Assembly: GCF_003173055.1 (NCBI RefSeq) | Contig: NZ_QGLF01000001.1 | Coordinates: 5,085-69,084, forward strand | Direction: 5' to 3' | DNA: 64,000 bases | DNA from: Zavarzinia compransoris | GTDB taxonomy: Bacteria; Pseudomonadota; Alphaproteobacteria; Zavarziniales; Zavarziniaceae | Shown: in pieces, positions 1 to 64,000 of the stretch | Numbering within the stretch: position 1 is the first letter of the stretch | Layout of the letters: every line of letters begins with the position of its first letter | Translations under genes and position numbers: made by a program | The notes under the pieces: model-generated | Told to the model about the DNA's origin: nothing | Database searches by the model: none | Seen by the model: only the letters and a program-made list of their open reading frames with translations

Positions 1-180
1 TATTTGACGATCGGCTCGACGATCTCGAGCGGTTCCGGCACCAGCGCCCGCAGGGCGTCCGGGTCGGTCCGGTAACTGATGATGACATATTCGCGGTCGA
101 TGAAGCGATAGGGGCCCGGCGGATAGGCCGGGTTCGACAGCGGCATGGCGTAAGCGCGGCGTACGTCTCTGGCTTTCATG
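1..180 (-). CDS. adc: acetoacetate decarboxylase, N-terminal part (gene continues beyond window start)
   Basis: Reverse-complement translation from ATG at 180: [59 protein letters not shown]. This matches the conserved ADC N-terminus (PAFPRGPYKFhNREY..YRTD.DALR.VVPEPLEI) recalled from Clostridium Adc. Confidence 0.75.
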
Positions 181-202
181 GTCTTCCCGATCCCGTGTTC
201 TT

Positions 203-274
203 TCCGAAATCCCTGTCGTGTCCGAAATTCCCGGCGGGTCCGAAATGCCCGTCGTATCCGAAATTCCCGTCGTA
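203..274. repeat. 4 tandem in-phase 18-bp direct repeats (TCCGAAAT-N-CC-Y-G-K-CG-K-R) in the adc upstream region
   Basis: Units at 203-220, 221-238, 239-256 and 257-274: tccgaaatccctgtcgtg / tccgaaattcccggcggg / tccgaaatgcccgtcgta / tccgaaattcccgtcgta. They generate the spurious PKFP-repeat ORF at 195..380. Confidence 0.8.
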
Positions 275-404
275 CAGGCGCGGCGCGGCCGGCCGGCACA
301 TCGGCGGGACCGCAGTCTTTCTCGCCGGTGCCTCTAGCTCATCGCTTGATTTGAAGCACAGCTACGTTTCAAGAAAATGATGGTAACTGGTTATGTGTGA
401 ATAA

Positions 405-458
405 ACTTGTCATAAATCTTATTTCTGATCTTGCGTGTCACTGTCATTTTTATGTCAG
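405..458 (+). promoter_or_regulatory. Pho-box-like PhoB binding sites upstream of pstS
   Basis: AT-rich region containing cTTGTCATaaatCTTATTTctg and CTGTCATttttATGTCAG. These are 7-bp direct repeats with 11-bp periodicity, matching the Pho box consensus CTGTCAT-N4-CTGTCAT, and lie ~140 bp upstream of the pstS start. Confidence 0.6.
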
Positions 459-600
459 GCAATCGGACTATTAAGCGAAAAAGAATATTTCGCCGGCCGA
501 GTTTTCAATTCGGGCGGTATTGAGCCTGACTGTCCCTGGGGGCTGGTCGGGAATTCCATTTCTTTTCGCGTCTGCGTGTATTCGAAAAGGGGGAACTCCA

Positions 601-1686
601 GTGGAATTTTTCGATCGCCTTGCGGGCAAAGCCCTGGGCAAGGCTGCCCGGCTGCTCGGCGCCGTCGGGTTCGCCGCCATGGCCTTCGGCGCCGCCGCCG
701 AGGCCGAGCCGATCCGCGGTGCCGGCTCGACCTTCGCCGCGCCGATCATCAACCAGTGGTCGCGCGACTATGAAGCCCGGCGCACGGACGGCGGGGATTT
801 CACCTCGCCGGACTGGCGGGTCGACTATGAGCCGGTCGGCTCCCTCGCCGGGCTCATGCGCCTCGCTCAGCCGGAAACCGACTTCGCGGCGACCGACGCT
901 CCCCTGACGCCGGAGGAGCTTGCCAAGCGCGGCCTGGTGCAGTTTCCGATCGTCATGGGCGGCATCGTCGTCGTCGCCAATCTCGACAATGTCGGGGCCG
1001 GCCAGCTTCGCCTGTCCGGCCCGGTGCTGGCCGACATCTATCTCGGCAAGATCGGGACCTGGTCCGATCCCGCCATCAAGGCGCTGAACCCCGGGCTCGA
1101 ACTGCCCGACGCGGCGATCGCGGTGCTGCACCGCCTGGACGGCTCGGGTTCCACCTTCACCTTCACCAGCTTCCTGTCCGAGACCAGCCCGGAATGGCAG
1201 GGCAAGCACGGCGCCGACACGCTGATCGCCTGGCCGACCGGCCGCGGCGAGAAGGGCACGGGCGGGCTGGCGGCGCTGACGGCGGCGACCCGGAACAGCA
1301 TCGCCTATCTCGAATACGGCCAGGTCGTCCGCTCGGGCCTGCCGTTCGTCTCGCTCCTGAACCAGTCCGGCGCCTTCGTCCGGCCGGAACCGAAGTCGTT
1401 CCAGGCGGGGCTGGCCACGGTGGCCTGGGATCCGGCGCGCAGCTTCGTCGCCGATACCACCAACCTTGCCGGCGAGGGCGCCTATCCGATGGCGGTCGTA
1501 ACCTATGCCGTGGTGCCCAAGGATCGCGGGCAGGGGCGGGTCAACCGCGTGCTCGACCTGTTCCGCATCGCGTTCCGGCAAGGCGCGGACGAGGCGGCGG
1601 CCCTCGGCTACATCCCGGTTTCCCCGGAACTCGCGGACCGGATCGAAGCCTATTGGGCCACGAGTTTCGGCCTGGCGAGCAATTGA
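601..1686 (+). CDS. pstS: phosphate ABC transporter substrate-binding protein PstS
   Basis: Start assigned to GTG at 601 with SD aaGGGGGAa 6 nt upstream, giving a signal peptide (KAARLLGAVGFAAMAFGAAAEA). Conserved PstS motifs present: GAGSTFAAPI..W, DAPL..EEL, FPIVMGGIVVVAN, LDGSGSTFTFTSFLS. Tool ORF 520..1686 is in the same frame. Confidence 0.8.
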   Translation: MEFFDRLAGKALGKAARLLGAVGFAAMAFGAAAEAEPIRGAGSTFAAPIINQWSRDYEARRTDGGDFTSPDWRVDYEPVGSLAGLMRLAQPETDFAATDAPLTPEELAKRGLVQFPIVMGGIVVVANLDNVGAGQLRLSGPVLADIYLGKIGTWSDPAIKALNPGLELPDAAIAVLHRLDGSGSTFTFTSFLSETSPEWQGKHGADTLIAWPTGRGEKGTGGLAALTAATRNSIAYLEYGQVVRSGLPFVSLLNQSGAFVRPEPKSFQAGLATVAWDPARSFVADTTNLAGEGAYPMAVVTYAVVPKDRGQGRVNRVLDLFRIAFRQGADEAAALGYIPVSPELADRIEAYWATSFGLASN

Positions 1687-1810
1687 AGCATCGGGCCGCT
1701 AAAGCATCGTCCGGCGATGCGTGAGGCCAAATATTTAGAGCGTGTTAGGAACGAAAACCGTGCCGAACACGCCCTAAATCCACCTGAAGCCGACAAGAAC
1801 GGGTGATCTC

Positions 1811-3538
1811 ATGGAAATAGATATCTTCAAGGATGTCCTGGTGCCGGTGATCGGCGGCCTGGGCATCTTCATGCTCGGCCTTGAATTCATGGCCAACGGC
1901 ATCCAGGCCCTGTCCGTCAACAAGATGCGGGCGTTCCTGGCCAAGGCGGCGGGCACGCCGGTCAAGGGCGTGCTTGCCGGCACGCTCATCACCGGCGTCA
2001 TCCAGTCGTCGACGGCCATGACCGTCATGGTGGTCGGCCTCGTCAATGCCGGGGTCGTGGCCTTGCGGCCGGCGATCAGCGTGATCATGGGCGCCAATAT
2101 CGGCACGACCCTCGGCAACGGGCTGATCGCGCTGCCGCTGGGGCCGCTCGGGCTCATCCTCGGTGGCACCTTCGCGCTGGTCTACTGCTTCGCGAAGAAC
2201 GAGAAGCTGCGGAACATCGCTCTGGCCTGCATGGGCTTCGCGCTCATCTTCTACGGCCTCAACCTGATGACCGGCGGCCTGCGGCCCCTGCGCAACCTGC
2301 CCGAAGTCATGGAACTGCTGCAGACGCTGCAGGCGGATTCCTACTTCGCCGTGATCAAATGCGTGCTGATCGCCGCCGGCGTGACGGCGATGATCCACTC
2401 GTCGTCGGCGACCATCGGCATCGTCATGGGCCTCGGCGCGGCCGGCATCCTCGACTGGAAGACGGCGATCGCCTTCTCGCTCGGCGCCGATCTCGGCACC
2501 ACCATCACTTCGTGGATGGCGTCGCTGAACCTGTCGAAGAATGCCAAGCGGGCGGCCTATGCCCATATTTCCTTCAACATCATCGGGGTCTGCATAACGA
2601 TCCCGATGTTCTTCATCTCGATCTCCCTGCTCGAATGGGGCATGCAGTGGTTCGGTGGCGATCCGGCCGTTCCCGTGGTCGTGAACGGCAAGGAAACCTT
2701 CCCCCTGGTGCCGGTCGCGGTCGGTCTCTATTCGACCGTGTTCAACATCTTCAACACGCTGTTGCTGTTCCCCTTCGTCGGCGTGTTCGAACGCGTGCTC
2801 TCGCGCATCGGCCGCACCGCGGAAGAGGATGTCGAGGATTATTCGACGCCGAAGTTCCTCGACCGCAAGCTCGCCAGCGACTTCGCCAAGGCCGTGCCGG
2901 CGGTCCAGCAGGAGACGGAACGCCACCTCCAGGCGGGCGCCATGTTCCTGAACATCGCGCGCGGCGACAAGAAGGCGCCGTCCGATCCGGGCGAACACTA
3001 TCTGGCCACCGATATCCTCAGCCGGGATATCCGTGCCTATACGGCTGAACTGATGAAGGAAGACCTGCCTTACGAGCAGCTCGACCTGATCGCCAGCCTG
3101 ATCGAGGAAGCGGACTTCACCGCCGCGCTCACCGAATCTCTGCACCAGGTGGCGCGTCGCGTGAAGCGCGAGCATTTCGGCAACCACGCCATGGCGATCG
3201 TGAACACCGCGCTCGACAAGCTCGATGCCTCGCTGCGCACGATCATGCCGACCTATGGCATCGCCGACCCGCAGATGCCGGCGGGCCATGTGAGCTATCC
3301 GAGCGTCGAGGACCTGCGCGCCAAGACCCTGGCGCTCGGTCCCAATGCCGGCGCCGGCGAGCGGGGCACCATCCTGGCCCTGCTCGGCTCGGTCGAGCGG
3401 GCGGAGATCCTGATCCACCGCATCGACGCCGAACGGAAGTCGGTCAACCGGGAAGGCGTGGTCGAGCGCGCGTCCCGGCAGGGCGGCCTGGGGCAGCCGG
3501 CGGTGCCGGGCGGCCTCAGCCCCGTCCCCGGCGAGTAA
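1811..3538 (+). CDS. Na+/phosphate cotransporter family protein with C-terminal PhoU-like region
   Basis: 575 aa. Duplicated Na_Pi_cotrans motifs (GIQSSTAMTVMVVGLVNAG; IHSSSATIGIVMGLGAAGIL), multiple TM segments, and a soluble C-terminal helical domain as in NptA-type proteins. Confidence 0.8.
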   Translation: MEIDIFKDVLVPVIGGLGIFMLGLEFMANGIQALSVNKMRAFLAKAAGTPVKGVLAGTLITGVIQSSTAMTVMVVGLVNAGVVALRPAISVIMGANIGTTLGNGLIALPLGPLGLILGGTFALVYCFAKNEKLRNIALACMGFALIFYGLNLMTGGLRPLRNLPEVMELLQTLQADSYFAVIKCVLIAAGVTAMIHSSSATIGIVMGLGAAGILDWKTAIAFSLGADLGTTITSWMASLNLSKNAKRAAYAHISFNIIGVCITIPMFFISISLLEWGMQWFGGDPAVPVVVNGKETFPLVPVAVGLYSTVFNIFNTLLLFPFVGVFERVLSRIGRTAEEDVEDYSTPKFLDRKLASDFAKAVPAVQQETERHLQAGAMFLNIARGDKKAPSDPGEHYLATDILSRDIRAYTAELMKEDLPYEQLDLIASLIEEADFTAALTESLHQVARRVKREHFGNHAMAIVNTALDKLDASLRTIMPTYGIADPQMPAGHVSYPSVEDLRAKTLALGPNAGAGERGTILALLGSVERAEILIHRIDAERKSVNREGVVERASRQGGLGQPAVPGGLSPVPGE

Positions 3539-3556
3539 CAGCCTCCAACAGTACCT

Positions 3557-3588
3557 GATGCACCGCGGTTTCCGGACCGCGGTGCATC
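3557..3588 (+). terminator. strong hairpin (12-bp stem) downstream of the Na/Pi gene, no U-tract
   Basis: GATGCACCGCGG-tttccgga-CCGCGGTGCATC. Possible factor-independent terminator or REP-like element. Confidence 0.3.
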
Positions 3589-3656
3589 GCTCCCGGGTGG
3601 ACCCGGATCCTCGTTTGTTAGAGTATTCGCGAGCCTCAATTGCGGGAGCCGTCACC

Positions 3657-4655
3657 ATGAGTATCGGTCTGATTGCGCTGCTGGACGATGTCGCCGCCTT
3701 TGCCAAGGCGGCGGCGGCATCTCTCGACGACGTGGCGGCGCAGGCGGCCAAGGCCGGCAGCAAGGCGGCCGGCGTCGTCATCGACGATGCGGCCGTCACG
3801 CCGCGCTATGTCACCGGTTTTTCCGCCTCCCGCGAACTGCCGATCATCGGCAAGATCGCGCTCGGCTCGCTGAAGAACAAGCTCCTGTTCCTGCTGCCGG
3901 CGGCCCTGGCCCTCAGCTTCCTGCTGCCGCAGGCGATCACGCCCCTGCTCATGTTCGGCGGTCTCTACCTTTGCTATGAAGGCGCCGAGAAGATCTACGA
4001 ATTCTTCTTCCCGCATGCCGCCCATGCCCATGAGGCCGAAATCGGCTCGGTCGACCTCGATGCGAAATCCTTCGAGGATGAAAAGGTCGCGGGCGCCATC
4101 CGGACCGATTTCATCCTGTCGGCCGAGATCATGGCGATCACCCTCGGCTCGGTGCCCGAGGCCGGCCTCGGCAGCCAGGCCCTGGTGCTGGCCATCGTCG
4201 GGATCGCGATCACCATCGGCGTCTACGGCGTGGTCGCGGCGATCGTCAAGGCGGACGACGTCGGCCTCTGGCTCGCCCGCCGCTCGTCTCCCGGGCCGCT
4301 GGGCGCGCTGCTGCGCGGGTTCGGGCGCGGTCTGGTGCAGGGCATGCCCTATCTGCTCAAGGGGATCGGCGTGCTTGGCACCGCGGCCATGGTCTGGGTC
4401 GGCGGTGGTATCATCCTGCACGGCCTGGAAGGCTATGGCTTCGGGGCGCTCAGCCACCTCATCCATGATGCGGGGGTGGCGGCGGCCGATGCGCTGCCCG
4501 CCGTCGGGGCGGGCGTCGCCTGGCTGGTCCAGGCCATCGGATCGGGCATTGCCGGCGTCGTGATCGGGGCGGCCGCGATCCCGGTGGCGAGCTATGTCGT
4601 CGCCCCGCTGTGGCGCCGGCTTGCCCTCTATCTGCCCGGAAAGCGCGCCGCCTGA
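3657..4655 (+). CDS. DUF808 (YedI-like) inner-membrane protein
   Basis: MSIGLIALLDDVAAFAKAAAASLDDVAAQAAKAG...ELPIIGKIALGSLKNKLLFLLPAALALSFLLP matches the DUF808 family pattern. Start ATG at 3657 is internal to tool ORF 3558..4655. Confidence 0.65.
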   Translation: MSIGLIALLDDVAAFAKAAAASLDDVAAQAAKAGSKAAGVVIDDAAVTPRYVTGFSASRELPIIGKIALGSLKNKLLFLLPAALALSFLLPQAITPLLMFGGLYLCYEGAEKIYEFFFPHAAHAHEAEIGSVDLDAKSFEDEKVAGAIRTDFILSAEIMAITLGSVPEAGLGSQALVLAIVGIAITIGVYGVVAAIVKADDVGLWLARRSSPGPLGALLRGFGRGLVQGMPYLLKGIGVLGTAAMVWVGGGIILHGLEGYGFGALSHLIHDAGVAAADALPAVGAGVAWLVQAIGSGIAGVVIGAAAIPVASYVVAPLWRRLALYLPGKRAA

Positions 4656-4703
4656 GGTCGGCCGGGCGGGGGCGGGCCTGACGTTCGCGCCCGTCCCTCC
4701 GCG

Positions 4704-5495
4704 TCACAGCGCGAGATAGCGCGCCCAGATCGCCTTGCCCCGGCGGTCGTAATCGTCCATGGCGGCGATCAGGGCGGAAAGTGCCGCGGGCGGGCACAGG
4801 GCTTCGGGCAGCAGGGGATCGCGCAGGATGGCGCGGATCGCCGCCCGGCCGGTCAGCAGGGATTCCGCCGCGGCCGCGGCCAGGGGCAGGTCGGGGAGGC
4901 GGGCGGCGCTGGCCGCCAGTGCCGCCGCCCGCTGCCCATGCGCCGCCTGAAGCGCCGCCACCGGCCAGAGGGCGGGAAAACGCGCCGTTCTGGCCTCGTC
5001 CAGCCCCGATGCCGCGACCACCAGCAGGTTCGGCGCGGCGTCGAGATCGCGCAGCCGGTCGCGGATCAGGGGGCCGCCGGCCAGATTGTCGGGCCGGGCC
5101 CAGACATTGGTCTCCGCCTCGACGAAACCTTCGAGATCGAGGGCGCGCATGGTGTGGCGCCAGACCGTGCGGTCGGCCCGGTCCTGCGGCCCGGCGATGG
5201 CCAGCAGCCAGCCCCCCGCCCAAGGCTGCCGCCGCGCCTCGACCCGGCGCCAGCCCTGGATGCGCTGCTGCAGGGGCGCCGCCCGGGCGCCGATCGTATG
5301 GCGCCCGCGATCCAGCGTCCGCACCCGCCCTTCCTGGCGCAGGCGGGTCAGCGCCGTGCGGATCGCCGTCGCTTCAAGGCCCAGCGCAGCGCCGGCCTGG
5401 ACCAGTTCCCCGGTCGAGAAATCGGGCGGCGCGCCCGTGTCCAAAAGATCGAGGATCAGGGCGCGGGCGCTGAGCGGCGGAGGATCGTGAATCAT
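4704..5495 (-). CDS. PaaX-family transcriptional regulator (phenylacetate-catabolism-type repressor)
   Basis: N-terminal wHTH (ARALILDLLDTGAPPDFSTGELVQAGAALGLEATAIRTALTRLRQEGRVR) plus a C-terminal PaaX_C-like domain. Start taken at MIHD (ATG at 5495). Divergent from an acyl-CoA dehydrogenase. Confidence 0.55.
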   Translation of the reverse strand: MIHDPPPLSARALILDLLDTGAPPDFSTGELVQAGAALGLEATAIRTALTRLRQEGRVRTLDRGRHTIGARAAPLQQRIQGWRRVEARRQPWAGGWLLAIAGPQDRADRTVWRHTMRALDLEGFVEAETNVWARPDNLAGGPLIRDRLRDLDAAPNLLVVAASGLDEARTARFPALWPVAALQAAHGQRAAALAASAARLPDLPLAAAAAESLLTGRAAIRAILRDPLLPEALCPPAALSALIAAMDDYDRRGKAIWARYLAL

Positions 5496-5532
5496 GTTGC
5501 TATAATTGTCCTTATGTGACAAATATCGCAAC
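5496..5532. promoter_or_regulatory. imperfect 15-bp palindrome overlapping an extended -10 (TGcTATAAT) in the PaaX/acyl-CoA-DH divergent intergenic region
   Basis: GTTGCTATAATTGTC-cttatgt-GACAAATATCGCAAC, arms 13/15 complementary. TATAAT at 5501-5506 with TG at 5498-5499. Candidate operator/promoter for the + strand gene at 5561. Confidence 0.45.
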
Positions 5533-5560
5533 AACGAAGATCGCGACGGGGAGAGAGAGA

Positions 5561-7183
5561 ATGTCCAGCATCAGGCCGCTGACCCAGCTTGAAACCCATG
5601 AGGTCTTCAACCAGCCGCCGCCGTTCGAGGGGCTCAATCTCTTCTCCGGCGACATCGCCCTGGCCGAGGCGGTGGCCAAGGCGGGCGGTGCCGTCCATGC
5701 CCCGCGGCTGGCCGCCCTCGGCGCCCGGGCCGGCACGGCGGAAGTGATCGACTGGGGGGCCGAGGCCAACCGCAAGACCCCCGAACTCGACACGTTCGAT
5801 CGCTATGGCCAGCGGATCGACGAGGTGCGCTTTCACCCCGCCTATCACGACCTCATGCATTTCGGCCTCGACAATGGTTTCGCCGCCGTCGCCTGGGACG
5901 GTTCGCCGGCGGGCCATGTCGGCCATGCGGCCATCCTCTATGTCGTCGGCCAGGCGGATTCGGGCACGATCTGCCCGATGACCATGACCTATGCCGCGGT
6001 GCCGGCGCTGCGGGCCGAACCGGCGGTCGCCGAGGTCTGGGTGCCGCGTATCACCGCCGGCCGTTACGACCGCGCCGCCCGTCCGGCCGCGGAGAAGGCG
6101 GGCGTCACCATCGGCATGGCGATGACCGAGAAGCAGGGCGGCTCCGACGTTCGCGCCAATACCACCAGGGCGGTGCCGGCGGGCGAGGAGGGCTGGTACC
6201 GGCTGAGCGGGCACAAGTGGTTCTGCTCGGCCCCGATGTGCGACGCCTTCCTGACCCTGGCCTATGCCGAGGGCGGCCTGACCTGTTTCCTGGTCCCGCG
6301 CTGGCTGCCGGACGGCGAGCGGAACGCGGGCTTTCGCGTCATGCGTCTCAAGGACAAGCTGGGCGACCGCTCCAACGCCTCGTCCGAGATCGAATATCAC
6401 GGCGCGCTCGCCCAGCGCCTCGGGCCGGAGGGGCGGGGCGTCGCCACCATCATCCAGATGGTGCAGCACACGCGGCTCGACTGCGTCGTCGGCTCGGCCC
6501 AGATCATGCGCGGCGCCGTGGCCCAGGCCCTGTGGCACACGGCGCATCGCTCGGCCTTCCAGCGCCGGCTGGTCGATCAGCCGGCCATGGCCGGCGTCCT
6601 GGCCGATCTGGCCCTCGAAAGCGAGGCGGCGCTGGCCCTCGGCTTCCGCCTCGCCCAGGCTTTCGACCAGGCCGATCCCGTCGCCCGCCTGCTCACCCCG
6701 GTGGCTAAATACTGGGTGTGCAAGCGCACCCCGGGCGTGGTCTACGAGGCCATGGAAAGCCATGGCGGTGCCGGTTACATCGAGACCGGCCCGATGGCGC
6801 GCCTGTTCCGCCAGTCGCCGCTCAATGCGATCTGGGAAGGCTCGGGCAATGTCATCGCCCTCGACGTGCTGCGCGCCATGACGCGGGAGCCGGAAGGGGT
6901 GGCTGCGCTCCGCGATTATCTGGCCGCACAGGCCGGCCGGAACGGCGATTACGACCGCTGGCTGGCCGCGATCGACCTCGGCGGCGTAACCGAGGGCAAT
7001 GCACGCCTGCTGGTCGAGCGCCTGGCCCTGGCGGCGCAGGCGGCGGTGCTGCTCGAATGGGACAATCCGCTGGCGGACGCCTTCTGCGCGCTGCGCCTGC
7101 GCGGCCGCGGCGGGCTTTACGGCGCTTTCGACGCCGATATCGACACCCGGTCGATCATCGAGCGCGCCATGCCCCGGGCCTGA
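5561..7183 (+). CDS. acyl-CoA dehydrogenase family protein (AidB-like)
   Basis: MSSIRPLTQLETHEVFNQPPPFEGLNLFSGD..., with ACAD middle and C-terminal domains (KWFCSAPMCDAFLTLA; GGAGYIETGPMARLFR). SD GGAGAGAGAGA precedes ATG 5561. Confidence 0.75.
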   Translation: MSSIRPLTQLETHEVFNQPPPFEGLNLFSGDIALAEAVAKAGGAVHAPRLAALGARAGTAEVIDWGAEANRKTPELDTFDRYGQRIDEVRFHPAYHDLMHFGLDNGFAAVAWDGSPAGHVGHAAILYVVGQADSGTICPMTMTYAAVPALRAEPAVAEVWVPRITAGRYDRAARPAAEKAGVTIGMAMTEKQGGSDVRANTTRAVPAGEEGWYRLSGHKWFCSAPMCDAFLTLAYAEGGLTCFLVPRWLPDGERNAGFRVMRLKDKLGDRSNASSEIEYHGALAQRLGPEGRGVATIIQMVQHTRLDCVVGSAQIMRGAVAQALWHTAHRSAFQRRLVDQPAMAGVLADLALESEAALALGFRLAQAFDQADPVARLLTPVAKYWVCKRTPGVVYEAMESHGGAGYIETGPMARLFRQSPLNAIWEGSGNVIALDVLRAMTREPEGVAALRDYLAAQAGRNGDYDRWLAAIDLGGVTEGNARLLVERLALAAQAAVLLEWDNPLADAFCALRLRGRGGLYGAFDADIDTRSIIERAMPRA

Positions 7184-7295
7184 CGGGACGGGCGCGCCTT
7201 CTCCCGGCGGCGGGCGAAAAGCGAAACTGGGCAAATTCGGCGCGCCACCATTTGACATGTGCAAGCGGCTTGGCTACACAAGCCGCTCCTGATGC

Positions 7296-7388
7296 GGAGT
7301 CGTGGCCGAGCGGCTGAAGGCGGCGGTTTGCTAAACCGTTATACGGGGTAAACCCGTATCGAGGGTTCGAATCCCTCCGACTCCGCCA
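7296..7388 (+). tRNA. tRNA-Ser (anticodon GCT), with long variable arm
   Basis: GGAGTCG-TG-GCCG..., anticodon stem GCGGT/ACCGT with loop TTGCTAA (anticodon GCT), long variable arm TATACGGGGTAAACCCGTATC, T-arm GAGGG-TTCGAAT-CCCTC, acceptor CGACTCC, discriminator G, CCA. Parsed by hand. Confidence 0.9.
7375..7388. repeat. attL core (direct repeat shared with attR at 19041-19054)
   Basis: ctccgactccgcca, identical at both positions. Confidence 0.7.
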
Positions 7389-7430
7389 ATTTTGCCAGTT
7401 TTACTGGCCTTCCCGCAGGGTTATGACGGC

Positions 7431-7453
7431 ACACCCGCCTAAAAACCCGCCTT
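7431..7453. repeat. candidate integrase arm-type sites (ACCCGCCT x2) near attL
   Basis: acACCCGCCTaaaaACCCGCCTtt. The same 8-mer pair occurs next to the int start (18889-18912) and inverted at 13093-13113. Confidence 0.45.
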
Positions 7454-7503
7454 TCCCGAAGTGATGGGATGCGATGGGGTAAGGCCCTGTGAGACGATGA
7501 AGA

Positions 7504-7528
7504 AAGCCGCCCTCGGGCGGCTTTTTGC
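7504..7528 (+). terminator. rho-independent terminator downstream of tRNA-Ser
   Basis: aaaGCCGCCC-tcg-GGCGGCtttttgct: GC-rich 7-bp stem followed by a T5 run. Confidence 0.7.
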
Positions 7529-7559
7529 TATGGGGCGTCGATGCCTTCGGGAGAGGACT

Positions 7560-7793
7560 ATGTTGCGCGTGACCTTCGAGGATGGTTCTGTGATCGAGTA
7601 CCGGGACGGCGAGGTGGTCGAGATTGAGAGCCACCCGCCCAGAGACACCCCAGCGGCGGGCTGGGTGCGCACGCGCGAGTATCCGCCGGAGTATCGACGC
7701 GCAACCCCGTTGAGCATCAACGTGCTGACGGTCGGGAAGCGGGTTCACACCGGCGGCGGCTTCGTCAAGGTCACGAGCATCGAGCGGGTCTGA
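7560..7793 (+). CDS. hypothetical protein (77 aa), first gene of satellite accessory module
   Basis: ATG at 7560 with GGAG 6 nt upstream. Product MLRVTFEDGSVIEYRDGEVVEIESHPP... has no recognisable domain. 4-nt gap to the next gene. Confidence 0.4.
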   Translation: MLRVTFEDGSVIEYRDGEVVEIESHPPRDTPAAGWVRTREYPPEYRRATPLSINVLTVGKRVHTGGGFVKVTSIERV

Positions 7794-7797
7794 GGTC

Positions 7798-8247
7798 ATG
7801 GCGAACGTGCCCAACAGCACCGGCAACGGAATCGCACCATTGGACCCGCAGCTTACCGGCAACGTGGGGCTGTACTACTGCTGCTATCGGCTTTCCCTCC
7901 TCGGGTGGAACGTCATGCCGACCGCGCGCAACGCCCGCGGGGTGGATATCATCGCCTACAGCCGGGACGCCTCCCGCTTCGTCGGGGTGCAGGTCAAGGC
8001 CCTGAGCAAGCGCAACCCGGTTCCCCTCGGGACCTCACTGGACAAGATCATGGGGGACTTCTGGGTGATCGTGAACAAGGTCGCCACGCCTACCCCTTCG
8101 GCCTTCATCCTCCTGCCCTCGGAGGTCCGGGAGCGCGCCCACCGCGGCGAGAAGGACGGGCGCGTGTCGTACTGGTTGCAGCCCGGAGACTATGAGCAGG
8201 ACCCGTTCCGCGAGGCATGGGAGCGGATCGGGCACGGGGGCGTCTGA
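7798..8247 (+). CDS. PD-(D/E)xK nuclease superfamily protein (YraN/UPF0102-like, Holliday-junction-resolvase-like fold)
   Basis: GNVGLYYCCYRLSLLGWNVMPTARNARGVDIIAYSRDASRFVGVQVKALSKRN matches the G..GE..A...L...G..IL.RN.R...GEIDLIA....LVFVEVK pattern of the YraN/restriction-endonuclease-like fold (D in VDII, Q-x-K in VQVK). Confidence 0.5.
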   Translation: MANVPNSTGNGIAPLDPQLTGNVGLYYCCYRLSLLGWNVMPTARNARGVDIIAYSRDASRFVGVQVKALSKRNPVPLGTSLDKIMGDFWVIVNKVATPTPSAFILLPSEVRERAHRGEKDGRVSYWLQPGDYEQDPFREAWERIGHGGV

Positions 8248-8253
8248 CGCTCG

Positions 8254-9123
8254 TTACAGCTCCTCGGGCAAGGCCAACCGCCAGCCGCGGGCGGTTTTCT
8301 GCTTCCCCCGCAGTAGGTCGCCAAAGCAAGTGCTGCTGATGCCGTGCCGCCCGCGGAAGTCTAGGCGCGTGCCGGTGTCGCGCTCGCCGGTCCTGACGTT
8401 GACGATCATGTAAGTTGTCAGATCAGCGTGCGCCCGGCGGACAGCCTCCGAGTTGCGTATGGCCTCGATGCGCCGGGCCTGAAAACTCGGGTCGGAGTGG
8501 ACGCGACGAAGCCCAGCAAGGCGACGGGCCTCCGTTTCAGGGTCTGCGCGGATGCGGGAGAGCTGTTCAGTGCTGCTTGCCCGCCACTGGGGATCATCCC
8601 GAAGGCGGGCCATTTTCTCCCGGTTGTCCTTCTTCCACTCTGGCGTTGCGGTTGCCCGCCGGGAGGCTTCGAGGCGGCGGGCTTGCACGTCCGGGTCCGC
8701 GCGAAGGCGGCGCATGGCCGCTTTGAAGTTGTCTGAGCTGCGCAGAGAGCTTGACAACTTCGCCCGTGCTTCTGTCGTGTAGCACTGCGCTTGCCCTCCA
8801 CCGGAGGTGAGGTTGTATCCCTTCGGGCTCAGGCAGTCGAAGCCCCAGATGTAGAAGCATTCCCGGTCGTTCAGCTCCTCGCGGGCGCATAGCTCCACGA
8901 TCTCAAACCCGAAGGCGTCCGGGCCGTGCTTTCGCAAAGCGGCGGCGAGCTTCGGGCTGTTTCCTTGTCCAGACAGGTGATCCTTCCAGCGGGTGGCGAT
9001 GCTCACGGACTGACCCACGTACCGCTTCCCGGTCGTGCGATGCGTGACAACGTAGATTCCGGCGAGCGGGCCGGAGGCTTCGCCCAGCAGACGGCGGGTC
9101 ATCGTGGCGCGGATCGTGTTCAT
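8254..9123 (-). CDS. GIY-YIG family nuclease with ~5 C-terminal 20-aa basic repeats (R-L/I-R-x-DP-x3-ARR motif)
   Basis: N-terminal GIYVVTHRTTGKRYVGQSVSIATRWKDH (GIY...YIG...R..H, then N of NLTSGG). C-terminal repeats: RRLRADPDVQARRLEASRRA / ARLRDDPQWRASS / SRIRADPETEARRLAGLRRV / HSDPSFQARRIEAIRNSEAVRRA. SD GGAG 9 nt upstream of ATG 9123. Convergent with the PD-(D/E)xK gene, 6-nt gap. Confidence 0.75.
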   Translation of the reverse strand: MNTIRATMTRRLLGEASGPLAGIYVVTHRTTGKRYVGQSVSIATRWKDHLSGQGNSPKLAAALRKHGPDAFGFEIVELCAREELNDRECFYIWGFDCLSPKGYNLTSGGGQAQCYTTEARAKLSSSLRSSDNFKAAMRRLRADPDVQARRLEASRRATATPEWKKDNREKMARLRDDPQWRASSTEQLSRIRADPETEARRLAGLRRVHSDPSFQARRIEAIRNSEAVRRAHADLTTYMIVNVRTGERDTGTRLDFRGRHGISSTCFGDLLRGKQKTARGWRLALPEEL

Positions 9124-9240
9124 GGCGTGCGCTCCATTTCTTGTAGAAGGTCAGCCCCGAAACCATCGACCGCTCACGCCTCGTGAGGGGCGAGGCTATT
9201 GCGTGAGGTCGAGCGGCTTCCGGCTCGGGGCTGAACTCGG

Positions 9241-9444
9241 TCAGCGACCCGTGCGCGGCTTCGCGTTCGGGCGCTTGTAGGCGTGATTGACGAAGCCTTT
9301 CAGCTTCGTGGCGACAGTGTCCCGCTTCATCGCGGCAATCTGGGTGTTGCGGGCGGCTGCGCGCTCCTCGTGGATGCGTGCAGCCTTCTTCACGTTCGGC
9401 ACGCTGCCGGGCATCGGTTTCGTGGTCATGGTCGGTTCCTCCAA
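9241..9444 (-). CDS. hypothetical small basic protein (67 aa)
   Basis: Fills the gap between the Zn-ribbon gene and the GIY-YIG gene on the same strand. No domain recognised. Confidence 0.3.
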   Translation of the reverse strand: MEEPTMTTKPMPGSVPNVKKAARIHEERAAARNTQIAAMKRDTVATKLKGFVNHAYKRPNAKPRTGR

Positions 9445-9630
9445 TCAGTAGATGTTGCGGATTTCCTCTGCACACTTCGGACAGATGCGGTTTCCCGCGT
9501 GCGCTGACCAGAAGTCGGAGGAACACCGAAGGCAGCGGCGGACTTTGACCCGCGGATCGCCGTCACGCAGCCACCTCGGTACATGCCCACCCCAACACTT
9601 GGGCTTGGGCGGGGCGGTCTCAGGCTTCAT
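9445..9630 (-). CDS. small Zn-ribbon protein (CxxC...CxxC), 61 aa
   Basis: MKPETAPPKPKCWGGHVPRWLRDGDPRVKVRRCLRCSSDFWSAHAGNRICPKCAEEIRNIY. Start taken at internal ATG 9630 because the upstream gene ends at 9620. Confidence 0.4.
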   Translation of the reverse strand: MKPETAPPKPKCWGGHVPRWLRDGDPRVKVRRCLRCSSDFWSAHAGNRICPKCAEEIRNIY

Positions 9631-10372
9631 CGCCCGCGGCTTGCGCAATCGCCTTCTCAGCGAGCGCCAGCGACAGGTTCTTGATCGGGTCGGCCTGTCC
9701 GCGGACAAATTCGCGGTCGGCGGCGATGGCCGATTCATAGGCGAGGATCACGCCCTTGAGCTTGGCGACAATCTCCGCGTGCTGCGCACCGAACACCCGC
9801 TGGGCGAAGTCGCCCACGGAGAACGGGCGGCGGTCGCGCGGGCGGCGATCCACAACCGTTGCGATGGCGGCGGCGAGCGGGAGGTCATTGGTGGCGATGG
9901 CGGTCACGGCGGCGGTTTCGAGTTCCACCGGCCCGGCCCCTTCGAGCGTGAGCTGGTAGTTCAGGCGCTTCGTGTCGCCCAGGGCGATCCGCCCAAGGGC
10001 CTGCGCCGGGGACTGGTTCAGGGACAGCAGGAATTCGGCGTCAGCGGCGAGCTTGGCGAACGGGCGCAACAGTTCCTCGCGCTGGGCGCGCGACGATTCC
10101 GCGATGGTCAGGCGGAACTTGGCGATGCGGGAGGCTTCTTGCTGCTTGGCGAACTGGCGGGCAACGGTGCGGTTGGCCGGTTCGGTTTCGCGGACAACCT
10201 CCTCAGCTTCGCGGCTGAAGCGGTCGCGGGCCTCCGCTACCTGCTGCTGAATCTTGGCGATGCGCGCCTGAAAGGCGGTCGCAAGTTCGGTGGCGCGGGC
10301 GGTCAGCCGGTCGATGTTCTCCGCGGTCAGCGGAACATCGGTGGGGACCTTCTTGAAATCTACGGTGGCCAT
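9620..10372 (-). CDS. hypothetical phage-like protein (250 aa), coiled-coil rich
   Basis: Start MATVDFKK at 10372 with AGGAG 8 nt upstream. No recognisable domain. First gene of the minus-strand cargo operon. Confidence 0.45.
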   Translation of the reverse strand: MATVDFKKVPTDVPLTAENIDRLTARATELATAFQARIAKIQQQVAEARDRFSREAEEVVRETEPANRTVARQFAKQQEASRIAKFRLTIAESSRAQREELLRPFAKLAADAEFLLSLNQSPAQALGRIALGDTKRLNYQLTLEGAGPVELETAAVTAIATNDLPLAAAIATVVDRRPRDRRPFSVGDFAQRVFGAQHAEIVAKLKGVILAYESAIAADREFVRGQADPIKNLSLALAEKAIAQAAGDEA

Positions 10373-10528
10373 GTTCGGGCTCCTCTGAAAAGTCATCACG
10401 ACTCGGAAGGGCCTCTTGACACGTCACCGGCGGGGCCACTCCCAACCTAAAGCGCGAGCGCCAAATGCCCGCACTTTCGAGGAACCATACTGGAAGAATG
10501 GACAGCGCGGCAAGAAAAAGAAGTTGTA

Positions 10529-10560
10529 GATCAATGACTTGCGTAAAAAGTAAAGTCCGC
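10529..10560. promoter_or_regulatory. 31-bp motif repeated at 17572-17602 (candidate satellite promoter/operator)
   Basis: gatcaatgacttgcgtaaaaagtaaagtccgc here vs gatcagtcacttaccgaaaaagtatagtgcc at 17572-17602 (~26/31 identical). Both lie immediately upstream of minus-strand genes (hyp250 and alpA). Confidence 0.45.
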
Positions 10561-10580
10561 CGGGGTGCCCCCCGAACCCC

Positions 10581-11987
10581 TCACACATACATGATCCGGT
10601 CCCCCGTGTCGGGCAGGCGCGGCGGAGGTCCGGCGAAGTCGCCCACGCTCACGACACCCTGCGAAGCCCCACTGATCAAATATGACGTGGCATCCAGCAT
10701 GTGATCGTTCGCGGAGGTGTCCACGTCCTCTGGGCGGCGCGGATCGCGCGGCAGAGCCGGGACGGTGGAGAGCCAGAACCGGCAGCGCGAGGCCACGAAG
10801 AACTCCCCCTGCACCATCAGTTGCTTGATGACCTCGAAGCGCGGGACGCGCGCCCCCTTGCGAGCGGGCGTGACCCGCACACCGGCGGCGCGGAATAGAT
10901 CGCTGATGCTGTCCTCGTGACGCCCGGCGGTCTTGGCTTCGGCGGCGGCGTCGATGACGCCCCGCGCGCGGACACCGGAGCGGGCGCACATGGCGTGAAG
11001 GGCGGGCGCAATCTGCGACGGCGAACGGCCCGTGCCGCGGGCGATGTTGCGCGGGTCGAACTCCGCGTGTTCATCGTAGATGACCCACGAGCCCCGCGGC
11101 ATCACCCGGTCATCGCTCAGGCGAACATCGAAGGCGAGCTGACCGCCCAGCACAGCGGCCATCGGTGCGGCGCTGCCCCAGTCGATGCCGAGCTTCAACG
11201 AGGTGAACAAGTCGGGCGGGACCTCGTGATGATCGAACACGGCGCGCGAGTGCTGCCATGACCCGCTGAAGAAGTCTCCCGTCAGCGCGGACCAATCGCC
11301 CTCACGGTGCGCCCGGTACAGCGCCGGGTCGGTGTGTTTCAAGACCTCGAAGTTGCGGCGGTACGCCTCCGGCAGGTGCGGGTTGTCATCGACCACGCTG
11401 GGCGCATAGACCCAAGTGTTGCCGCCGAACTCGAACGGAGCCCAAGGGGTCCGCGCGGTCACGTAGCGTTCAGCGAGGGCGCTGTGATTCTGCCCGCCGG
11501 GGTTCCCGGCCAAGACCATGCGAAGCGGGACGCCCGGCGCGCGCAGCGATAGCCCGAGCTGGTCGATTACGTCCATGCCCGGACCTTCGCCCGCTTCATC
11601 GACCACGATCAGGCTGTATGAGTGACCCTGCGCAACGTCACTCAGGGCCGAACTCGATTCAACGTGCGTCAGCGTGATCGTGGCCCCGTTCGGGAGCCTG
11701 AACACGTTGTCGTTCATGTTGTAGGCGACCTCACGCCCATAGGCGGAGCGCAGCAGCGCGCGGGTTTCCTCCGCGAACTGAAGCAGCGACTTCAACCGGC
11801 GGCGGGTCACGAGGACGCGGGCGCGGTTCTTGTACTGGTCGCAGTGCCGCAGGATGAGCAGTTGCAGGCCGAAGGACTTGCCGCCCCCGCGGCCCCCGCC
11901 AAGGAACAAGAAATGATCTTCCGGGACGGCGAGCACGCGCGCCTGGAACGGGGTCGGGGCAATGATGTTGTTAGGTGGGCTGGACAT
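10581..11987 (-). CDS. terL: phage terminase large subunit
   Basis: Walker A GGGRGGGKSF, Walker B LIVVDEAGEG, C-terminal RNaseH-like nuclease motifs (LGIDWGSAAP; DHMLDATSY). 468 aa. Confidence 0.8.
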   Translation of the reverse strand: MSSPPNNIIAPTPFQARVLAVPEDHFLFLGGGRGGGKSFGLQLLILRHCDQYKNRARVLVTRRRLKSLLQFAEETRALLRSAYGREVAYNMNDNVFRLPNGATITLTHVESSSALSDVAQGHSYSLIVVDEAGEGPGMDVIDQLGLSLRAPGVPLRMVLAGNPGGQNHSALAERYVTARTPWAPFEFGGNTWVYAPSVVDDNPHLPEAYRRNFEVLKHTDPALYRAHREGDWSALTGDFFSGSWQHSRAVFDHHEVPPDLFTSLKLGIDWGSAAPMAAVLGGQLAFDVRLSDDRVMPRGSWVIYDEHAEFDPRNIARGTGRSPSQIAPALHAMCARSGVRARGVIDAAAEAKTAGRHEDSISDLFRAAGVRVTPARKGARVPRFEVIKQLMVQGEFFVASRCRFWLSTVPALPRDPRRPEDVDTSANDHMLDATSYLISGASQGVVSVGDFAGPPPRLPDTGDRIMYV

Positions 11988-12399
11988 GGATCACCCTCGC
12001 GTATTCCTCGGGGCTCAAGGCCGCATTGATTTGAATGAGGACGCGGGGCGCTTCGCCGGGGCCGTCCTCGCGCCCAATCTTGTAGAGCTTGTCGCCCAGC
12101 CACTCCGCGGCGCGGGTGTCGCCTTCCTTCATCCGGGCGCGCATGACGGCGATGACCTCGCCCGCGCCTTCGGCCCGGCCTTCCTCGATTGCCAGCGCCA
12201 GCGGGGACAGCTCGCCTTCGGCGTCGTCCTTCTTGAGGGCGTTCCACTGCGCGGGGGATAGCCCAAGGGTCCGGCGGATAGCGTGCTCGCGGCACCCTTC
12301 GGCGGCGAGTTCGCGCACTACGTTCAGCGCGTCAGCGGGCAGGCCCTTCGTGGCGAGGTCGCGGACGATGCCCTTGGTCAGTTGGGTGTTGCGGCTCAT
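11971..12399 (-). CDS. terS: phage terminase small subunit (P27/Terminase_2-like)
   Basis: 142 aa. ...RARMKEGDTRAAEWLGDKLYKIG... Located immediately upstream of terL with a 17-bp overlap. N-terminal HTH-like region. Confidence 0.55.
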   Translation of the reverse strand: MSRNTQLTKGIVRDLATKGLPADALNVVRELAAEGCREHAIRRTLGLSPAQWNALKKDDAEGELSPLALAIEEGRAEGAGEVIAVMRARMKEGDTRAAEWLGDKLYKIGREDGPGEAPRVLIQINAALSPEEYARVIHVQPT

Positions 12400-13022
12400 G
12401 CTTCGGCCTCCTCGGTGGCGAGGGCGGCGGCGGCTTCCAAGTCCTTCCTGATGCGGTAGATCGCGGACTTGCCGGCGTGCGTGATCGTGCGGACACGGTC
12501 GGGCTTCACCCCGGCCTTGAGCAGCGCGGCGATCTTGTCCTCAAGGCTCCGGGACATGCGAGGTGCGCCGATCTTCACGCCCTTGGCCCTCGCCTTGCGG
12601 TGGCCCCGGCGCAGGGCCTCTACGCGCACAGCCTTGTCGAACGTGACCACGGCGGCGACGGCGCGGAGGATCGCGGCCCCGGCGGGCGTGCGGGTGTCGA
12701 GGTCGAGGTCAGCGACGTACAGGCCAGCGCCAGCCACGGACAGCTCGCGGAGCAGTTTTTCGAGGTCGCCCACACTACGGGCCAGCCGGTCGAACGAAAC
12801 AGCAGCGATGCCATCCGCTGCGCCCCGGAGGGTGTCGAAGATCGCGCGGTCAAGGTACGGGCGGGGATCGCGGGCGGCGCGGGTGTCGATGTTCTCGTCA
12901 GCGTACTCAGCAACCACCTCATGCCCAGCAGCGGCGCAGAAGGCGCGGAGCGGGGCGAACTGGTCCTCAGTGGCGGGGTCGGTGTCGAGTGCCCGGCGGG
13001 CGTACAGGATGAAGCGGGCCAT
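12396..13022 (-). CDS. serine-recombinase (resolvase/invertase)-fold protein with catalytic Ser replaced by Ala; C-terminal HTH
   Basis: MARFILYARRALDTDPATEDQ aligns to the resolvase consensus GYARVSTxxQ, with VST replaced by RAL. Conserved SFDRLARSVGDL (DRLxRS motif) and a C-terminal HTH (ITHAGKSAIYRI) are present. Confidence 0.6.
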   Translation of the reverse strand: MARFILYARRALDTDPATEDQFAPLRAFCAAAGHEVVAEYADENIDTRAARDPRPYLDRAIFDTLRGAADGIAAVSFDRLARSVGDLEKLLRELSVAGAGLYVADLDLDTRTPAGAAILRAVAAVVTFDKAVRVEALRRGHRKARAKGVKIGAPRMSRSLEDKIAALLKAGVKPDRVRTITHAGKSAIYRIRKDLEAAAALATEEAEA

Positions 13023-13320
13023 GATTGTCGGTGCCTATCGAAGTTGTGATTTCGATTAGATTCTAGCGACCGGATCACGGGAGATAAAGGTTTTTAGGCG
13101 GGTGTATAGGCGGGTTTATCCGCGAAACATGCGGAAATTCCAAAGACTATGGCGAACTGCGGGGAGAAAGCCTCCGCCATAATCCGCGCGGCGTGATCTT
13201 GTATGCGTGCCGGTCGCTGCTGGCCCATGACGCCGGGCGGCGGCGCGGTGCGATCCGCCCAAGTAGCAGCGCAAGCGGCGAGTTCACACGGCTCCAGCGG
13301 CCTACATCAGAACTTTTTAG

Positions 13321-13557
13321 GGGGCCGTGATACTCAGAACCCCCAGCCGTTTCTGGCTTTCTTTCTCTTTTCTAACGACTCAGACGACTATCACGGCTAA
13401 ATAATCTCGGGAGGAAATCGCGGCCTTCCTCCGTCCGCCCCTTGGGCATAGCAGCCGCAGAATCCCCCCGAGATAAAACCCCCGCGATAGTCGATGTAGT
13501 CGTGGGAAAATCACCCAAGCCCCAGTCGCTATGGGCTTTCGCTGTATCACGGCCCCC
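13321..13557. repeat. 13-bp perfect inverted repeat (GGGGCCGTGATAC ... GTATCACGGCCCC) flanking ~210 bp of AT-rich non-coding DNA inside the satellite
   Basis: Left arm 13321-13333, right arm 13544-13556, third partial copy tatcacggc at 13389-13397. Sits in a 570-bp gene-free region (13023-13595) that also carries an inverted copy of the arm-type motif at 13093-13113. Confidence 0.6.
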
Positions 13558-13595
13558 GAAGAAGTTTCAGCGAGGCCGTGAGATTCCAGCGGCCC

Positions 13596-14159
13596 TCAGA
13601 CTTGATCCAGGTGCGACTCCACCACGGCCTCCACAAACGTCAGGACGTTCTCGCGCCCCGGATCGAAGCCGAAGGCTTCCCTGATCGCCTCGCGCACACG
13701 GATCGCAGCGCGGTGCAGCGGCAGGCCCACAGAGTCATTCCCGAACGACAGGAACACGCGGCCTTCATCCTCGCGTCCCGGCGCATACTGGAGCCGATCA
13801 ACCAGCGCACGCGCGGCGCTGCGGGTGTTCCGATAGGTCGGCAGCGGGGTTCCGCGATCATCGACAGCGTCCCAATGGCGCGTCAGGTAGCGAACGGCCC
13901 AAGCGGTCAGCATTGCGAAGTCGCCAATGTCGAAGCCGAAGTGTTCTTGCACCATCTCACGCAAGTGACGGTGCGCATCCACCGCTGGGATGGACTCCTC
14001 CCGGCCTTTGAGGCGAAGCATCCAGCGGTCGTCAGTCGGTGGGCCGTTCCAGTCCTCGGCTTGGCAGCCCAGCATCTGGATCGCGCGGACCACGTTCTTG
14101 TAGTTGTTGGTGATGTTGCCGCGTTCGTCGCGCAGCCAGTCGCTCATGTACAGCTTCAT
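13596..14159 (-). CDS. hypothetical protein (188 aa) downstream of primase
   Basis: Start MKLYMSDW at 14159. No recognisable domain. Confidence 0.4.
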   Translation of the reverse strand: MKLYMSDWLRDERGNITNNYKNVVRAIQMLGCQAEDWNGPPTDDRWMLRLKGREESIPAVDAHRHLREMVQEHFGFDIGDFAMLTAWAVRYLTRHWDAVDDRGTPLPTYRNTRSAARALVDRLQYAPGREDEGRVFLSFGNDSVGLPLHRAAIRVREAIREAFGFDPGRENVLTFVEAVVESHLDQV

Positions 14160-14222
14160 GTCAGTTCTCCGAAGGATCGCCGGGCTTTCGACAGGGGAGC
14201 CCGGCGGCGTCCCCAAGTCGTT

Positions 14223-16694
14223 TCAGAACGGCGATCCGTCATCACCATCGGCGTCCGGTTTCTTCGGCGGCGGCAGGTCTGTCCAGCGGTCGGAGCCGTC
14301 CCACGGTGCCGGAATCTTCACCCGGTCCCATGCGGCGCGAGCATCCGCCAGAGTGGGCAGAGCGAACCCGCGCACGGGGTACTGGCGATACTCGAACCCC
14401 AGCGCCTTCAGCAGGTCGGCCACCTCGTTGGGCGTCACGTCGCGCCCGCGATCTTTCCTGAGCCGGGCGTTCACGAGTTCGCACAGCCGCGTGGTCGAGA
14501 CGAAAGGCAGCGTGCGCGCTTTCTTGTCCAGCCACCGCTCCACCGGCAGCTCGCCGGTTTGGAGGATGTCGAGAAAGGCCCGCTCCACGCCCCGCAGGCC
14601 GGCGAGCTTCTGCTCAGTCAGCGCGTCGGTCTGGGGGATGTTCCAGCGCGGGTGAAAGCCGTCCAGATCCATTTCGAGCAGGTCATGGAGCATCGCGGCC
14701 AGCCCGCCGTTTGCCATCTGTTCAGCGAGGGGGCCGAAGTAGTCCCGATCCTGCGCGCGGTTGCCGTTCACGTTGAACACCGCATAGCGGCGCTCATCGC
14801 TGCTGGCTGGCACCACCCACTTTTCGTTGGACGCCATGACCACGTGGAGCATGTTGTTGACCTGCACCGCGTTCGCGCCCTTGCCTTCAACAACAAAGGT
14901 CGGCTCCGTGATGAGGCCCTGCAAGCGCCCGGAGCGTTCGTTGTCGTCGGGCGCGACGGCCTCATCAGCGAACACCAGCACCGCATCGCGGAGGTGAGCG
15001 TTGAACTTGCCGGTCAGGTAGTCCCCCGAGAAGATGTGAAGGCCGTGCTGGCCGAACAGGTCTTTCAGCGCCCGCGCGAACATGCCCTTGCCCGCGCCCT
15101 TGCCACCCCGGAACACCAGCGCAGCCTCCGCAGGCTTGTGGGGGTTCTGAACGGCCCACGCAGCCCATTTCAGGATGTAGTCGGCGTGCTCGGCGTTGCC
15201 ATCGGCCAGGACGGCTTCGACGTGGGCGCGCATCAGTGACCAGTCGCCCGGTTGCGGCTTCACGCCCCAGCCGCGCCAGAGGTTCAGGTTCCTGCCGACC
15301 GTCTCGGGCTTCTTCGGGTGAAAGCACAGCTCATCGAATTGGCGGCGAGCTTCTTGCAGCAGCCACCACTTGCCCACGGGGACCTCGATGGGCTTGCCGT
15401 CCTTGTCGGTTCCGGCCTCAACTCGCAGGTGGCAGTAGCGGTGCTGGAAGTCCTCGAACGATTGAAGCAGCGGCACCCAGCGCCCGCGCTGTTCCTCGCG
15501 CGGCTTGTCGTCGTCATCGTCAGTCATCAGCGGAACCCAAGACCACGCGAGCACGCGACACTTGCCGCCTTCCTGACTCAGGACGGCGTGCATGTTGTTC
15601 AGATACTCCAAGGCGATCTTCGGATGCCGCCACCACTTGCGGCCGATCTCCTCCCATGCGCGGAAGATTTGGCGCTTTGCGTAGCCCTCCCAGCTCGGTT
15701 GTTCGCGCACGCTCTCAGCGATGGCGTTGCCCGGATCGGTGATGACCCGGAAGATCACCGCGTCATCGACGCCCGCGCGCACGAGGTCGAGGCAGACCTT
15801 GAACAAGGGTTCGGAGCGCGACGGGTACTTGGTCGGCTCTACCGGGTCCTGTCCGGTGGCGATCAGCGCAAGCGTGTTGTCGCGGATCGTATTGCCGTTC
15901 GCAGCGGCCCACTCGCGCAGGTCATCGGTGCTGCACGGCGCGACGTGGCCCGGAACCCAGTCAGACGGCGCGGCTGTACCGTCGCCCACAGAAGGGCGCG
16001 GCGATGCCTTCCTGCTGGCCGTAGGTGTGCCGCCGGTGATCGTTTCGGCTTTCGGGGGCGCGGCCTTGAAGGCGGTCAGCGGATAGGCCGCATCATTCCA
16101 GCCGCAGACCTCGGCCTTGCTCGGCTCGCGGCCCTTCGCCCGCTTCTTCGGATCGGGCCAGTTCGTCAGCCCCGGCAGGCGCGCGATACGGTCAACATTG
16201 AAGCAGTGATCACCGCCAAGGCGGTTTGCCAATTCGACGTTGAACGCTTCGGCCTTCTCCCACGGCTTGTCGGTTTCGCTGGCCGGGGTCGGAATGTCGA
16301 GCGGTTCCGAAAGGCGCCACATCCCCCAATAGCCTCCGCCGGAGTCGATGACCAGCGACGGCGCAGGAATGTCCTTGGGCATTCCACCATTCAGCAGGGA
16401 CCTGATGCGTTGGCGTTCCTGCTCGAAGTCCTCGCCTGCACGCGGGTCAACATCGACCCACAGCCATTCGAGGCGGGCAATGTCGGTTTTCTCGGCTTTC
16501 TTGTTGATCGGCTCGCGCGTGGGGTTGATGCCGAAGTAGATGTTGTGGGTCTTGTTCTTCTCCAGCGCCCACGCTTCCGCCTTCGCCGCATCGGTGAATG
16601 TGACGCCGGGCGGTGTTCCCTTCTTGTCCGGGTGCATGGCGACCAGCAGCCACGGCCCGCCGGGACGGAACTTGTTGAGGAAGTCAGCAATCAT
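14223..16694 (-). CDS. bifunctional DNA primase/polymerase (prim-pol) fused to P4-alpha/D5/VirE-type NTPase (replication initiator/helicase)
   Basis: 823 aa. N-terminal prim-pol motifs (NIYFGINP; LEWLWVDVD; DSGGGYW) and a C-terminal P-loop FRGGKGAGKGMFARAL...LVFADEA typical of the P4-family primase C-terminal domain (TIGR01613/VirE-like). Confidence 0.8.
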   Translation of the reverse strand: MIADFLNKFRPGGPWLLVAMHPDKKGTPPGVTFTDAAKAEAWALEKNKTHNIYFGINPTREPINKKAEKTDIARLEWLWVDVDPRAGEDFEQERQRIRSLLNGGMPKDIPAPSLVIDSGGGYWGMWRLSEPLDIPTPASETDKPWEKAEAFNVELANRLGGDHCFNVDRIARLPGLTNWPDPKKRAKGREPSKAEVCGWNDAAYPLTAFKAAPPKAETITGGTPTASRKASPRPSVGDGTAAPSDWVPGHVAPCSTDDLREWAAANGNTIRDNTLALIATGQDPVEPTKYPSRSEPLFKVCLDLVRAGVDDAVIFRVITDPGNAIAESVREQPSWEGYAKRQIFRAWEEIGRKWWRHPKIALEYLNNMHAVLSQEGGKCRVLAWSWVPLMTDDDDDKPREEQRGRWVPLLQSFEDFQHRYCHLRVEAGTDKDGKPIEVPVGKWWLLQEARRQFDELCFHPKKPETVGRNLNLWRGWGVKPQPGDWSLMRAHVEAVLADGNAEHADYILKWAAWAVQNPHKPAEAALVFRGGKGAGKGMFARALKDLFGQHGLHIFSGDYLTGKFNAHLRDAVLVFADEAVAPDDNERSGRLQGLITEPTFVVEGKGANAVQVNNMLHVVMASNEKWVVPASSDERRYAVFNVNGNRAQDRDYFGPLAEQMANGGLAAMLHDLLEMDLDGFHPRWNIPQTDALTEQKLAGLRGVERAFLDILQTGELPVERWLDKKARTLPFVSTTRLCELVNARLRKDRGRDVTPNEVADLLKALGFEYRQYPVRGFALPTLADARAAWDRVKIPAPWDGSDRWTDLPPPKKPDADGDDGSPF

Positions 16695-17041
16695 TCTGCG
16701 ACCTCCTGAAACACGTACACTCCGCGGCGATACCCGGCCTTGTTGTCGAACCAGCCGTTGTCGGCGGGATCGGCCTTGCCGCCCATCACCTCGTTGCAGT
16801 GTTCGAGGGTGCGACGGAACCAGACGGCCCGCGGCGAGCGGTCGGAGGAGCGCGCGGCCTGCTCGGTCAGTTCTTCGAGCTGGGCAAGGACCGTATCAAC
16901 AAGGTGTTGATCGGCTTCGGTGTTGCACTCAGGCCCGGCAGGGAACACGCGGAGAGGGTCGAGGCGGAGCAGCCATGCGACGTAGGACGCGCGGCGGGCT
17001 TCGGCGGGCGCAGCTATTTGCGCAGTGAGGCTCGGTTTCAT
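16691..17041 (-). CDS. hypothetical protein (116 aa)
   Basis: 4-bp overlap with the primase gene start. No domain recognised. Confidence 0.35.
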   Translation of the reverse strand: MKPSLTAQIAAPAEARRASYVAWLLRLDPLRVFPAGPECNTEADQHLVDTVLAQLEELTEQAARSSDRSPRAVWFRRTLEHCNEVMGGKADPADNGWFDNKAGYRRGVYVFQEVAE

Positions 17042-17053
17042 GGGTCCGCCTCC

Positions 17054-17299
17054 TCACTGCTCTTGCGCATTCAGCCACGCATCAATCTCGTTCAGGTCCC
17101 AAACGGTTGCACGGGGACCGATCTTGCGAGCGCGGGGGAAGTCGGGGCGTTCGGCGTGCCAGCGCCAGAGGGTGGCGAGACTGACGCCCAGATATTGAGC
17201 GGTGCCGGTGGGGCGGGCGTTGCGCCGTTCTTGGCGGCGGGCGAGTTCTTCGGCTACAGCCTGCTTCAAGGCTGGCAGCGGGATCGTTTCTTGTTTCAT
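17054..17299 (-). CDS. AlpA-family phage transcriptional regulator / excisionase (HTH_17)
   Basis: MKQETIPLPALKQAVAEELARRQERRNARPTGTAQYLGVSLATLWRWHAERPDFPRARKIGPRATVWDLNEIDAWLNAQ matches the AlpA pattern. Confidence 0.65.
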   Translation of the reverse strand: MKQETIPLPALKQAVAEELARRQERRNARPTGTAQYLGVSLATLWRWHAERPDFPRARKIGPRATVWDLNEIDAWLNAQEQ

Positions 17300-17603
17300 G
17301 GTGGCGAATCCTTGAGCGTTCAGCTCACGCCACCGGGGACCTTGTAGGCTGCGCGGGCGGCGGGAGCGGCAAGCCCCATGAGGGGCGGCTACTCTCACGC
17401 CACCGCTGCAACTACAGCGGATCAGGACCCGTGCTGGGCCGGGGCAGCGCCCCGGAACCTGTGTCCTTGTGGAGATACCGGCAGGTCAACGCCGCTTCGT
17501 TGGCGTCGCCTCCTGTCTCCAGCGATCAATCGAGGGGAATAGTAGCGAATAAGACGACAGAAGTCTATACGGATCAGTCACTTACCGAAAAAGTATAGTG
17601 CCT

Positions 17604-18881
17604 TCACTTCGCGCAGTACGCGGCCCAATCGGCCATAAGTGCCTGTCGTTTCTGGAAAAGACTGCCACGCGCATAGGCGGCTTCGGCCTTGTCCTTGAGC
17701 TGGTGCGCAAGGGCGTGTTCGATGACCTCGCGGGGGTGGTGCGTTGTCTCGCCTGCCCAGTCACGGAAGGTCGAGCGGAACCCGTGCGGGGTGGCAACCT
17801 TCGGGTTGCCGTTCTTGTCGGTTTGCTTCGGGTCGATGTAGCCCTTGTGCCCGGCCTTCGTCTCGCTTTCGTGCATACGCTTGATGACTGCGGCCAGCGT
17901 CATATCCGACAACTCGCCGCCACGGGATGCGGGGAATACAAGGTTGTTGTCCTCGAACCGCGGGAGGGCCTTCAACAAGGCCACCGCCTCCTCGGTGAGC
18001 GGCACGGTGTGTTCCTTGCCCATCTTCATGCGGTCCGCCGGGATCGTCCAGACTCCGGCCTCAAGGTCGATTTCGTCCCACTTCGCCCCGCGTACCTCGC
18101 CGGAGCGGGCGGCGGTCAGAATGGTGAACTCCAGCGCCCGCGCGCCGGTGCCTTCCATCTTGCGCAGATGCGTCATGAACGCGGGGGCCTCCGCGAAGGG
18201 CAGCGCGGCATGGTTGCCGTTCTTCGCCACTTTCGACGGCTTGGGCAACATCGCCTCAAGGTTCCCCCTCCAGCGCGCCGGGTTCGAGCCGTCGCGGTAC
18301 TTGCGAGCCGTAGCCCAATCCAGAACGGACTCGATGCGCCCGCGGAGCCGTTCGGCTGTCTCGGTTTTCACCTTCCAGATCGGTTCGAGCACTTCCAAGA
18401 TATGCGGCGTGTCGATGTCGCGCACCTGTAGCTTGGCGAGGGTCGGGAAGGCGTAAGTGGTCAGCGTGTTGGTCCACTGCTGGGCGTGCTTCGCGTTCTT
18501 CCACTCGGGGGACTTCGCCTCAATGCACAACCGCGCGGCCTCCTCGAACGTGATCTCAGTCGCCCGGCTCGCCAGCAGCGCGGAGCGCGCGGCCTTGCGC
18601 TCCGCTATCGGGTCGATGCCTTGGGTGATCTTCTCCCGGACCTCCCGCGCCTTGTCTCGGGCCTGCTGTAGCGTCACCGCCGGATACCCGCCCAAGCCGA
18701 CCTCGCTGCGGCGCTGCTTGCCGCTCGCGGTCGCACCGATAGTGACCCGCAGCAGCCAGGTCTTTCCTCCGCCGGGGAGGACTTGAAGATGGAGCCCAGG
18801 AACACCCCCAACGGCGTACATTCCCGGCTGTGAGAGGCGTTTCACCTCCAACGCTGATAGTTCTTTCGCAACTCGTGGCAT
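17604..18881 (-). CDS. int: tyrosine-type site-specific integrase, P4-like (DUF4102 arm-binding N-terminus)
   Basis: N-terminus LSALEVKRLSQPGMYAVGGVPGLHLQV (P4-int arm-binding domain), core-binding and catalytic domains with R..HxxR..Y pattern (HGFRSTFRDWAGE; LAHQL...AYAR). Start lies 8 nt from the arm-type repeats and 160 bp from the attR core. Confidence 0.85.
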   Translation of the reverse strand: MPRVAKELSALEVKRLSQPGMYAVGGVPGLHLQVLPGGGKTWLLRVTIGATASGKQRRSEVGLGGYPAVTLQQARDKAREVREKITQGIDPIAERKAARSALLASRATEITFEEAARLCIEAKSPEWKNAKHAQQWTNTLTTYAFPTLAKLQVRDIDTPHILEVLEPIWKVKTETAERLRGRIESVLDWATARKYRDGSNPARWRGNLEAMLPKPSKVAKNGNHAALPFAEAPAFMTHLRKMEGTGARALEFTILTAARSGEVRGAKWDEIDLEAGVWTIPADRMKMGKEHTVPLTEEAVALLKALPRFEDNNLVFPASRGGELSDMTLAAVIKRMHESETKAGHKGYIDPKQTDKNGNPKVATPHGFRSTFRDWAGETTHHPREVIEHALAHQLKDKAEAAYARGSLFQKRQALMADWAAYCAK

Positions 18882-18888
18882 AATCTCG

Positions 18889-19030
18889 CACCCGCCTATA
18901 CACCCGCCTAAGATTACGCGATCTTACGCGATAAGTCGAGACCATCCGAGACGATCGCCGCGGCAGAAGTCTTGTATTTACGCGGGTTTGCTGGCACTAT
19001 GGCGACGTTACGCGATGACGCGAGACGCTA
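18889..19030. repeat. attR-proximal arm: ACCCGCCT x2 plus 4 copies of TTACGCGA(T) direct repeat
   Basis: cACCCGCCTatacACCCGCCTaag at 18889-18912, then gaTTACGCGATcTTACGCGATaag ... gTTTACGCGgg ... cgTTACGCGATgacgcgag. Candidate integrase/Xis arm-type binding sites. Confidence 0.45.
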
Positions 19031-19040
19031 CGGTGGGGGA

Positions 19041-19054
19041 CTCCGACTCCGCCA
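19041..19054. repeat. attR core (copy of tRNA-Ser 3' end)
   Basis: ctccgactccgcca identical to 7375-7388. Flanks diverge after gcca. Confidence 0.7.
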
Positions 19055-19242
19055 TTGTGCCGTTTTGGCAACACTCGCCGCTGTTCGCGGTCGTCCCAAA
19101 CATTCCCGGAAGACCCTGAAAATATGTGAGTTTCGCGAAACTTGCATAGTCGTTCGTTGGGGTCTGATTCCTGGAATGCTTATCTCTGTTCGCCGCTATC
19201 CCCGCCGTTGTGGTGGACAGGAAGTGGACAGGGCAGGAGAAC

Positions 19243-19665
19243 ATGACGGGAACGGCGATCAATAAACTTAGCCCCAGGTTTGTTCAGACGGTGACAGATT
19301 CGGGCCGCTATGGTGACGGCAACGGCCTTTACCGGCGCTGGCTGCTGATCCGGCGCGGCCGTGCCGATCCCAATGCGCTCGCCTACTACTTCGCCTTCGC
19401 CCCCGAGGCGGCCGGCCTCCCGGAACTGGCCGGTGCCGCCGGCCTGCGGTGGACGATCGAGGAGTGCTTCCTGCGCGCCAAGGATGATCTCGGCCTGGAT
19501 CATTGTGAAGCCCGCTCCTGGACCGGATGGCATCGCCACATGAGCCTGGTCATGATGGCGGCGGCCTTCCTGGCCAAACTCGCCGCCGATCTGCGCCGCG
19601 CCGCCAGCGGACCCGACAACAGCAAACCGAACGAAACGAGTCCAATCAGCGCCTCCGCCGCCTGA
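19243..19665 (+). pseudogene. chimeric remnant: 30 codons of a second P4-type integrase N-terminus fused to the C-terminal ~115 codons of an IS701-family DDE transposase
   Basis: MTGTAINKLSPRFVQTVTDSGRYGDGNGLY (integrase arm-binding start, compare LTDTEIKAAKP...DGDGLxL) then an abrupt switch to YRRWLLIRRGRADPNALAYYFAFAPEAAGLPELAGAAGLRWTIEECFLRAKDDLGLDHCEARSWTGWHRHMSLVMMAAAFLA, matching the IS701/IS4-like transposase C-terminus. Confidence 0.6.
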
Positions 19666-19893
19666 ACCTGCTCATCCCCAATGTTCCAGAAATCGCCAAC
19701 CTCATCGCACGTCTTGTCTTACCGCCCGGCCACAAGCGGCGCTTCATCCTCCAATGGTCAATCTGGCGAAGGCGGCATCAAGCCGGTGCTGCGATAGCGC
19801 AATATAAACAACAGATAGGCAACTGTAGTACTAATGGATAGGTTGCGGTCGGGGCCGATCGCAAAGCGGCGGGTTCGGAAAGGGGGAAGAGGA

Positions 19894-20514
19894 ATGCGCG
19901 CATTTCTGGCGTGGCTGCCCGTGGTTTGTCTGTCCATGGCCTGTCCGGGCCTTGCGGGCTGCGATGCGAATTTCAACTCGATCTACCGGTCGAATACGCT
20001 CGACGGGGACGGCGCGGAAATCGTCCTGATCGACGCCAAGCAGCGCTCGATCCTGACCGCCACGGTCCCGACCGAAGTGAAGGTTACCCGGGCGCGCGAC
20101 GTCTTCGGCGCCATCCCCGGCCAGACCGAGACCCAGACCGTCGCGATCCAGCGCTTCTGCGCCGAGCCGAGCCCCGATGTCTTTTCCGTCCTCGCGCAGT
20201 CGTACAGCGGTGCGCTCGGCTTCGGCCAGGCGACCGACCCGAAGACGCTCGAAGTGGCGCTGCGCGCGGCCTTCAGCAGGGCCGAGAACGGTTCGACCAT
20301 CTCGCGCACGCAGACGATCAACATGCTGCGCGAACTGATGTACCGGACCTGCGAGCGCTACATGGGCGGCGGCTACGACGAGTTGGAATTGTCCATCCAG
20401 GCGGTGCGCGACCAGCGATTGATCGTCTCGATCCTGGCGATCGAGCAGTTGAAGGCGCGTGGTTGCTCTGAAGATCTGCGCCAGCAGGGGCAGACTTGGC
20501 TATTGGGCCAATAA
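19894..20514 (+). CDS. hypothetical lipoprotein (lipobox LAGC), in a lower-GC region
   Basis: MRAFLAWLPVVCLSMACPGLAGCDA signal/lipobox. No domain recognised. GC is visibly lower than the flanks. Confidence 0.5.
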   Translation: MRAFLAWLPVVCLSMACPGLAGCDANFNSIYRSNTLDGDGAEIVLIDAKQRSILTATVPTEVKVTRARDVFGAIPGQTETQTVAIQRFCAEPSPDVFSVLAQSYSGALGFGQATDPKTLEVALRAAFSRAENGSTISRTQTINMLRELMYRTCERYMGGGYDELELSIQAVRDQRLIVSILAIEQLKARGCSEDLRQQGQTWLLGQ

Positions 20515-20529
20515 CCGGCGGAGGGAAAC

Positions 20530-20727
20530 ATGCCAAGAGGCTACATGATCATTCTCGGTCGCACGCCCGAGCTGGTGAAAGAATCTGCAAAAGCAAATGA
20601 TTGCAAGGTATCGGGGAGCATTAGATCCTTTGATGAGTATGGCACGGTCGACGAGCAGGCGAGTGCCGTAACCTCTCTCCGCGTCGATGAGCCGGGGTTC
20701 TTCGCTGTCGGATTCTACGAATATTGA
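20530..20727 (+). CDS. hypothetical small protein (65 aa), low-GC
   Basis: ORF with AT-rich codon usage atypical for this genome. No domain. Confidence 0.3.
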   Translation: MPRGYMIILGRTPELVKESAKANDCKVSGSIRSFDEYGTVDEQASAVTSLRVDEPGFFAVGFYEY

Positions 20728-20766
20728 ACAGGTCCGGCAGGCGTCCTCCTGCCTCCGGGAGGGGAG

Positions 20767-21774
20767 TCAGAAACTCCAGCTGAGCGAGGCGGAGCCGAAT
20801 TTGGACAAGCCGTCCTGGCCCTCGAATTCCTCGGTTCTGATCACATAGGTATAGGTCAGGCGGGTGGAGCCGAGGAAGAGGGAGAGGCCGGCCTGGGCGT
20901 CGCCCACCAGGATGCGCTTGTCGACATGGGGGCCGTCGCCGTCGAACGTATTGCCGTCGAGGAAGATGTCGCGGGCGATCGCCCGTCCCTCGGCCCCGGC
21001 GAAGACGTACCAGCCGAAGCCGTCGCGCTTGTCGTAGAAATTGGCGCCGGTCAGGGCCGGGCGGATGCGCGGGGCGCCGAAATCGGAATCGAGGTTCTGG
21101 CCCAGGCGGAACATCAGGCCGCCGGCGGCATAGGTCGCGACATTGCCGAGGGATAGGGTGACGCTGGGGGTCAGGTCGATGCCGAGGCCGGTGCGCGGGC
21201 CGGTCAGGCTGACGGCGCGCCATTTGCGGTCGAAGATCAGGTTGATGCCCAATTCGTCGTCCAATTGGTGATCCCAGCCCTCGGCATGGCCGTCGCCGAT
21301 CAGGTCGTGGAAATTATTCTGCACTTCCTCGCCCAGCGCCGAGGGGCCGACCATGCCGATCTGAAGCTGGATCGTGTTCAGCGTCTCGTCGGAATAGGCG
21401 ACGAGGGAGACGGCGCCGAACAGATAGGCGGCATAGGGCCGGTCGCTTGGATCCGGCACCCGGCGTTCCGTGTCTTCCGGCGTGAACAGGGTCTGGCCCA
21501 GCGCCAGCCCCCAGCGCACCTGGGAGTCGGGCCCGAGGAAAAAGCGGGTGGTATCGGTCGCACCGTCGAACCAGGGCGGCGGGCTGGACGGCGACAGCCA
21601 GGAGAATTGCACGCCATTGGTGTAATAGCGGTCGGTGGCGGCAAAGGCATCGTTTTCCCACAGGAAGGAAAAGGTGCCGTTCGGGTCGGTCGGGGGCGAC
21701 GAGGGCTGCGCCAGCGCACTGCCGGCCGCAAGCGCGAGGCCGCAGGCAAGAAGGGCACGATGGGACAGGGACAT
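20767..21774 (-). CDS. outer-membrane protein, LpxR/DUF2219 family (putative lipid A 3-O-deacylase)
   Basis: Signal peptide MSLSHRALLACGLALAAGSALA, then FSFLWENDAFAATDRYYTNGVQFSWL matching the DUF2219 N-terminal signature. Beta-barrel-like C-terminus ending in Phe. Confidence 0.55.
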   Translation of the reverse strand: MSLSHRALLACGLALAAGSALAQPSSPPTDPNGTFSFLWENDAFAATDRYYTNGVQFSWLSPSSPPPWFDGATDTTRFFLGPDSQVRWGLALGQTLFTPEDTERRVPDPSDRPYAAYLFGAVSLVAYSDETLNTIQLQIGMVGPSALGEEVQNNFHDLIGDGHAEGWDHQLDDELGINLIFDRKWRAVSLTGPRTGLGIDLTPSVTLSLGNVATYAAGGLMFRLGQNLDSDFGAPRIRPALTGANFYDKRDGFGWYVFAGAEGRAIARDIFLDGNTFDGDGPHVDKRILVGDAQAGLSLFLGSTRLTYTYVIRTEEFEGQDGLSKFGSASLSWSF

Positions 21775-21916
21775 GATCACCTCGCGACGAAAGCCTTGCG
21801 GGGGCATCTGAAGCGGCCCGAATCCGCCCCTATTCGCCCAAGGTCGGTTGAGCCAGTTCATTGACTTATCCCGGCCGATAATCCTATTACCACTCAAATT
21901 GTACGAGGGAATGGGG

Positions 21917-24067
21917 ATGGCCGATTTTCCGAAGCGTAGTCTCGAAGACTGGCAGGCACTGGTATCGAAGGAACTGGGCGGCAAGCCGGCCGACAGCCTG
22001 ACGTGGAACACGCCCGAGGGCATCGCGGTGAAGCCGCTCTATACCGCGGCCGATGTCGAGGGTCTGGAGACGGCCGACACCCTGCCGGGCTTCGCCCCCT
22101 TCACCCGGGGCGTGCGGGCGTCCATGTATGCCAACCGGCCCTGGACCATCCGCCAGTATGCCGGCTTCTCGACCGCGGAAGCGTCGAACGCCTTCTATCG
22201 CAAGAATCTGGCCGCCGGCCAGATGGGCCTCTCGATCGCCTTCGACCTCGCCACCCACCGCGGCTATGACAGCGACCATCCCCGCGTGATCGGCGATGTC
22301 GGCAAGGCCGGGGTCGCCATCGACAGCGTCGAGGACATGAAGATCCTGTTCGACGGCATCCCGCTCGACAAGATGTCGGTCTCGATGACCATGAACGGCG
22401 CCGTGCTGCCCTGCCTCGCCAATTACATCATCGCGGCGGAGGAACAGGGGGTCTCGCAGGACAAGCTCTCGGGCACGATCCAGAACGACATCCTGAAGGA
22501 GTTCATGGTCCGCAATACCTATATCTATCCGCCCGAACCCTCGATGCGGATCATTGCGGATATCATCGCCTATACGTCGAAGAACATGCCGAAGTTCAAT
22601 TCGATCTCGATTTCCGGCTATCACATGCAGGAAGCGGGCGCGAACCAGGTTCAGGAACTGGCTTTCACCCTGGCGGACGGCCTCGAATACGTCCGCGCCG
22701 CCCTGTCCAAGGGCCTGGACGTCGACGATTTCGCCGGCCGCCTGTCGTTCTTCTTCGCCATCGGCATGAATTTCTTCATGGAAGTGGCCAAGCTGCGCGC
22801 CGCCCGCTTCCTCTGGGCCGAACTGATGGCCCAGTTCAAGCCGAAGAAGGCGTCCAGCCTGATGCTGCGCACCCATTGCCAGACGTCCGGCGTGTCGCTG
22901 ACCGAGCAGGACCCCTACAACAATGTCGTCCGCACCGCCTATGAGGCGATGGCGGCGATCTTCGGCGGCACCCAGTCGCTGCATACCAATTCGCTGGACG
23001 AGGCGATCGCGCTGCCGACCGAATTCTCGGCCCGCATCGCCCGCAACACCCAGTTGATCCTGGCCGAGGAGACAGGCGTCACCCATGTCGTCGATCCGCT
23101 CGGCGGGTCCTATTACGTCGAAAGCCTGACGGCCGAACTGGTGACCGAAGCGCGCAAGATCATCGAGGAAGTGGAAAGCCTGGGCGGCATGACCAAGGCG
23201 GTCGAAAGCGGCATGCCCAAGCTCCGCATCGAGGAATCGGCGGCACGGCGCCAGGCCGCGATCGACCGCGGCGACGAGGTCATCGTCGGCGTGAACAAGT
23301 ACCGCCTGAAGGAAGAGGCGCCGGTGGACATCCTGGACGTCGACAATGTCGCCGTCCGCGAAGCCCAGATCGCCCGCCTGAAGCAGATCCGCGGGACCCG
23401 CGACGAGGCGGCGGTGCAGGCGGCCCTGGACGCCCTGACCGAAGGCGCCAAGGGCGGCGAGGCCAATCTTCTCGATCTCTCGGTCAAGGCCGCCCGCGTG
23501 CGCGCCACCGTGGGCGAGATTTCGGATGCCCTCGAGAAAGTCTTCACCCGCCACAAGGCGGTGATCCGCTCGATCTCTGGCGTCTATGGCGCGGCTTATG
23601 AGGGTGACGAGGGCTTCGACCGCATCCGCCAGGAAGTCGCCGCCTTCGCCCGCGAGGAGGGCCGCCGCCCGCGCATGCTGGTGGCCAAGATGGGCCAGGA
23701 CGGCCACGACCGCGGCGCCAAGGTGATCGCCACCGCCTTCGCCGACATCGGCTTCGACGTCGACGTCGGCTCACTGTTCCAGACCCCGGCGGAAGTCGCC
23801 CGCGATGCGGTCGAGAACGACGTCCATGTCGTCGGCGTCTCGTCCCAGGCCGCCGGCCACAAGACCCTGGTGCCGGAACTGATCGCCGAACTGAAGCAGG
23901 CGGGCGCGGAAGACGTGCTCGTGGTCTGCGGCGGCGTCATCCCGGCGCAGGACTACGACTTCCTCTACAAGGCGGGCGTCGCCGCCATCTATGGCCCCGG
24001 CACCAATATCCCGTCCGCCGCGGCCGAGATCATGACGATCATCGCCAAGCGCCGCCAGGCCGCCTGA
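21917..24067 (+). CDS. scpA: methylmalonyl-CoA mutase, large (alpha) subunit
   Basis: [12 protein letters not shown]...[17 protein letters not shown]...[48 protein letters not shown]-terminal B12-binding domain ([23 protein letters not shown]). Alternative start ATG at 21911. Confidence 0.85.
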
Positions 24068-24087
24068 GCGATTGGAACACCACGGAA

Positions 24088-24116
24088 AAGCCCCGCCGGC
24101 GTGCGGGGCTTTTTTG
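24088..24116 (+). terminator. rho-independent terminator after mutase gene
   Basis: aaaaGCCCCGC-cggcgt-GCGGGGCtttttt. Confidence 0.75.
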
Positions 24117-24129
24117 TCGGCGGAGCGGC

Positions 24130-24405
24130 ATGGACGATCGGCGCGAGACATTGCTGAAGGAGGCCGCCGGCTGGCTGGCCCGGCTGCGTGAGCGGCCGGA
24201 CGACGACGATCTGCGCCGGGCCATCGCCGGCTGGCTTGCCCTCGATTCCGCCCATTGGGTGGCGTGGAGCCGGGCGCGCCGCGCCATGGCGATGCTGGGC
24301 GAGATTCCGCCGGCCTTCGACGCCCGCTGGGCCGGTCGGGTGGAGCCGCCGGAACCACCCCTGTCGTTCGGGGCGCGGCTCCGGCGGTTCCTGTTCGGGC
24401 GCTGA
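24130..24405 (+). CDS. stand-alone FecR-N-terminal-like (DUF4880) domain protein, 91 aa
   Basis: EAAGWLARLRERPDDDDLRRAIAGWLALDSAHWVAWSRARRAMAMLGEI resembles the anti-sigma FecR N-terminal domain. No sigma factor or FecR C-terminus nearby; possibly a remnant. Confidence 0.35.
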   Translation: MDDRRETLLKEAAGWLARLRERPDDDDLRRAIAGWLALDSAHWVAWSRARRAMAMLGEIPPAFDARWAGRVEPPEPPLSFGARLRRFLFGR

Positions 24406-25794
24406 CTATTCCGCCGCCGCCTTGGCCGTGGCGGTGCGGGCCTTGCTGCGCATCAGCACCAGTTCCTCGGCGGCGGTGGGGTGGACGGCGACGGTGCGGT
24501 CGAACTGGGCCTTGGTCGCGCCCAGCTTCACGGCGATGCCGACCACCTGGATGATTTCCGGCGTATCGTCGCCGATCAGATGGGCGCCCACCACCCGGTC
24601 GGAACGGGGTTCGACGATCAGCTTCATATAGGTCCTGGTGTTGCGGCCGGTGAGCGCATGTTTCATCGGGCGGAAGCCGGCCTCGTAGATGTCGACGGTG
24701 CCGAAGCGCGCCACCGCCTGGGCTTCGGTCAGGCCGACGGTGCCGATGGGCGGCTGGCTGAAGACGGCGGTCGGGACGTCGTGATGATCGGCCAGGGCCG
24801 GGCGGTTGCCGAACAGCGTGTCGGCGAAGGCATGGCCTTCCTTGATCGCCACCGGGGTCAGGGCCACCCGGTCGGTGACGTCGCCGACGGCATAGATGTT
24901 GGGCACATTGGTCCGGGAATAGAGATCGACCTTGATCTCGCCCTTGGGCCCGGTCTCGACCCCCGCCGCCTCGAGACCCAGATCCTGCGTGTTGGGACGC
25001 CGCCCGGTGGCGAACATCACCGCATCGGTTTCGATCGCGCTGCCGTCCGACAGATGCAGGGTCAGGCCGTCCGGGCCCTTGTCGATGGCGGTCGGGCTGG
25101 CGTTCAGGTGCAGGGCGATGCCCTTGTCGCGGTATTCGTCCTGGAGACGGTCGGCGACATCGTCGTCGAAGCCGCGCAGCAGGCGGGGGCCGCGGTGGAC
25201 GATCGTGGTCGTGCTGCCGAGGCCGTGGAAGATCCCGGCGAATTCGACCGCGATATAGCCGGCACCCACCACCACCACGCGTTTCGGCTGGGCGGGCAGG
25301 TGAAAGGCTTCGTTCGAGGTGATGGCATGTTCGGCGCCGGGGATCGCCGGCACCTCCGGCGTGCCGCCGGTGGCGACCAGGATCGTCGCCGCCGTCACCC
25401 GGCGGCCGCCGACATCGAGTGTATGGGCATCGATCAGGCGGGCACGGCCGCGGAGCAATGCGGCGCCGGCCCCGTCCAGCCCCTTCACGTAGAGGCCGCT
25501 CAGGCGCTCGATCTCCTTGTCCTTGGCGGCGATCAGGCGGGCCCAGTCGAAGCTGGCCTTGCCCGGCACGGTCCAGCCGAAGGCGGCGGCATCCTCGATC
25601 TCCTCGCCGTAATGGGCGGCATAGACCAGCAGTTTCTTCGGCACGCAGCCGCGGATCACGCAGGTGCCGCCGACCCGGTAATCCTCGGCGACGGCGACGC
25701 GGGCGCCATGGCCGGCGGCGATGCGCGCCGCCCGGACGCCGCCCGAACCGGCGCCGATGACGAAGAGATCGTAGTCATAGGATGGGCTGGTCAT
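24406..25794 (-). CDS. gor: glutathione-disulfide reductase
   Basis: YDYDLFVIGAGSGGVRAARIAAGHGARVAVAE.YRVGGTCVIRGCVPKKL (FAD motif plus redox-active CVIRGC), NAD(P) site GAGYIAVEFAG, C-terminal dimerisation HPTAAEE. Confidence 0.85.
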   Translation of the reverse strand: MTSPSYDYDLFVIGAGSGGVRAARIAAGHGARVAVAEDYRVGGTCVIRGCVPKKLLVYAAHYGEEIEDAAAFGWTVPGKASFDWARLIAAKDKEIERLSGLYVKGLDGAGAALLRGRARLIDAHTLDVGGRRVTAATILVATGGTPEVPAIPGAEHAITSNEAFHLPAQPKRVVVVGAGYIAVEFAGIFHGLGSTTTIVHRGPRLLRGFDDDVADRLQDEYRDKGIALHLNASPTAIDKGPDGLTLHLSDGSAIETDAVMFATGRRPNTQDLGLEAAGVETGPKGEIKVDLYSRTNVPNIYAVGDVTDRVALTPVAIKEGHAFADTLFGNRPALADHHDVPTAVFSQPPIGTVGLTEAQAVARFGTVDIYEAGFRPMKHALTGRNTRTYMKLIVEPRSDRVVGAHLIGDDTPEIIQVVGIAVKLGATKAQFDRTVAVHPTAAEELVLMRSKARTATAKAAAE

Positions 25795-26450
25795 GAAAGC
25801 ACCGCTTGCAAATGTTGGGGCAGGTCGCCGCCCGGCCGGCCGGCGGTCCTGCCGGCGACCGGCAGGCGCAGGACCAGGCGGTCGCCCGCGCGGGTGAGGC
25901 CGGCCGGATGATCCGGATCGGCCAGGGCAATCTGTACCCCCCTGATGTGGACGCTGAGGCGCTCGATGCCAAGGGGGCTGGCGGTCTGTTGGCGCAGCGC
26001 CTCGGCCAGTTCGTCCAGGGCGCCGTCGATAGCCCGCAGCGAGGCCGCATCCTCGGGGAAATGATCGAAGGCGAGGTCGATGGCGAAGGGCGCGGCCAGT
26101 TCCGCCTGTACCGCCGCCGCGATCGCCGCCGCCCGCCGGACGAGGCCGAGCCGGCTGGGCACGCCCGCCGCCGCCTTCGCCGCCTGAACCTGGCGCAGGC
26201 TTTCCGCCGACAGGCTGATGCGGCTGATCTGGTCGAGGCGGACATGGTGCAATTCGACACCGTCGACCAGCACCAGCCAGCGGGGATCGCTGCCGATGAG
26301 GCCCAGCACCCGGCCCTGCACCTCCGCCGCCTCGGCAAGGCCGAGGGTGACCAGGGGCAGGGGGCTGCCGGCGGCATCGCCGGCGCCGCCGGCCTCCGCC
26401 AGCAGGGCGATCAGGGCCTCCCCGGCCAGCAGGGGCGGGGACGCGGTCAT
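25791..26450 (-). CDS. hypothetical protein (219 aa) co-transcribed between gabD and gor
   Basis: 4-bp overlaps at both ends (ATGA). Ala/Leu-rich, no domain recognised. Confidence 0.45.
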   Translation of the reverse strand: MTASPPLLAGEALIALLAEAGGAGDAAGSPLPLVTLGLAEAAEVQGRVLGLIGSDPRWLVLVDGVELHHVRLDQISRISLSAESLRQVQAAKAAAGVPSRLGLVRRAAAIAAAVQAELAAPFAIDLAFDHFPEDAASLRAIDGALDELAEALRQQTASPLGIERLSVHIRGVQIALADPDHPAGLTRAGDRLVLRLPVAGRTAGRPGGDLPQHLQAVLS

Positions 26451-27907
26451 CGGTCGAGCCCGCCGAGGCAGAGATATTTGATCTCGACGTAATCGTCGAT
26501 GCCGTGGGACGAGCCTTCGCGCCCGATGCCGGATTCCTTCACCCCGCCGAAGGGGGCGACCTCGGTCGAGATCAGGCCGGTATTGATGCCGACGATGCCG
26601 TATTCGAGCCCTTCCGCGACCCGGAAGATACGGCCGACGTCGCGGGCATAGAAATAGGAGGCGAGGCCGAATTCGGTATCATTGGCCATGCGGATCGCCT
26701 GCCCCTCGTCCGCGAAGCGGAACACCGGGGCCAGCGGGCCGAAGGTCTCCTCCCGGGCGACCGCCATGGCCGGGGTGACGCCGGTCAGCACCGTCGGCTC
26801 GAAGAAGGAGACGCCAAGGGCGTGGCGCCGGCCGCCGGTCGCCAGCCTGGCACCCTTGGCCAGGGCGTCGGCGATATGGTCCTCGATCTTGGCGACGGCC
26901 TTCATGTCGATCAGCGGGCCCTGGGTGACGCCGGGCTCGATGCCGCTGCCGACCTTGAGGGCGGCGACGGCGCGGGACAATTTCTCGACGAAGGCGTCAT
27001 GCACCCCGTCCTGGACCAGGATCCGGTTGGCGCAGACGCAGGTCTGGCCGGTGTTGCGGAACTTGGAGGCGATCGCCCCCTCGACCGCGGCATCGAGATC
27101 GGCATCGTCGAAGACGATGAAGGGGGCATTGCCGCCCAATTCCAGGCTGACCTTCTTCACCGTGCCGGCGCATTGCGCCATCAGCACCTTGCCGATCTCG
27201 GTCGAGCCGGTGAAGGTCAGCTTGCGCACGATCGGATTCGCGGTCATCTCGCCGCCGATCGCCTGGGCCGCGCCGGTGACCACATTGAGGGCGCCGGCGG
27301 GCAGCCCGGCCCGGGCGCCAAGCTCGGCCAGCGCCAGGGCGGAATAGGGGGTCTGGGTCGCCGGCTTCACCACCACGGTACAGCCGGCGGCAAGCGCCGG
27401 ACCGATCTTGCGGGTGATCATGGCGGCGGGGAAATTCCACGGCGTGATGGCGGCGACCACGCCCACCGGTTCCCGGGTGACGATGATCCGCTTGTCGGCG
27501 GCATGGGACGGGATGGTTTCGCCGTAGATCCGCTTCGCCTCCTCGCCGAACCATTCGAGGAAGGCGGCGGCATAGGCGATCTCGCCCTTCGATTCGGCCA
27601 GCGGCTTGCCCTGTTCGAGGGTCATGAGCAGGGCGAGGTCGTCCTGATTCGCCATCATCAGGTCGGCGAAGCGGCGCAGCACCAGGGCGCGTTCCTTGGC
27701 GGTCTTCTTGCGCCAGGCCGGCAGGGCGATGTCGGCGGCGGCGATCGCCCGCGCCGTTTCCGCCCGGCCGGCCCTGGGCACGGTGCCGAGCACGGCCAGG
27801 GTGGCGGGGTCGGTCACCTCGACGGTGGCGCCATCGTCCGCCGCCACCCATTCGCCGCCGATATAGTTCCGCTCGCGGAACAAGCCGGGATCTTTCAGCG
27901 CGACCAT
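26447..27907 (-). CDS. gabD: NAD(P)-dependent succinate-semialdehyde dehydrogenase
   Basis: MVALKDPGLFRERNYIGGEWV... aligns to E. coli GabD (MKLNDSNLFRQQALINGEW), with aldehyde-DH motifs (ITPWNFPAAMITRK; ELGGNAP; catalytic Cys in GQTCVCANR). Start at second ATG (27907), which has SD AGGGAGGA 5 nt upstream. Confidence 0.85.
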   Translation of the reverse strand: MVALKDPGLFRERNYIGGEWVAADDGATVEVTDPATLAVLGTVPRAGRAETARAIAAADIALPAWRKKTAKERALVLRRFADLMMANQDDLALLMTLEQGKPLAESKGEIAYAAAFLEWFGEEAKRIYGETIPSHAADKRIIVTREPVGVVAAITPWNFPAAMITRKIGPALAAGCTVVVKPATQTPYSALALAELGARAGLPAGALNVVTGAAQAIGGEMTANPIVRKLTFTGSTEIGKVLMAQCAGTVKKVSLELGGNAPFIVFDDADLDAAVEGAIASKFRNTGQTCVCANRILVQDGVHDAFVEKLSRAVAALKVGSGIEPGVTQGPLIDMKAVAKIEDHIADALAKGARLATGGRRHALGVSFFEPTVLTGVTPAMAVAREETFGPLAPVFRFADEGQAIRMANDTEFGLASYFYARDVGRIFRVAEGLEYGIVGINTGLISTEVAPFGGVKESGIGREGSSHGIDDYVEIKYLCLGGLDR

Positions 27908-28032
27908 TCTGTCCTCCCTGTTGTCGGCGTCCGCCATCTTAAGACCCGGGCGATCGCGCGGGGAAGTCCCCGGGGCTTCCCCTGGCGGCACCATTGGCGC
28001 ATACCAGAGGCGTGCCGCCCGAGGAGGTTGAG

Positions 28033-28515
28033 ATGCGCCGTCGCCTGATGTCCGCCCTGATGCTGGCCGCCGCCGTCCTGGCCGCCGGGCCGGCCCGGGC
28101 CGAGGTCGACGTCATCCGCAGCGCCGACCAGTTGCAGCGCCTGTTCGCCGACCGCACCCTGGTCGGGCGCTTCCTGTCCGGCGATACGTTCAAGGAATAT
28201 TACGCGCCCGACGGCCGGGTCGCCTATTTCCAGCTGCAGTGCCTGCATTCCGGCACCTGGTGGGTGGAAAGCCTGGCGCAGGATTTCGGCATGCTGCAGG
28301 CGGGCACGCCCATCATCTGCTTCGACTACCCGAGCCTGAACGCCAAGGACGATCCCTCGTGCTTTGCCGTCGGCGGCCCCACGGGGCGGGAGCGCTTCTA
28401 TCCGATCGGCGGCGATCCCGGCAACACGGGCATTCCCGGCGCCATCGCGGAACAATGGAGCCAGGGCAATACGGAACCCCTGCCGCTCGGCGAGGACGGC
28501 TGCCCCAGCGTGTGA
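28033..28515 (+). CDS. hypothetical secreted protein (160 aa)
   Basis: Signal peptide MRRRLMSALMLAAAVLAAGPARA. No domain recognised. Confidence 0.45.
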   Translation: MRRRLMSALMLAAAVLAAGPARAEVDVIRSADQLQRLFADRTLVGRFLSGDTFKEYYAPDGRVAYFQLQCLHSGTWWVESLAQDFGMLQAGTPIICFDYPSLNAKDDPSCFAVGGPTGRERFYPIGGDPGNTGIPGAIAEQWSQGNTEPLPLGEDGCPSV

Positions 28516-28519
28516 CGCC

Positions 28520-29143
28520 ATGATTCTGATCGGCCAATATGATTCGCCTTTCGTCCGCCGTGTCGGCATCGCGCTCCGGCTCTATGGCTTTGCCTTCGAG
28601 CATTTGCCCTGGTCGGCCTTTTCCGATGCGGACCGGCTGGCCGCCCATAATCCCCTGCGGCGGGTGCCGACATTGGTGCTCGACGACGGCAGCGCCCTGA
28701 TCGAAAGCGCCGGGATTCTCGATTATCTCGACGAAGCCCGGGGCCGCGACCGCGCCCTGATCGCCGCCGCCGGCCCCGCCCGCCACCGGGACCTGCGGCG
28801 GATCGCGCTGGCCACCGGCCTTGCCGACAAGGCGGTGGCGCTGTTCTACGAACGGGTGATGCACGAGGTTCCGGCCCCGGCCTGGACCGCGCGGCTGGAG
28901 GGGCAGGTCGCGGGAACCCTGGCGGCGCTGGAGGCGGAGCGGGCGGGGCAGGACGGCTTCTGGTTCGGCGCAAGCCCCGGCCATGCCGATATCGCCCTCG
29001 GCTGCGTCCTGCATTTCCTCGACGCCGCCCATCCCGGGCTGTTCGTCCGCGGCCGCCATCCGGCCCTGGCCGCCCATGCCGATGCCTGCGAGGCCCTGGC
29101 GGTCTTCGCCGAGATCCGCCAGCCCTTCATCGCCCCCCGTTGA
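28520..29143 (+). CDS. glutathione S-transferase family protein
   Basis: MILIGQYDSPFVRRVGIALRLYGFAFEH... (GST N-terminal thioredoxin-like) plus GST C-terminal helical domain. Confidence 0.7.
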   Translation: MILIGQYDSPFVRRVGIALRLYGFAFEHLPWSAFSDADRLAAHNPLRRVPTLVLDDGSALIESAGILDYLDEARGRDRALIAAAGPARHRDLRRIALATGLADKAVALFYERVMHEVPAPAWTARLEGQVAGTLAALEAERAGQDGFWFGASPGHADIALGCVLHFLDAAHPGLFVRGRHPALAAHADACEALAVFAEIRQPFIAPR

Positions 29144-29188
29144 CGCGCCGCCGTAACGGGAGGAAGGTGCGTCCGAGAGGTTTCCATC

Positions 29189-29449
29189 ATGTCGATCAGC
29201 CGCCGCGCGTTTCTCTTCGCCACCGTATCGACGCCTGCCATGGCGCTGGGCGCCACCACCGCGCTTGCCTGGTCGACCCAGGACATGGGGCCGGAAGACG
29301 CCGCCCTGTTCGCCAGCCGCTGCGAGGTCGGGCCTCACGGCGGCCATCTGCAACGCGCCCTGGCGCTGCTGGGCAAGGCCGGCGTGCCCCTGCCGCTGAC
29401 GGCGGCCGAGGCCTGCCCGGTCTGCGGCTGCAACATCCAGCCGGGCTGA
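29189..29449 (+). CDS. small Tat-signal protein with C-terminal CPVCGC motif (86 aa)
   Basis: MSISRRAFLFATVSTPAMALGA (twin-arginine SRRAFL). C-terminal AAEACPVCGCNIQPG. Directly upstream of the monooxygenase gene. Confidence 0.4.
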   Translation: MSISRRAFLFATVSTPAMALGATTALAWSTQDMGPEDAALFASRCEVGPHGGHLQRALALLGKAGVPLPLTAAEACPVCGCNIQPG

Positions 29450-29580
29450 CCGGCCGCGCCGCACCTGTGGCGCCGGGCCCGCCCGCGCCACAGCCGAAGC
29501 CCGGATTTCCGCGCCTTTCCCCCTGGCACGGCGCTTGCTCCTCCTCCCCCTGCACGACAAGCAGAACAGGGAGGAACACC

Positions 29581-31383
29581 ATGCTTGACCATAGTCCCGC
29601 CACCAGGGTCGATGCCATTCTCGGCCGCCTGGGCGAGGCGCTGGCCGCCGGCGATATCGACGGCGCCGTCGATCTCTTCGCCACCGACAGCTATTGGCGC
29701 GACCTCGTCGCCTTCACCTGGAACCTGAAGACGCTGGAGGGGCGGGACCAGATCCGCGCCATGCTGCAAAGCCAGCTTGCCCGGATCGCGCCTGAACGCC
29801 TGCGCCGCGACACGCGGGAGCCGGCGGGCGAGGCGGACGGCGTCACCGACGGCTGGTTCGAGTTCGAGACGGCGCTCGCCCGCGGCTATGGCCATATCCG
29901 CATCCGCGACGGCCGGATCTGGACCCTGTTGACGACCATGACCGAACTGAAGGGCCACGAGGAACCGAAGGGCATCCGCCGGCCCCTGGGCGCCGAGCAC
30001 GGCAGCCGCCGCAACCGCAGCACCTGGTCCGAGAAACGGGCCGAGGAAGCGCGCGAACTCGGCTACGTCAACCAGCCCTATGTGGTGATCATCGGCGGCG
30101 GCCAGGGCGGCATCGCCCTGGCCGCGCGGCTGCGCCAGTTGAAGGTGCCTTCTATCATCGTCGAGAAGAACGAACGCCCGGGCGACAGCTGGCGCAAGCG
30201 CTACAAGTCGCTCTGCCTGCACGACCCGGTCTGGTACGACCACCTGCCCTATATTCCCTTCCCCGAGAACTGGCCGGTGTTCACGCCCAAGGACAAGATC
30301 GGCGACTGGCTGGAAATGTATGCCAAGGTGATGGAACTGAACTATTGGGGTTCCACTACCTGCCGGTCCGCCCACTTCGACGAGGCGGCGCAGGAATGGG
30401 TGGTGACGGTCACCCGCGAGGGCCGCGACGTGGTGCTGCGGCCGAAGCAGCTGGTGCTGGCCACCGGCATGTCGGGCAAGCCCAATGTGCCGGTCTTCCC
30501 CGGCCAGGACGTATTCCGGGGCGAGCAGCAGCATTCCTCCCGCCATCCGGGGCCCGACGCCTATGCCGGGCGGAAGGCGGTCGTCATCGGTTCCAACAAT
30601 TCCGCCCACGACATCAGCGCGGCCCTGTGGGAGGCGGGGGCGGACGTCACCATGGTGCAACGCTCCTCGACCCATATCGTGCGTTCGGAGACGCTGATGG
30701 ATATCGGCCTCGGCGATCTCTATTCCGAGCGCGCCCTGGCCGCCGGCATGACCACGCGGAAGGCGGACCTGATCTTCGCCTCGCTGCCCTACCGGATCAT
30801 GCACGAGTTCCAGATCCCGCTTTACGACCGCATGCGCGAGCGGGACAAGGAGTTCTACGACCGGCTGGCGGCGGCGGGCTTCATGCTCGACTGGGGCGAC
30901 GACGGCTCGGGCCTGTTCATGAAATATCTGCGCCGGGGGTCGGGCTACTACATCGACGTCGGCGCCTGCGATCTCGTCATCGACGGCTCGATCAAGCTGA
31001 AGTCGGGGTCCGACGTCTCCCACCTGACCGAGGATGCGGTGGTCCTGAAGGACGGCACCCGGCTGCCGGCCGATCTCGTCGTCTATGCCACCGGCTATGG
31101 CTCGATGAACGGCTGGGCGGCGGACCTGATCAGCCCGGCGGTGGCGGAGAAGGTCGGCAAATGCTGGGGGCTCGGCTCCGACACCACCAAGGACCCCGGC
31201 CCGTGGGAGGGCGAGCAGCGCAACATGTGGAAGCCCACGCAGCAGGAAGCCCTGTGGTTCCACGGCGGCAACCTGCACCAGTCGCGCCATTATTCGCAAT
31301 ATCTGTCGTTGCAGCTGAAGGCGCGGATGGAAGGGCTGGAAACCCCGGTCTACGGGATGCAGCCCGTGCACCACAAGGGCTGA
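29581..31383 (+). CDS. FAD/NAD(P)-binding flavin-containing monooxygenase (class B, FMO/BVMO-like), 600 aa
   Basis: VVIIGGGQGGIALAARL (GxGxxG), second dinucleotide motif VVIGSNNSAHDI, ATGY motif near the C-terminus (VVYATGYGS). SD GGGAGGA 5 nt upstream of ATG 29581. N-terminal ~140 aa SnoaL/NTF2-like extension. Confidence 0.7.
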   Translation: MLDHSPATRVDAILGRLGEALAAGDIDGAVDLFATDSYWRDLVAFTWNLKTLEGRDQIRAMLQSQLARIAPERLRRDTREPAGEADGVTDGWFEFETALARGYGHIRIRDGRIWTLLTTMTELKGHEEPKGIRRPLGAEHGSRRNRSTWSEKRAEEARELGYVNQPYVVIIGGGQGGIALAARLRQLKVPSIIVEKNERPGDSWRKRYKSLCLHDPVWYDHLPYIPFPENWPVFTPKDKIGDWLEMYAKVMELNYWGSTTCRSAHFDEAAQEWVVTVTREGRDVVLRPKQLVLATGMSGKPNVPVFPGQDVFRGEQQHSSRHPGPDAYAGRKAVVIGSNNSAHDISAALWEAGADVTMVQRSSTHIVRSETLMDIGLGDLYSERALAAGMTTRKADLIFASLPYRIMHEFQIPLYDRMRERDKEFYDRLAAAGFMLDWGDDGSGLFMKYLRRGSGYYIDVGACDLVIDGSIKLKSGSDVSHLTEDAVVLKDGTRLPADLVVYATGYGSMNGWAADLISPAVAEKVGKCWGLGSDTTKDPGPWEGEQRNMWKPTQQEALWFHGGNLHQSRHYSQYLSLQLKARMEGLETPVYGMQPVHHKG

Positions 31384-31427
31384 CCCGGCCCGGGAACGGG
31401 GGCGGCGGACGGGCCGCCGCCCCATCT

Positions 31428-32573
31428 TCACTCGTCGCGCAGGCGGACGAGGTCGTTCAACAGCCCGCCGGTGCCGTTGTGCACCGTCAGGCGTTCCACC
31501 TTGCCGGCGATCGTCTCCAGCGCCTCGAGCTCCTTCAGGCGCAGCATGACGGGGTTCTCCGCCATCACCCGGGCCGTGTTCAGCAGGGCGCGGGTGGCGT
31601 TGGTCTCCTCCCGCCGGCGGATGACATTGGCTTCCGCCTGCTTTTCCGCCGCGACCACCTGGTTCAGGATCTCGCGCATCTCGCCCGGCAGGATCACGTC
31701 CTTCAGGGCGATGTCGATCACCTCGACGCCGAGCGCCGCCATTTCCGCCGTCACCCCTTCCGCCGCCTCGGCATCGAGCGAGACCTTGCGCTCGAGGATC
31801 TGGTCGAGGCTGAGGGCGCCCAGCGTCTTGCGGAAGGCAAGCTGAAGGGCGCGGTACAGGCTGTCGGCGAAATCCTTGACCGCGATCACCGCCGTCACCG
31901 GATCGGTGACGCGATATTCCGCGGTCAGGTTGATGCGGATGGTCACCCGGTCGCGGGTCAGCACTTCCTGGCCCGCGATATCCAGCGACTGGCGCCTGGT
32001 CTCGACCTGCTTCACGGTGACCGTGCGGCCGGCGTTCCAGAAGCCGTGCACGCCCGGGGGCAGAGTCTCGGCAAGGACGCCGTCGATCGTCAGCAGGCCG
32101 ACCCAGCCTTCCGCCACCGCGGCGACCGCGATCCCCTCGGTCTTGCCGGCCAGCACCAGGCGCTTCAGCAGGGCCGGGGCGACCCGCGGCACCGCCTGGA
32201 TGTCGACCACCGTCGCGGCCCAGGGGCCGGCATCGGTCCAGACCGTCAGGCGGCTGTCCGGCTTCAGCACGGCGAAGATCTGGCCGTCGCGCTCGATGAC
32301 CGCGGTCTCGTCGCGCCCGGTGCGGAAAGCGGTCAGGTGACGGGCCGCGACGGCCGGGAGACGATCGAACAACGGCTTTTCATAAGGCGAGAGGAAGCGG
32401 CCCTGGCCGATGTCGAAGACATGGGTTTCCAGCATCCCGCCGCGGCTCGGCAGCGCGATTTCGCCGGGCCCGAAAAGGCCCAGCAGGCGGCCCTGGTAAA
32501 GGGCGAGGATCCGCTCGTTTTCCTTGGCGAGGAGGCGCTTGCGGCCCCTGATCAGATCGAGAAAAGTCGTCAT
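31428..32573 (-). CDS. SPFH/band-7 domain protein (slipin-like)
   Basis: Central SPFH domain (VTIRINLTAEYRVTDPVTAVIAVKDFADSLY...) with a C-terminal coiled coil (AAEKQAEANVIRRREETNATRAL). Start MTTFLDL at 32573. Confidence 0.65.
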   Translation of the reverse strand: MTTFLDLIRGRKRLLAKENERILALYQGRLLGLFGPGEIALPSRGGMLETHVFDIGQGRFLSPYEKPLFDRLPAVAARHLTAFRTGRDETAVIERDGQIFAVLKPDSRLTVWTDAGPWAATVVDIQAVPRVAPALLKRLVLAGKTEGIAVAAVAEGWVGLLTIDGVLAETLPPGVHGFWNAGRTVTVKQVETRRQSLDIAGQEVLTRDRVTIRINLTAEYRVTDPVTAVIAVKDFADSLYRALQLAFRKTLGALSLDQILERKVSLDAEAAEGVTAEMAALGVEVIDIALKDVILPGEMREILNQVVAAEKQAEANVIRRREETNATRALLNTARVMAENPVMLRLKELEALETIAGKVERLTVHNGTGGLLNDLVRLRDE

Positions 32574-32919
32574 CGTCGTTACTCCATCGGGCATGATCAC
32601 GGCATGCGTCGATCGTCCTTTCGTGTGGCGGTTCCGGGCCGCGATGCGGTCCGGGATGAGGTTGGGGGTTGACGGAAAAGGACCGGGAACCGGCGACATC
32701 CGCCCGCCGCGGAGCGCGGGGAGAGGGGGCAGAGGCGGCCGCGCGGCCGGAGCGGGCGAACCTGATCCGGTGGCGGGGCCGTGTCGTCTCCGTCACCCGA
32801 AACCGGCGACGGCGGAAGGCTCGGTCACCCCGGATCTTGTGAAGCCGGGGGTTCCTTGCAGGCCGGTTCCCGGCCCCGCATTCCGGGCACCGGGTGGTGC
32901 AGCTGGTTTTCAAGACCAG

Positions 32920-33043
32920 TGGTGGAGAAGGCTTCGAACCTTCAACACGCAGATTCGCGATCTGGTGCTTTCCCATGGCGAAGCCTGCGGGCGTCGAACC
33001 CGCGTCTGCCGGACGACCGGCGCTCTCGCTGAGCTAAGGCCTC
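32920..33043 (-). ncRNA. candidate tRNA-like structured RNA: 68-nt cloverleaf-like element (no anticodon arm, G3.U70, ends GCCA) followed 1 nt later by a 55-nt element ending TTCGAAG..CCACCA
   Basis: Minus strand 33043->32976: GAGGCCT-TA-GCTC-AGCGA-GAGC-G-CCGG-TCGT-CCGG-CAGAC-GCGGG-TTCGACG-CCCGC-AGGCTTC-G-CCA. Acceptor stem pairs 7/7 with a G.U at position 3; D-arm and T-arm are canonical; the anticodon arm is replaced by a 4-bp tetraloop hairpin. Second element 32974->32920: GGGAAAG...GAAGG-TTCGAAG-CCTTC-TCCACCA, then hairpin CTGGTcttgaaaACCAG. Confidence 0.3.
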
Positions 33044-33253
33044 ATACGGCCCGATCGGCAAGGCGCCTGACGCAGGACGGCAGTGCCGCCTGCGAGGGTG
33101 GCGTTCGCGAACGCCGACCGTTGTGCTCTTGCCGGTTCTAAGACCGCGGCGTGTATTTACGCCGCGGACAGCAGGGCGGCAAGCGGCAACGTCACACGCC
33201 GGTGTCGTTGCCGCATCACCTGTTGCGGGCGGGCCACAGGGGCCCGCGGCGCC

Positions 33254-34267
33254 TTATTCCGCGGCGCGGGCGCGGGTGATACCGGTACGGCCGTTCAGGC
33301 GGGCCAGCGCGGCGTCATATTCGCGGCGGAAGCGGGCGACCAATTCGCCGGCGGGCAGCACGGCATCGATCGCGCCGATGCCCTGGCCGCAACCCCAGAT
33401 GTCCCGCCAGGCCTTGGCGCCGGTATTGCCGCCCGAGCCGAAGTCCATCTTGCTCGGGTCCGAGACCGGCAGCTTGGCGGGGTCGAGCCCGGCGTTGACG
33501 ATCGAGGGCTTCAGGTAATTGCCGTGCACGCCGGTGAAGAGGTTGGTGTAGACGATGTCCTCGCCCGTGCTGTCGACCACCATCTGCTTGTAGGCTTCGG
33601 CGGCATTGGCTTCCTTCGTCGCGATGAAGGCGGAGCCGATGTAACCGAAGTCGGCCCCCATGGCCTCGGCCGCCAGGATCGCGTCGCCCCGGGCGATCGA
33701 GCCGGACAGGGCCAGCGGCCCGTCGAACCAGGCGCGGATTTCCTGGACCAGGGCGAAGGGCGACAATTGCCCGGCATGGCCGCCGGCGCCGGCGGCGACC
33801 GCGATCAGCCCGTCCGCGCCCTTCTCGACCGCCTTGCGGGCGAAGACCTGGTTGATGACGTCATGCATGACGATGCCGCCGTAGGAATGGATCGCGGCGT
33901 TCACATCCTCCCGCGCGCCGAGCGAGGTGATGACCACCGGCACCTTGTATTTCACGCACATTTCGACGTCGTGTTGCAGCCGGTCGTTCGAGCGGTGCAC
34001 GATCTGGTTGACGGCGAAGGGGGCCGAAGGGCTTTCCGGATGGTCGCGGTCCCAGGCCGCCAGTTCCTCGGTGATGCGGGCCAGCCATTCGTCGAGCTGG
34101 GCCGCCGGGCGGGCGTTGAGCGCCGGGAAGGAGCCGACGATCCCCGCCTTGCACTGGGCGATCACCAGGTCCGGGTTGGAGACGATGAACAGCGGCGCCG
34201 CGATGGCGGGCAGGGACAGGCGGCGGCGCAGGCCTTCAGCGATGCCATGGCTGCGGTCGATGATCAT
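33254..34267 (-). CDS. nitronate monooxygenase (NMO, 2-nitropropane dioxygenase-like) family protein
   Basis: TIM-barrel FMN enzyme signature: PIFIVSNPDLVIAQCKAGIVGSFPALNARP...GADGLIAVAAGAGGHAG. Confidence 0.8.
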   Translation of the reverse strand: MIIDRSHGIAEGLRRRLSLPAIAAPLFIVSNPDLVIAQCKAGIVGSFPALNARPAAQLDEWLARITEELAAWDRDHPESPSAPFAVNQIVHRSNDRLQHDVEMCVKYKVPVVITSLGAREDVNAAIHSYGGIVMHDVINQVFARKAVEKGADGLIAVAAGAGGHAGQLSPFALVQEIRAWFDGPLALSGSIARGDAILAAEAMGADFGYIGSAFIATKEANAAEAYKQMVVDSTGEDIVYTNLFTGVHGNYLKPSIVNAGLDPAKLPVSDPSKMDFGSGGNTGAKAWRDIWGCGQGIGAIDAVLPAGELVARFRREYDAALARLNGRTGITRARAAE

Positions 34268-34401
34268 GGTGCTCTCCCGGGGTCGTTCTTTATGAAATGC
34301 GATGATGGAAACGTTGTTACCATAAGAAACGATGTTGCCACAAGGCCCGAAAAAGGCCGATAAACGAATGCGAGCATGATGCGCGACAGGAGCGGCGACC
34401 G

Positions 34402-35070
34402 TTGAGCGAAACCTTCGATGCCCGGACCTTCGACGCGCGGCAGACCCGGGCCGACCTGCGCGAGGACCTGCGCGCCGCCCTCCTGGCCGCCGCCGCCCGC
34501 ATCCTGTCGGAGGAGGGGCTGGGCGCGCTGACCGTGCGCCATCTCGCCGAGAAGGTGAATGTCTCGACCAAGGCGGTCTATACGCTGTTCGGCGGCAAGG
34601 AGGGGTTGCTCGAAGCGCTCTACCGCGATGCCTTCGACGGCATCGCCACCCATCTGCCCGATGTCGCGGCGATCGAGCCGGCCAGCCATCGCCTGATCAT
34701 GCTGGCCCGGGGCTACCGGCTCTATGCCCTGGCCCGGCCCGATTTCTATGCGGTGATGTTCGGCGACGCCGGCACCGGCTTTTCCCCGAGCGCGGAAAGC
34801 CGGCGCCACGCCTGGAACACCACGCGGCCCATGCGCCAGACCCTGGCCGCCTGCCGCCCGGGCATGAGGGCGGCGGAGGCGGATTTCATCATGCGCGCCC
34901 TTTGGGCGGTGATGCACGGCGTGGTCAGCCTGGAACTGCGCCAGCTGATCGGCGGGCGCGAGATGGCGGAACGGCTGTTCGACGACACGATGCTGGCGGT
35001 GCTCGCCCGCCATGGCATCGCCGTCCCGCCGGAGGCCCTGGCGTTACGCCCCTCGCCCCGCGGCGGGTGA
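34402..35070 (+). CDS. TetR/AcrR family transcriptional regulator
   Basis: N-terminal HTH LLAAAARILSEEGLGALTVRHLAEKVNVSTKAVYTLFGGKEGLL. TTG start per ORF track. Confidence 0.7.
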   Translation: MSETFDARTFDARQTRADLREDLRAALLAAAARILSEEGLGALTVRHLAEKVNVSTKAVYTLFGGKEGLLEALYRDAFDGIATHLPDVAAIEPASHRLIMLARGYRLYALARPDFYAVMFGDAGTGFSPSAESRRHAWNTTRPMRQTLAACRPGMRAAEADFIMRALWAVMHGVVSLELRQLIGGREMAERLFDDTMLAVLARHGIAVPPEALALRPSPRGG

Positions 35071-35082
35071 GGGGCGCCCGTC

Positions 35083-36537
<1,455 letters not shown>

Positions 36538-36623
36538 CTCGCTCCCCTCGCATGCTGGTTTTTTGTCAGTCTACGCGGGGGGCGGGGCAGGGCAAGGGGG
36601 GATGTCGGGGGGGTATCCCGGTA

Positions 36624-37289
36624 TCATGGCGGGAGATCGGCCGGCCCGGGCGCATCCGGGTCGCGAACCATCCCGACCCCCAGCCCCATGCCGCCGCCCA
36701 TGCCGTCACCGCCGCCTTGCCGGCCCGCCTTCGCCCCGCCCTCGCCCTTGCCGCGCCCGCCGGTGCCGGAGGGGCGCGCCGGGCCCTGCACCGGGATCGC
36801 GAGGTCGGCCGGGATCGGCGCGAGGTCCAGGGCTTCGCGAATGAAGTCGCGCAGCGAGACGACGAGGTCGTGGGTATGGACGGGGCGCCCGGCGACCAGT
36901 TCCCGCGCCGCCCGTTCGGCCAGGCGGACCTGATCCTCGGTGCCGAGCAGGATGATGTCCGACAGGGCGGCCTCGACCGCATCGCGGATGCGCCGGGGCC
37001 GGTCCGATCCGCCGCCGTCCTCGCCGCCGCTTTCGCGGTCGCGGCGGCGCAGGTCGCGCAGATGGGTGGGGTCCACCGCCAGATTGCCGGTGAACGAGCC
37101 GCCCAGGGTCTTATAGGCCGCGATCAGGGTGCGCAGGCGCTCGTTGATCTGCCGGTTCAGGCGTTCCCGGCGCTGCTGGATCGTGAACATGATCAAGAGC
37201 CGGATGCCGACGCCGATCAGGGTGACCAGGGCGAGGCCCACCACCGTGGCGATCAGGCCCTGCCACGAGCCGAAATCGATGCTGCGCAT
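36624..37289 (-). CDS. hypothetical membrane protein with Gly/Arg-rich low-complexity tail (221 aa)
   Basis: N-terminal TM (LIATVVGLALVTLIGVGIRLLIMF). Overlapping opposite-strand ORF 36552..37352 looks like a GC artefact. Strand assignment is tentative. Confidence 0.35.
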   Translation of the reverse strand: MRSIDFGSWQGLIATVVGLALVTLIGVGIRLLIMFTIQQRRERLNRQINERLRTLIAAYKTLGGSFTGNLAVDPTHLRDLRRRDRESGGEDGGGSDRPRRIRDAVEAALSDIILLGTEDQVRLAERAARELVAGRPVHTHDLVVSLRDFIREALDLAPIPADLAIPVQGPARPSGTGGRGKGEGGAKAGRQGGGDGMGGGMGLGVGMVRDPDAPGPADLPP

Positions 37290-37401
37290 AGGGGGCCTTT
37301 CACGAATTTCCGACCGGGGCCGAAGATATCCCGCGCAGGCCCGGCGACATAGCCGTTGGTTTTCCGCTAAAACACTTCCCCCGCTTACCGGAGGTGCGAT
37401 C

Positions 37402-38910
37402 GTGACCGACTATGTCCGCAGGATCCTGGATGCCCGTGTCTATGACGTGGCGGTGCAGACGCCGCTGGACGCCATGGTGCGGCTGGGGCAGCGGCTGGGG
37501 GCGTCGGTCCTGCTGAAGCGCGAGGATTTGCAGCCGATCTTCTCGTTCAAGATCAGGGGCGCCTACAACAAGCTGGTGCGGCTGGATGCGGCGGCGCGGG
37601 CGGCGGGGGTGATCTGCGCCTCCGCCGGCAATCATGCCCAAGGGGTGGCGCTGTCGGCCAGGCGGCTGGGCCTGCGGGCGGTCATCGTCATGCCGGTGAC
37701 GACGCCGGCGATCAAGGTCGAGGCCGTGCGCTACTGGGGTGCCGAGATCGTCCTCCACGGCGATACGTTCGACGTCGCCTATGAGCACGCGCGCCGGCTG
37801 GAACGGGACCAGGGCTTGACCTTCGTCCATCCTTACGACGATCCGGACGTCATCGCCGGCCAGGGCACGGTGGCGGTCGAGGTGCTGCACCAGCATCCCG
37901 ACCCGATCGAGGCGATCTTCGTGCCCATCGGCGGCGGCGGGCTGGCGGCGGGGATCGCCTCCTACGTCAAGTTCCTGCGCCCCGAGACAAGGGTGATCGG
38001 GGTCGAGCCGGTCGATGCCGCCTCGATGAAGGCGGCGCTCGACGCCGGCACGCGGGTGGTGCTGGACCGGGTCGGGCTGTTCGCCGATGGCGTCGCCGTG
38101 CGCCAGGCGGGGGCGGAGACGTTCCGCCTGTGCCGCGACCTGCTGGACGATGTGATCCTGGCCGATACGGATGCGATCTGCGCCGCGGTCAAGGATGTGT
38201 TCGAGGATGTCCGCGTCATCGCCGAGCCGGCGGGGGCCCTGTCCCTGGCCGGGCTCAAGGCCTATGCGGCGGCGAACCCGGTGCGCACCGGCGCCCTGAT
38301 CGCCGTCGCCAGCGGCGCCAACATGAATTTCGACCGGCTGCGCCATGTCGCCGAGCGGGCGGAGATCGGCGAGGCGCGGGAAATCCTGCTGGCCGTCACC
38401 ATCCCCGAAGTGCCCGGGTCCTACCGCCGCTTCATCCAGGTGCTGGGCGACCGCAGCATCACCGAATTCAACTACCGCTATGCCGCGGGCAGCGAAGCCC
38501 ATGTCTTCGTCGGCCTGAAGCTGAACAATGCCCGGCGCGAGAAGCCGCCGATCGTCGACAGCCTGACCGCCCTCGGCTACCGCGTGCTCGACATGTCGGC
38601 GGACGAGACGGCGAAGCTGCACATCCGCTATATGGTCGGCGGCAAGTCGCCGGAATTGACCGACGAGGTGTTGCTGCGCTTCGAATTCCCCGAGCGGCCG
38701 GGGGCGCTGATGCGCTTCCTGGACGGGGTGGGGGCGGAATGGAACATCACCCTGTTCCACTACCGCAACCACGGCGCCGATTACGGCCGGGTGCTGGTCG
38801 GGATCGAAGTCCCGCCGGGCCAGCGCCCGCGCTTCGATGCCATGCTCGATGCGCTCGGCTACCCCCACGAGGAAGAGACCGGCAACCCGGCCTATCGCCT
38901 GTTCCTGTGA
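37402..38910 (+). CDS. ilvA: threonine ammonia-lyase, biosynthetic (two C-terminal ACT-like regulatory domains)
   Basis: PLP motif SFKIRGAYNK; catalytic domain plus ~170-aa regulatory C-terminus. GTG start at 37402 with GGAGG 7 nt upstream. Confidence 0.85.
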   Translation: MTDYVRRILDARVYDVAVQTPLDAMVRLGQRLGASVLLKREDLQPIFSFKIRGAYNKLVRLDAAARAAGVICASAGNHAQGVALSARRLGLRAVIVMPVTTPAIKVEAVRYWGAEIVLHGDTFDVAYEHARRLERDQGLTFVHPYDDPDVIAGQGTVAVEVLHQHPDPIEAIFVPIGGGGLAAGIASYVKFLRPETRVIGVEPVDAASMKAALDAGTRVVLDRVGLFADGVAVRQAGAETFRLCRDLLDDVILADTDAICAAVKDVFEDVRVIAEPAGALSLAGLKAYAAANPVRTGALIAVASGANMNFDRLRHVAERAEIGEAREILLAVTIPEVPGSYRRFIQVLGDRSITEFNYRYAAGSEAHVFVGLKLNNARREKPPIVDSLTALGYRVLDMSADETAKLHIRYMVGGKSPELTDEVLLRFEFPERPGALMRFLDGVGAEWNITLFHYRNHGADYGRVLVGIEVPPGQRPRFDAMLDALGYPHEEETGNPAYRLFL

Positions 38911-40338
38911 TCAGCGGTCGCGCAGGTGGTGGCCGCTGATGTCGCTGCCGGCATCGGGGGCGAAACGGCGGTTCCAGAGCGTCGCGAGCAGGGAAATCCC
39001 GGTCACCACCAGGAAGGCGGCGGAGAAATCCCCCGGCGCCTGGGCATCGCGCCCGCCCAGCGCCAAAGCGATATGGAGGACGGCGGCGGCGGCGCAGACA
39101 CCGGCCGACAGCATCAACTGCTGGAAGGTGGTGTAGAAGCTGGTGGCGGAACTCATCCGTTCCGGGCCGATCTCGTCATAGGCGATGGTGTTATAGGCGG
39201 TGAATTGCAACGACATGGAAAAGCCGCTGCAGAACAGGACGAGCAGGATCGCCCCATGGGGCCAGTCCGGGGTGAAGAAGGCGCAAGCGCCATAGGTCAG
39301 GCTGGACAGCACCCCGTTCACGGTCAGGCAGTCGCGAAAGCCGAAGCGGCGCAGCAGATAGGGCGCGCAGGCTTTCATGGCGGTGGCGCCCAGCGCCGTC
39401 GCCAGGATCAGGCCGCCGGCCTCGGCGGCGCTGAGGCCGAAGGACAGCTGGAACATCAGCGGCAGCAGGAAGGGATGGGCCCCCTGGGTGATCCGGGCCA
39501 GCGAGCCTGCGACCATGGACAGGCGGAACGTCTCCACCCGAAGCAGCGACACGTCAAGAATGGGCGAGGGGTGGCGCCGGGCATGGCGCAGGTAAAGCGC
39601 GCCGAAGACCAGGCCGAGGGCGACCAGCCCGACGGCGACCCGCCCCTCGCCCTCGCGGCTGGCCATTTCGGCGCCGAAGAACAGGCCGCCGAGCGCGATC
39701 CCCGACAGGATCATGCCGGCAAGGTCGAACCGCTGGCCCGGTGCCGGCGCCACCTTCAGGTTCGGAATGTAAAGGCTGGAGAGCACGATCCCGAGCAGGC
39801 CGATCGGGACATTGATGTAGAAGATCCAGCGCCAGTCGAGATAGGTGACGATGAAACCGCCCAGCGGCGGCCCGACGATAGGCCCGACCAGGGCCGGCAC
39901 CAGCAGCCAGGCGGTTGCCGCCACCATGTCCTTCTTGTCGACGGCGCGCAGCAGGATCAGGCGCCCGACCGGCATCATCATGGCCCCGCCCAGGCCCTGG
40001 AGCAGGCGGGCGGCGACGATCGAGGCCAGCCCCTCCGCCAGGGAACACAGGGCGGAGCCGAGGGTGAAGACCACGATCGCCACCCGAAACACGTTCAGCG
40101 TGCCGAACCGGTCGGCGATGACGCCGGAAACCGGGATGAAGATCGCCAGCGACAGCATATAGGCGGTCAGGGCCAGCGACAGATTGGGTGCCGAAGTGCC
40201 GAAATCCCGCGCCATGGCCGGCAGGGCCGTCGCCAGGATGGTGATGTCCAGCTGTTCCATGAACAGGGCGGCGGCGATGATCAGGGCGATGGTGCGGTAA
40301 CCCGGCGGGCCGCGGCCGGTCTCGTCTGCGCCTGTCAT
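38911..40338 (-). CDS. MFS transporter, DHA2 (EmrB/QacA) family, 14 TMS
   Basis: LDITILATALPAMARDFG...GRLILLRAV (motif A/C region), ~475 aa with 14 predicted TMs. Start ATG 40338 (MTGADETG...). Confidence 0.8.
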   Translation of the reverse strand: MTGADETGRGPPGYRTIALIIAAALFMEQLDITILATALPAMARDFGTSAPNLSLALTAYMLSLAIFIPVSGVIADRFGTLNVFRVAIVVFTLGSALCSLAEGLASIVAARLLQGLGGAMMMPVGRLILLRAVDKKDMVAATAWLLVPALVGPIVGPPLGGFIVTYLDWRWIFYINVPIGLLGIVLSSLYIPNLKVAPAPGQRFDLAGMILSGIALGGLFFGAEMASREGEGRVAVGLVALGLVFGALYLRHARRHPSPILDVSLLRVETFRLSMVAGSLARITQGAHPFLLPLMFQLSFGLSAAEAGGLILATALGATAMKACAPYLLRRFGFRDCLTVNGVLSSLTYGACAFFTPDWPHGAILLVLFCSGFSMSLQFTAYNTIAYDEIGPERMSSATSFYTTFQQLMLSAGVCAAAAVLHIALALGGRDAQAPGDFSAAFLVVTGISLLATLWNRRFAPDAGSDISGHHLRDR

Positions 40339-40440
40339 GGGGGAACGCCGCTCTTGTCGCTGTGGTAGCCCCTTATGCCGGGATTCGGCGCGGGGCGGTA
40401 CGGCAGGCTTTGCCATGCCTGCCATGCAGGTTCGACGCGT

Positions 40441-41193
40441 TCAAAAATGCCCCAGATAGCCGCCGTCGACCGCCAGCGTCTGCCCGGTGACATAGGCGGC
40501 GGCGGGCGAGGCGAGAAAGACCACCGCCCCCGCGATCTCCGCCGGCCGGCCCCAGCGCCCGAGCGAGGTGCGCCGCGCCAGCCAATCCGCCACGCCCGCG
40601 TCCTCGACCATGGCGCGGTTGGCCTCGGTGGCGAAATAGCCGGGGGCGACCGCATTCACCGTGATCCCGCGCGGCCCGAGTTCGGCGGCCAGTGCCCGGG
40701 TCAGCGCGTCCAGCCCGCCCTTGGCGGCGGTATAGGCGGCATCGCCGCCCCGGGCGATCGGCCCCGCGATCGAGGTGATGTTGACGATCCGCCCGCCCGC
40801 CGGCATGGCCGCCGCCACCTGCCGGGCAAGATCGAAGGGGGCGACGAGATCGATTTCGAGCAGCGCCCGGACCGCGCCCCGGTCGAGATCGGCCAGGGGC
40901 CGGCGGTCCCGCGCCCCGGCATTGTTGACCAGGATGGTGACCGGGCCGAAACGTTGCCCCGCCCAGTCGAGGGCGGCGGCCACCGACGCCTCGTCGCCGA
41001 GGTCGAAGGGCAGGGGCACGGCCTGCCCGCCCCGGGCGATGGCTTCCCCGGCGACGGCTTCCAGCGGTTCGAGGGCGCGGCCATGGACCAGCACCAGGGC
41101 GCCCGCCGCCGCCAGCGCCAGGGCGATCTCCCGCCCGAGGCCGCGCCCGGCCCCGGTCACCAGGGCCACGCCGCCGGTCAGATCGAAACTCAT
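40441..41193 (-). CDS. SDR family oxidoreductase (3-oxoacyl-ACP reductase-like)
   Basis: TGAGRGLG (TGxxxGxG), NNAG, catalytic YxxxK (YTAAKGGLDALTR), 250 aa. Confidence 0.8.
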   Translation of the reverse strand: MSFDLTGGVALVTGAGRGLGREIALALAAAGALVLVHGRALEPLEAVAGEAIARGGQAVPLPFDLGDEASVAAALDWAGQRFGPVTILVNNAGARDRRPLADLDRGAVRALLEIDLVAPFDLARQVAAAMPAGGRIVNITSIAGPIARGGDAAYTAAKGGLDALTRALAAELGPRGITVNAVAPGYFATEANRAMVEDAGVADWLARRTSLGRWGRPAEIAGAVVFLASPAAAYVTGQTLAVDGGYLGHF

Positions 41194-41248
41194 CCCATCA
41201 CCTGCGCCTTCAAGCCGGAAATACGGGACGATACGACAGGCAGGCGGG

Positions 41249-43426
41249 TCACGACGAGGCCCGGAAGCGCAGCAGGCGCAGCGCGTTCAGGGTGACGAGG
41301 ACGGTCGCCCCGGTATCCGCCAGCACCGCGATCCACATGCCGGTCAGGCCGAGCACGGTGGTGACCAGGAAGATCGCCTTGGAGCCCAGCGCCAGGGCGA
41401 CATTCACCCTTATGTTGGCCAGCGTCGCCCGCGACAGGGCGATCAGGTCGGCAACGCCGCCGACCCGGTTGTGCAGCAGGGCGGCGTCGGCGGTTTCCAG
41501 CGCGACGTCGGTGCCGCCACCCATGGCGATGCCGACGGCGGCGGCGGCCAGCGCCGGGGCATCGTTGATGCCGTCGCCGACCTTGCCGACCGGGCCCTTG
41601 CCGGCGGCGGCCAGGTCGCGGACGATGCGGGCCTTGTCGGCGGGCATCAGTTCGGCATGGACCTCGACGCCGAGATCGGCGCCGATGGCGGTGGCCGTCC
41701 GGCGGTTGTCGCCGGTCAGCATCACGCCCTCGATGCCCATGGCGGCCAGCCGGGCCAGGCCCTGGCGGGCATCGTCGCGCGCCTCGTCGCGCAGTGCGAT
41801 CAGGCCCAGCGCCTGCTCGCCCCGGGTCAGCACGGCGACGGTCTTGCCCGCTTCCTCCAGCGCCGCTACCGGGCCGGCATCGAAGGCGGCGCGTTCGGCG
41901 GCGGCCCGCGGACTGCCGAGGAACAGCAGCTCGCCCGCGATCGTGCCGGTCAGGCCCTGGCCCGCCAGGGCGGCGACATTGTCGGCGGGGACGAGGGCGC
42001 GGGGGCCGGCCTCGGCCAGGATCGCCCGGGCCAGCGGGTGGTTGGAGCCGACCTCGAGGCCGGCGGCAAGCGCGAGAACCTCGTCCCTCGTCGCGGCCAG
42101 CGGCACTACGTCGGTCACCTGGGGCCGGCCTTCGGTCAATGTGCCGGTCTTGTCGAAGGCGACGGTCTTCAGCCCGCCCAGGGCTTCGAGCACGGCGCCG
42201 CCCTTGATCAGCAGGCCCTGGCGCGCGCCGGTGGAGAGACCGGCGGCGATGGCGGCCGGGGTCGAGATGACGAGGGCGCAGGGGCAGGCGATCAGCAGCA
42301 GCGACAGCGCCCGGTAAACCCAGGTGCCCCAATCCTGGCCCGCCAGCAAGGGCGGCGCCAGGGCGACGAGGAGGGCGATCGCCACCACCGCCGGCATGTA
42401 GATGCGGGCGAAGCGGTCGATGAAGCGGGCGACCGGGGCCTTCGCCTCCTGCGCTTCCTCGACCAGGCGGATGATGCGGGCGATGGTATTGTCCTCGGCA
42501 CCCCGGGTCACTTCCAGCTTCAGGGCGGCGTCGAGATTGATGGTGCCGGCGAAGACGTCGTCGCCCGGCTGTTTGGCCCGGGGCACGGATTCGCCGTTCA
42601 CCGGCGATTCGTCTAGGCTGGACATGCCTTCCCAGATGATGCCGTCGGCCGGCACCCGGTCGCCCGGGCGGACCAGCAGGAAATCGCCCACCTTCACCTG
42701 ATCCGCCGGGATCTCCTCCGTCGTGCTGCCGGCCAGGCGGAGCGCGGTGCGCGGCGTCAGGTCGGCCAGGGCCTCGATGCTGCGCCGGGCCCGGCTCGCG
42801 GCATAGCCTTCCAGCACTTCGCCCACGGCGAAGAGGAAGACCACCACCGCCGCCTCTTCCCCGGCATCGATGGCCAGGGCGCCGAGGGCGGCGATCGTCA
42901 TCAGCATTTCGATGGTGAAGATGCTGCCCGCGGTCGCGGCGGCCAGGGCGCGGCGCGCCACCGGCAGCAGGGCGATCAGGGTCGCGAGGCCGAAGGCCCA
43001 GGGCCCGGCCGCCGGCACCGCCATCTCCACGGCGAAGGCAAGGCCAAGCAGGGCGCCGGAAGCCAGCACCAGCCGCCCCTTGGCGGTGCGCCACCAGGGC
43101 TTGCCCCGGTCGGCCGGATCGTCGTGGCTGTGATCATGGTCGTGATCGTGGCCATGGTCGTGGGACTGGTGATCGTGCCGGGCCTCGTTGTCGATCACGG
43201 TAAAGCCGAGGCGGCGGATCGCCGCCTGCATGTCGGCCAGGGACGGGGAGACCGCCCCCTCGGTGACCGCGACCGTACCGCCGGTCACATTCACATTGAC
43301 CTCGTCGACACCGGGCAGGCGCTTCAACGCCGTCTCGATCTTGATCGCGCAGCTGGCGCAATCCATGCCTTCCACCTTCAGGCGGTGCCGGGGCGCAGTC
43401 TTGTTCATGACACTTGTCCTCACCAT
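41249..43426 (-). CDS. zntA: heavy-metal (Zn/Cd/Pb-type) translocating P1B-type ATPase
   Basis: N-terminal HMA domain (GMDCASCAIKIE), His-rich stretch HDHQSHDHGHDHDHDHSHDD, membrane CPC motif (IACPCALVIS), phosphorylation site DKTGTLT, GDGINDAPAL hinge. Alternative start at 43408. Confidence 0.85.
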   Translation of the reverse strand: MVRTSVMNKTAPRHRLKVEGMDCASCAIKIETALKRLPGVDEVNVNVTGGTVAVTEGAVSPSLADMQAAIRRLGFTVIDNEARHDHQSHDHGHDHDHDHSHDDPADRGKPWWRTAKGRLVLASGALLGLAFAVEMAVPAAGPWAFGLATLIALLPVARRALAAATAGSIFTIEMLMTIAALGALAIDAGEEAAVVVFLFAVGEVLEGYAASRARRSIEALADLTPRTALRLAGSTTEEIPADQVKVGDFLLVRPGDRVPADGIIWEGMSSLDESPVNGESVPRAKQPGDDVFAGTINLDAALKLEVTRGAEDNTIARIIRLVEEAQEAKAPVARFIDRFARIYMPAVVAIALLVALAPPLLAGQDWGTWVYRALSLLLIACPCALVISTPAAIAAGLSTGARQGLLIKGGAVLEALGGLKTVAFDKTGTLTEGRPQVTDVVPLAATRDEVLALAAGLEVGSNHPLARAILAEAGPRALVPADNVAALAGQGLTGTIAGELLFLGSPRAAAERAAFDAGPVAALEEAGKTVAVLTRGEQALGLIALRDEARDDARQGLARLAAMGIEGVMLTGDNRRTATAIGADLGVEVHAELMPADKARIVRDLAAAGKGPVGKVGDGINDAPALAAAAVGIAMGGGTDVALETADAALLHNRVGGVADLIALSRATLANIRVNVALALGSKAIFLVTTVLGLTGMWIAVLADTGATVLVTLNALRLLRFRASS

Positions 43427-43439
43427 CTTGTGAGGATCA

Positions 43440-43482
43440 CCATGGAACCTGAAGCCACTGGAGCTTCAAGGGGAAAATTTCG
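43440..43482. promoter_or_regulatory. MerR-type operator/promoter (dyad inside a long-spacer promoter) between zntA-like and merR-family genes
   Basis: Minus-strand reading: cCTTGAAGC-tccagtg-GCTTCAGGttccatggtgat: -35-like TTGAAG, 19-bp spacer containing the dyad CTTGAAGC/GCTTCAGG, weak -10. A second dyad CCTCAC-catcttg-GTGAGG occupies 43443-43460. Confidence 0.5.
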
Positions 43483-43926
43483 ATGAGAAACCCGCTGGAA
43501 ATCAAAGACTTGTCCATCGGCGATCTGGCCAGGCGAACGGAAACCAAGGTCCAGACCATCCGCTATTACGAAGAGATCGGCCTGTTGCCCGCGCCGGCCC
43601 GCACCGAGGGCAAGCAACGGGTCTATGGCTTGTCCACCCTGCGGCGCCTCGCCTTCATCCGCCATGCCCGCGACCTCGGCTTCCCGGTCGAGGCGATCCG
43701 CGATCTCCTGCGCCTGTCGGACCACCCGGAGCAGCCCTGCGGCGATGCCGATGCCATCGCCCGCCGCCATCTGGCCGAGGTGGAGGACCGGATCAAGCGC
43801 CTGCGCACCCTGCAGAAAGAGTTGAAGCGCATGATCGACCAGCACCGGTGCGACGGCGGCTCGATCGCCGATTGCCGGGTGATCGAGGTCCTGTCCGACC
43901 ATGCCCTGTGCGGGCACGGCCATTGA
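43483..43926 (+). CDS. MerR-family metal-responsive regulator (ZntR/CadR/PbrR-like)
   Basis: N-terminal MerR HTH (LSIGDLARRTETKVQTIRYYEEIGLL), coiled-coil dimerisation helix, C-terminal metal-binding Cys/His (CGDAD...C..C.HGH). Divergent from the P-type ATPase. Confidence 0.8.
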   Translation: MRNPLEIKDLSIGDLARRTETKVQTIRYYEEIGLLPAPARTEGKQRVYGLSTLRRLAFIRHARDLGFPVEAIRDLLRLSDHPEQPCGDADAIARRHLAEVEDRIKRLRTLQKELKRMIDQHRCDGGSIADCRVIEVLSDHALCGHGH

Positions 43927-44840
43927 GGTTCACCCGCCTCGTCCATGCGGATTGGAGCGTCGACCGGCGCAAGCGCTTTGCCGCGCGGGCGGTGTGGTCG
44001 GGCGGGCGCTGGCTGGTGTCGGCGCCGGCACCGGTCGGTGACGGCTTTCTCGACGAATTGCTGGCGGCGCCGGTGCTGGCGGGCTTCGACTTCCCGATCG
44101 GCCTGCCCGATGCCTATGGCCGGCGCACGGGCTTTGCCGATTTCCGCGCCGCCCTGGCCGCTTTCGGTGAGGGCGCCTGGGCGGATGTCTTCACCGTGGC
44201 CGACAGGGTGGCGGAGGTCGGCCTGCACCGGCCCTTCTATCCCGCCCGGGCCACGGCCGGGGTGCGGCAGGCGCCCTTTCTCGCCGCCCATGGCGTTGCC
44301 GCGCTGGACGAATTGCACCGCCGCTGCGAACGGGCGACGGCGCGGCGCCGGGCCGCCGCCGCCCTGTTCTGGACCCTCGGCGGCAATCAGGTGGGCAAGG
44401 CCGCCATCGCCGGCTGGCGCGAGGTGATCCGCCCGGCCCTGGCCCGAGGCGCCAAGCTCTGGCCCTTCGACGGGCCGCTGGCGAGCCTGTCCGGCACGGT
44501 GCTGGCCGAATGCTATCCGGGGGAGATCTACGACCATCTCGGCTGCCGTTTCCAGGGCGGGGACAGCAAGCGCCGGCAGGACGACCGGCGCGCCCGCGCG
44601 GCCCCGCTGCTCGACTGGGCGGCGCGGCACGATGTGGTCTTCGAACTGCCGGCCCGGGCGGCGGTGCTGGCCGGCTTCGGCCCCGCGCCGACGGGGGAGG
44701 ATGCCTTCGATGCCCTGATCGGCCTCCTCGGCCTGATCGAGGTCGCCGCCGGGCACCGCCCTCCGGGGCCGGAGGAGGATCCGGTGATCCGCCGGTTCGA
44801 AGGCTGGATCCTGGGGCAGGCCTATTCCAGCCTGCGGTAG
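43923..44840 (+). CDS. hypothetical protein (possibly DUF429-like); TTG start overlapping merR stop
   Basis: No ATG available after the merR stop. TTG at 43923 is in frame with the long ORF (tool ORF 43848..44840 overlaps merR and is therefore trimmed). Assignment is weak. Confidence 0.35.
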   Translation: MRFTRLVHADWSVDRRKRFAARAVWSGGRWLVSAPAPVGDGFLDELLAAPVLAGFDFPIGLPDAYGRRTGFADFRAALAAFGEGAWADVFTVADRVAEVGLHRPFYPARATAGVRQAPFLAAHGVAALDELHRRCERATARRRAAAALFWTLGGNQVGKAAIAGWREVIRPALARGAKLWPFDGPLASLSGTVLAECYPGEIYDHLGCRFQGGDSKRRQDDRRARAAPLLDWAARHDVVFELPARAAVLAGFGPAPTGEDAFDALIGLLGLIEVAAGHRPPGPEEDPVIRRFEGWILGQAYSSLR

Positions 44841-45355
44841 GTCGCTTGCACCAGCCCGGTCGGGAAATGGCGGGCGCCCAGCAGTTGCCAGCGGCCGTGG
44901 GGCACTTCGGGCCCGAACAGGGGCCGGCCCCGGCCCAGCATGACCGGGATGTGGGACAGGGTCAGGTCGTCCACCAGATCCTCGGCCAGGCCCTGGCGGA
45001 TGCTCTCGCCGCCGTCGAGATAGACCCGCCGCACCCCCTCCTCGCCCAGGGCGAGGATGAGGTCGGCCAGCGCCCCGTCGTGGCGGGCGACGCCCGCGGG
45101 GGCATCTTCCAGCGGCCGGTGGCTGAGCACCACCACCCGCTTGTCGGCGAAGGGCCAGGGCTCGAAGCCCGCCACCATGTCGAAGGTATTGCGCCCCATG
45201 ACCACCGTATCGACATCGGCGATGAATTCGCCGAAACCGTAATCCTCGCCATGCTCGTCCTCGACCACGGACAGCCATTCGATGCCGCCGTCGGCGCGGG
45301 CGATGAAGCCGTCGAGGCTGGCGGCGATATAGACGGAGACGCGGGGACGGGGCAT
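44822..45355 (-). CDS. dihydrofolate-reductase-like (RibD C-terminal domain) family protein
   Basis: RVSVYIAASLDGFIARADGGIEWL...VVMGRNTF...RVYLDGGESIRQGL...TGLVQATY, typical of the YwjB/RibD_C family. Confidence 0.65.
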   Translation of the reverse strand: MPRPRVSVYIAASLDGFIARADGGIEWLSVVEDEHGEDYGFGEFIADVDTVVMGRNTFDMVAGFEPWPFADKRVVVLSHRPLEDAPAGVARHDGALADLILALGEEGVRRVYLDGGESIRQGLAEDLVDDLTLSHIPVMLGRGRPLFGPEVPHGRWQLLGARHFPTGLVQATYRRLE

Positions 45356-45705
45356 GGACGGTTCCGGCATGGCGATGAAGGCTAGGCCCGTGGTTCTAGC
45401 CGAGCATCGGTCAAAAGGCGAAGGGCGTCGACGACCGGGGCCGGGCTTTTGCCGTTGTCGCAGGATGGTTTGACTTCGCCTTTCGCATCTGCGATAAGAG
45501 CACGTCCGGCGGTGCCGGCATCAGGCGCCCCCGCCGCGTAGGACCGTCGCAACAGACGACGGGTTGATCCTCAGGGGCGCATCGATTTTCCCGACATTGG
45601 CTGCCCAGGCACGCGGGGCTGCCAGGTTCACATGCCCGAGGTGGGCATCGCCTGACGCCGCATGATCGGCGGGGCGGTGTCGCCGGGGCCGTTTGTGAAA
45701 GATTA

Positions 45706-47028
45706 TTGGTGACTCAATTCTCGGATCTCGGCCTCGCCGAGCCTTTGCTTCGCGCCCTCAATGAAGAGGGCTACGCGACCCCGACCCCGATCCAGGCCCG
45801 CGCCATCCCCGCCCTGCTGGAGGGCCGGGACATGCTGGGCATCGCCCAGACCGGCACCGGCAAGACCGCGGCCTTCGCCCTGCCCATCCTCAACCGCCTG
45901 CTGAACAATCCGGCACGGCCGGTGCCGCGCACGGTGCGCGCCCTGATCATGGCCCCGACCCGCGAGTTGGCGGCCCAGATCGGCGAGAGTTTCCGCGCCT
46001 ATGGCCGCTTCACCCGCCTGTCCGTCGCCGTGATCTTCGGCGGCGTGCCGCATGGCGCCCAGATCCGCGCCCTCTCGCGCGGGGTGGATATCCTGGTGGC
46101 GACGCCGGGCCGCCTGCTCGACCATATCGAATCCGGCCATTGCCGCCTCGACCATACCGAGGTGGTGGTGCTGGACGAGGCGGATCACATGCTCGACCTC
46201 GGCTTCGTCGTGCCCATCCGCAAGATCGTCAGCCGCCTCGCCAGCCGGCGCCAGAGCCTGTTCTTCTCGGCCACCATGCCGAAGGAAATCGCCACCCTCG
46301 CCGGCGAGATGCTGCGCGAGCCGGTGAAGGTCGAGGTGACGCCGGTCGCGACCACCGCCGAGCGCGTGACCCAGCAGGTCTATCTGATCGAAGCCGGGGG
46401 CAAGCGCGGCCTCCTGCTCGAACTGCTCTCGAAGCAGGAAGTGGTGCGCCCGATCGTCTTCACCCGCACCAAGCGCGGTGCCGACCGGGTGGCCGAACAC
46501 CTCGAGGCTTACGGCCTGTCGGCCGCCGCCATTCACGGCAACAAGAGCCAGGGCCAGCGCGAGCGCGCCCTCGACGGCTTCAAGGCCGGCACGGTGAAGG
46601 TGCTGGTCGCGACCGACATCGCCGCCCGCGGCATCGACATCGACGGCATCAGCCATGTCGTCAATTTCGAGCTGCCCAATGTGCCGGAACAATATGTCCA
46701 CCGCATCGGCCGCACCGCGCGGGCGGGCAATGACGGCATCGCCATTTCCTTCTGCGACCGCGACGAGGTGGCCTATCTCCGCGACATCGAGAAGGTGACG
46801 CGCCAGAAGCTGCCGGTGATCGACCGCCGCGCCGACCCTTCCGCCCCGGCGGAAGCGGCGCCGGCGAAGGCACAGCCGCGCCGGCCCCAGGGCAGCCAGA
46901 ATCGCCGGCCCCAGGGCGGGCCGGGCGAAGGGCGGAAACCCCAGGGCCAAAGGCCGCAGGGCCAGCCGCAGAAGGCGCGCGGCCAGGGCCCGTCCGGCGG
47001 CGGTGACCGCCGCCGCGCCCGGGGGTAA
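45706..47028 (+). CDS. rhlE: DEAD-box ATP-dependent RNA helicase (RhlE-like) with basic Gly/Arg/Gln-rich tail
   Basis: Q-motif (F..LGL...L..A....GY..PTPIQ), Walker [13 protein letters not shown] (VLDEAD), [11 protein letters not shown]. Long (~330 nt) structured 5' leader 45371-45705. Confidence 0.85.
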
Positions 47029-47082
47029 GGAAGGTTCCGGGGTTGAATTTATTGGGAAACGATCAAGTTTAACCCCGGAAAG

Positions 47083-47409
47083 ATGAAGATGCGATCAGGC
47101 GTAATAGTTTTCTTTTACGCCTTTTCTGCCGTGGCGGCTTTATTCCTGGTCTACAGCATCTATGAGTATATGACCGTGTCCCCCGTTCTGGTCGAGAGGG
47201 TGCGGGAGGATCTCGATTTGACGTGTGAGCGCAGGGGTATTGATTGCAGCAAGTATTCCGGCCCGGTCGAGGTGCGGGGAGGGTGGCGGCATCATGAGTA
47301 TCACTGGATGAGTGATCGTGATGAAACGTGCATCCTCGGCCTGGTGGAGTTTTTCCCCCTCAATATGGATTTCTGGTTTTGGTGTGATGAAGCTGCGCGA
47401 GAGCGATGA
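47083..47409 (+). CDS. hypothetical small membrane protein in an AT-rich (~45% GC) islet
   Basis: MKMRSGVIVFFYAFSAVAALFLVYSIYEY (TM). Codon usage and GC are strongly atypical for the replicon; 47040-47460 is AT-rich. Confidence 0.35.
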   Translation: MKMRSGVIVFFYAFSAVAALFLVYSIYEYMTVSPVLVERVREDLDLTCERRGIDCSKYSGPVEVRGGWRHHEYHWMSDRDETCILGLVEFFPLNMDFWFWCDEAARER

Positions 47410-47512
47410 CTGACGGTTTCATTCAAATAATTATCTGAAAGAACAGGCCGCGAGCGTCGGGTCGTTCGTCGAGGCGGGGAGGGGGGCTTGGCCGCCCGTC
47501 ATCCCTTCCCCG

Positions 47513-48079
47513 TCATCCCTTCGATGCCGCCGGCAGCGCATCCGCCGGCGGCGATTCGGGCGGGAAGGGGCGCGGCCAGCGCGCCCAGGCGGTCGGCAGG
47601 CTGGCCAGCAGGCCGGCGACCAGGGCAAGGAGAGCGAAGGTCTCCCGCTCATCGTCGCCCATGCCCGCGAACGCGCCGAGACCGAAGGCGAAAAGGCTGA
47701 TTCCCGGCCCGATCAGCAGCATCAGAAGCGAGAACGGCAGGCGCCGCCCCTTGATGAAGCGGCAGCGCGGGTTGGTCCTGGCGATGGCGGCGATCAGGGC
47801 GCGCACCAGGGGAACGTAAGTCTCGGCGCCGTCGGCGCTGCTCAGCGCGCCCATGTCGCAGGAAAACAGGGTGAAGGTCTCGCCCTGCCATTCGATATCG
47901 CAGCGATAGCGCTGGCTGACCCCCTTGGCCGGATCATGGCCGACATAAAGGGCGGCGATGTCCCGCAGGGGAATGGCGACGGCGTCACGCCCCTCCACCG
48001 CATGCTCCAGGCGATCGTCGTGGAGGCGCCAGACGGTCCGGCGGCCGAAGGCAAGGCCGCGCCCGCGATGTTCCAGCAT
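47513..48079 (-). CDS. hypothetical membrane protein (189 aa)
   Basis: Start MLEHRGRG at 48079. Soluble N-terminal domain plus 2 C-terminal TM helices. No domain recognised. Confidence 0.35.
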   Translation of the reverse strand: MLEHRGRGLAFGRRTVWRLHDDRLEHAVEGRDAVAIPLRDIAALYVGHDPAKGVSQRYRCDIEWQGETFTLFSCDMGALSSADGAETYVPLVRALIAAIARTNPRCRFIKGRRLPFSLLMLLIGPGISLFAFGLGAFAGMGDDERETFALLALVAGLLASLPTAWARWPRPFPPESPPADALPAASKG

Positions 48080-48110
48080 GCCGCACCCCTCGATTCGATC
48101 TGGCGAACGA

Positions 48111-48141
48111 AAAGAAAAAAGGGCGGCATCGCTGCCGCCCT
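48111..48141 (-). terminator. rho-independent terminator of rpsD
   Basis: Minus strand: AAGGGCGGCA-gcga-TGCCGCCCttttttcttttc, immediately downstream of the rpsD stop. Confidence 0.75.
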
Positions 48142-48167
48142 TTGTTTCCGAAAAGCCTGACGGCCGA

Positions 48168-48779
48168 TCAGCGCGAGTAGAACTCGACGACCAGATTCGG
48201 CTCCATCTGCACCGGGTAAGGCACGTCCGAAAGGCCGGGCACGCGGATATAGGTGGCCTTGGTACCGTCGAAGGACAGGTAGTCCGGCACTTCACGCTCC
48301 GACGACTGCTGCGCTTCCATGACCAGGGCCATCTCCTTGGCACGCTGGGTCAGTTCGATCACGTCGCCGATCTTCACCTGATAGGAGGCGATGTTGACGC
48401 GGCGGCCGTTCACCTTGACGTGGCCGTGGTTCACCAGCTGGCGGGCGGCGAAGACGGTGGGCACGAACTTCAGGCGGTAGACGATCGCGTCCAGGCGCTG
48501 TTCGAGCAGGCCGACGAGGTTCTCGCCGGTGTCGCCCTTGCGGCGCACGGCTTCGGCATAGAGGTTACGGAACTGACGCTCGGTCAGGTTGCCGTAATAG
48601 CCCTTCAGCTTCTGCTTGGCGGCCATCTGGATGCCGAAGTCCGAGACCTTGCCCTTGCGGCGCTGGCCATGCTGGCCCGGGCCGTATTCGCGCTTGTTGA
48701 CCGGGCTCTTCGGGCGACCCCAGAGGTTGACGCCGAGACGACGGTTGATCTTGTACTTCGCTTGAACGCGCTTGCTCAT
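48168..48779 (-). CDS. rpsD: 30S ribosomal protein S4
   Basis: [26 protein letters not shown]...[48 protein letters not shown]: full-length S4 including the S4 RNA-binding domain. Confidence 0.9.
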
Positions 48780-48938
48780 GTTTCCGATGCCGCCAGCATT
48801 TTCCGCTTTTCGCGTCCCGCACCGAGCGGGTAGGAACCAGTAAAAATGATGAGCCGGGGCTATGACACCCCGGCGTAGGTGGCGGACTATAGCCAGCCGG
48901 CCCCAAATGTCAAACCCGTTTCAACGCCGCAAAGCCGA

Positions 48939-48967
48939 TTGACAGCCGGGATTCGCAAGACTATAAC
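48939..48967 (+). promoter_or_regulatory. consensus sigma70 promoter for tRNA-Gln
   Basis: TTGACA (48939-48944), 17-bp spacer, TATAAC (48962-48967), ~25 nt upstream of the mature tRNA 5' end. Confidence 0.7.
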
Positions 48968-48992
48968 GCCGGCCTCGTCGCGACGATCCCGC

Positions 48993-49066
48993 TGGGGGAT
49001 AGTTTAGCGGTAGAACCCCGGACTCTGACTCCGGTAGCTCTGGTTCGAATCCAGGTCCCCCAGCCA
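48993..49066 (+). tRNA. tRNA-Gln (anticodon CTG)
   Basis: TGGGGGA-TA-GTTT-AGCGGTA-GAAC-C-CCGGA-CTCTGAC-TCCGG-TAGC-TCTGG-TTCGAAT-CCAGG-TCCCCCA-G-CCA. Anticodon loop CU-CUG-AC. Closely resembles E. coli tRNA-Gln (UGGGG...CCCCAGCCA). Confidence 0.85.
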
Positions 49067-49319
49067 TCGCTCCTTTCGTCCGCGCAAACCCATGAAATTG
49101 CCGTCTTTCCAGGCCCGGCCGGGGCTTCTCTCCGGCGTCCGGGTCGCGTTGCGGCCCAGGCCTGTGGTCGGTCCGCGCCTGGCGTGGCAGCGGACCGGTT
49201 TCCCTGCCGGCGCAATCGAATCTTACCAAACAGTATGGCGTCGGCGATGTCGGCTTCAGGTTGGCGAAGCATTGTCGTGACCGAGGGCCGCCGATGGCCC
49301 TGTGTCAGGAGAGAAGACA

Positions 49320-49664
49320 ATGACGCATAGTTCCCTAGGTCTGGCCGCCTTTGCGGCGGTCGCCCTGGTTGCGCTGGCTGGCGGCGCGCATGCCGAGAGC
49401 AAGGATCATGACCGGGATGCCGCAGACGCGGCGCTGGCCGGCCAGGTGAAGATTTCCCTGGCGGATGCGGTCACCGCGGCGCAGGCCGCCGGTGCCCTGG
49501 CGGTCAGCGCGGACCTCGCGACCGATGACGGAAAGCCCCGCTACGAAATCGAACTGGCGCAGGGCGACGCCGTGAAGACCGTGTTCGTCGATGCGATGAC
49601 CGGCGCCGTGCTGCCCGGCGAGGCGGCCGGCGGCGACGGTGACGGGGAGCACGACGACGACTGA
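49320..49664 (+). CDS. PepSY domain-containing periplasmic protein
   Basis: Signal peptide then ISLADAVTAAQAAGALAVSADLATDDGKPRYEIELAQGDAVKTVFVDAMTGAVL (PepSY pattern), acidic tail. SD GGAGAGAAG upstream of ATG 49320. Confidence 0.6.
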   Translation: MTHSSLGLAAFAAVALVALAGGAHAESKDHDRDAADAALAGQVKISLADAVTAAQAAGALAVSADLATDDGKPRYEIELAQGDAVKTVFVDAMTGAVLPGEAAGGDGDGEHDDD

Positions 49665-49845
49665 TCGCGGTCGCGGCCACGATCGGCACCGGGCGGAGCG
49701 TCCGGTGCCGATCGTGCGGCTAAGTCCCGGATAATTTGCGGCTGCTATTCGCTCTGTGCCGCCTTGCCCGGTCACGGGCATGGCGCGGCGAAGGCGAAGC
49801 GACGGAGGCCGAGCGGATGTCGTCGAAAGAGCGCGGGAGGCGGCC

Positions 49846-50973
49846 ATGAGATTGGTTCTGGCCTGCCGGAATCTCCTGCACGACCGGGTCAATCTCTGCC
49901 TGGTTGCCGCAGGGGTGGCGATCGCGATCACCCTGGTGCATGTCCAGCTTGGCCTGTTCCTGGGCTTCCGGCAGATGACGTCGGCCATGATCGATCATGC
50001 CGGCGCGGCGCTCTGGGTGGTGCCGAAGGGCACCAGCAACTTCGACGATCCGGCCGGCACCCTGGGGATCGATCCCACCGCCGCCGCGGCCGTGCCGGGC
50101 GTAAGCCGCGCAAGCCCGCTGGTCGTGGGGTTCGCGCGCTGGCAGGCCGCCCGAGGCGATGCCACGTCCGTCATCCTGATCGGCACGACCGCCGGCGCCG
50201 ACCGGCATCTGCCGTGGTCGTCGGAGGTGGACGCCGGCACGGCGCTGCGGCAGCCCGATGCCGTCGTCGTCGATCGGACCTATGCCGGCGATCTCGGCAT
50301 CGCCCGTTCGGGTGAACTGGTGCAGATCGAGGAGAGCCGGGCAAGGATCGCGGGCTTCACGCACGGCATCCGGTCGTTCACGACCTCGCCCTACGTCTTC
50401 ACCAGGATCGATCGGGCGCGGAACGCCCTTGGTCTCGAGACCGGCGCCGCAACCTACCTGACGATCGAACTGGAGGAGGGCGCCGCGCCGGCCGGGGTGC
50501 AGGCCGAACTCGCAAGGCGCCTGCCGTCCGCCGAGGTCCTGACGACGGCCGAATTCCGTGCGCTCAATGCCGATCACTGGCTGTTTTCGACCGGGGCGGG
50601 CGCGGCGCTTCTGAGCGGCGCCATCCTGGGGCTCGCGGTCGGCATCGCGATCGTCGCGCAAACGCTCTACGGCAGCGCCAAAGACCACCTGCCGCAGTTT
50701 GCGACGCTGCGGGCATTGGGGGCGAGGAGCCGCTATCTGGTCGATGTCGTTCTGTGGCAGGCCTGCGCCAGCGGGGTCCTCGGCTATTCGGTGGCGCTGG
50801 CTGCGGGGGCTGGGATCGCCGCGGCAACCGCCGGCACGGCGATGCCGGTCGTGCTGTCCTGGCCCCTGGCCGGCCTGCTGCTGGCCTTGACGCTGATGAT
50901 CTGCGCCGGATCGTCGATGGCGGCGGTGATCAGGGTCTTGCGCGTCGACCCCATGCTGGTCCTCGCGCGATGA
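49846..50973 (+). CDS. ABC transporter permease, FtsX-like (DevC family)
   Basis: N-terminal TM, large periplasmic domain (MacB_PCD-like), C-terminal FtsX 3-TM bundle (LFSTGAGAALLSGAILGLAVGIAIVAQTLY...). 375 aa. Confidence 0.7.
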   Translation: MRLVLACRNLLHDRVNLCLVAAGVAIAITLVHVQLGLFLGFRQMTSAMIDHAGAALWVVPKGTSNFDDPAGTLGIDPTAAAAVPGVSRASPLVVGFARWQAARGDATSVILIGTTAGADRHLPWSSEVDAGTALRQPDAVVVDRTYAGDLGIARSGELVQIEESRARIAGFTHGIRSFTTSPYVFTRIDRARNALGLETGAATYLTIELEEGAAPAGVQAELARRLPSAEVLTTAEFRALNADHWLFSTGAGAALLSGAILGLAVGIAIVAQTLYGSAKDHLPQFATLRALGARSRYLVDVVLWQACASGVLGYSVALAAGAGIAAATAGTAMPVVLSWPLAGLLLALTLMICAGSSMAAVIRVLRVDPMLVLAR

Positions 50974-51707
50974 CCCGATTGCCGATGGTCGAGGCCCGCA
51001 AGGTCGTCCAGATGCTGCCCGGCGGGGCCGGCCCGGTGACCGTGCTGCGCGAGGTGTCGCTGTCGCTTTTCGCCGGCGATCTCACGCTGTTGTCCGGGCC
51101 CTCCGGCAGCGGCAAGACGACCTTGCTGTCCATCCTCGGCTGTCTGCGCCGGCCCACGCAAGGCACCCTCAGCATCATGGGCGAGAATGTAACTGGCTAT
51201 GATGCCGGCGCGCTGGCACGCGTGCGCAGGCTGCGCATCGGCTTCGTGTTCCAGCACTACAATCTCTTTCCCGCCCTGACCGCGAGGGAGAATCTCCGCC
51301 TGGCCCTCGATGCCTGCGATTGGGACGGCGCGGATCCATCCGCCCGGGTCGAGCATGTCCTGGCCGAAGTCGGCCTGACGGCACGCGGCGAGGCGAAGCC
51401 GGCGGCCATGAGCGGCGGCGAGCAGCAGCGCCTGGCGATCGGCCGGGCGATCGCCGCGGGGGCGCCGGTCATCCTGGCCGACGAGCCGACATCGGCGCTC
51501 GATGCCCGCAACGGGCAGATCGTGATGGAACTCCTGACGGAACTGGCCCACCGGCGGTCCGCCACCGTGCTGGCCGTGACGCATGATCCGCGGACGGAAC
51601 CCTATGCCGATCGAATGGTGCGGATCGAAGATGGCGCGATTACGCAGGACGAGAGGCGAAAAATCTCGTCGCGGCTCACCTCGTCACGGGACTACAGGCA
51701 TGAATGA
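50970..51707 (+). CDS. ABC transporter ATP-binding protein (DevA/MacB-NBD-like)
   Basis: Walker A GPSGSGKTT, Q-loop, signature MSGGEQQRLAIGRA, Walker B VILADEPTSALD, H-loop VTHD. ATGA overlap with permease stop. Confidence 0.85.
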   Translation: MTRLPMVEARKVVQMLPGGAGPVTVLREVSLSLFAGDLTLLSGPSGSGKTTLLSILGCLRRPTQGTLSIMGENVTGYDAGALARVRRLRIGFVFQHYNLFPALTARENLRLALDACDWDGADPSARVEHVLAEVGLTARGEAKPAAMSGGEQQRLAIGRAIAAGAPVILADEPTSALDARNGQIVMELLTELAHRRSATVLAVTHDPRTEPYADRMVRIEDGAITQDERRKISSRLTSSRDYRHE

Positions 51708-52734
51708 CCATACCCGGCGCAACATCGCCTTCGGCCTCGTCGGCCTCGCCTGCCTGGCGGGCCTGCCCATGCTGATGCGACCTCCGGCGGTCCAGGCCGC
51801 GCCGCCGCCCGGGGCCGGGCGGGATCATTGGACGGCCGCGGCGCCCGGCATCGTCGAGCCCGGGACGGGCTTCATCCGTATCTCCGTCGCCGAACCGGGC
51901 CGGATCGCGAGCGTGAATGTCCAGGCGGGCGCGACTGTACAGGCCGAGGATGTCCTGTTCAGGATGGCGGACGCCGAGCCGCGGGCCCATGTCCGCGCCG
52001 CCGAGGCCGAGCTTGCCTTGCGCCTGGCCGAACGCGACGGCGCCATCGACCGGCTGGCGGGCGATCCGGTCATGGCCGCGAAGGATGCCCTGGCCGCTGC
52101 GGACCGGGCCGTGTTTTCGCTGCGGGAAGAACTCGATGCCGTCTCCGGGGCGGCCGGCAGGGCCGGCCCGCGCGCGGATCTCGCCGCCGCCTCGGCCGCC
52201 CGGCATCGCGCGGCCGAGGCCTTGGGCGTCGCGGAAGCGGCGGCGGGGCCGCGCCCGTTCAATCGCAAGGAAGCGGCGGTCGATGTCGCGCGGGCGGAAC
52301 TGGCCCGGGCCTGGGCCGCCTTGGAACTGACGAGGATACGGGCGCCCGTCGATGGAACGGTCCTGGCCGTCTCGGGCCAGCCCGGCGAACTGGCCCTGCC
52401 CTCGCTCGAACAGCCGGTCGTCATCATGGGCGCTCATGGTTCCATGGCCGTGCATGCCGAGCTTGACGGAAGAGACGCGGGCAAGGTCCACCCGGGGGAC
52501 GACGTCAGCCTCCATGACGAAACGGGCGCCGTCGCCGGCCATGGCACCGTCTCGGCCGTGTCGCCGATGATCGGCCGGCGCACCATCGGCAATGGTGGCA
52601 ATACCCGCAGCGTCCTTGCCGATGTGCAGGTTGTGAAGATCCTGGTCGATGACGGTGCACAGGTGCTGCCGGGGGGCCGGGTCGACGTCTATTTCATGCC
52701 GCCCGGCGCCGATGGCCCGGAAAGGAGCCGATGA
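51700..52734 (+). CDS. HlyD-family periplasmic adaptor (membrane fusion protein, DevB-like)
   Basis: N-terminal TM anchor, long Ala-rich coiled-coil hairpin, beta-barrel/lipoyl-like motifs (IRAPVDGTVLAVSGQPGE). 8-nt overlap with the ATPase gene. Confidence 0.65.
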   Translation: MNDHTRRNIAFGLVGLACLAGLPMLMRPPAVQAAPPPGAGRDHWTAAAPGIVEPGTGFIRISVAEPGRIASVNVQAGATVQAEDVLFRMADAEPRAHVRAAEAELALRLAERDGAIDRLAGDPVMAAKDALAAADRAVFSLREELDAVSGAAGRAGPRADLAAASAARHRAAEALGVAEAAAGPRPFNRKEAAVDVARAELARAWAALELTRIRAPVDGTVLAVSGQPGELALPSLEQPVVIMGAHGSMAVHAELDGRDAGKVHPGDDVSLHDETGAVAGHGTVSAVSPMIGRRTIGNGGNTRSVLADVQVVKILVDDGAQVLPGGRVDVYFMPPGADGPERSR

Positions 52735-53372
52735 TGCAATGGAACCCTTGGCAAGCGTTGCCGGTGCCAAAGACCGCGGGCAGGGCCGCCTGCTGGCTGG
52801 CGTTCGCCATGGCGATCGCCGCTGGTCCGGCAGCCCATGCCACGCCCGGCCCTGAACAGGCCATCGCCTATGTCCGCGCCGAGGCGGCGGAGGGGATCGG
52901 CATCCTGGGGGATGCCCGGCTGACCCCGGACCAGCGGCGGGAGAAATTCCGCACCTTCCTGATGGCGGCGCTGGATGTGAAGGCCATCGGCCAGTATGTG
53001 TGCGGCTCGTATTGGGCCAAGGCAGGCGATGACCAGAGGACGCGGTTCTACGCCGTCTTCGAAGGCGCGCTGCTGCGCACCTATATCGATCTCCTTGACG
53101 ATTACTCAGGGCAGAGCGTCGATGTCTCGGAGGCCAAGGCGGCGGGCGATATCATGGTGGTGACCACCAGCGTCACCGGCGGAAGCAGCCAGGACACGCG
53201 CAGCCTGGACTGGGAAGTGCTGGAAAGCGGCCGGACGCTGAAGCTGTTCGATATCGTGGTCGACGGCGTCAGCACCACCGACACGACCCGCGAGGATTAC
53301 CTCGCGGTCTTGCGGCAGGCCGGCGGCGATCTCGATGCTCTGATCGCAAGACTGCCGCCGGCGACGCCCTGA
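52731..53372 (+). CDS. mlaC: MlaC/Ttg2D-family phospholipid-binding periplasmic protein
   Basis: Signal peptide, then PDQRREKFRTFLMAALDVKAIGQYVCGSYWAKAGDDQRTRFYAVFEGALLRTYIDLL matches the Ttg2D/MlaC (toluene tolerance) family pattern. Confidence 0.7.
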   Translation: MMQWNPWQALPVPKTAGRAACWLAFAMAIAAGPAAHATPGPEQAIAYVRAEAAEGIGILGDARLTPDQRREKFRTFLMAALDVKAIGQYVCGSYWAKAGDDQRTRFYAVFEGALLRTYIDLLDDYSGQSVDVSEAKAAGDIMVVTTSVTGGSSQDTRSLDWEVLESGRTLKLFDIVVDGVSTTDTTREDYLAVLRQAGGDLDALIARLPPATP

Positions 53373-54110
53373 ATGCGCATGCCCGTCCAGGCCCGGCGGC
53401 TGTTGGCCGCTGTTCTGTTGCTGTCGGCGGCCGGCCTCGGCGGCTGCGCGACCGTATCCCCGGGCAGGGCGGCGGCGGCGGTGCCGGACGACCCCCTGGA
53501 GGGGTTGAACAGGGGCGTTTTCGAGGTCAACCAGGCGATCGACGCTTCGATCGCCAGGCCTGTCGCCGCAGCCTACAGCGGCAATGTGCCGGCCGACCTG
53601 CGGCAGGGGCTGTCGAACGCCCTGTCCAATCTTCGGGAACCCTACAGTTTCGTCAACGACCTGCTTCAAGCCAGAAGCTGCCAGGCCGCGGAAGCGCTGA
53701 TCCGGTTCCTTGTGAACAGTACCGTCGGTATCGCGGGGGTCTTCGATGTCGCCGGCGACCACCTGGGCATCGGTCACCACGACAATGACTTCGGCCTGAC
53801 GCTGGCCGCCTGGGGGATCCCGGACGGGCCCTATCTGGTGCTGCCGCTTCTTGGTCCGTCCAACCTGCGCGATGCGGGCGGTGCCGTGCTCGAATGGTTC
53901 GCCGAACCGGTCGACCTTGCCTTTGCCGAAGCCGGGGTCGACTACCTGTCCTATGTGCGGGCCGGGCTCGAAGCGCTCGACGACCGCGCCGACGCCCTGA
54001 AGGATCTCGATCACCTGAACGCCACGGCGCTCGACCGCTATGCCGCCTATCGCTCGGCCGCACGCCAAAGCCGCACCCGCGCGCAGCGGGCGCCGCGCTG
54101 CCAACTCTGA
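53373..54110 (+). CDS. mlaA: MlaA/VacJ-family outer-membrane lipoprotein
   Basis: Lipobox LGGCAT; DPLEGLNRGVFEVNQAIDASIARPVAAAY...LREPYSFVNDLLQ is the conserved MlaA N-terminal signature. Confidence 0.75.
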   Translation: MRMPVQARRLLAAVLLLSAAGLGGCATVSPGRAAAAVPDDPLEGLNRGVFEVNQAIDASIARPVAAAYSGNVPADLRQGLSNALSNLREPYSFVNDLLQARSCQAAEALIRFLVNSTVGIAGVFDVAGDHLGIGHHDNDFGLTLAAWGIPDGPYLVLPLLGPSNLRDAGGAVLEWFAEPVDLAFAEAGVDYLSYVRAGLEALDDRADALKDLDHLNATALDRYAAYRSAARQSRTRAQRAPRCQL

Positions 54111-54121
54111 CCGGGCCGGCT

Positions 54122-55504
54122 CTAATTCTGCGCTGCCGCCGCCTTCGAAATGGCGATCCCGTATTTCTTCAGCCGGTGCCACAGGCTGCGCTCGTTGATG
54201 CCCAGCAGTTCCGCGGCGCGAACCTGGACGCCGTTGGCCTGCTTGAGGGCGGCAAGGATATATCGCCGCTCGAATACCGCGGCTTCCTCATCGAGCAGGA
54301 TCGGGAAGCCGGCCCCCGGCTCGGCCGCGGGGCGTTCGGTCAGATAGGCGGGCAGGTCGCGGGCCTCGATCGTGCGCCCTTTCGACTGGATCAGCAGGCG
54401 TTCCACGCAGTTCTGAAGCTCGCGGACATTGCCGGGCCAGCGGTAGGCGGAGAGCAGCCGTGCCGCCTCGGCACTGAACTGAATGCCGCGCTTCCCCAGT
54501 GATGACGAGAGCTGGTTGACGAACAGGTCCAGCAGGAGAGGAATGTCTTCCGGCCGTTCCCGCAAGGCGGGCAGGGCGATCGGGAAAACCGCAAGGCGAT
54601 AATAGAGGTCTTCGCGGAAACGGCCTTCGCCCGCCATGGCCAGCAGATCGCGGTTGGTCGCGGCGATGATGCGGACGTCGGCCGAGCGCTGGCTCGATCC
54701 CCCTACCGGCTCGTATTGCCTTTCCTGCAGCACGCGCAGGATCTTGGCCTGCAGGTGAAGCGGCATGTCGCCCACTTCGTCCAGAAACAGCGTGCCGCCC
54801 TCCGCCTGCCCGAAGCGCCCGGTCCTGTTGGTCAGGGCGCCGGTAAAACTGCCCTTCACATGGCCGAAGAATTCGCTTTCCAGCAGGTTCTCGGGGATCG
54901 CGGCGCAGTTGACGGCGACGAAGGGCTTGCGATGGCGGGGACTGTTGAAATGGATGGCCCTGGCGACGACCTCTTTTCCCGTGCCGCTTTCTCCGGTCAG
55001 GAGCACGGTCGTGCGCTGCTCGCAGACTTCGCCGACGGACCGGATGACGGCGCGGAAACTGCCGGAGTTACCGACCAGGGAGTCGAATTTATAGCGCCCG
55101 GCCAGTTCCTGGCGCAGATGCTCGTTGTCGCGCAGGGCATCGCGCAGGCGAAGCGCATTGGCCAAGGTGGTCGACAGGTCATCCTGCTCGATCGGCTTGT
55201 CGATATAGTCGAAGGCGCCGTCCTTGATCGCCTGCACGGCATCCCGCACCGAACTGAAGGCGGTCATGATGACGACGGGCATGGCCGGGTGCTTGGAACG
55301 TATCTCGGCCAGCAATTCCCGGCCGCCCATGACCGGCATCCTGAGGTCGGTCAGCACCAGGTCGACCTGTTCCCGTTCCAGGATGTTCAGGGCTTCGGCG
55401 CCGTTGGCCGCCGCGACGCTGGCATAGCCGAGCGCCTCCAGCGCGCCGGAAAGGACGTCGAGGAGACGGATCTCATCGTCAACGATCAGGATCGTGTGGG
55501 GCAT
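54122..55504 (-). CDS. sigma-54-dependent response regulator (NtrC/Fis family: REC + AAA+ + HTH)
   Basis: REC domain (ILIVDDE...DLVLTDLRMP), AAA+ Walker A GESGTGKE, GSFTGA (GAFTGA variant), ESELFGH, R-finger, C-terminal Fis-type HTH. Start MPHTIL at 55504. Confidence 0.85.
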   Translation of the reverse strand: MPHTILIVDDEIRLLDVLSGALEALGYASVAAANGAEALNILEREQVDLVLTDLRMPVMGGRELLAEIRSKHPAMPVVIMTAFSSVRDAVQAIKDGAFDYIDKPIEQDDLSTTLANALRLRDALRDNEHLRQELAGRYKFDSLVGNSGSFRAVIRSVGEVCEQRTTVLLTGESGTGKEVVARAIHFNSPRHRKPFVAVNCAAIPENLLESEFFGHVKGSFTGALTNRTGRFGQAEGGTLFLDEVGDMPLHLQAKILRVLQERQYEPVGGSSQRSADVRIIAATNRDLLAMAGEGRFREDLYYRLAVFPIALPALRERPEDIPLLLDLFVNQLSSSLGKRGIQFSAEAARLLSAYRWPGNVRELQNCVERLLIQSKGRTIEARDLPAYLTERPAAEPGAGFPILLDEEAAVFERRYILAALKQANGVQVRAAELLGINERSLWHRLKKYGIAISKAAAAQN

Positions 55505-57293
55505 TGCCCTGCCTCCGGTCCGAACGTGGGACCACAAATTCGAAGATCGCGCCGCCGTCAAGGTGGTTCCGGGCCTCGACCCAGCCGCCATGTCCCTCGG
55601 CGACGGCGAAGACTTTCGCCAGTCCGAGTCCCGTCCCGCCGCTTTTCGTCGTGACGAACGGATCGAAGATCCGGGCGAGCAGCGGGTCGGGAATGCCGGG
55701 ACCATTGTCGGCGATGCGCAGGTGGACCTCGTCGTCCTCGGCCGCGATATCGATGGAGAGGCGCGGCGGCGGCCCCGCCGGGGCGGCCTTGCCCGGTTCC
55801 CCCGCCATCGCCTGCAAGGCGTTGAGCACGAGGTTGAGGCCGGCCTGGATCATCTGATCGAAATCGACGCAGGCTTTGGCGCCGCCGCTGTGATCGAGAA
55901 CCTGCACAGCCACCCCCAGGCGTTCGATCTCGCTCTGGCAGATGCCGAGCACATGGGTGACCAGATCATGCACCGCGATCTCCACCTGGCGCTGGGGCGG
56001 GCGGGCGAAGGCCAGGAAATCGCGGATAAGGCGATCGATGCGCCGCACCTCGTCCACGACGTAGCCGATCCGCCGCCGCTCGACCTCGGTCAGGCTGGCG
56101 CTGGCTTCCAGCAGCTCGGCCGAGGTCTTGATGATACCGAGCGGGTTGCGCACCTCGTGGGCAAGGCCGGCCGCGACCTCGCCCAGCGTGATCATCCGTT
56201 CGCGCCGCCGCAGCTTGGCCTCGCGCTTGCGCAGGCCTTCCAGTTGGCGCGCCATGGAATTGAAGGCGACGGCCAGCTGAGCCAGCTCGTCGTGGCCGAC
56301 CACGGGGACGCGTTCCGAGAAATCCCCTTCGGCAATCGCGTTCACGCCCGCCGCAAGCCGCGTGACCGGCCTGACGAGCAGGCGCGACATGATCAGGCCG
56401 GCGCCGATCGACAGCGCCATCCCCAGGGCGAAGATGCCGATGAAGAGGTTCCAGCGGGTCACCCAGCCGGCAAGGCCGGCATTGGAGTTGAGGCCGCAGT
56501 AAAGGATGCCGATCAGCTTGCCGTTGGCGACGAACGGCGTGTAGATGCCGATCGATTGCGCGCTGCCGGTGGTATCGGCCGAGACATATCCATTGCCCGC
56601 CTGGCCGCCGGTGAGCGATTCGGTCACCGCCAGCGGCAATCTGGCCTGGCCGTCGGGCGTCGCCTGCGACGAATACACTTCGACGAAATCGCCATCGAGG
56701 TTGTAGTAGACCCGTATCATCAGGGATGACATCGCGCCCATGTTGCTGATGAAGCTCTGGTCGATCAGGGTTCCCAGCAGCACCGTATAGGCGCGGCCGC
56801 CCAGCTGGAGATGGCGGGAGCCGGCGGCCATCAGGATCGGCCGCTGGCCTTGGTGGTACAGGTAGATCGCCTGTCCGGCGACGAACGAAATGCTGGTGAA
56901 GGCTGCCTGCGGGCCGGTGGAAAACACCACTTCGTCCTGATCGTCGAAGATCGCCAGGATGTCGTAGCCCAGCGTGTCGATCATGCGCTGCACCAGGGGC
57001 GGCAGGTCGTGCGTCTCGCCGGTGATCAGCGGTATCAGGACGCCTTCTTCCACCAGGGCATTGGCGGTCTGCGCCGTCTCCAGCCGCTCATCGAGGATAT
57101 CGGCGGCGAAGAAGCGCGAGATCTGGAACAGCCAGGTTTCCACATCCGTCCGGAAGTTTCTCACCACGACATGGGATGTGAAATCGGTGACGATCAGCAT
57201 CGGCACGAGACAGATGGCGACGAAGATACCGGCCAGTTTCCACCGGATCGATCGTGCCCACCACGCCCCCGCGGCACCGAGGCGGAGGGTCAA
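55479..57293 (-). CDS. sensor histidine kinase with large periplasmic sensing domain (TM-sensor-TM-HAMP-HisKA-HATPase)
   Basis: H-box LAHEVRNPLGI, N-box LVLNALQA, G-boxes DNGPGI / GGTGLGL. Two TM helices flank a ~270-aa periplasmic domain. 5' end uncertain: only TTG at 57293 (SD GAGGAGG too close) or ATG at 57404 inside the upstream DMT gene. Confidence 0.65.
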   Translation of the reverse strand: MTLRLGAAGAWWARSIRWKLAGIFVAICLVPMLIVTDFTSHVVVRNFRTDVETWLFQISRFFAADILDERLETAQTANALVEEGVLIPLITGETHDLPPLVQRMIDTLGYDILAIFDDQDEVVFSTGPQAAFTSISFVAGQAIYLYHQGQRPILMAAGSRHLQLGGRAYTVLLGTLIDQSFISNMGAMSSLMIRVYYNLDGDFVEVYSSQATPDGQARLPLAVTESLTGGQAGNGYVSADTTGSAQSIGIYTPFVANGKLIGILYCGLNSNAGLAGWVTRWNLFIGIFALGMALSIGAGLIMSRLLVRPVTRLAAGVNAIAEGDFSERVPVVGHDELAQLAVAFNSMARQLEGLRKREAKLRRRERMITLGEVAAGLAHEVRNPLGIIKTSAELLEASASLTEVERRRIGYVVDEVRRIDRLIRDFLAFARPPQRQVEIAVHDLVTHVLGICQSEIERLGVAVQVLDHSGGAKACVDFDQMIQAGLNLVLNALQAMAGEPGKAAPAGPPPRLSIDIAAEDDEVHLRIADNGPGIPDPLLARIFDPFVTTKSGGTGLGLAKVFAVAEGHGGWVEARNHLDGGAIFEFVVPRSDRRQGNAPHDPDR

Positions 57294-57685
57294 GCCTCCT
57301 CTCCGCCCATGACGATCACGCCGAGGATGATCAGCGCGATGCCCGCCGTGCGCCAGCCCGTCAGCACCTCGCCGAAGACGACATAGGCGGCCAGGGTAAC
57401 GCATAGCATAACCACGGCCGTGAGCGGGAAGCCGAAGCTGAGCGGCGTGCGGTCGAGAATGATCATCCAGGCGCAGAACGAGCCGATATAGCCCGCCATG
57501 CCGGCAATCACCCAGGGGCTGGTGACGGCCGCGAGCAGCCAGTCGCCGCCGAAAGGCTGATCCGTCAGGGCGTTGCCCCCGGCCTTCAGGGCGATCTGCG
57601 CCAGCGTTTCGAACGCCAGGAGGAACAGCCAGGCGAAGACCGGGCCCAGGTTGCGCCGCCACGCCTGGCTGCTTACCGCGGTCAT
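57290..57685 (-). CDS. small 4-TM DMT/EamA(SMR)-like membrane protein (131 aa)
   Basis: Start MTAVSS at 57685 forms ATGA overlap with the upstream GNAT gene. Four hydrophobic helices (LGPVFAWLFLLAFETLAQIAL..., WVIAGMAGYIGSF..., VVMLCVTLAAYVVFGEVL..., GIALIILGVIVMGG). Confidence 0.5.
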   Translation of the reverse strand: MTAVSSQAWRRNLGPVFAWLFLLAFETLAQIALKAGGNALTDQPFGGDWLLAAVTSPWVIAGMAGYIGSFCAWMIILDRTPLSFGFPLTAVVMLCVTLAAYVVFGEVLTGWRTAGIALIILGVIVMGGEEA

Positions 57686-58815
57686 GCCGCATCCTCGATC
57701 AGTTTCGCGATCGCCGGATCGAAGCGGTCGAGCCGGACACATTTCGCGACCAGCAGCAGGAGCGCGTTGAGGATTACATTGCGATGCCTGAAGAATTGCC
57801 AGTTCGGCGTCAGGCGGCACCCCAGGCGCAGTTTGGGCCCGTAGAAGGCCTGGCCGCTCTGATAGGTGGATATCGCCTGGGCGATACAATATTTTACGTT
57901 GCACATCCAGGTGTTGAAGTAAGTGCTGTATTCGTGGACCAGCGCGTAATCCATGCCGATATATTTGTCGATCAGGCGCCCCTCGGTCTCGATCACGAAG
58001 TTGAAGGCAATCAGCCTGGTGTCCGCCCAATAGAGGAAGACGCTGGCGTTGGGGGCCAGGCGCCGCAGCAGCTCGCGGAAGTAGTCGGGCGGCAGGTGCT
58101 CGAATTGCAGGTCGCTATGGGCGACCGTCGCTTCGTACAGGCGGCCGATCTCGTCGATGACATCGTCCACGCTGTGACGCTTCTCGATCCGGATCTCGTC
58201 GAAGGCCTTGGCTTTCCGGCGCAGGTCCTTGCGGGTCGCACGGCTCAGGGTGGCCAGATAGCCGTCGAAATCGGCATGCGGCAGGTCGAGCACGGCGGTC
58301 GGCAGCCCGGGCAGGCGGGTGAAGCCCCTGGGCAGAAGCGTGTCGGCCCAAAGCGCGCCGTCCGCGGCGGGGGCATCCTTGATCCCGAGCAGGCCGTAGC
58401 GCTGCTGGGCCGCCAGGCGTTGCAAGGCGGCGACCAGCGCCGCCAGGTATCCGGGCCTGGCGTCCCCGGCCACGTCCGGCGCGAAGCCCAGATGGCAGAT
58501 CTCCGCGACCGGCGAGCCCATGGCCAGCAGCCGCACGCTGAGCAGCGCTGGCGCCAGGCGGTAAAGGCGCTCGGTCACTTTTTTCCAGGCGCCCTGGACC
58601 GTGGTGTCGAGACGGTAGTCGGTGCCGAACGCGGGGGCCACGGCGACGAGACGGCCACCCTCGCGCACGGCCGCATAGAACCAGCGAAAGCCGGGCGGGC
58701 CGGCCTTTTCGCAGGCGGCATAGAAGGCCCAGTTTTCGGGGTCGCCGGGAAAGCAGCGATTCCAATCCGCCGGGGCGAAGGCTTCGATCGTCGTCTCGAT
58801 TGCGGTAACCGGCAC
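57682..58815 (-). CDS. GNAT-fold acyltransferase, FemAB-like/BioF2-like family (DUF482-type, 377 aa)
   Basis: Size and two-lobed GNAT architecture. Conserved C-terminal YIGMDYALVHEYSTYFN...YGPKL region typical of PF04339/PF13480 proteins (recalled, not searched). Confidence 0.5.
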   Translation of the reverse strand: MPVTAIETTIEAFAPADWNRCFPGDPENWAFYAACEKAGPPGFRWFYAAVREGGRLVAVAPAFGTDYRLDTTVQGAWKKVTERLYRLAPALLSVRLLAMGSPVAEICHLGFAPDVAGDARPGYLAALVAALQRLAAQQRYGLLGIKDAPAADGALWADTLLPRGFTRLPGLPTAVLDLPHADFDGYLATLSRATRKDLRRKAKAFDEIRIEKRHSVDDVIDEIGRLYEATVAHSDLQFEHLPPDYFRELLRRLAPNASVFLYWADTRLIAFNFVIETEGRLIDKYIGMDYALVHEYSTYFNTWMCNVKYCIAQAISTYQSGQAFYGPKLRLGCRLTPNWQFFRHRNVILNALLLLVAKCVRLDRFDPAIAKLIEDAA

Positions 58816-58823
58816 GATTTCAC

Positions 58824-59675
58824 CTATCCGGCCATGACGGCGGCCCGGGACGCGGGGCCGATGCGGCGAATGAAAGCGGCCGAGTGATCGGCGACAAGAT
58901 CACGCTCCTGATCGATGGTGATCATGTGATAACTGTTTTCCAGCAAGATCTTCTCAATCCTTCCGCCGATATTGGCGGCGATATAGGCGGCATTCCGGAT
59001 GCTGGTGACATCGTCCTCCCGCGCGTGCAGCAGCAAGGTCGGTGTGCGTATCCGGGGCAGGCGCCGCTTGAGGGTAGAGATAAGCCTCAAAAGTTGGCGG
59101 AGGCTTAGGCCCGGCATATAAAGCAGGCCGGCATCGGCACTGCGCCCCGCCTCCATCTGGGAGACGATCTTGGCGCGCAGGCGCTCGTCCTTGATGCCAT
59201 GGGGGAAACTCTCGCGGAACCGGACGAAGCGGCCCAGCCCCAGCACGAGGGCAAGATGCAGGAAGATGCTGGCCCGGGGGATGCTCCAGCCGTCGTAGAA
59301 CATGGTCGGCGAATAGAGCAGGCAGCCGGCGACGAGGCCGGGCCGCTCGGCCGCAACCATCAGGGACAGCAGCGCCCCCATGGACAGGCCGCCGACGAAA
59401 ACGGTCTCATGGTTCCGGCGGATGCGGTCGAAGGCGTCGAGCGCGCTGTCGAGCCAGTCGTGCCTGTCGGTGGCGAGCAGGTCCGCTTCCGTGCCGCAGT
59501 GGCCGGCCAGTTGCACGCCGTAGACGGAATTGCCGTCGCGGGCCAGGGCACGGGCAAGCGGCTTCACCTCGCCGGGGGTTCCGGTCAGGCCGTGGATCAG
59601 CAGGACGGCCGTCGATCCGCCGGCGAAATGGAAGCCGGCGCCGCGCGGCGGCGGGGGCGGGGGCGCCGCGGTCAT
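58824..59675 (-). CDS. alpha/beta-hydrolase (carboxylesterase/lipase-like), 283 aa
   Basis: Oxyanion HG (VLLIHGLTG), nucleophile elbow GLSMG, downstream Asp/His. Start MTAAPPPP at 59675, overlapping the upstream gene's stop (ATGA). Confidence 0.7.
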   Translation of the reverse strand: MTAAPPPPPPRGAGFHFAGGSTAVLLIHGLTGTPGEVKPLARALARDGNSVYGVQLAGHCGTEADLLATDRHDWLDSALDAFDRIRRNHETVFVGGLSMGALLSLMVAAERPGLVAGCLLYSPTMFYDGWSIPRASIFLHLALVLGLGRFVRFRESFPHGIKDERLRAKIVSQMEAGRSADAGLLYMPGLSLRQLLRLISTLKRRLPRIRTPTLLLHAREDDVTSIRNAAYIAANIGGRIEKILLENSYHMITIDQERDLVADHSAAFIRRIGPASRAAVMAG

Positions 59676-60037
59676 GCCGTAGTGCTCACGATGGCGGCGC
59701 CCAGGGCGATCAGCACCGTGCCGGCCCATCGACGGGGGGACAGGCGCTCGCCGAGAAGGAGGCGGCCGGCCAGGGCGATGCCGCAATAGGACAGGCTGGC
59801 CAAGGGCACCGCCAGGCTGAGGGGGACCCGCGAAAGCACGAACAGCCAGGCGCCGAGGTCGATGGCATAGGCGGCGACGCCGGCCCAGATCAGCGGCGTT
59901 CCCGCCACGCGGCGCCAGAAGGACCGCGGGCCGGCGGAGCCTGCCGATCGGTTGAGGCCCAGCTTGAAGCAGACCTGGCCAGCCACGTCGAGAACGATGG
60001 TCAAGGCCAATACGGCATAGGCGACGGTATTCACCAT
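59672..60037 (-). CDS. small 4-TM DMT/EamA(SMR)-like membrane protein (121 aa)
   Basis: MVNTVAYAVLALTIVLDVAGQVCFKLG... Paralogous in architecture to the 57290..57685 protein. Extracted from the 3' part of tool ORF 59672..61501. Confidence 0.5.
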   Translation of the reverse strand: MVNTVAYAVLALTIVLDVAGQVCFKLGLNRSAGSAGPRSFWRRVAGTPLIWAGVAAYAIDLGAWLFVLSRVPLSLAVPLASLSYCGIALAGRLLLGERLSPRRWAGTVLIALGAAIVSTTA

Positions 60038-60894
60038 ATTTCCTCGAAGGTCGAAATCAGGGTCTCGTTGGTGCGGGCGTTGACGGCCAGATCCGCCTGC
60101 GGCGGCAGCCGCGGCTGATCGAGGCGCGCTTCCAGAGATTTGAACGGGTTGCGGTGGTTGATCGGGGCGTATTCGCCGCAGATGTCGGCGCCGACGATCG
60201 TGAAATGCCGGGCCAGGCGCCGGATCGTCTCCACCAGCCTGGCAAGGGGTAGGCCGCCCTGGTCCCAATTGGTGACCGCCTCGTCGGGGGCGAGCACATC
60301 CTTGTCGATGGTGATCCAGAGGCGCTCGGTCGGCAGGCTGGCGATCAACTCCGCCAGGAAGACATGCCAATCGCAATCCGCGAGATTGCGCGCCCGCACG
60401 ACCCCGTCCGATCCCCGCGCGCCGCTGTTCCACCAGGGATGAATCTCGAGCTTGTGCAACCACGGGCCGGCCCTGCGCCGGGGCCGGATGATGTCGTCGC
60501 TGCAAGGGCCGATGGTAACCACACGCTGAACATGGGGCATCGCCAGCACCTCGTTCACCCAGGAGCCGCAGTGGCGGCGCGGGAAAGTCCAGGCCCAGTC
60601 CGGATGGTTGTCGAAGTGAACGACCGAAAGCGGGCCTGCCGCGGACTCGATGAAACATGCGCTCAGATGGTGGAAATCCCCCGATCCCAGCAGCGCCAGG
60701 ACAGGGGCCGCCGTTCGGGGCAGGCCGCGCCAATAGGCCTGAAAGGATCGGAAGGGCCCGGCAAGCGACCATAGCCGCAGGGCGGGCCCCAGCCGGCGCA
60801 GCGGGTGATATTCCGCCCTGTGTGCCGCCATCCTTGCCGCCAGCGGCGGCTGGCCGGGAAGGCTGTCGTCCAGGTCGAGGACCAGAGTGCGCAT
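60031..60894 (-). CDS. arginase/deacetylase-fold (ureohydrolase-like) family protein
   Basis: VVHFDNHPDWAW (DxHxD-like), TIDKDVLAPDE (DxDxxDP-like), GADICGEY: the binuclear-metal ligand pattern of the arginase family, but divergent. Confidence 0.4.
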   Translation of the reverse strand: MRTLVLDLDDSLPGQPPLAARMAAHRAEYHPLRRLGPALRLWSLAGPFRSFQAYWRGLPRTAAPVLALLGSGDFHHLSACFIESAAGPLSVVHFDNHPDWAWTFPRRHCGSWVNEVLAMPHVQRVVTIGPCSDDIIRPRRRAGPWLHKLEIHPWWNSGARGSDGVVRARNLADCDWHVFLAELIASLPTERLWITIDKDVLAPDEAVTNWDQGGLPLARLVETIRRLARHFTIVGADICGEYAPINHRNPFKSLEARLDQPRLPPQADLAVNARTNETLISTFEEIW

Positions 60895-60918
60895 CGGCTT
60901 GCCTCCCTGTTCCGGCGC

Positions 60919-61611
60919 TTACACGGACAGGGCCGCAGGGGCGGCGGAAGCCGGCCGGCCGGCCGCGACCGGAAGGTGCCGCGCCAGGAGGTGGGGGATT
61001 TCCGAGAAGCTGCCGAAGGCGGCATGGGGCAGGGCATTCGCCCGGCAATGATCGAGCAGCGAACTTTTGGCCAGCACGAAGTCCACCGTATCCGCGGCGC
61101 AGAAGTCGGACCGGCCGTCGCCGATCAGGACGGTGAGGCGCCCGTCGTCGGGCTGCTTCGCGACGGCGCATTTGCATGTGCCCGCGGCCGAGACGCAGCG
61201 CGCCGAGGCATGGGGGGTCAGCAGGGCGTGCCTTTCCTGATCCAGGAACAGCAGGCGATTGGCGATCACCGGGATGCCGTCGATCTCCGCCCTGCGCAGG
61301 ATGTGGTGGATCGCATAGTCGATGCCGTCGCTGACCACGGTCAGTGACAAGCCTTCCTGTCGGCAATAGGCGACGAAGCTGCGGAAGCCCGGATCGATCG
61401 TCACCCGGTCGAGAACGCCGTGAAGCGCATCCCGGCCGCAGCGCATCAAGGCGACCTGGCGGGCCATGCATGCGGCCGAACCGATCTCGCCGGCTTTCCA
61501 CAAGGCTTCCACGTCACGCCAGCTCGGGTCGGCGAAGGCATCCAGCAGCATGTCGGTCACGTCGCCGAGCGCGATCGTGCCGTCGAAATCGCACAGGATG
61601 CGGCAGGACAT
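60919..61611 (-). CDS. HAD-superfamily phosphatase, subfamily IB (MtnX/2,3-diketo-5-methylthio-1-phosphopentane phosphatase-like)
   Basis: Motif I ILCDFDGTI, motif II VVSDG, motif IV GDGRSD. Cys-rich cap (CVSAAGTCKCAVAK). Start ATG 61611 with SD GAGGGG 8 nt upstream. Confidence 0.6.
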   Translation of the reverse strand: MSCRILCDFDGTIALGDVTDMLLDAFADPSWRDVEALWKAGEIGSAACMARQVALMRCGRDALHGVLDRVTIDPGFRSFVAYCRQEGLSLTVVSDGIDYAIHHILRRAEIDGIPVIANRLLFLDQERHALLTPHASARCVSAAGTCKCAVAKQPDDGRLTVLIGDGRSDFCAADTVDFVLAKSSLLDHCRANALPHAAFGSFSEIPHLLARHLPVAAGRPASAAPAALSV

Positions 61612-61665
61612 GGATATTCCCCTCATTACAAAAACACGGCCGGCTTCCACCTGGATTCCGTAACC

Positions 61666-61680
61666 GCAAGATCCGTGCCA
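61666..61680 (-). promoter_or_regulatory. sigma-54 (-24/-12) promoter for the minus-strand HAD...HK-RR operon
   Basis: Minus strand reads TGGCAC-ggatc-TTGC (plus-strand gcaagatccgtgcca). GG-N10-GC spacing exact. ~55 nt upstream of the HAD start codon. Confidence 0.7.
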
Positions 61681-61812
61681 CGGCCGGAGAGGCTGCGTTG
61701 CGGGCGGATGGCGGCGGCGCAGGCTCCAAAATTTGCAGCTCGCATCACAAATTGGCGGGGCCGGGCCGGGCGGGGCGTGCCGATGCCTTGGGGATCCGCG
61801 CCCTCGCCGACT

Positions 61813-61827
61813 TGGCACGGAGCTTGC
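61813..61827 (+). promoter_or_regulatory. sigma-54 (-24/-12) promoter for the desaturase-aminotransferase operon
   Basis: TGGCAC-ggagc-TTGC on the plus strand, ~80 nt upstream of ATG 61907. Arranged back-to-back with the minus-strand sigma54 promoter. Confidence 0.7.
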
Positions 61828-61906
61828 GGGTGACGGGGCGACACCCCTCGGCGAATGCCGGGCCGGGTAACGATATGGATTTCGGAAACGGACGGGACCC
61901 CACGCC

Positions 61907-62799
61907 ATGCCGTCAGCAACCCTCACCCGCAATCGATGGGACTGGATCCCGGTCATGCTGGGCGTGCTTCACTTCGCGGCCGTCCTGTGGCTGTTCGTCG
62001 CCTTTCCGGCCCTGGCTTGGTGGCAGGTGGGCCTTTGCGGCCTTGCCTATGCGGTCGCGGTCTCGTGGAACATCAACAGTATCTCGCACAACTTCATCCA
62101 CAATCCCTATTTCCGGCAGCGCTGGCTGAACGCCTGCTTCAGCTTCATGCTGTCGGCGACAGTCGGCTTTTCGCAGGCGATGTACGACTTCGTGCATATG
62201 CGACACCACAGCGGCAACATGGATCGCCCCGACGACGGGGGGCGGACAATCGACTACCTGTCCATCTACAAGCATGGCCGGGGCGGCCGGGCCGAGAATG
62301 TCTGGCATTACACATTCCTCAGCTACTTCCGCGACGATCCGGCGGAGATCCTGCGGGCGATGGGGCCGCGCAGGGCGGGGCTGGCGTTGCAGGCCAAGCT
62401 GGAAATGGCCGGGGTCGCGGCCTTCTATCTGGTCCTGCTCGTGCTCGACTGGCGCTTCGTCGTCTGCATGCTGCCGTTCAATTACCTGGGCCAGTGCCTG
62501 TCCTCGCTGAACGGCTATTACGAGCATTTCGGCGGCGATCCGGACCGGCCCATCGCCTGGGGCGTCAGCACTTATGGCCGCCTCTACAACTGGACCTGGC
62601 TGAACAACGGCTATCACGCCGAACACCATTATCGGCCCAAGGCGCATTGGACCCGGATGCCCGAGCTGCGCCGCGCCCTGGCCGAGGAGCAGCGCCGGGC
62701 GGGCACGCGCGTCATCTGGCCGCCCCATGCGCTGGGCTTTCTCGACCGCAGCCTGTCGCCCCGCCGCCTTCCCCCGTTCCCACCGCAAAAGGAAATCCT

Positions 62800-62803
<4 letters not shown>
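61907..62803 (+). CDS. membrane fatty-acid desaturase/hydroxylase-family protein (three His boxes)
   Basis: HNFIHN (box 1), HMRHH (box 2), HAEHH (box 3), with 4 TM helices: the di-iron desaturase/CrtW/sphingolipid-desaturase-like superfamily. Confidence 0.75.

Positions 62804-64000
<1,197 letters not shown>

Follow-up and report, generated by a model that had tools for sequence, protein, structure and literature searches.

P4-like satellites insert at the 3' end of a tRNA gene by means of a P4-type integrase and carry an AlpA/Vis-family regulator and a large primase-helicase; P4 itself is 11.6 kb long. P4 is not known to encode a terminase and relies on that of its helper, P2. Gram-negative PICIs of the EcCICFT073 type are att-flanked elements of ~10-12 kb in which co-directional int, alpA and pri genes are followed by a packaging module that includes TerS, with variable accessory or defence cargo at the far end (PMC10085698). 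PICIs carry only TerS/Rpp and depend on the TerL of the helper, and the classical members are described without TerL (PMC10085698). The cf-PICIs encode both TerS and TerL, on a deep branch apart from phage TerLs, together with a major capsid protein, protease, portal and head-tail connectors (bioRxiv 10.1101/2022.09.08.507074). Tycheposons and marine VEIMEs have a tRNA-targeting tyrosine integrase, primase or helicase replication modules and sometimes a small serine recombinase and TerS; they are reported with either MCP or TerS, never TerL.

The island of ~11.7 kb that we describe in Zavarzinia compransoris resembles each of these systems in part, and it falls outside the PICI, cf-PICI and P4 definitions. 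In common with P4-like satellites it is inserted at the 3' end of a tRNA gene and has a P4-type integrase, an AlpA/Vis regulator and a large primase-helicase. Searches of its ORFs against Pfam, PHROGs and NCBIfam gave no family that suggests Sid, Psu, Delta or Epsilon, and its primase scores 27 bits (1.6e-6) against the P4-family model TIGR01613, under the cut-off of 108.7 bits. As in Gram-negative PICIs, co-directional int, alpA and pri/rep are followed by a packaging module with terS (identified via a profile link), and variable cargo occupies the far end of an att-flanked element of similar size. In contrast to PICIs, the island has a full TerL of its own and, in addition, a resolvase-like gene and an unrelated helical protein of 250 aa, and it encodes a TerS unrecognised by Pfam, PHROGs and NCBIfam. 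The first-pass annotation had set the element apart from classical P4 and PICIs on the basis of its complete terminase, and TerL is indeed absent from the PICI definition. The cf-PICIs and the island both occur across distant hosts and both carry TerS and a deeply branching TerL, and packaging in both would therefore be independent of the helper terminase. Unlike cf-PICIs, the island has no detected capsid, protease, portal or connector gene and would thus depend on the helper for heads and tails alike. The terminase-associated HNH endonuclease of cf-PICIs is likewise missing, with no HNH in the window and one only in a relative (L005), away from the terminase. The packaging modules of tycheposons and marine VEIMEs have no detectable relationship to that of the island, despite the similar integrase, replication genes and occasional serine recombinase and TerS.

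Boundaries, integration and replication genes

Coordinates are positions within the window, the whole 64-kb stretch of Z. compransoris contig NZ_QGLF01000001.1 that was analysed. The island is 11,666 bp long (7389-19054), abuts the 3' end of tRNA-Ser(GCT) and is bounded by 14-nt repeats that match exactly. Its integration, regulation and replication features are:

7296..7388, + strand: tRNA-Ser(GCT), integration target (ARAGORN; Rfam tRNA, 58.5 bits)
7375..7388, + strand: attL core CTCCGACTCCGCCA, one of two exact copies in the window
7433..7452, + strand: bipartite repeat ACCCGCCTAAAAACCCGCCT, putative arm-type integrase site (P' arm)
13096..13115, - strand: bipartite ACCCGCCT repeat, third copy, in the opposite orientation to the two in the arms
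13596..14159, - strand: hypothetical protein, 187 aa, called in the source genome
14223..16694, - strand: prim-pol/D5-like primase-helicase, 823 aa (DUF5906 at 5e-19; phrog_1829 at 2e-54)
16691..17041, - strand: conserved hypothetical protein, 116 aa, between AlpA and primase (tblastn)
17054..17299, - strand: AlpA-family regulator/excisionase, 81 aa (PF05930 at 2.2e-8), called in the source genome
17604..18881, - strand: P4-type tyrosine integrase, 413-425 aa (Arm-DNA-bind_3, Phage_int_M and Phage_integrase domains, Pfam)
18890..18909, + strand: bipartite repeat ACCCGCCTATACACCCGCCT upstream of int, putative arm-type integrase site (P arm)
19041..19054, + strand: attR core CTCCGACTCCGCCA, second exact copy

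The attL core is the last 14 nt of tRNA-Ser(GCT), and CTCCGACTCCGCCA occurs exactly twice, without mismatch, in the whole 64-kb window. A metagenomic copy in a different host (L008/L170) is 96.3% identical in nucleotide sequence to 7389-19054, and its homology ends precisely at 7389 and at 19054; this copy is in a different tRNA, and a compensating change of a single base in the 14-nt core is present at both of its att sites. In 20+ relatives, the att core changes in step with the host tRNA. The clean att boundaries claimed in the first-pass annotation are therefore backed by the exact repeats and by an independent copy that stops at both edges, and the island is integrated, att-bounded and compact by the operational definition of a phage satellite (about 7-20 kb). 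This arrangement indicates insertion at the tRNA-Ser 3' end by the P4-type tyrosine integrase, with recombination within the 14-nt core. All close-family contigs examined were integrated copies, and the predicted attP junction of the excised form was absent from JGI metagenome contigs and IMG/VR. An IS fragment lies just beyond attR, at 19210-19665.

The HxxR, H and Y residues of the integrase are visible in the translation, and the gene has a dN/dS of 0.12 against L008 with no stops or frameshifts; the value for AlpA is 0.065. The 20-nt bipartite motif has three copies in 64 kb (0 expected), all within the island, and the layout of the repeats is alike in 11 relatives and tracks integrase identity. 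The ACCCGCCT repeats just inside both ends are where integrase arm sites would be expected and are putatively such sites; the third copy lies ~75 nt upstream of the resolvase-TerS-TerL operon. AEP-like motifs (WVDVD, SGGGYWGMW) can be read in the translation of the primase, whose homologues match RepB_primase and Prim-Pol. The island thus has its own integrase, regulator and replication genes, and the family matches listed above agree with the earlier calling of a P4-type integrase, AlpA and a prim-pol/D5 primase. The 116-aa ORF has tblastn matches at 32-97% in most close relatives, and the 187-aa protein is present only in the nearest ones and matched no family in Pfam, PHROGs, NCBIfam or PADLOC.

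Packaging operon, p250 and the search for virion genes

The genes of the packaging region are:

12396..13022, - strand: resolvase-like small serine recombinase, 208 aa (PF00239 at 6e-22, residues 5-149)
11971..12399, - strand: small terminase subunit TerS, 142 aa, with a 17-nt overlap with TerL
10581..11987, - strand: large terminase subunit TerL, 468 aa, ATPase and nuclease
9620..10372, - strand: p250, 250 aa, conserved and all-helical, next gene after TerL
9445..9630, - strand: Zn-ribbon ORF, ~61 aa, CxxC...CxxC (phrog_13335 at 2e-4), unannotated in the source genome
9241..9429, - strand: conserved small ORF, 62 aa, called in the source genome

The ORF at 10581-11987 has the N-terminal Walker A/B ATPase and the C-terminal RNase-H-like nuclease with conserved acidic residues of a large terminase. 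It passes the Pfam cut-off for Terminase_3 (5.8e-11), residues 8-439 match phrog_2 (2e-26), and its Walker A (G31-K37), Walker B (D130/E131) and nuclease aspartates (D269, D346, D428/D432) are invariant among 18 homologues. A BLASTP alignment with the phage Bhz59 TerL covers its full length and takes in the DVDTxAxDH motif at the C terminus. The closest cultured-phage TerL, from 50,697 genomes, is <30% identical, and by this measure the TerL lineage is distinct from those of cultured phages. TerS had no direct match in Pfam, PHROGs or NCBIfam, and a fold search returned nothing significant. We identified it through its translational coupling to TerL, its hhalign link (probability 96.5%) to a relative's 154-aa protein that matches phrog_309 'terminase small subunit' at 8e-14, and its AF2 topology of an HTH plus a helical hairpin. 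A complete terminase, as had been proposed from TerS and the intact 468-aa TerL, is supported by the invariant catalytic motifs of the latter and the profile link of the former. The dN/dS values of TerL (0.06, no stops or frameshifts), TerS (0.057) and p250 (0.045) point strongly to purifying selection on all three.

The resolvase-like protein has a catalytic domain and a C-terminal HTH, as seen from PF00239 and an alignment to gamma-delta resolvase. Its nucleophilic serine (S10 of gamma-delta resolvase) is an alanine in the island copy (YARRALDTD); a survey of relatives found that this serine was lost independently in several subclades and kept (RVST) in others. Judged by this residue, the protein of the Zavarzinia copy cannot be a catalytic recombinase, and it is probably a DNA-binding accessory or a regulator of the packaging operon. 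Its gene overlaps the start of TerS by 4 nt, and the resolvase-like, TerS and TerL genes read as a translationally coupled operon, followed by the p250 gene.

p250 is present in 39 of the 41 close loci and is homologous to a ~240-aa protein of sphingomonad-type relatives. Its AF2 model (pLDDT 90.6) has nine helices. None of its 124 homologues has a Pfam domain or a functional name, and searches for informative structural or sequence relatives found none. Its role is thus placed by position: p250 is the best candidate for a scaffold-like, size-redirecting, capsid-hijack or portal-adaptor factor that couples the island to helper procapsids. In one relative (L004) a p250 homologue lies directly upstream of an MCP gene. 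The Zn-ribbon motif DPRVKVRxC[IL]xC..FWSAHAGxRxCxxC is kept in relatives, and the 62-aa ORF has tblastn matches there at 47-97%.

Searches of the island's ORFs against Pfam, PHROGs and NCBIfam gave no match to any family of capsid, portal or tail proteins. We consider this absence real rather than a failure of detection, given that in true phage contigs with a TerL of ~30% identity a portal was readily detected directly after TerL (four portals, 497-805 aa), whereas five portal queries matched no satellite-band locus. An MCP gene is found only in L004 among the 41 close loci (HK97 major capsid, phrog_212 at 1e-64), and no portal or tail gene is recognisable in any close relative, L004 included. 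The island has no gene recognisable as encoding a capsid, portal, protease, connector, tail or lysis protein, and it appears to lack the structural genes that autonomous spread would require; the lack of virion genes had been stated in the first-pass annotation, and the positive control now reinforces it.

Cargo and relatives of the island

The end distal to the integrase carries:

7560..7793, + strand: hypothetical ORF, 77 aa, cargo end, called in the source genome
7798..8247, + strand: 149-aa protein with a PD-(D/E)xK-like motif (GVDIIA...VQVKAL), cargo
8254..9123, - strand: GIY-YIG homing-endonuclease-like nuclease, 289 aa, cargo

The GIY-YIG nuclease matches PF01541 (6e-7), TIGR01453 (9e-20), phrog_314 (2e-25) and PADLOC HEase (4e-10). 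The motif of the 149-aa protein was read from its translation; this protein has a weak match to phrog_5018 (1e-4) and a dN/dS of 0.07 against L008, and the 77-aa ORF had no family match. In 26 delimited relatives, the accessory long ORFs match only RM, defence and nuclease families (methylases, BamHI, TIR, AAA_15/21, HNH and similar). The resolvase-like gene, p250, the Zn-ribbon ORF and the GIY-YIG and PD-(D/E)xK-like cargo had been missed in the earlier reading of the locus.

The gene order of the island is integrase, AlpA, 116-aa ORF, primase, resolvase-like gene, TerS, TerL, p250, Zn-ribbon ORF and nuclease cargo, and the run from integrase to p250 is common to about 40 loci (41) with TerL identities of 69-100%. 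The 26 delimited relatives measure 9.9-13.3 kb (median ~11.6 kb) and are usually at tRNA-Ser; their att repeats match the 3' end of the tRNA in the respective host, and this tRNA is always at the end away from int. Hosts belong to the Alphaproteobacteria (Zavarzinia), Betaproteobacteria (Rhodocyclaceae, Comamonas, Methylobacillus), Gammaproteobacteria (Pseudomonas, Stenotrophomonas, Halomonas, Methylocaldum) and Acidithiobacillia (Acidithiobacillus). In one relative (L019) the resolvase, TerS and AlpA are 100% identical to those of the island, yet TerL is 79% identical, and such mosaicism shows, at the level of sequence comparison, ongoing exchange of modules. All 14 ORFs are intact in both the island and L008, with dN/dS of 0.05-0.4 and no stops or frameshifts. 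Two further types of compact, portal-less island carry TerL relatives (34-43% identity), one organized as Int-HTH-PrimPol-TerS-TerL-p237-p90 and the other as coiled-coil-MCP-TerS-TerL, with the att site right after TerL; the latter includes a circular 9.58-kb contig. The close family is widespread and apparently undescribed, with its own packaging motor and, apart from the MCP gene of L004, without recognisable capsid, portal or tail genes.

Proposed packaging mechanism and alternative readings

We consider it likely that the island is an integrated, helper-dependent phage satellite of a conserved and widespread lineage that packages itself with its own terminase. Because it has a motor and no capsid, portal or tail genes, loading of its own DNA into the empty heads of a helper phage is the most likely use of that motor; excision, helper dependence and the action of the motor on helper procapsids are inferred. 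We hypothesize that a helper phage, through infection or induction, would trigger AlpA-dependent excision and replication. The island's TerS would recognise a packaging site on the island's own DNA, and its TerL would dock on helper-encoded portals or procapsids and pump the satellite DNA in, while the helper supplies heads, tails and lysis. The heads may be small capsids, into which ~11.7 kb would fit, as the first-pass annotation had suggested. With TerS and TerL both its own, packaging specificity would therefore be independent of the helper terminase. p250 could link the island to helper procapsids as a scaffold-like, size-redirecting or portal-adaptor protein, and the resolvase-like protein could act as a DNA-binding accessory or regulate the packaging operon. 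The distal slot would hold cargo, as is usual for satellites: nucleases in the Zavarzinia copy and RM or defence genes in relatives. With no cognate portal of its own, TerL would have to work on a foreign one, an unusual requirement and a point against this mechanism.

The island could instead serve chiefly in anti-phage interference or defence, with TerS/TerL and p250 sabotaging the packaging of an invading phage by portal competition or by cutting phage concatemers, and with spread rare or achieved otherwise. Blocking of helper packaging is common among satellites, and the RM and defence genes in the cargo slot of relatives, the two nucleases of the Zavarzinia copy and the absence of attP from JGI metagenome contigs and IMG/VR are in keeping with this role. 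We nevertheless regard it as unlikely to be the main one, given that the full set of integrase, AlpA and replicase, the narrow size range of 10-13 kb, the near-identical copies across bacterial classes and the module mosaicism point to frequent horizontal movement of the unit as a whole. An ATPase-plus-nuclease TerL with a dedicated TerS, both under strong purifying selection, is what self-packaging needs, and the two roles are not mutually exclusive.

The island might also be a mini-virus that spreads wholly or partly by itself, or a satellite that forms its own capsids, with a capsid or portal protein too diverged to be recognised (p250 or the 187-, 149- or 116-aa proteins). The HK97 capsid gene right after the p250 homologue in L004, the sister family with coiled-coil-MCP-TerS-TerL and the several ORFs of no known family make such a reading conceivable. 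It is very improbable, given that p250 is confidently all-helical by AF2 and therefore cannot adopt an HK97 capsid fold, that the remaining ORFs (<=187 aa) are too short for portals of 497-805 aa, and that MCP occurs in only 1 of 41 close loci, with the MCP-bearing relatives lacking a portal.

Slightly less probable again is an integrative replicon that travels in a non-phage vehicle (a GTA-like particle, tailocin-derived head or vesicle) and whose terminase only trims concatemers to unit length. RcGTA-type systems are mainly alphaproteobacterial, and while the window host is an alphaproteobacterium, most carriers are Beta- or Gammaproteobacteria. The lack of a known helper and the resolvase-like gene within the packaging operon would suit such a replicon, whereas translocation by TerL requires a portal-bearing procapsid.

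A decayed prophage that kept its integrase, replication genes and terminase by chance, as the phage-type genes (integrase, primase, TerS, TerL and the homing-endonuclease-like gene) and the IS fragment just outside attR might suggest, is effectively refuted, given that no relative has a full virion module or syntenic capsid and portal genes, that the TerL is <30% identical to that of any cultured phage, that terL (dN/dS 0.06) and int (0.12) are not pseudogenes, and that about 40 loci in many taxa keep the same core in compact 10-13 kb islands, with intact att sites and with all ORFs intact and under purifying selection (dN/dS 0.05-0.4, no stops or frameshifts).

Boundaries and gene content of the element

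The element occupies positions 7389-19054 of the window (11,666 bp), with a G+C content of ~65% against ~69-72% in the Zavarzinia flanks. The first-pass annotation had placed it between 14-bp att repeats at a tRNA-Ser gene, with a P4-type integrase gene beside attR, an AlpA and primase core, and no virion structural genes, and all of this was borne out. The 3' terminal 14 nt of the tRNA, CTCCGACTCCGCCA, have a single further exact copy in the 64 kb, at 19041-19054. L008, a metagenomic copy (the same sequence as L170) that shares 96.3% nucleotide identity with window 7389-19054, loses homology precisely at 7389 and 19054; it occupies another tRNA, and its core, CTCCGTCTCCGCCA, is one base off, a change shared by its attL and attR. 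Judged from these alignments, the boundaries of the element are real. The core genes all lie on the minus strand and are transcribed from int toward the tRNA; Pfam and PHROGs domain matches identify the integrase, AlpA, and primase. Capsid, portal, protease, connector, tail, and lysis families gave no matches among the element ORFs in Pfam, PHROGs, or NCBIfam.

Features of the element and its attachment tRNA, with dN/dS from the comparison with L008 where calculated
7296-7388: tRNA-Ser(GCT), ending in CTCCGACTCCGCCA
7560-7793, plus: 77-aa ORF, cargo
7798-8247, plus: 149-aa PD-(D/E)xK-like ORF, cargo; dN/dS 0.07
8254-9123, minus: GIY-YIG homing-endonuclease-like protein; dN/dS 0.24
9241-9429, minus: 62-aa ORF, kept in relatives
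9445-9630, minus: Zn-ribbon ORF, ~61 aa, absent from the source-genome annotation
9620-10372, minus: p250, 250 aa, no family match; dN/dS 0.045
10581-11987, minus: TerL; Terminase_3 at 5.8e-11 (above cut-off), phrog_2 at 2e-26 over residues 8-439; dN/dS 0.06
11971-12399, minus: TerS candidate, 142 aa, with overlaps of 4 nt (resolvase stop) and 17 nt (TerL start); dN/dS 0.057
12396-13022, minus: resolvase-like protein, PF00239 at 6e-22; dN/dS 0.35
13596-14159, minus: 187-aa ORF, no family match
14223-16694, minus: 823-aa primase; DUF5906 at 5e-19, phrog_1829 at 2e-54, AEP-like N-terminal motifs; dN/dS 0.19
16691-17041, minus: 116-aa ORF, kept in relatives
17054-17299, minus: AlpA, PF05930 at 2e-8; dN/dS 0.065
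17604-18881, minus: P4-type tyrosine integrase (Arm-DNA-bind_3, Phage_int_M, Phage_integrase); dN/dS 0.12

All 14 ORFs were intact in the comparison with L008, including terL and int, for which decay to pseudogenes had been raised as a concern. The element is a conserved family member and not a wrecked prophage.

The 64 kb contain exactly three copies of a bipartite repeat, ACCCGCCTWWAMACCCGCCT, a pair of ACCCGCCT repeats, compared to zero copies expected by chance.

Copies of ACCCGCCTWWAMACCCGCCT
7433-7452: 45 nt inside attL
13096-13115, inverted: ~75 nt upstream of the resolvase-TerS-TerL operon
18890-18909: int upstream region, just inside attR

The same three-site layout was found in 11 relatives. 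The two end copies are best read as putative arm-type integrase sites, because the presence of the motif among the relatives compared follows integrase identity rather than AlpA identity and elements with different integrases have variant octamers at both arms. For the same reason, AlpA is disfavored as the binder of the ACCCGCCT repeats, as is the resolvase-like protein. The internal copy suggests that the recombination machinery and the packaging operon are linked. A search for the predicted attP junction, GGGGGACTCCGNCTCCGCCAATTTTGCC, gave no matches in JGI metagenome contigs or IMG/VR, a negative that is weak given that the abundant copies stem from Logan and ENA assemblies. Metagenome contigs of ~11-12 kb were considered as circles and rejected, as they are integrated copies breaking at att sites and have no terminal overlap; neither the junction search nor these element-length contigs yielded an excised or packaged form.

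Directly outside attR, at 19210-19665 on the plus strand, lies the C-terminal part of a DDE transposase (PF01609 at 3.6e-4), which is an IS remnant beside an integration hotspot, followed by the host genes LpxR and methylmalonyl-CoA mutase. A promoter and terminator scan gave no signal above shuffles, and the tRNA was the sole match in an Rfam search.

Terminase genes and their neighbors

The claim of a TerS together with an intact 468-aa TerL was likewise upheld. Invariant in 18 TerL homologs are G31-K37 (Walker A), D130/E131 (Walker B), N162-P163-G165, D269, D346, and D428/H429/D432, and an alignment to the TerL of an authentic phage covers the whole protein and takes in the DVDTxAxDH motif at its C terminus. 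Of the TerL proteins in 50,697 cultured phage genomes, even the closest shares less than 30% identity, and a TerL profile found no match among PDB sequences at 1e-3. The TerS candidate had no Pfam, PHROGs, or NCBIfam match; its profile search of the PDB was empty, Foldseek returned nothing significant (Sf6 gp1 only among weak matches), and hhalign against TerS of the Stenotrophomonas phage Bhz59 was negative. The assignment comes through the TerS of sister-type elements, which is recognizable (phrog_309 at 8e-14 and 1e-7; GP3_package at 1e-3) and is linked to the window TerS by hhalign with 96.5% probability (E 7e-10). The predicted structure (54 sequences; pLDDT 76) has three short HTH-like N-terminal helices and a long helical hairpin and ends in a disordered tail, the usual TerS plan.

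The all-helical p250, encoded directly after TerL, had no match among the 50,697 cultured phage genomes. We considered that p250 could have a scaffold-like, size-redirecting, or portal-coupling role, which is favored because its position matches that of a phage scaffolding gene. In the close relative L004, the p250 homolog lies directly before a major capsid protein (MCP) gene, and the Bhz59 homolog of this MCP likewise follows a scaffolding protein, of 256 aa; in sister type iii, a coiled-coil protein and MCP also sit beside the terminase genes, although upstream of TerS and not after TerL. The homology search gave no support for any of these roles, and we hold this argument from position as a tentative one that we would sooner doubt than accept.

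In this copy, the nucleophilic Ser of the resolvase-like protein is replaced by Ala (YARRALDTD; residue 11). About half of the subclades keep the Ser (RVST) and several others have lost it independently (RRAL, RVAI, RPHP, RPML), yet the gene remains full-length and coupled to TerS. The conserved role thus cannot be recombination catalysis, and this pattern of substitution points to a noncatalytic, putatively DNA-binding role. The Zn-ribbon ORF (CxxC-x14-CxxC) overlaps the p250 stop and is kept in the close family; it resembles P2 Ogr and P4 Delta, small zinc-finger late activators, in size only, and homology to them was not found.

Close relatives and their virion genes

Close homologs of TerL form ~70 clusters at 56-90% identity with a constant length of 462-472 aa, and 139 relatives were found among 185,579 species-representative genomes (one genome per species) and 166 in IMG/VR. 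The 41 closest loci (TerL 69-100% identical) have a common arrangement, Int-AlpA-116aa-primase-resolvase-TerS-TerL-p250, after which the Zn-ribbon and 62-aa ORFs often follow. Carriers include Betaproteobacteria (Rhodocyclaceae, Thauera, Comamonas faecalis, Methylobacillus flagellatus, and Gulbenkiania), Gammaproteobacteria (Pseudomonas paraeruginosa ATCC 9027, Zestomonas thermotolerans, Stenotrophomonas, Pseudoxanthomonas, Arenimonas, Thioalkalivibrio, Halomonas, and Methylocaldum), and Acidithiobacillus. A further 26 relatives have their limits marked by a second copy of the 3' end of the tRNA in that host, mostly 14-16 nt of tRNA-Ser of any anticodon, with tRNA-Thr, Gly, or Glu used in some where the integrase differs. 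They measure 9,855-13,279 bp (median, ~11.6 kb), and the tRNA is always at the int-distal end, matching the window.

On two betaproteobacterial contigs of 112-126 kb (L006 and L009), TerL, TerS, and the resolvase are 99-100% identical in amino acid sequence to the Zavarzinia copy. The G+C content below that of the flanks, together with nearest copies in Rhodocyclaceae-type Betaproteobacteria, suggests that the Zavarzinia element was acquired recently and across classes. The family is also mosaic: one locus (L019) combines identical AlpA, resolvase, and TerS (100%) with a TerL at 79%, and three others (L020, L021, and L029) have integrases at 97-98% and AlpA at 54%. In a subgroup (L014, L015, L037, L098, and L100), the order is resolvase-TerS-p250-...-TerL, with TerL last and adjoining tRNA-Thr.

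Were the element a simple deleted prophage, as the first-pass annotation had allowed, relatives with the same genes plus capsid and portal genes would be expected. The delimited relatives are instead islands of 9.9-13.3 kb, and the only capsid gene among close relatives is that of L004, a 12.2-kb element without a portal (MCP, phrog_212 at 1e-64; 12374-13303, JGI Ga0183872_10019114). This MCP shares ~70% identity with its counterparts in ~61-kb siphophages of the Mesyanzhinovviridae (Stenotrophomonas Bhz59; Bordetella MW2/CN2/FP1; Pseudomonas aeruginosa phages such as BL4, PC1, and Chuck), which hints at the helper type for L004. When all non-core ORFs of at least 220 aa from the 26 delimited relatives were reduced to 41 representatives and searched against Pfam, the matches were DNA methylases (8), BamHI, Pycsar-type TIR, AAA_15/AAA_21, PRTase-CE, Beta_protein, NADAR, HNH, ParA-like, and Peptidase_M78, and no virion family was among them. 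As a positive control, four IMG/VR contigs (32-67 kb; TerL 29-33% identical) revealed a portal right after TerL at 1e-43 to 6e-160; these four portals and that of Bhz59, used as queries, had no match to the satellite-band loci.

Satellite interpretation and sister architectures

The element is probably a satellite with its own terminase, from a conserved, widespread, and apparently uncatalogued lineage. It resembles PICIs in integration, regulation, and replication and cf-PICIs (capsid-forming PICIs) in supplying the terminase itself. It is not a classical PICI, given that those lack TerL (PMC10085698); not a cf-PICI, given that their definition requires capsid, protease, portal, connectors, and HNH (bioRxiv 10.1101/2022.09.08.507074); and not P4-like, given that no sid, psu, or delta genes were matched. 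VEIMEs and tycheposons carry TerS or MCP only, per published descriptions, whereas the element has TerS and TerL. By analogy with Gram-negative PICIs and P4, a helper phage would induce the element through AlpA, upon which it would excise and replicate; its own terminase would then load its DNA into helper-made, portal-bearing procapsids, with tails and lysis supplied by the helper.

TerL relatives at 34-43% identity likewise reside in small islands. Type ii, mainly in sphingomonads, has the order Int-HTH_17-PrimPol/DUF5906-TerS-TerL-small ORF-~240 aa-90 aa-cargo (RM, TA, and Peptidase_M78) and integrates at tRNA-Lys with 46-50-nt repeats to give elements of 14-15 kb; its ~240-aa protein is a p250 homolog that gives tblastn matches in 37 of the 41 close loci. 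Of the loci with TerL at 34-43% identity, type iii accounts for 20 of 42 from genomes and 18 of 38 from IMG/VR; it reads Int-replicase-coiled-coil protein-MCP (Gp13-like)-TerS-TerL, and the att site ends the element directly after TerL, as in L078 (~8.9 kb) and in L064 and L072 (tRNA-Val immediately after TerL). One type iii sequence, L126 (IMGVR_UViG_3300013497_000032), is a circle of 9.58 kb once its 99-nt terminal overlap is removed; it encodes an integrase, a DnaG-Zn/DUF3987 replicase, a coiled-coil protein, MCP (Gp13-like), TerS, and a TerL 37% identical to that of the window, with no portal.

We consider it a real possibility, if not quite a probable one, that these elements together form a large, uncatalogued group of satellites that lack a portal, come in three or more architectures (resolvase-TerS-TerL-p250, TerS-TerL-p237-p90, and coiled-coil-MCP-TerS-TerL), bring their own complete motor to helper procapsids, and have a TerL that forms a clade apart. 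Under this group-wide reading, the satellite TerL clade would be separate from the TerL of all cultured phages, p250 would act as a coupling factor for capsids or portals, of a new type, and the resolvase-like protein, often catalytically dead, would have been recruited to the packaging operon for DNA recognition. Current satellite classifications recognize two packaging strategies: PICI, P4, PLE, and PICMI use the helper's TerL, and cf-PICIs make the head themselves. A widespread lineage with TerS and TerL and without head genes would represent a third, a hijack strategy between PICIs (TerS only) and cf-PICIs (whole head), and raises the question of how a foreign TerL docks on the helper portal. 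Packaging specificity would be uncoupled from the helper, which would help explain near-identical copies across proteobacterial classes. The family moves RM and defense cargo across class boundaries. Marker-based detection expecting PICI, cf-PICI, P4, or PLE gene sets would miss such elements. A full-text literature search found no account of TerS-plus-TerL satellites without a head module; an earlier description may exist. Culturable carriers (P. paraeruginosa ATCC 9027, Stenotrophomonas nitritireducens DSM 12575, M. flagellatus, C. faecalis JCM 17561, and Gulbenkiania mobilis DSM 18507) make the hypothesis directly testable.

Two distant loci have tail-related neighbors. L085, a TerL-carrying island with an AAA_25 replicase (tRNA-Lys; 14.4 kb), encodes at 12677-13981 a 434-aa protein with a tail-fiber-like domain (phrog_31 at 3e-9), along with several 296-351-aa ORFs without assignment, and may be a satellite with its own receptor-binding protein. 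On the 31.8-kb contig L112 (IMGVR_UViG_3300043675_000027; 5019-12389), a 1372-aa tape-measure gene has a satellite-clade TerS-TerL (39% identical) immediately downstream, which may represent a satellite inside, or adjoining, a prophage tail module.
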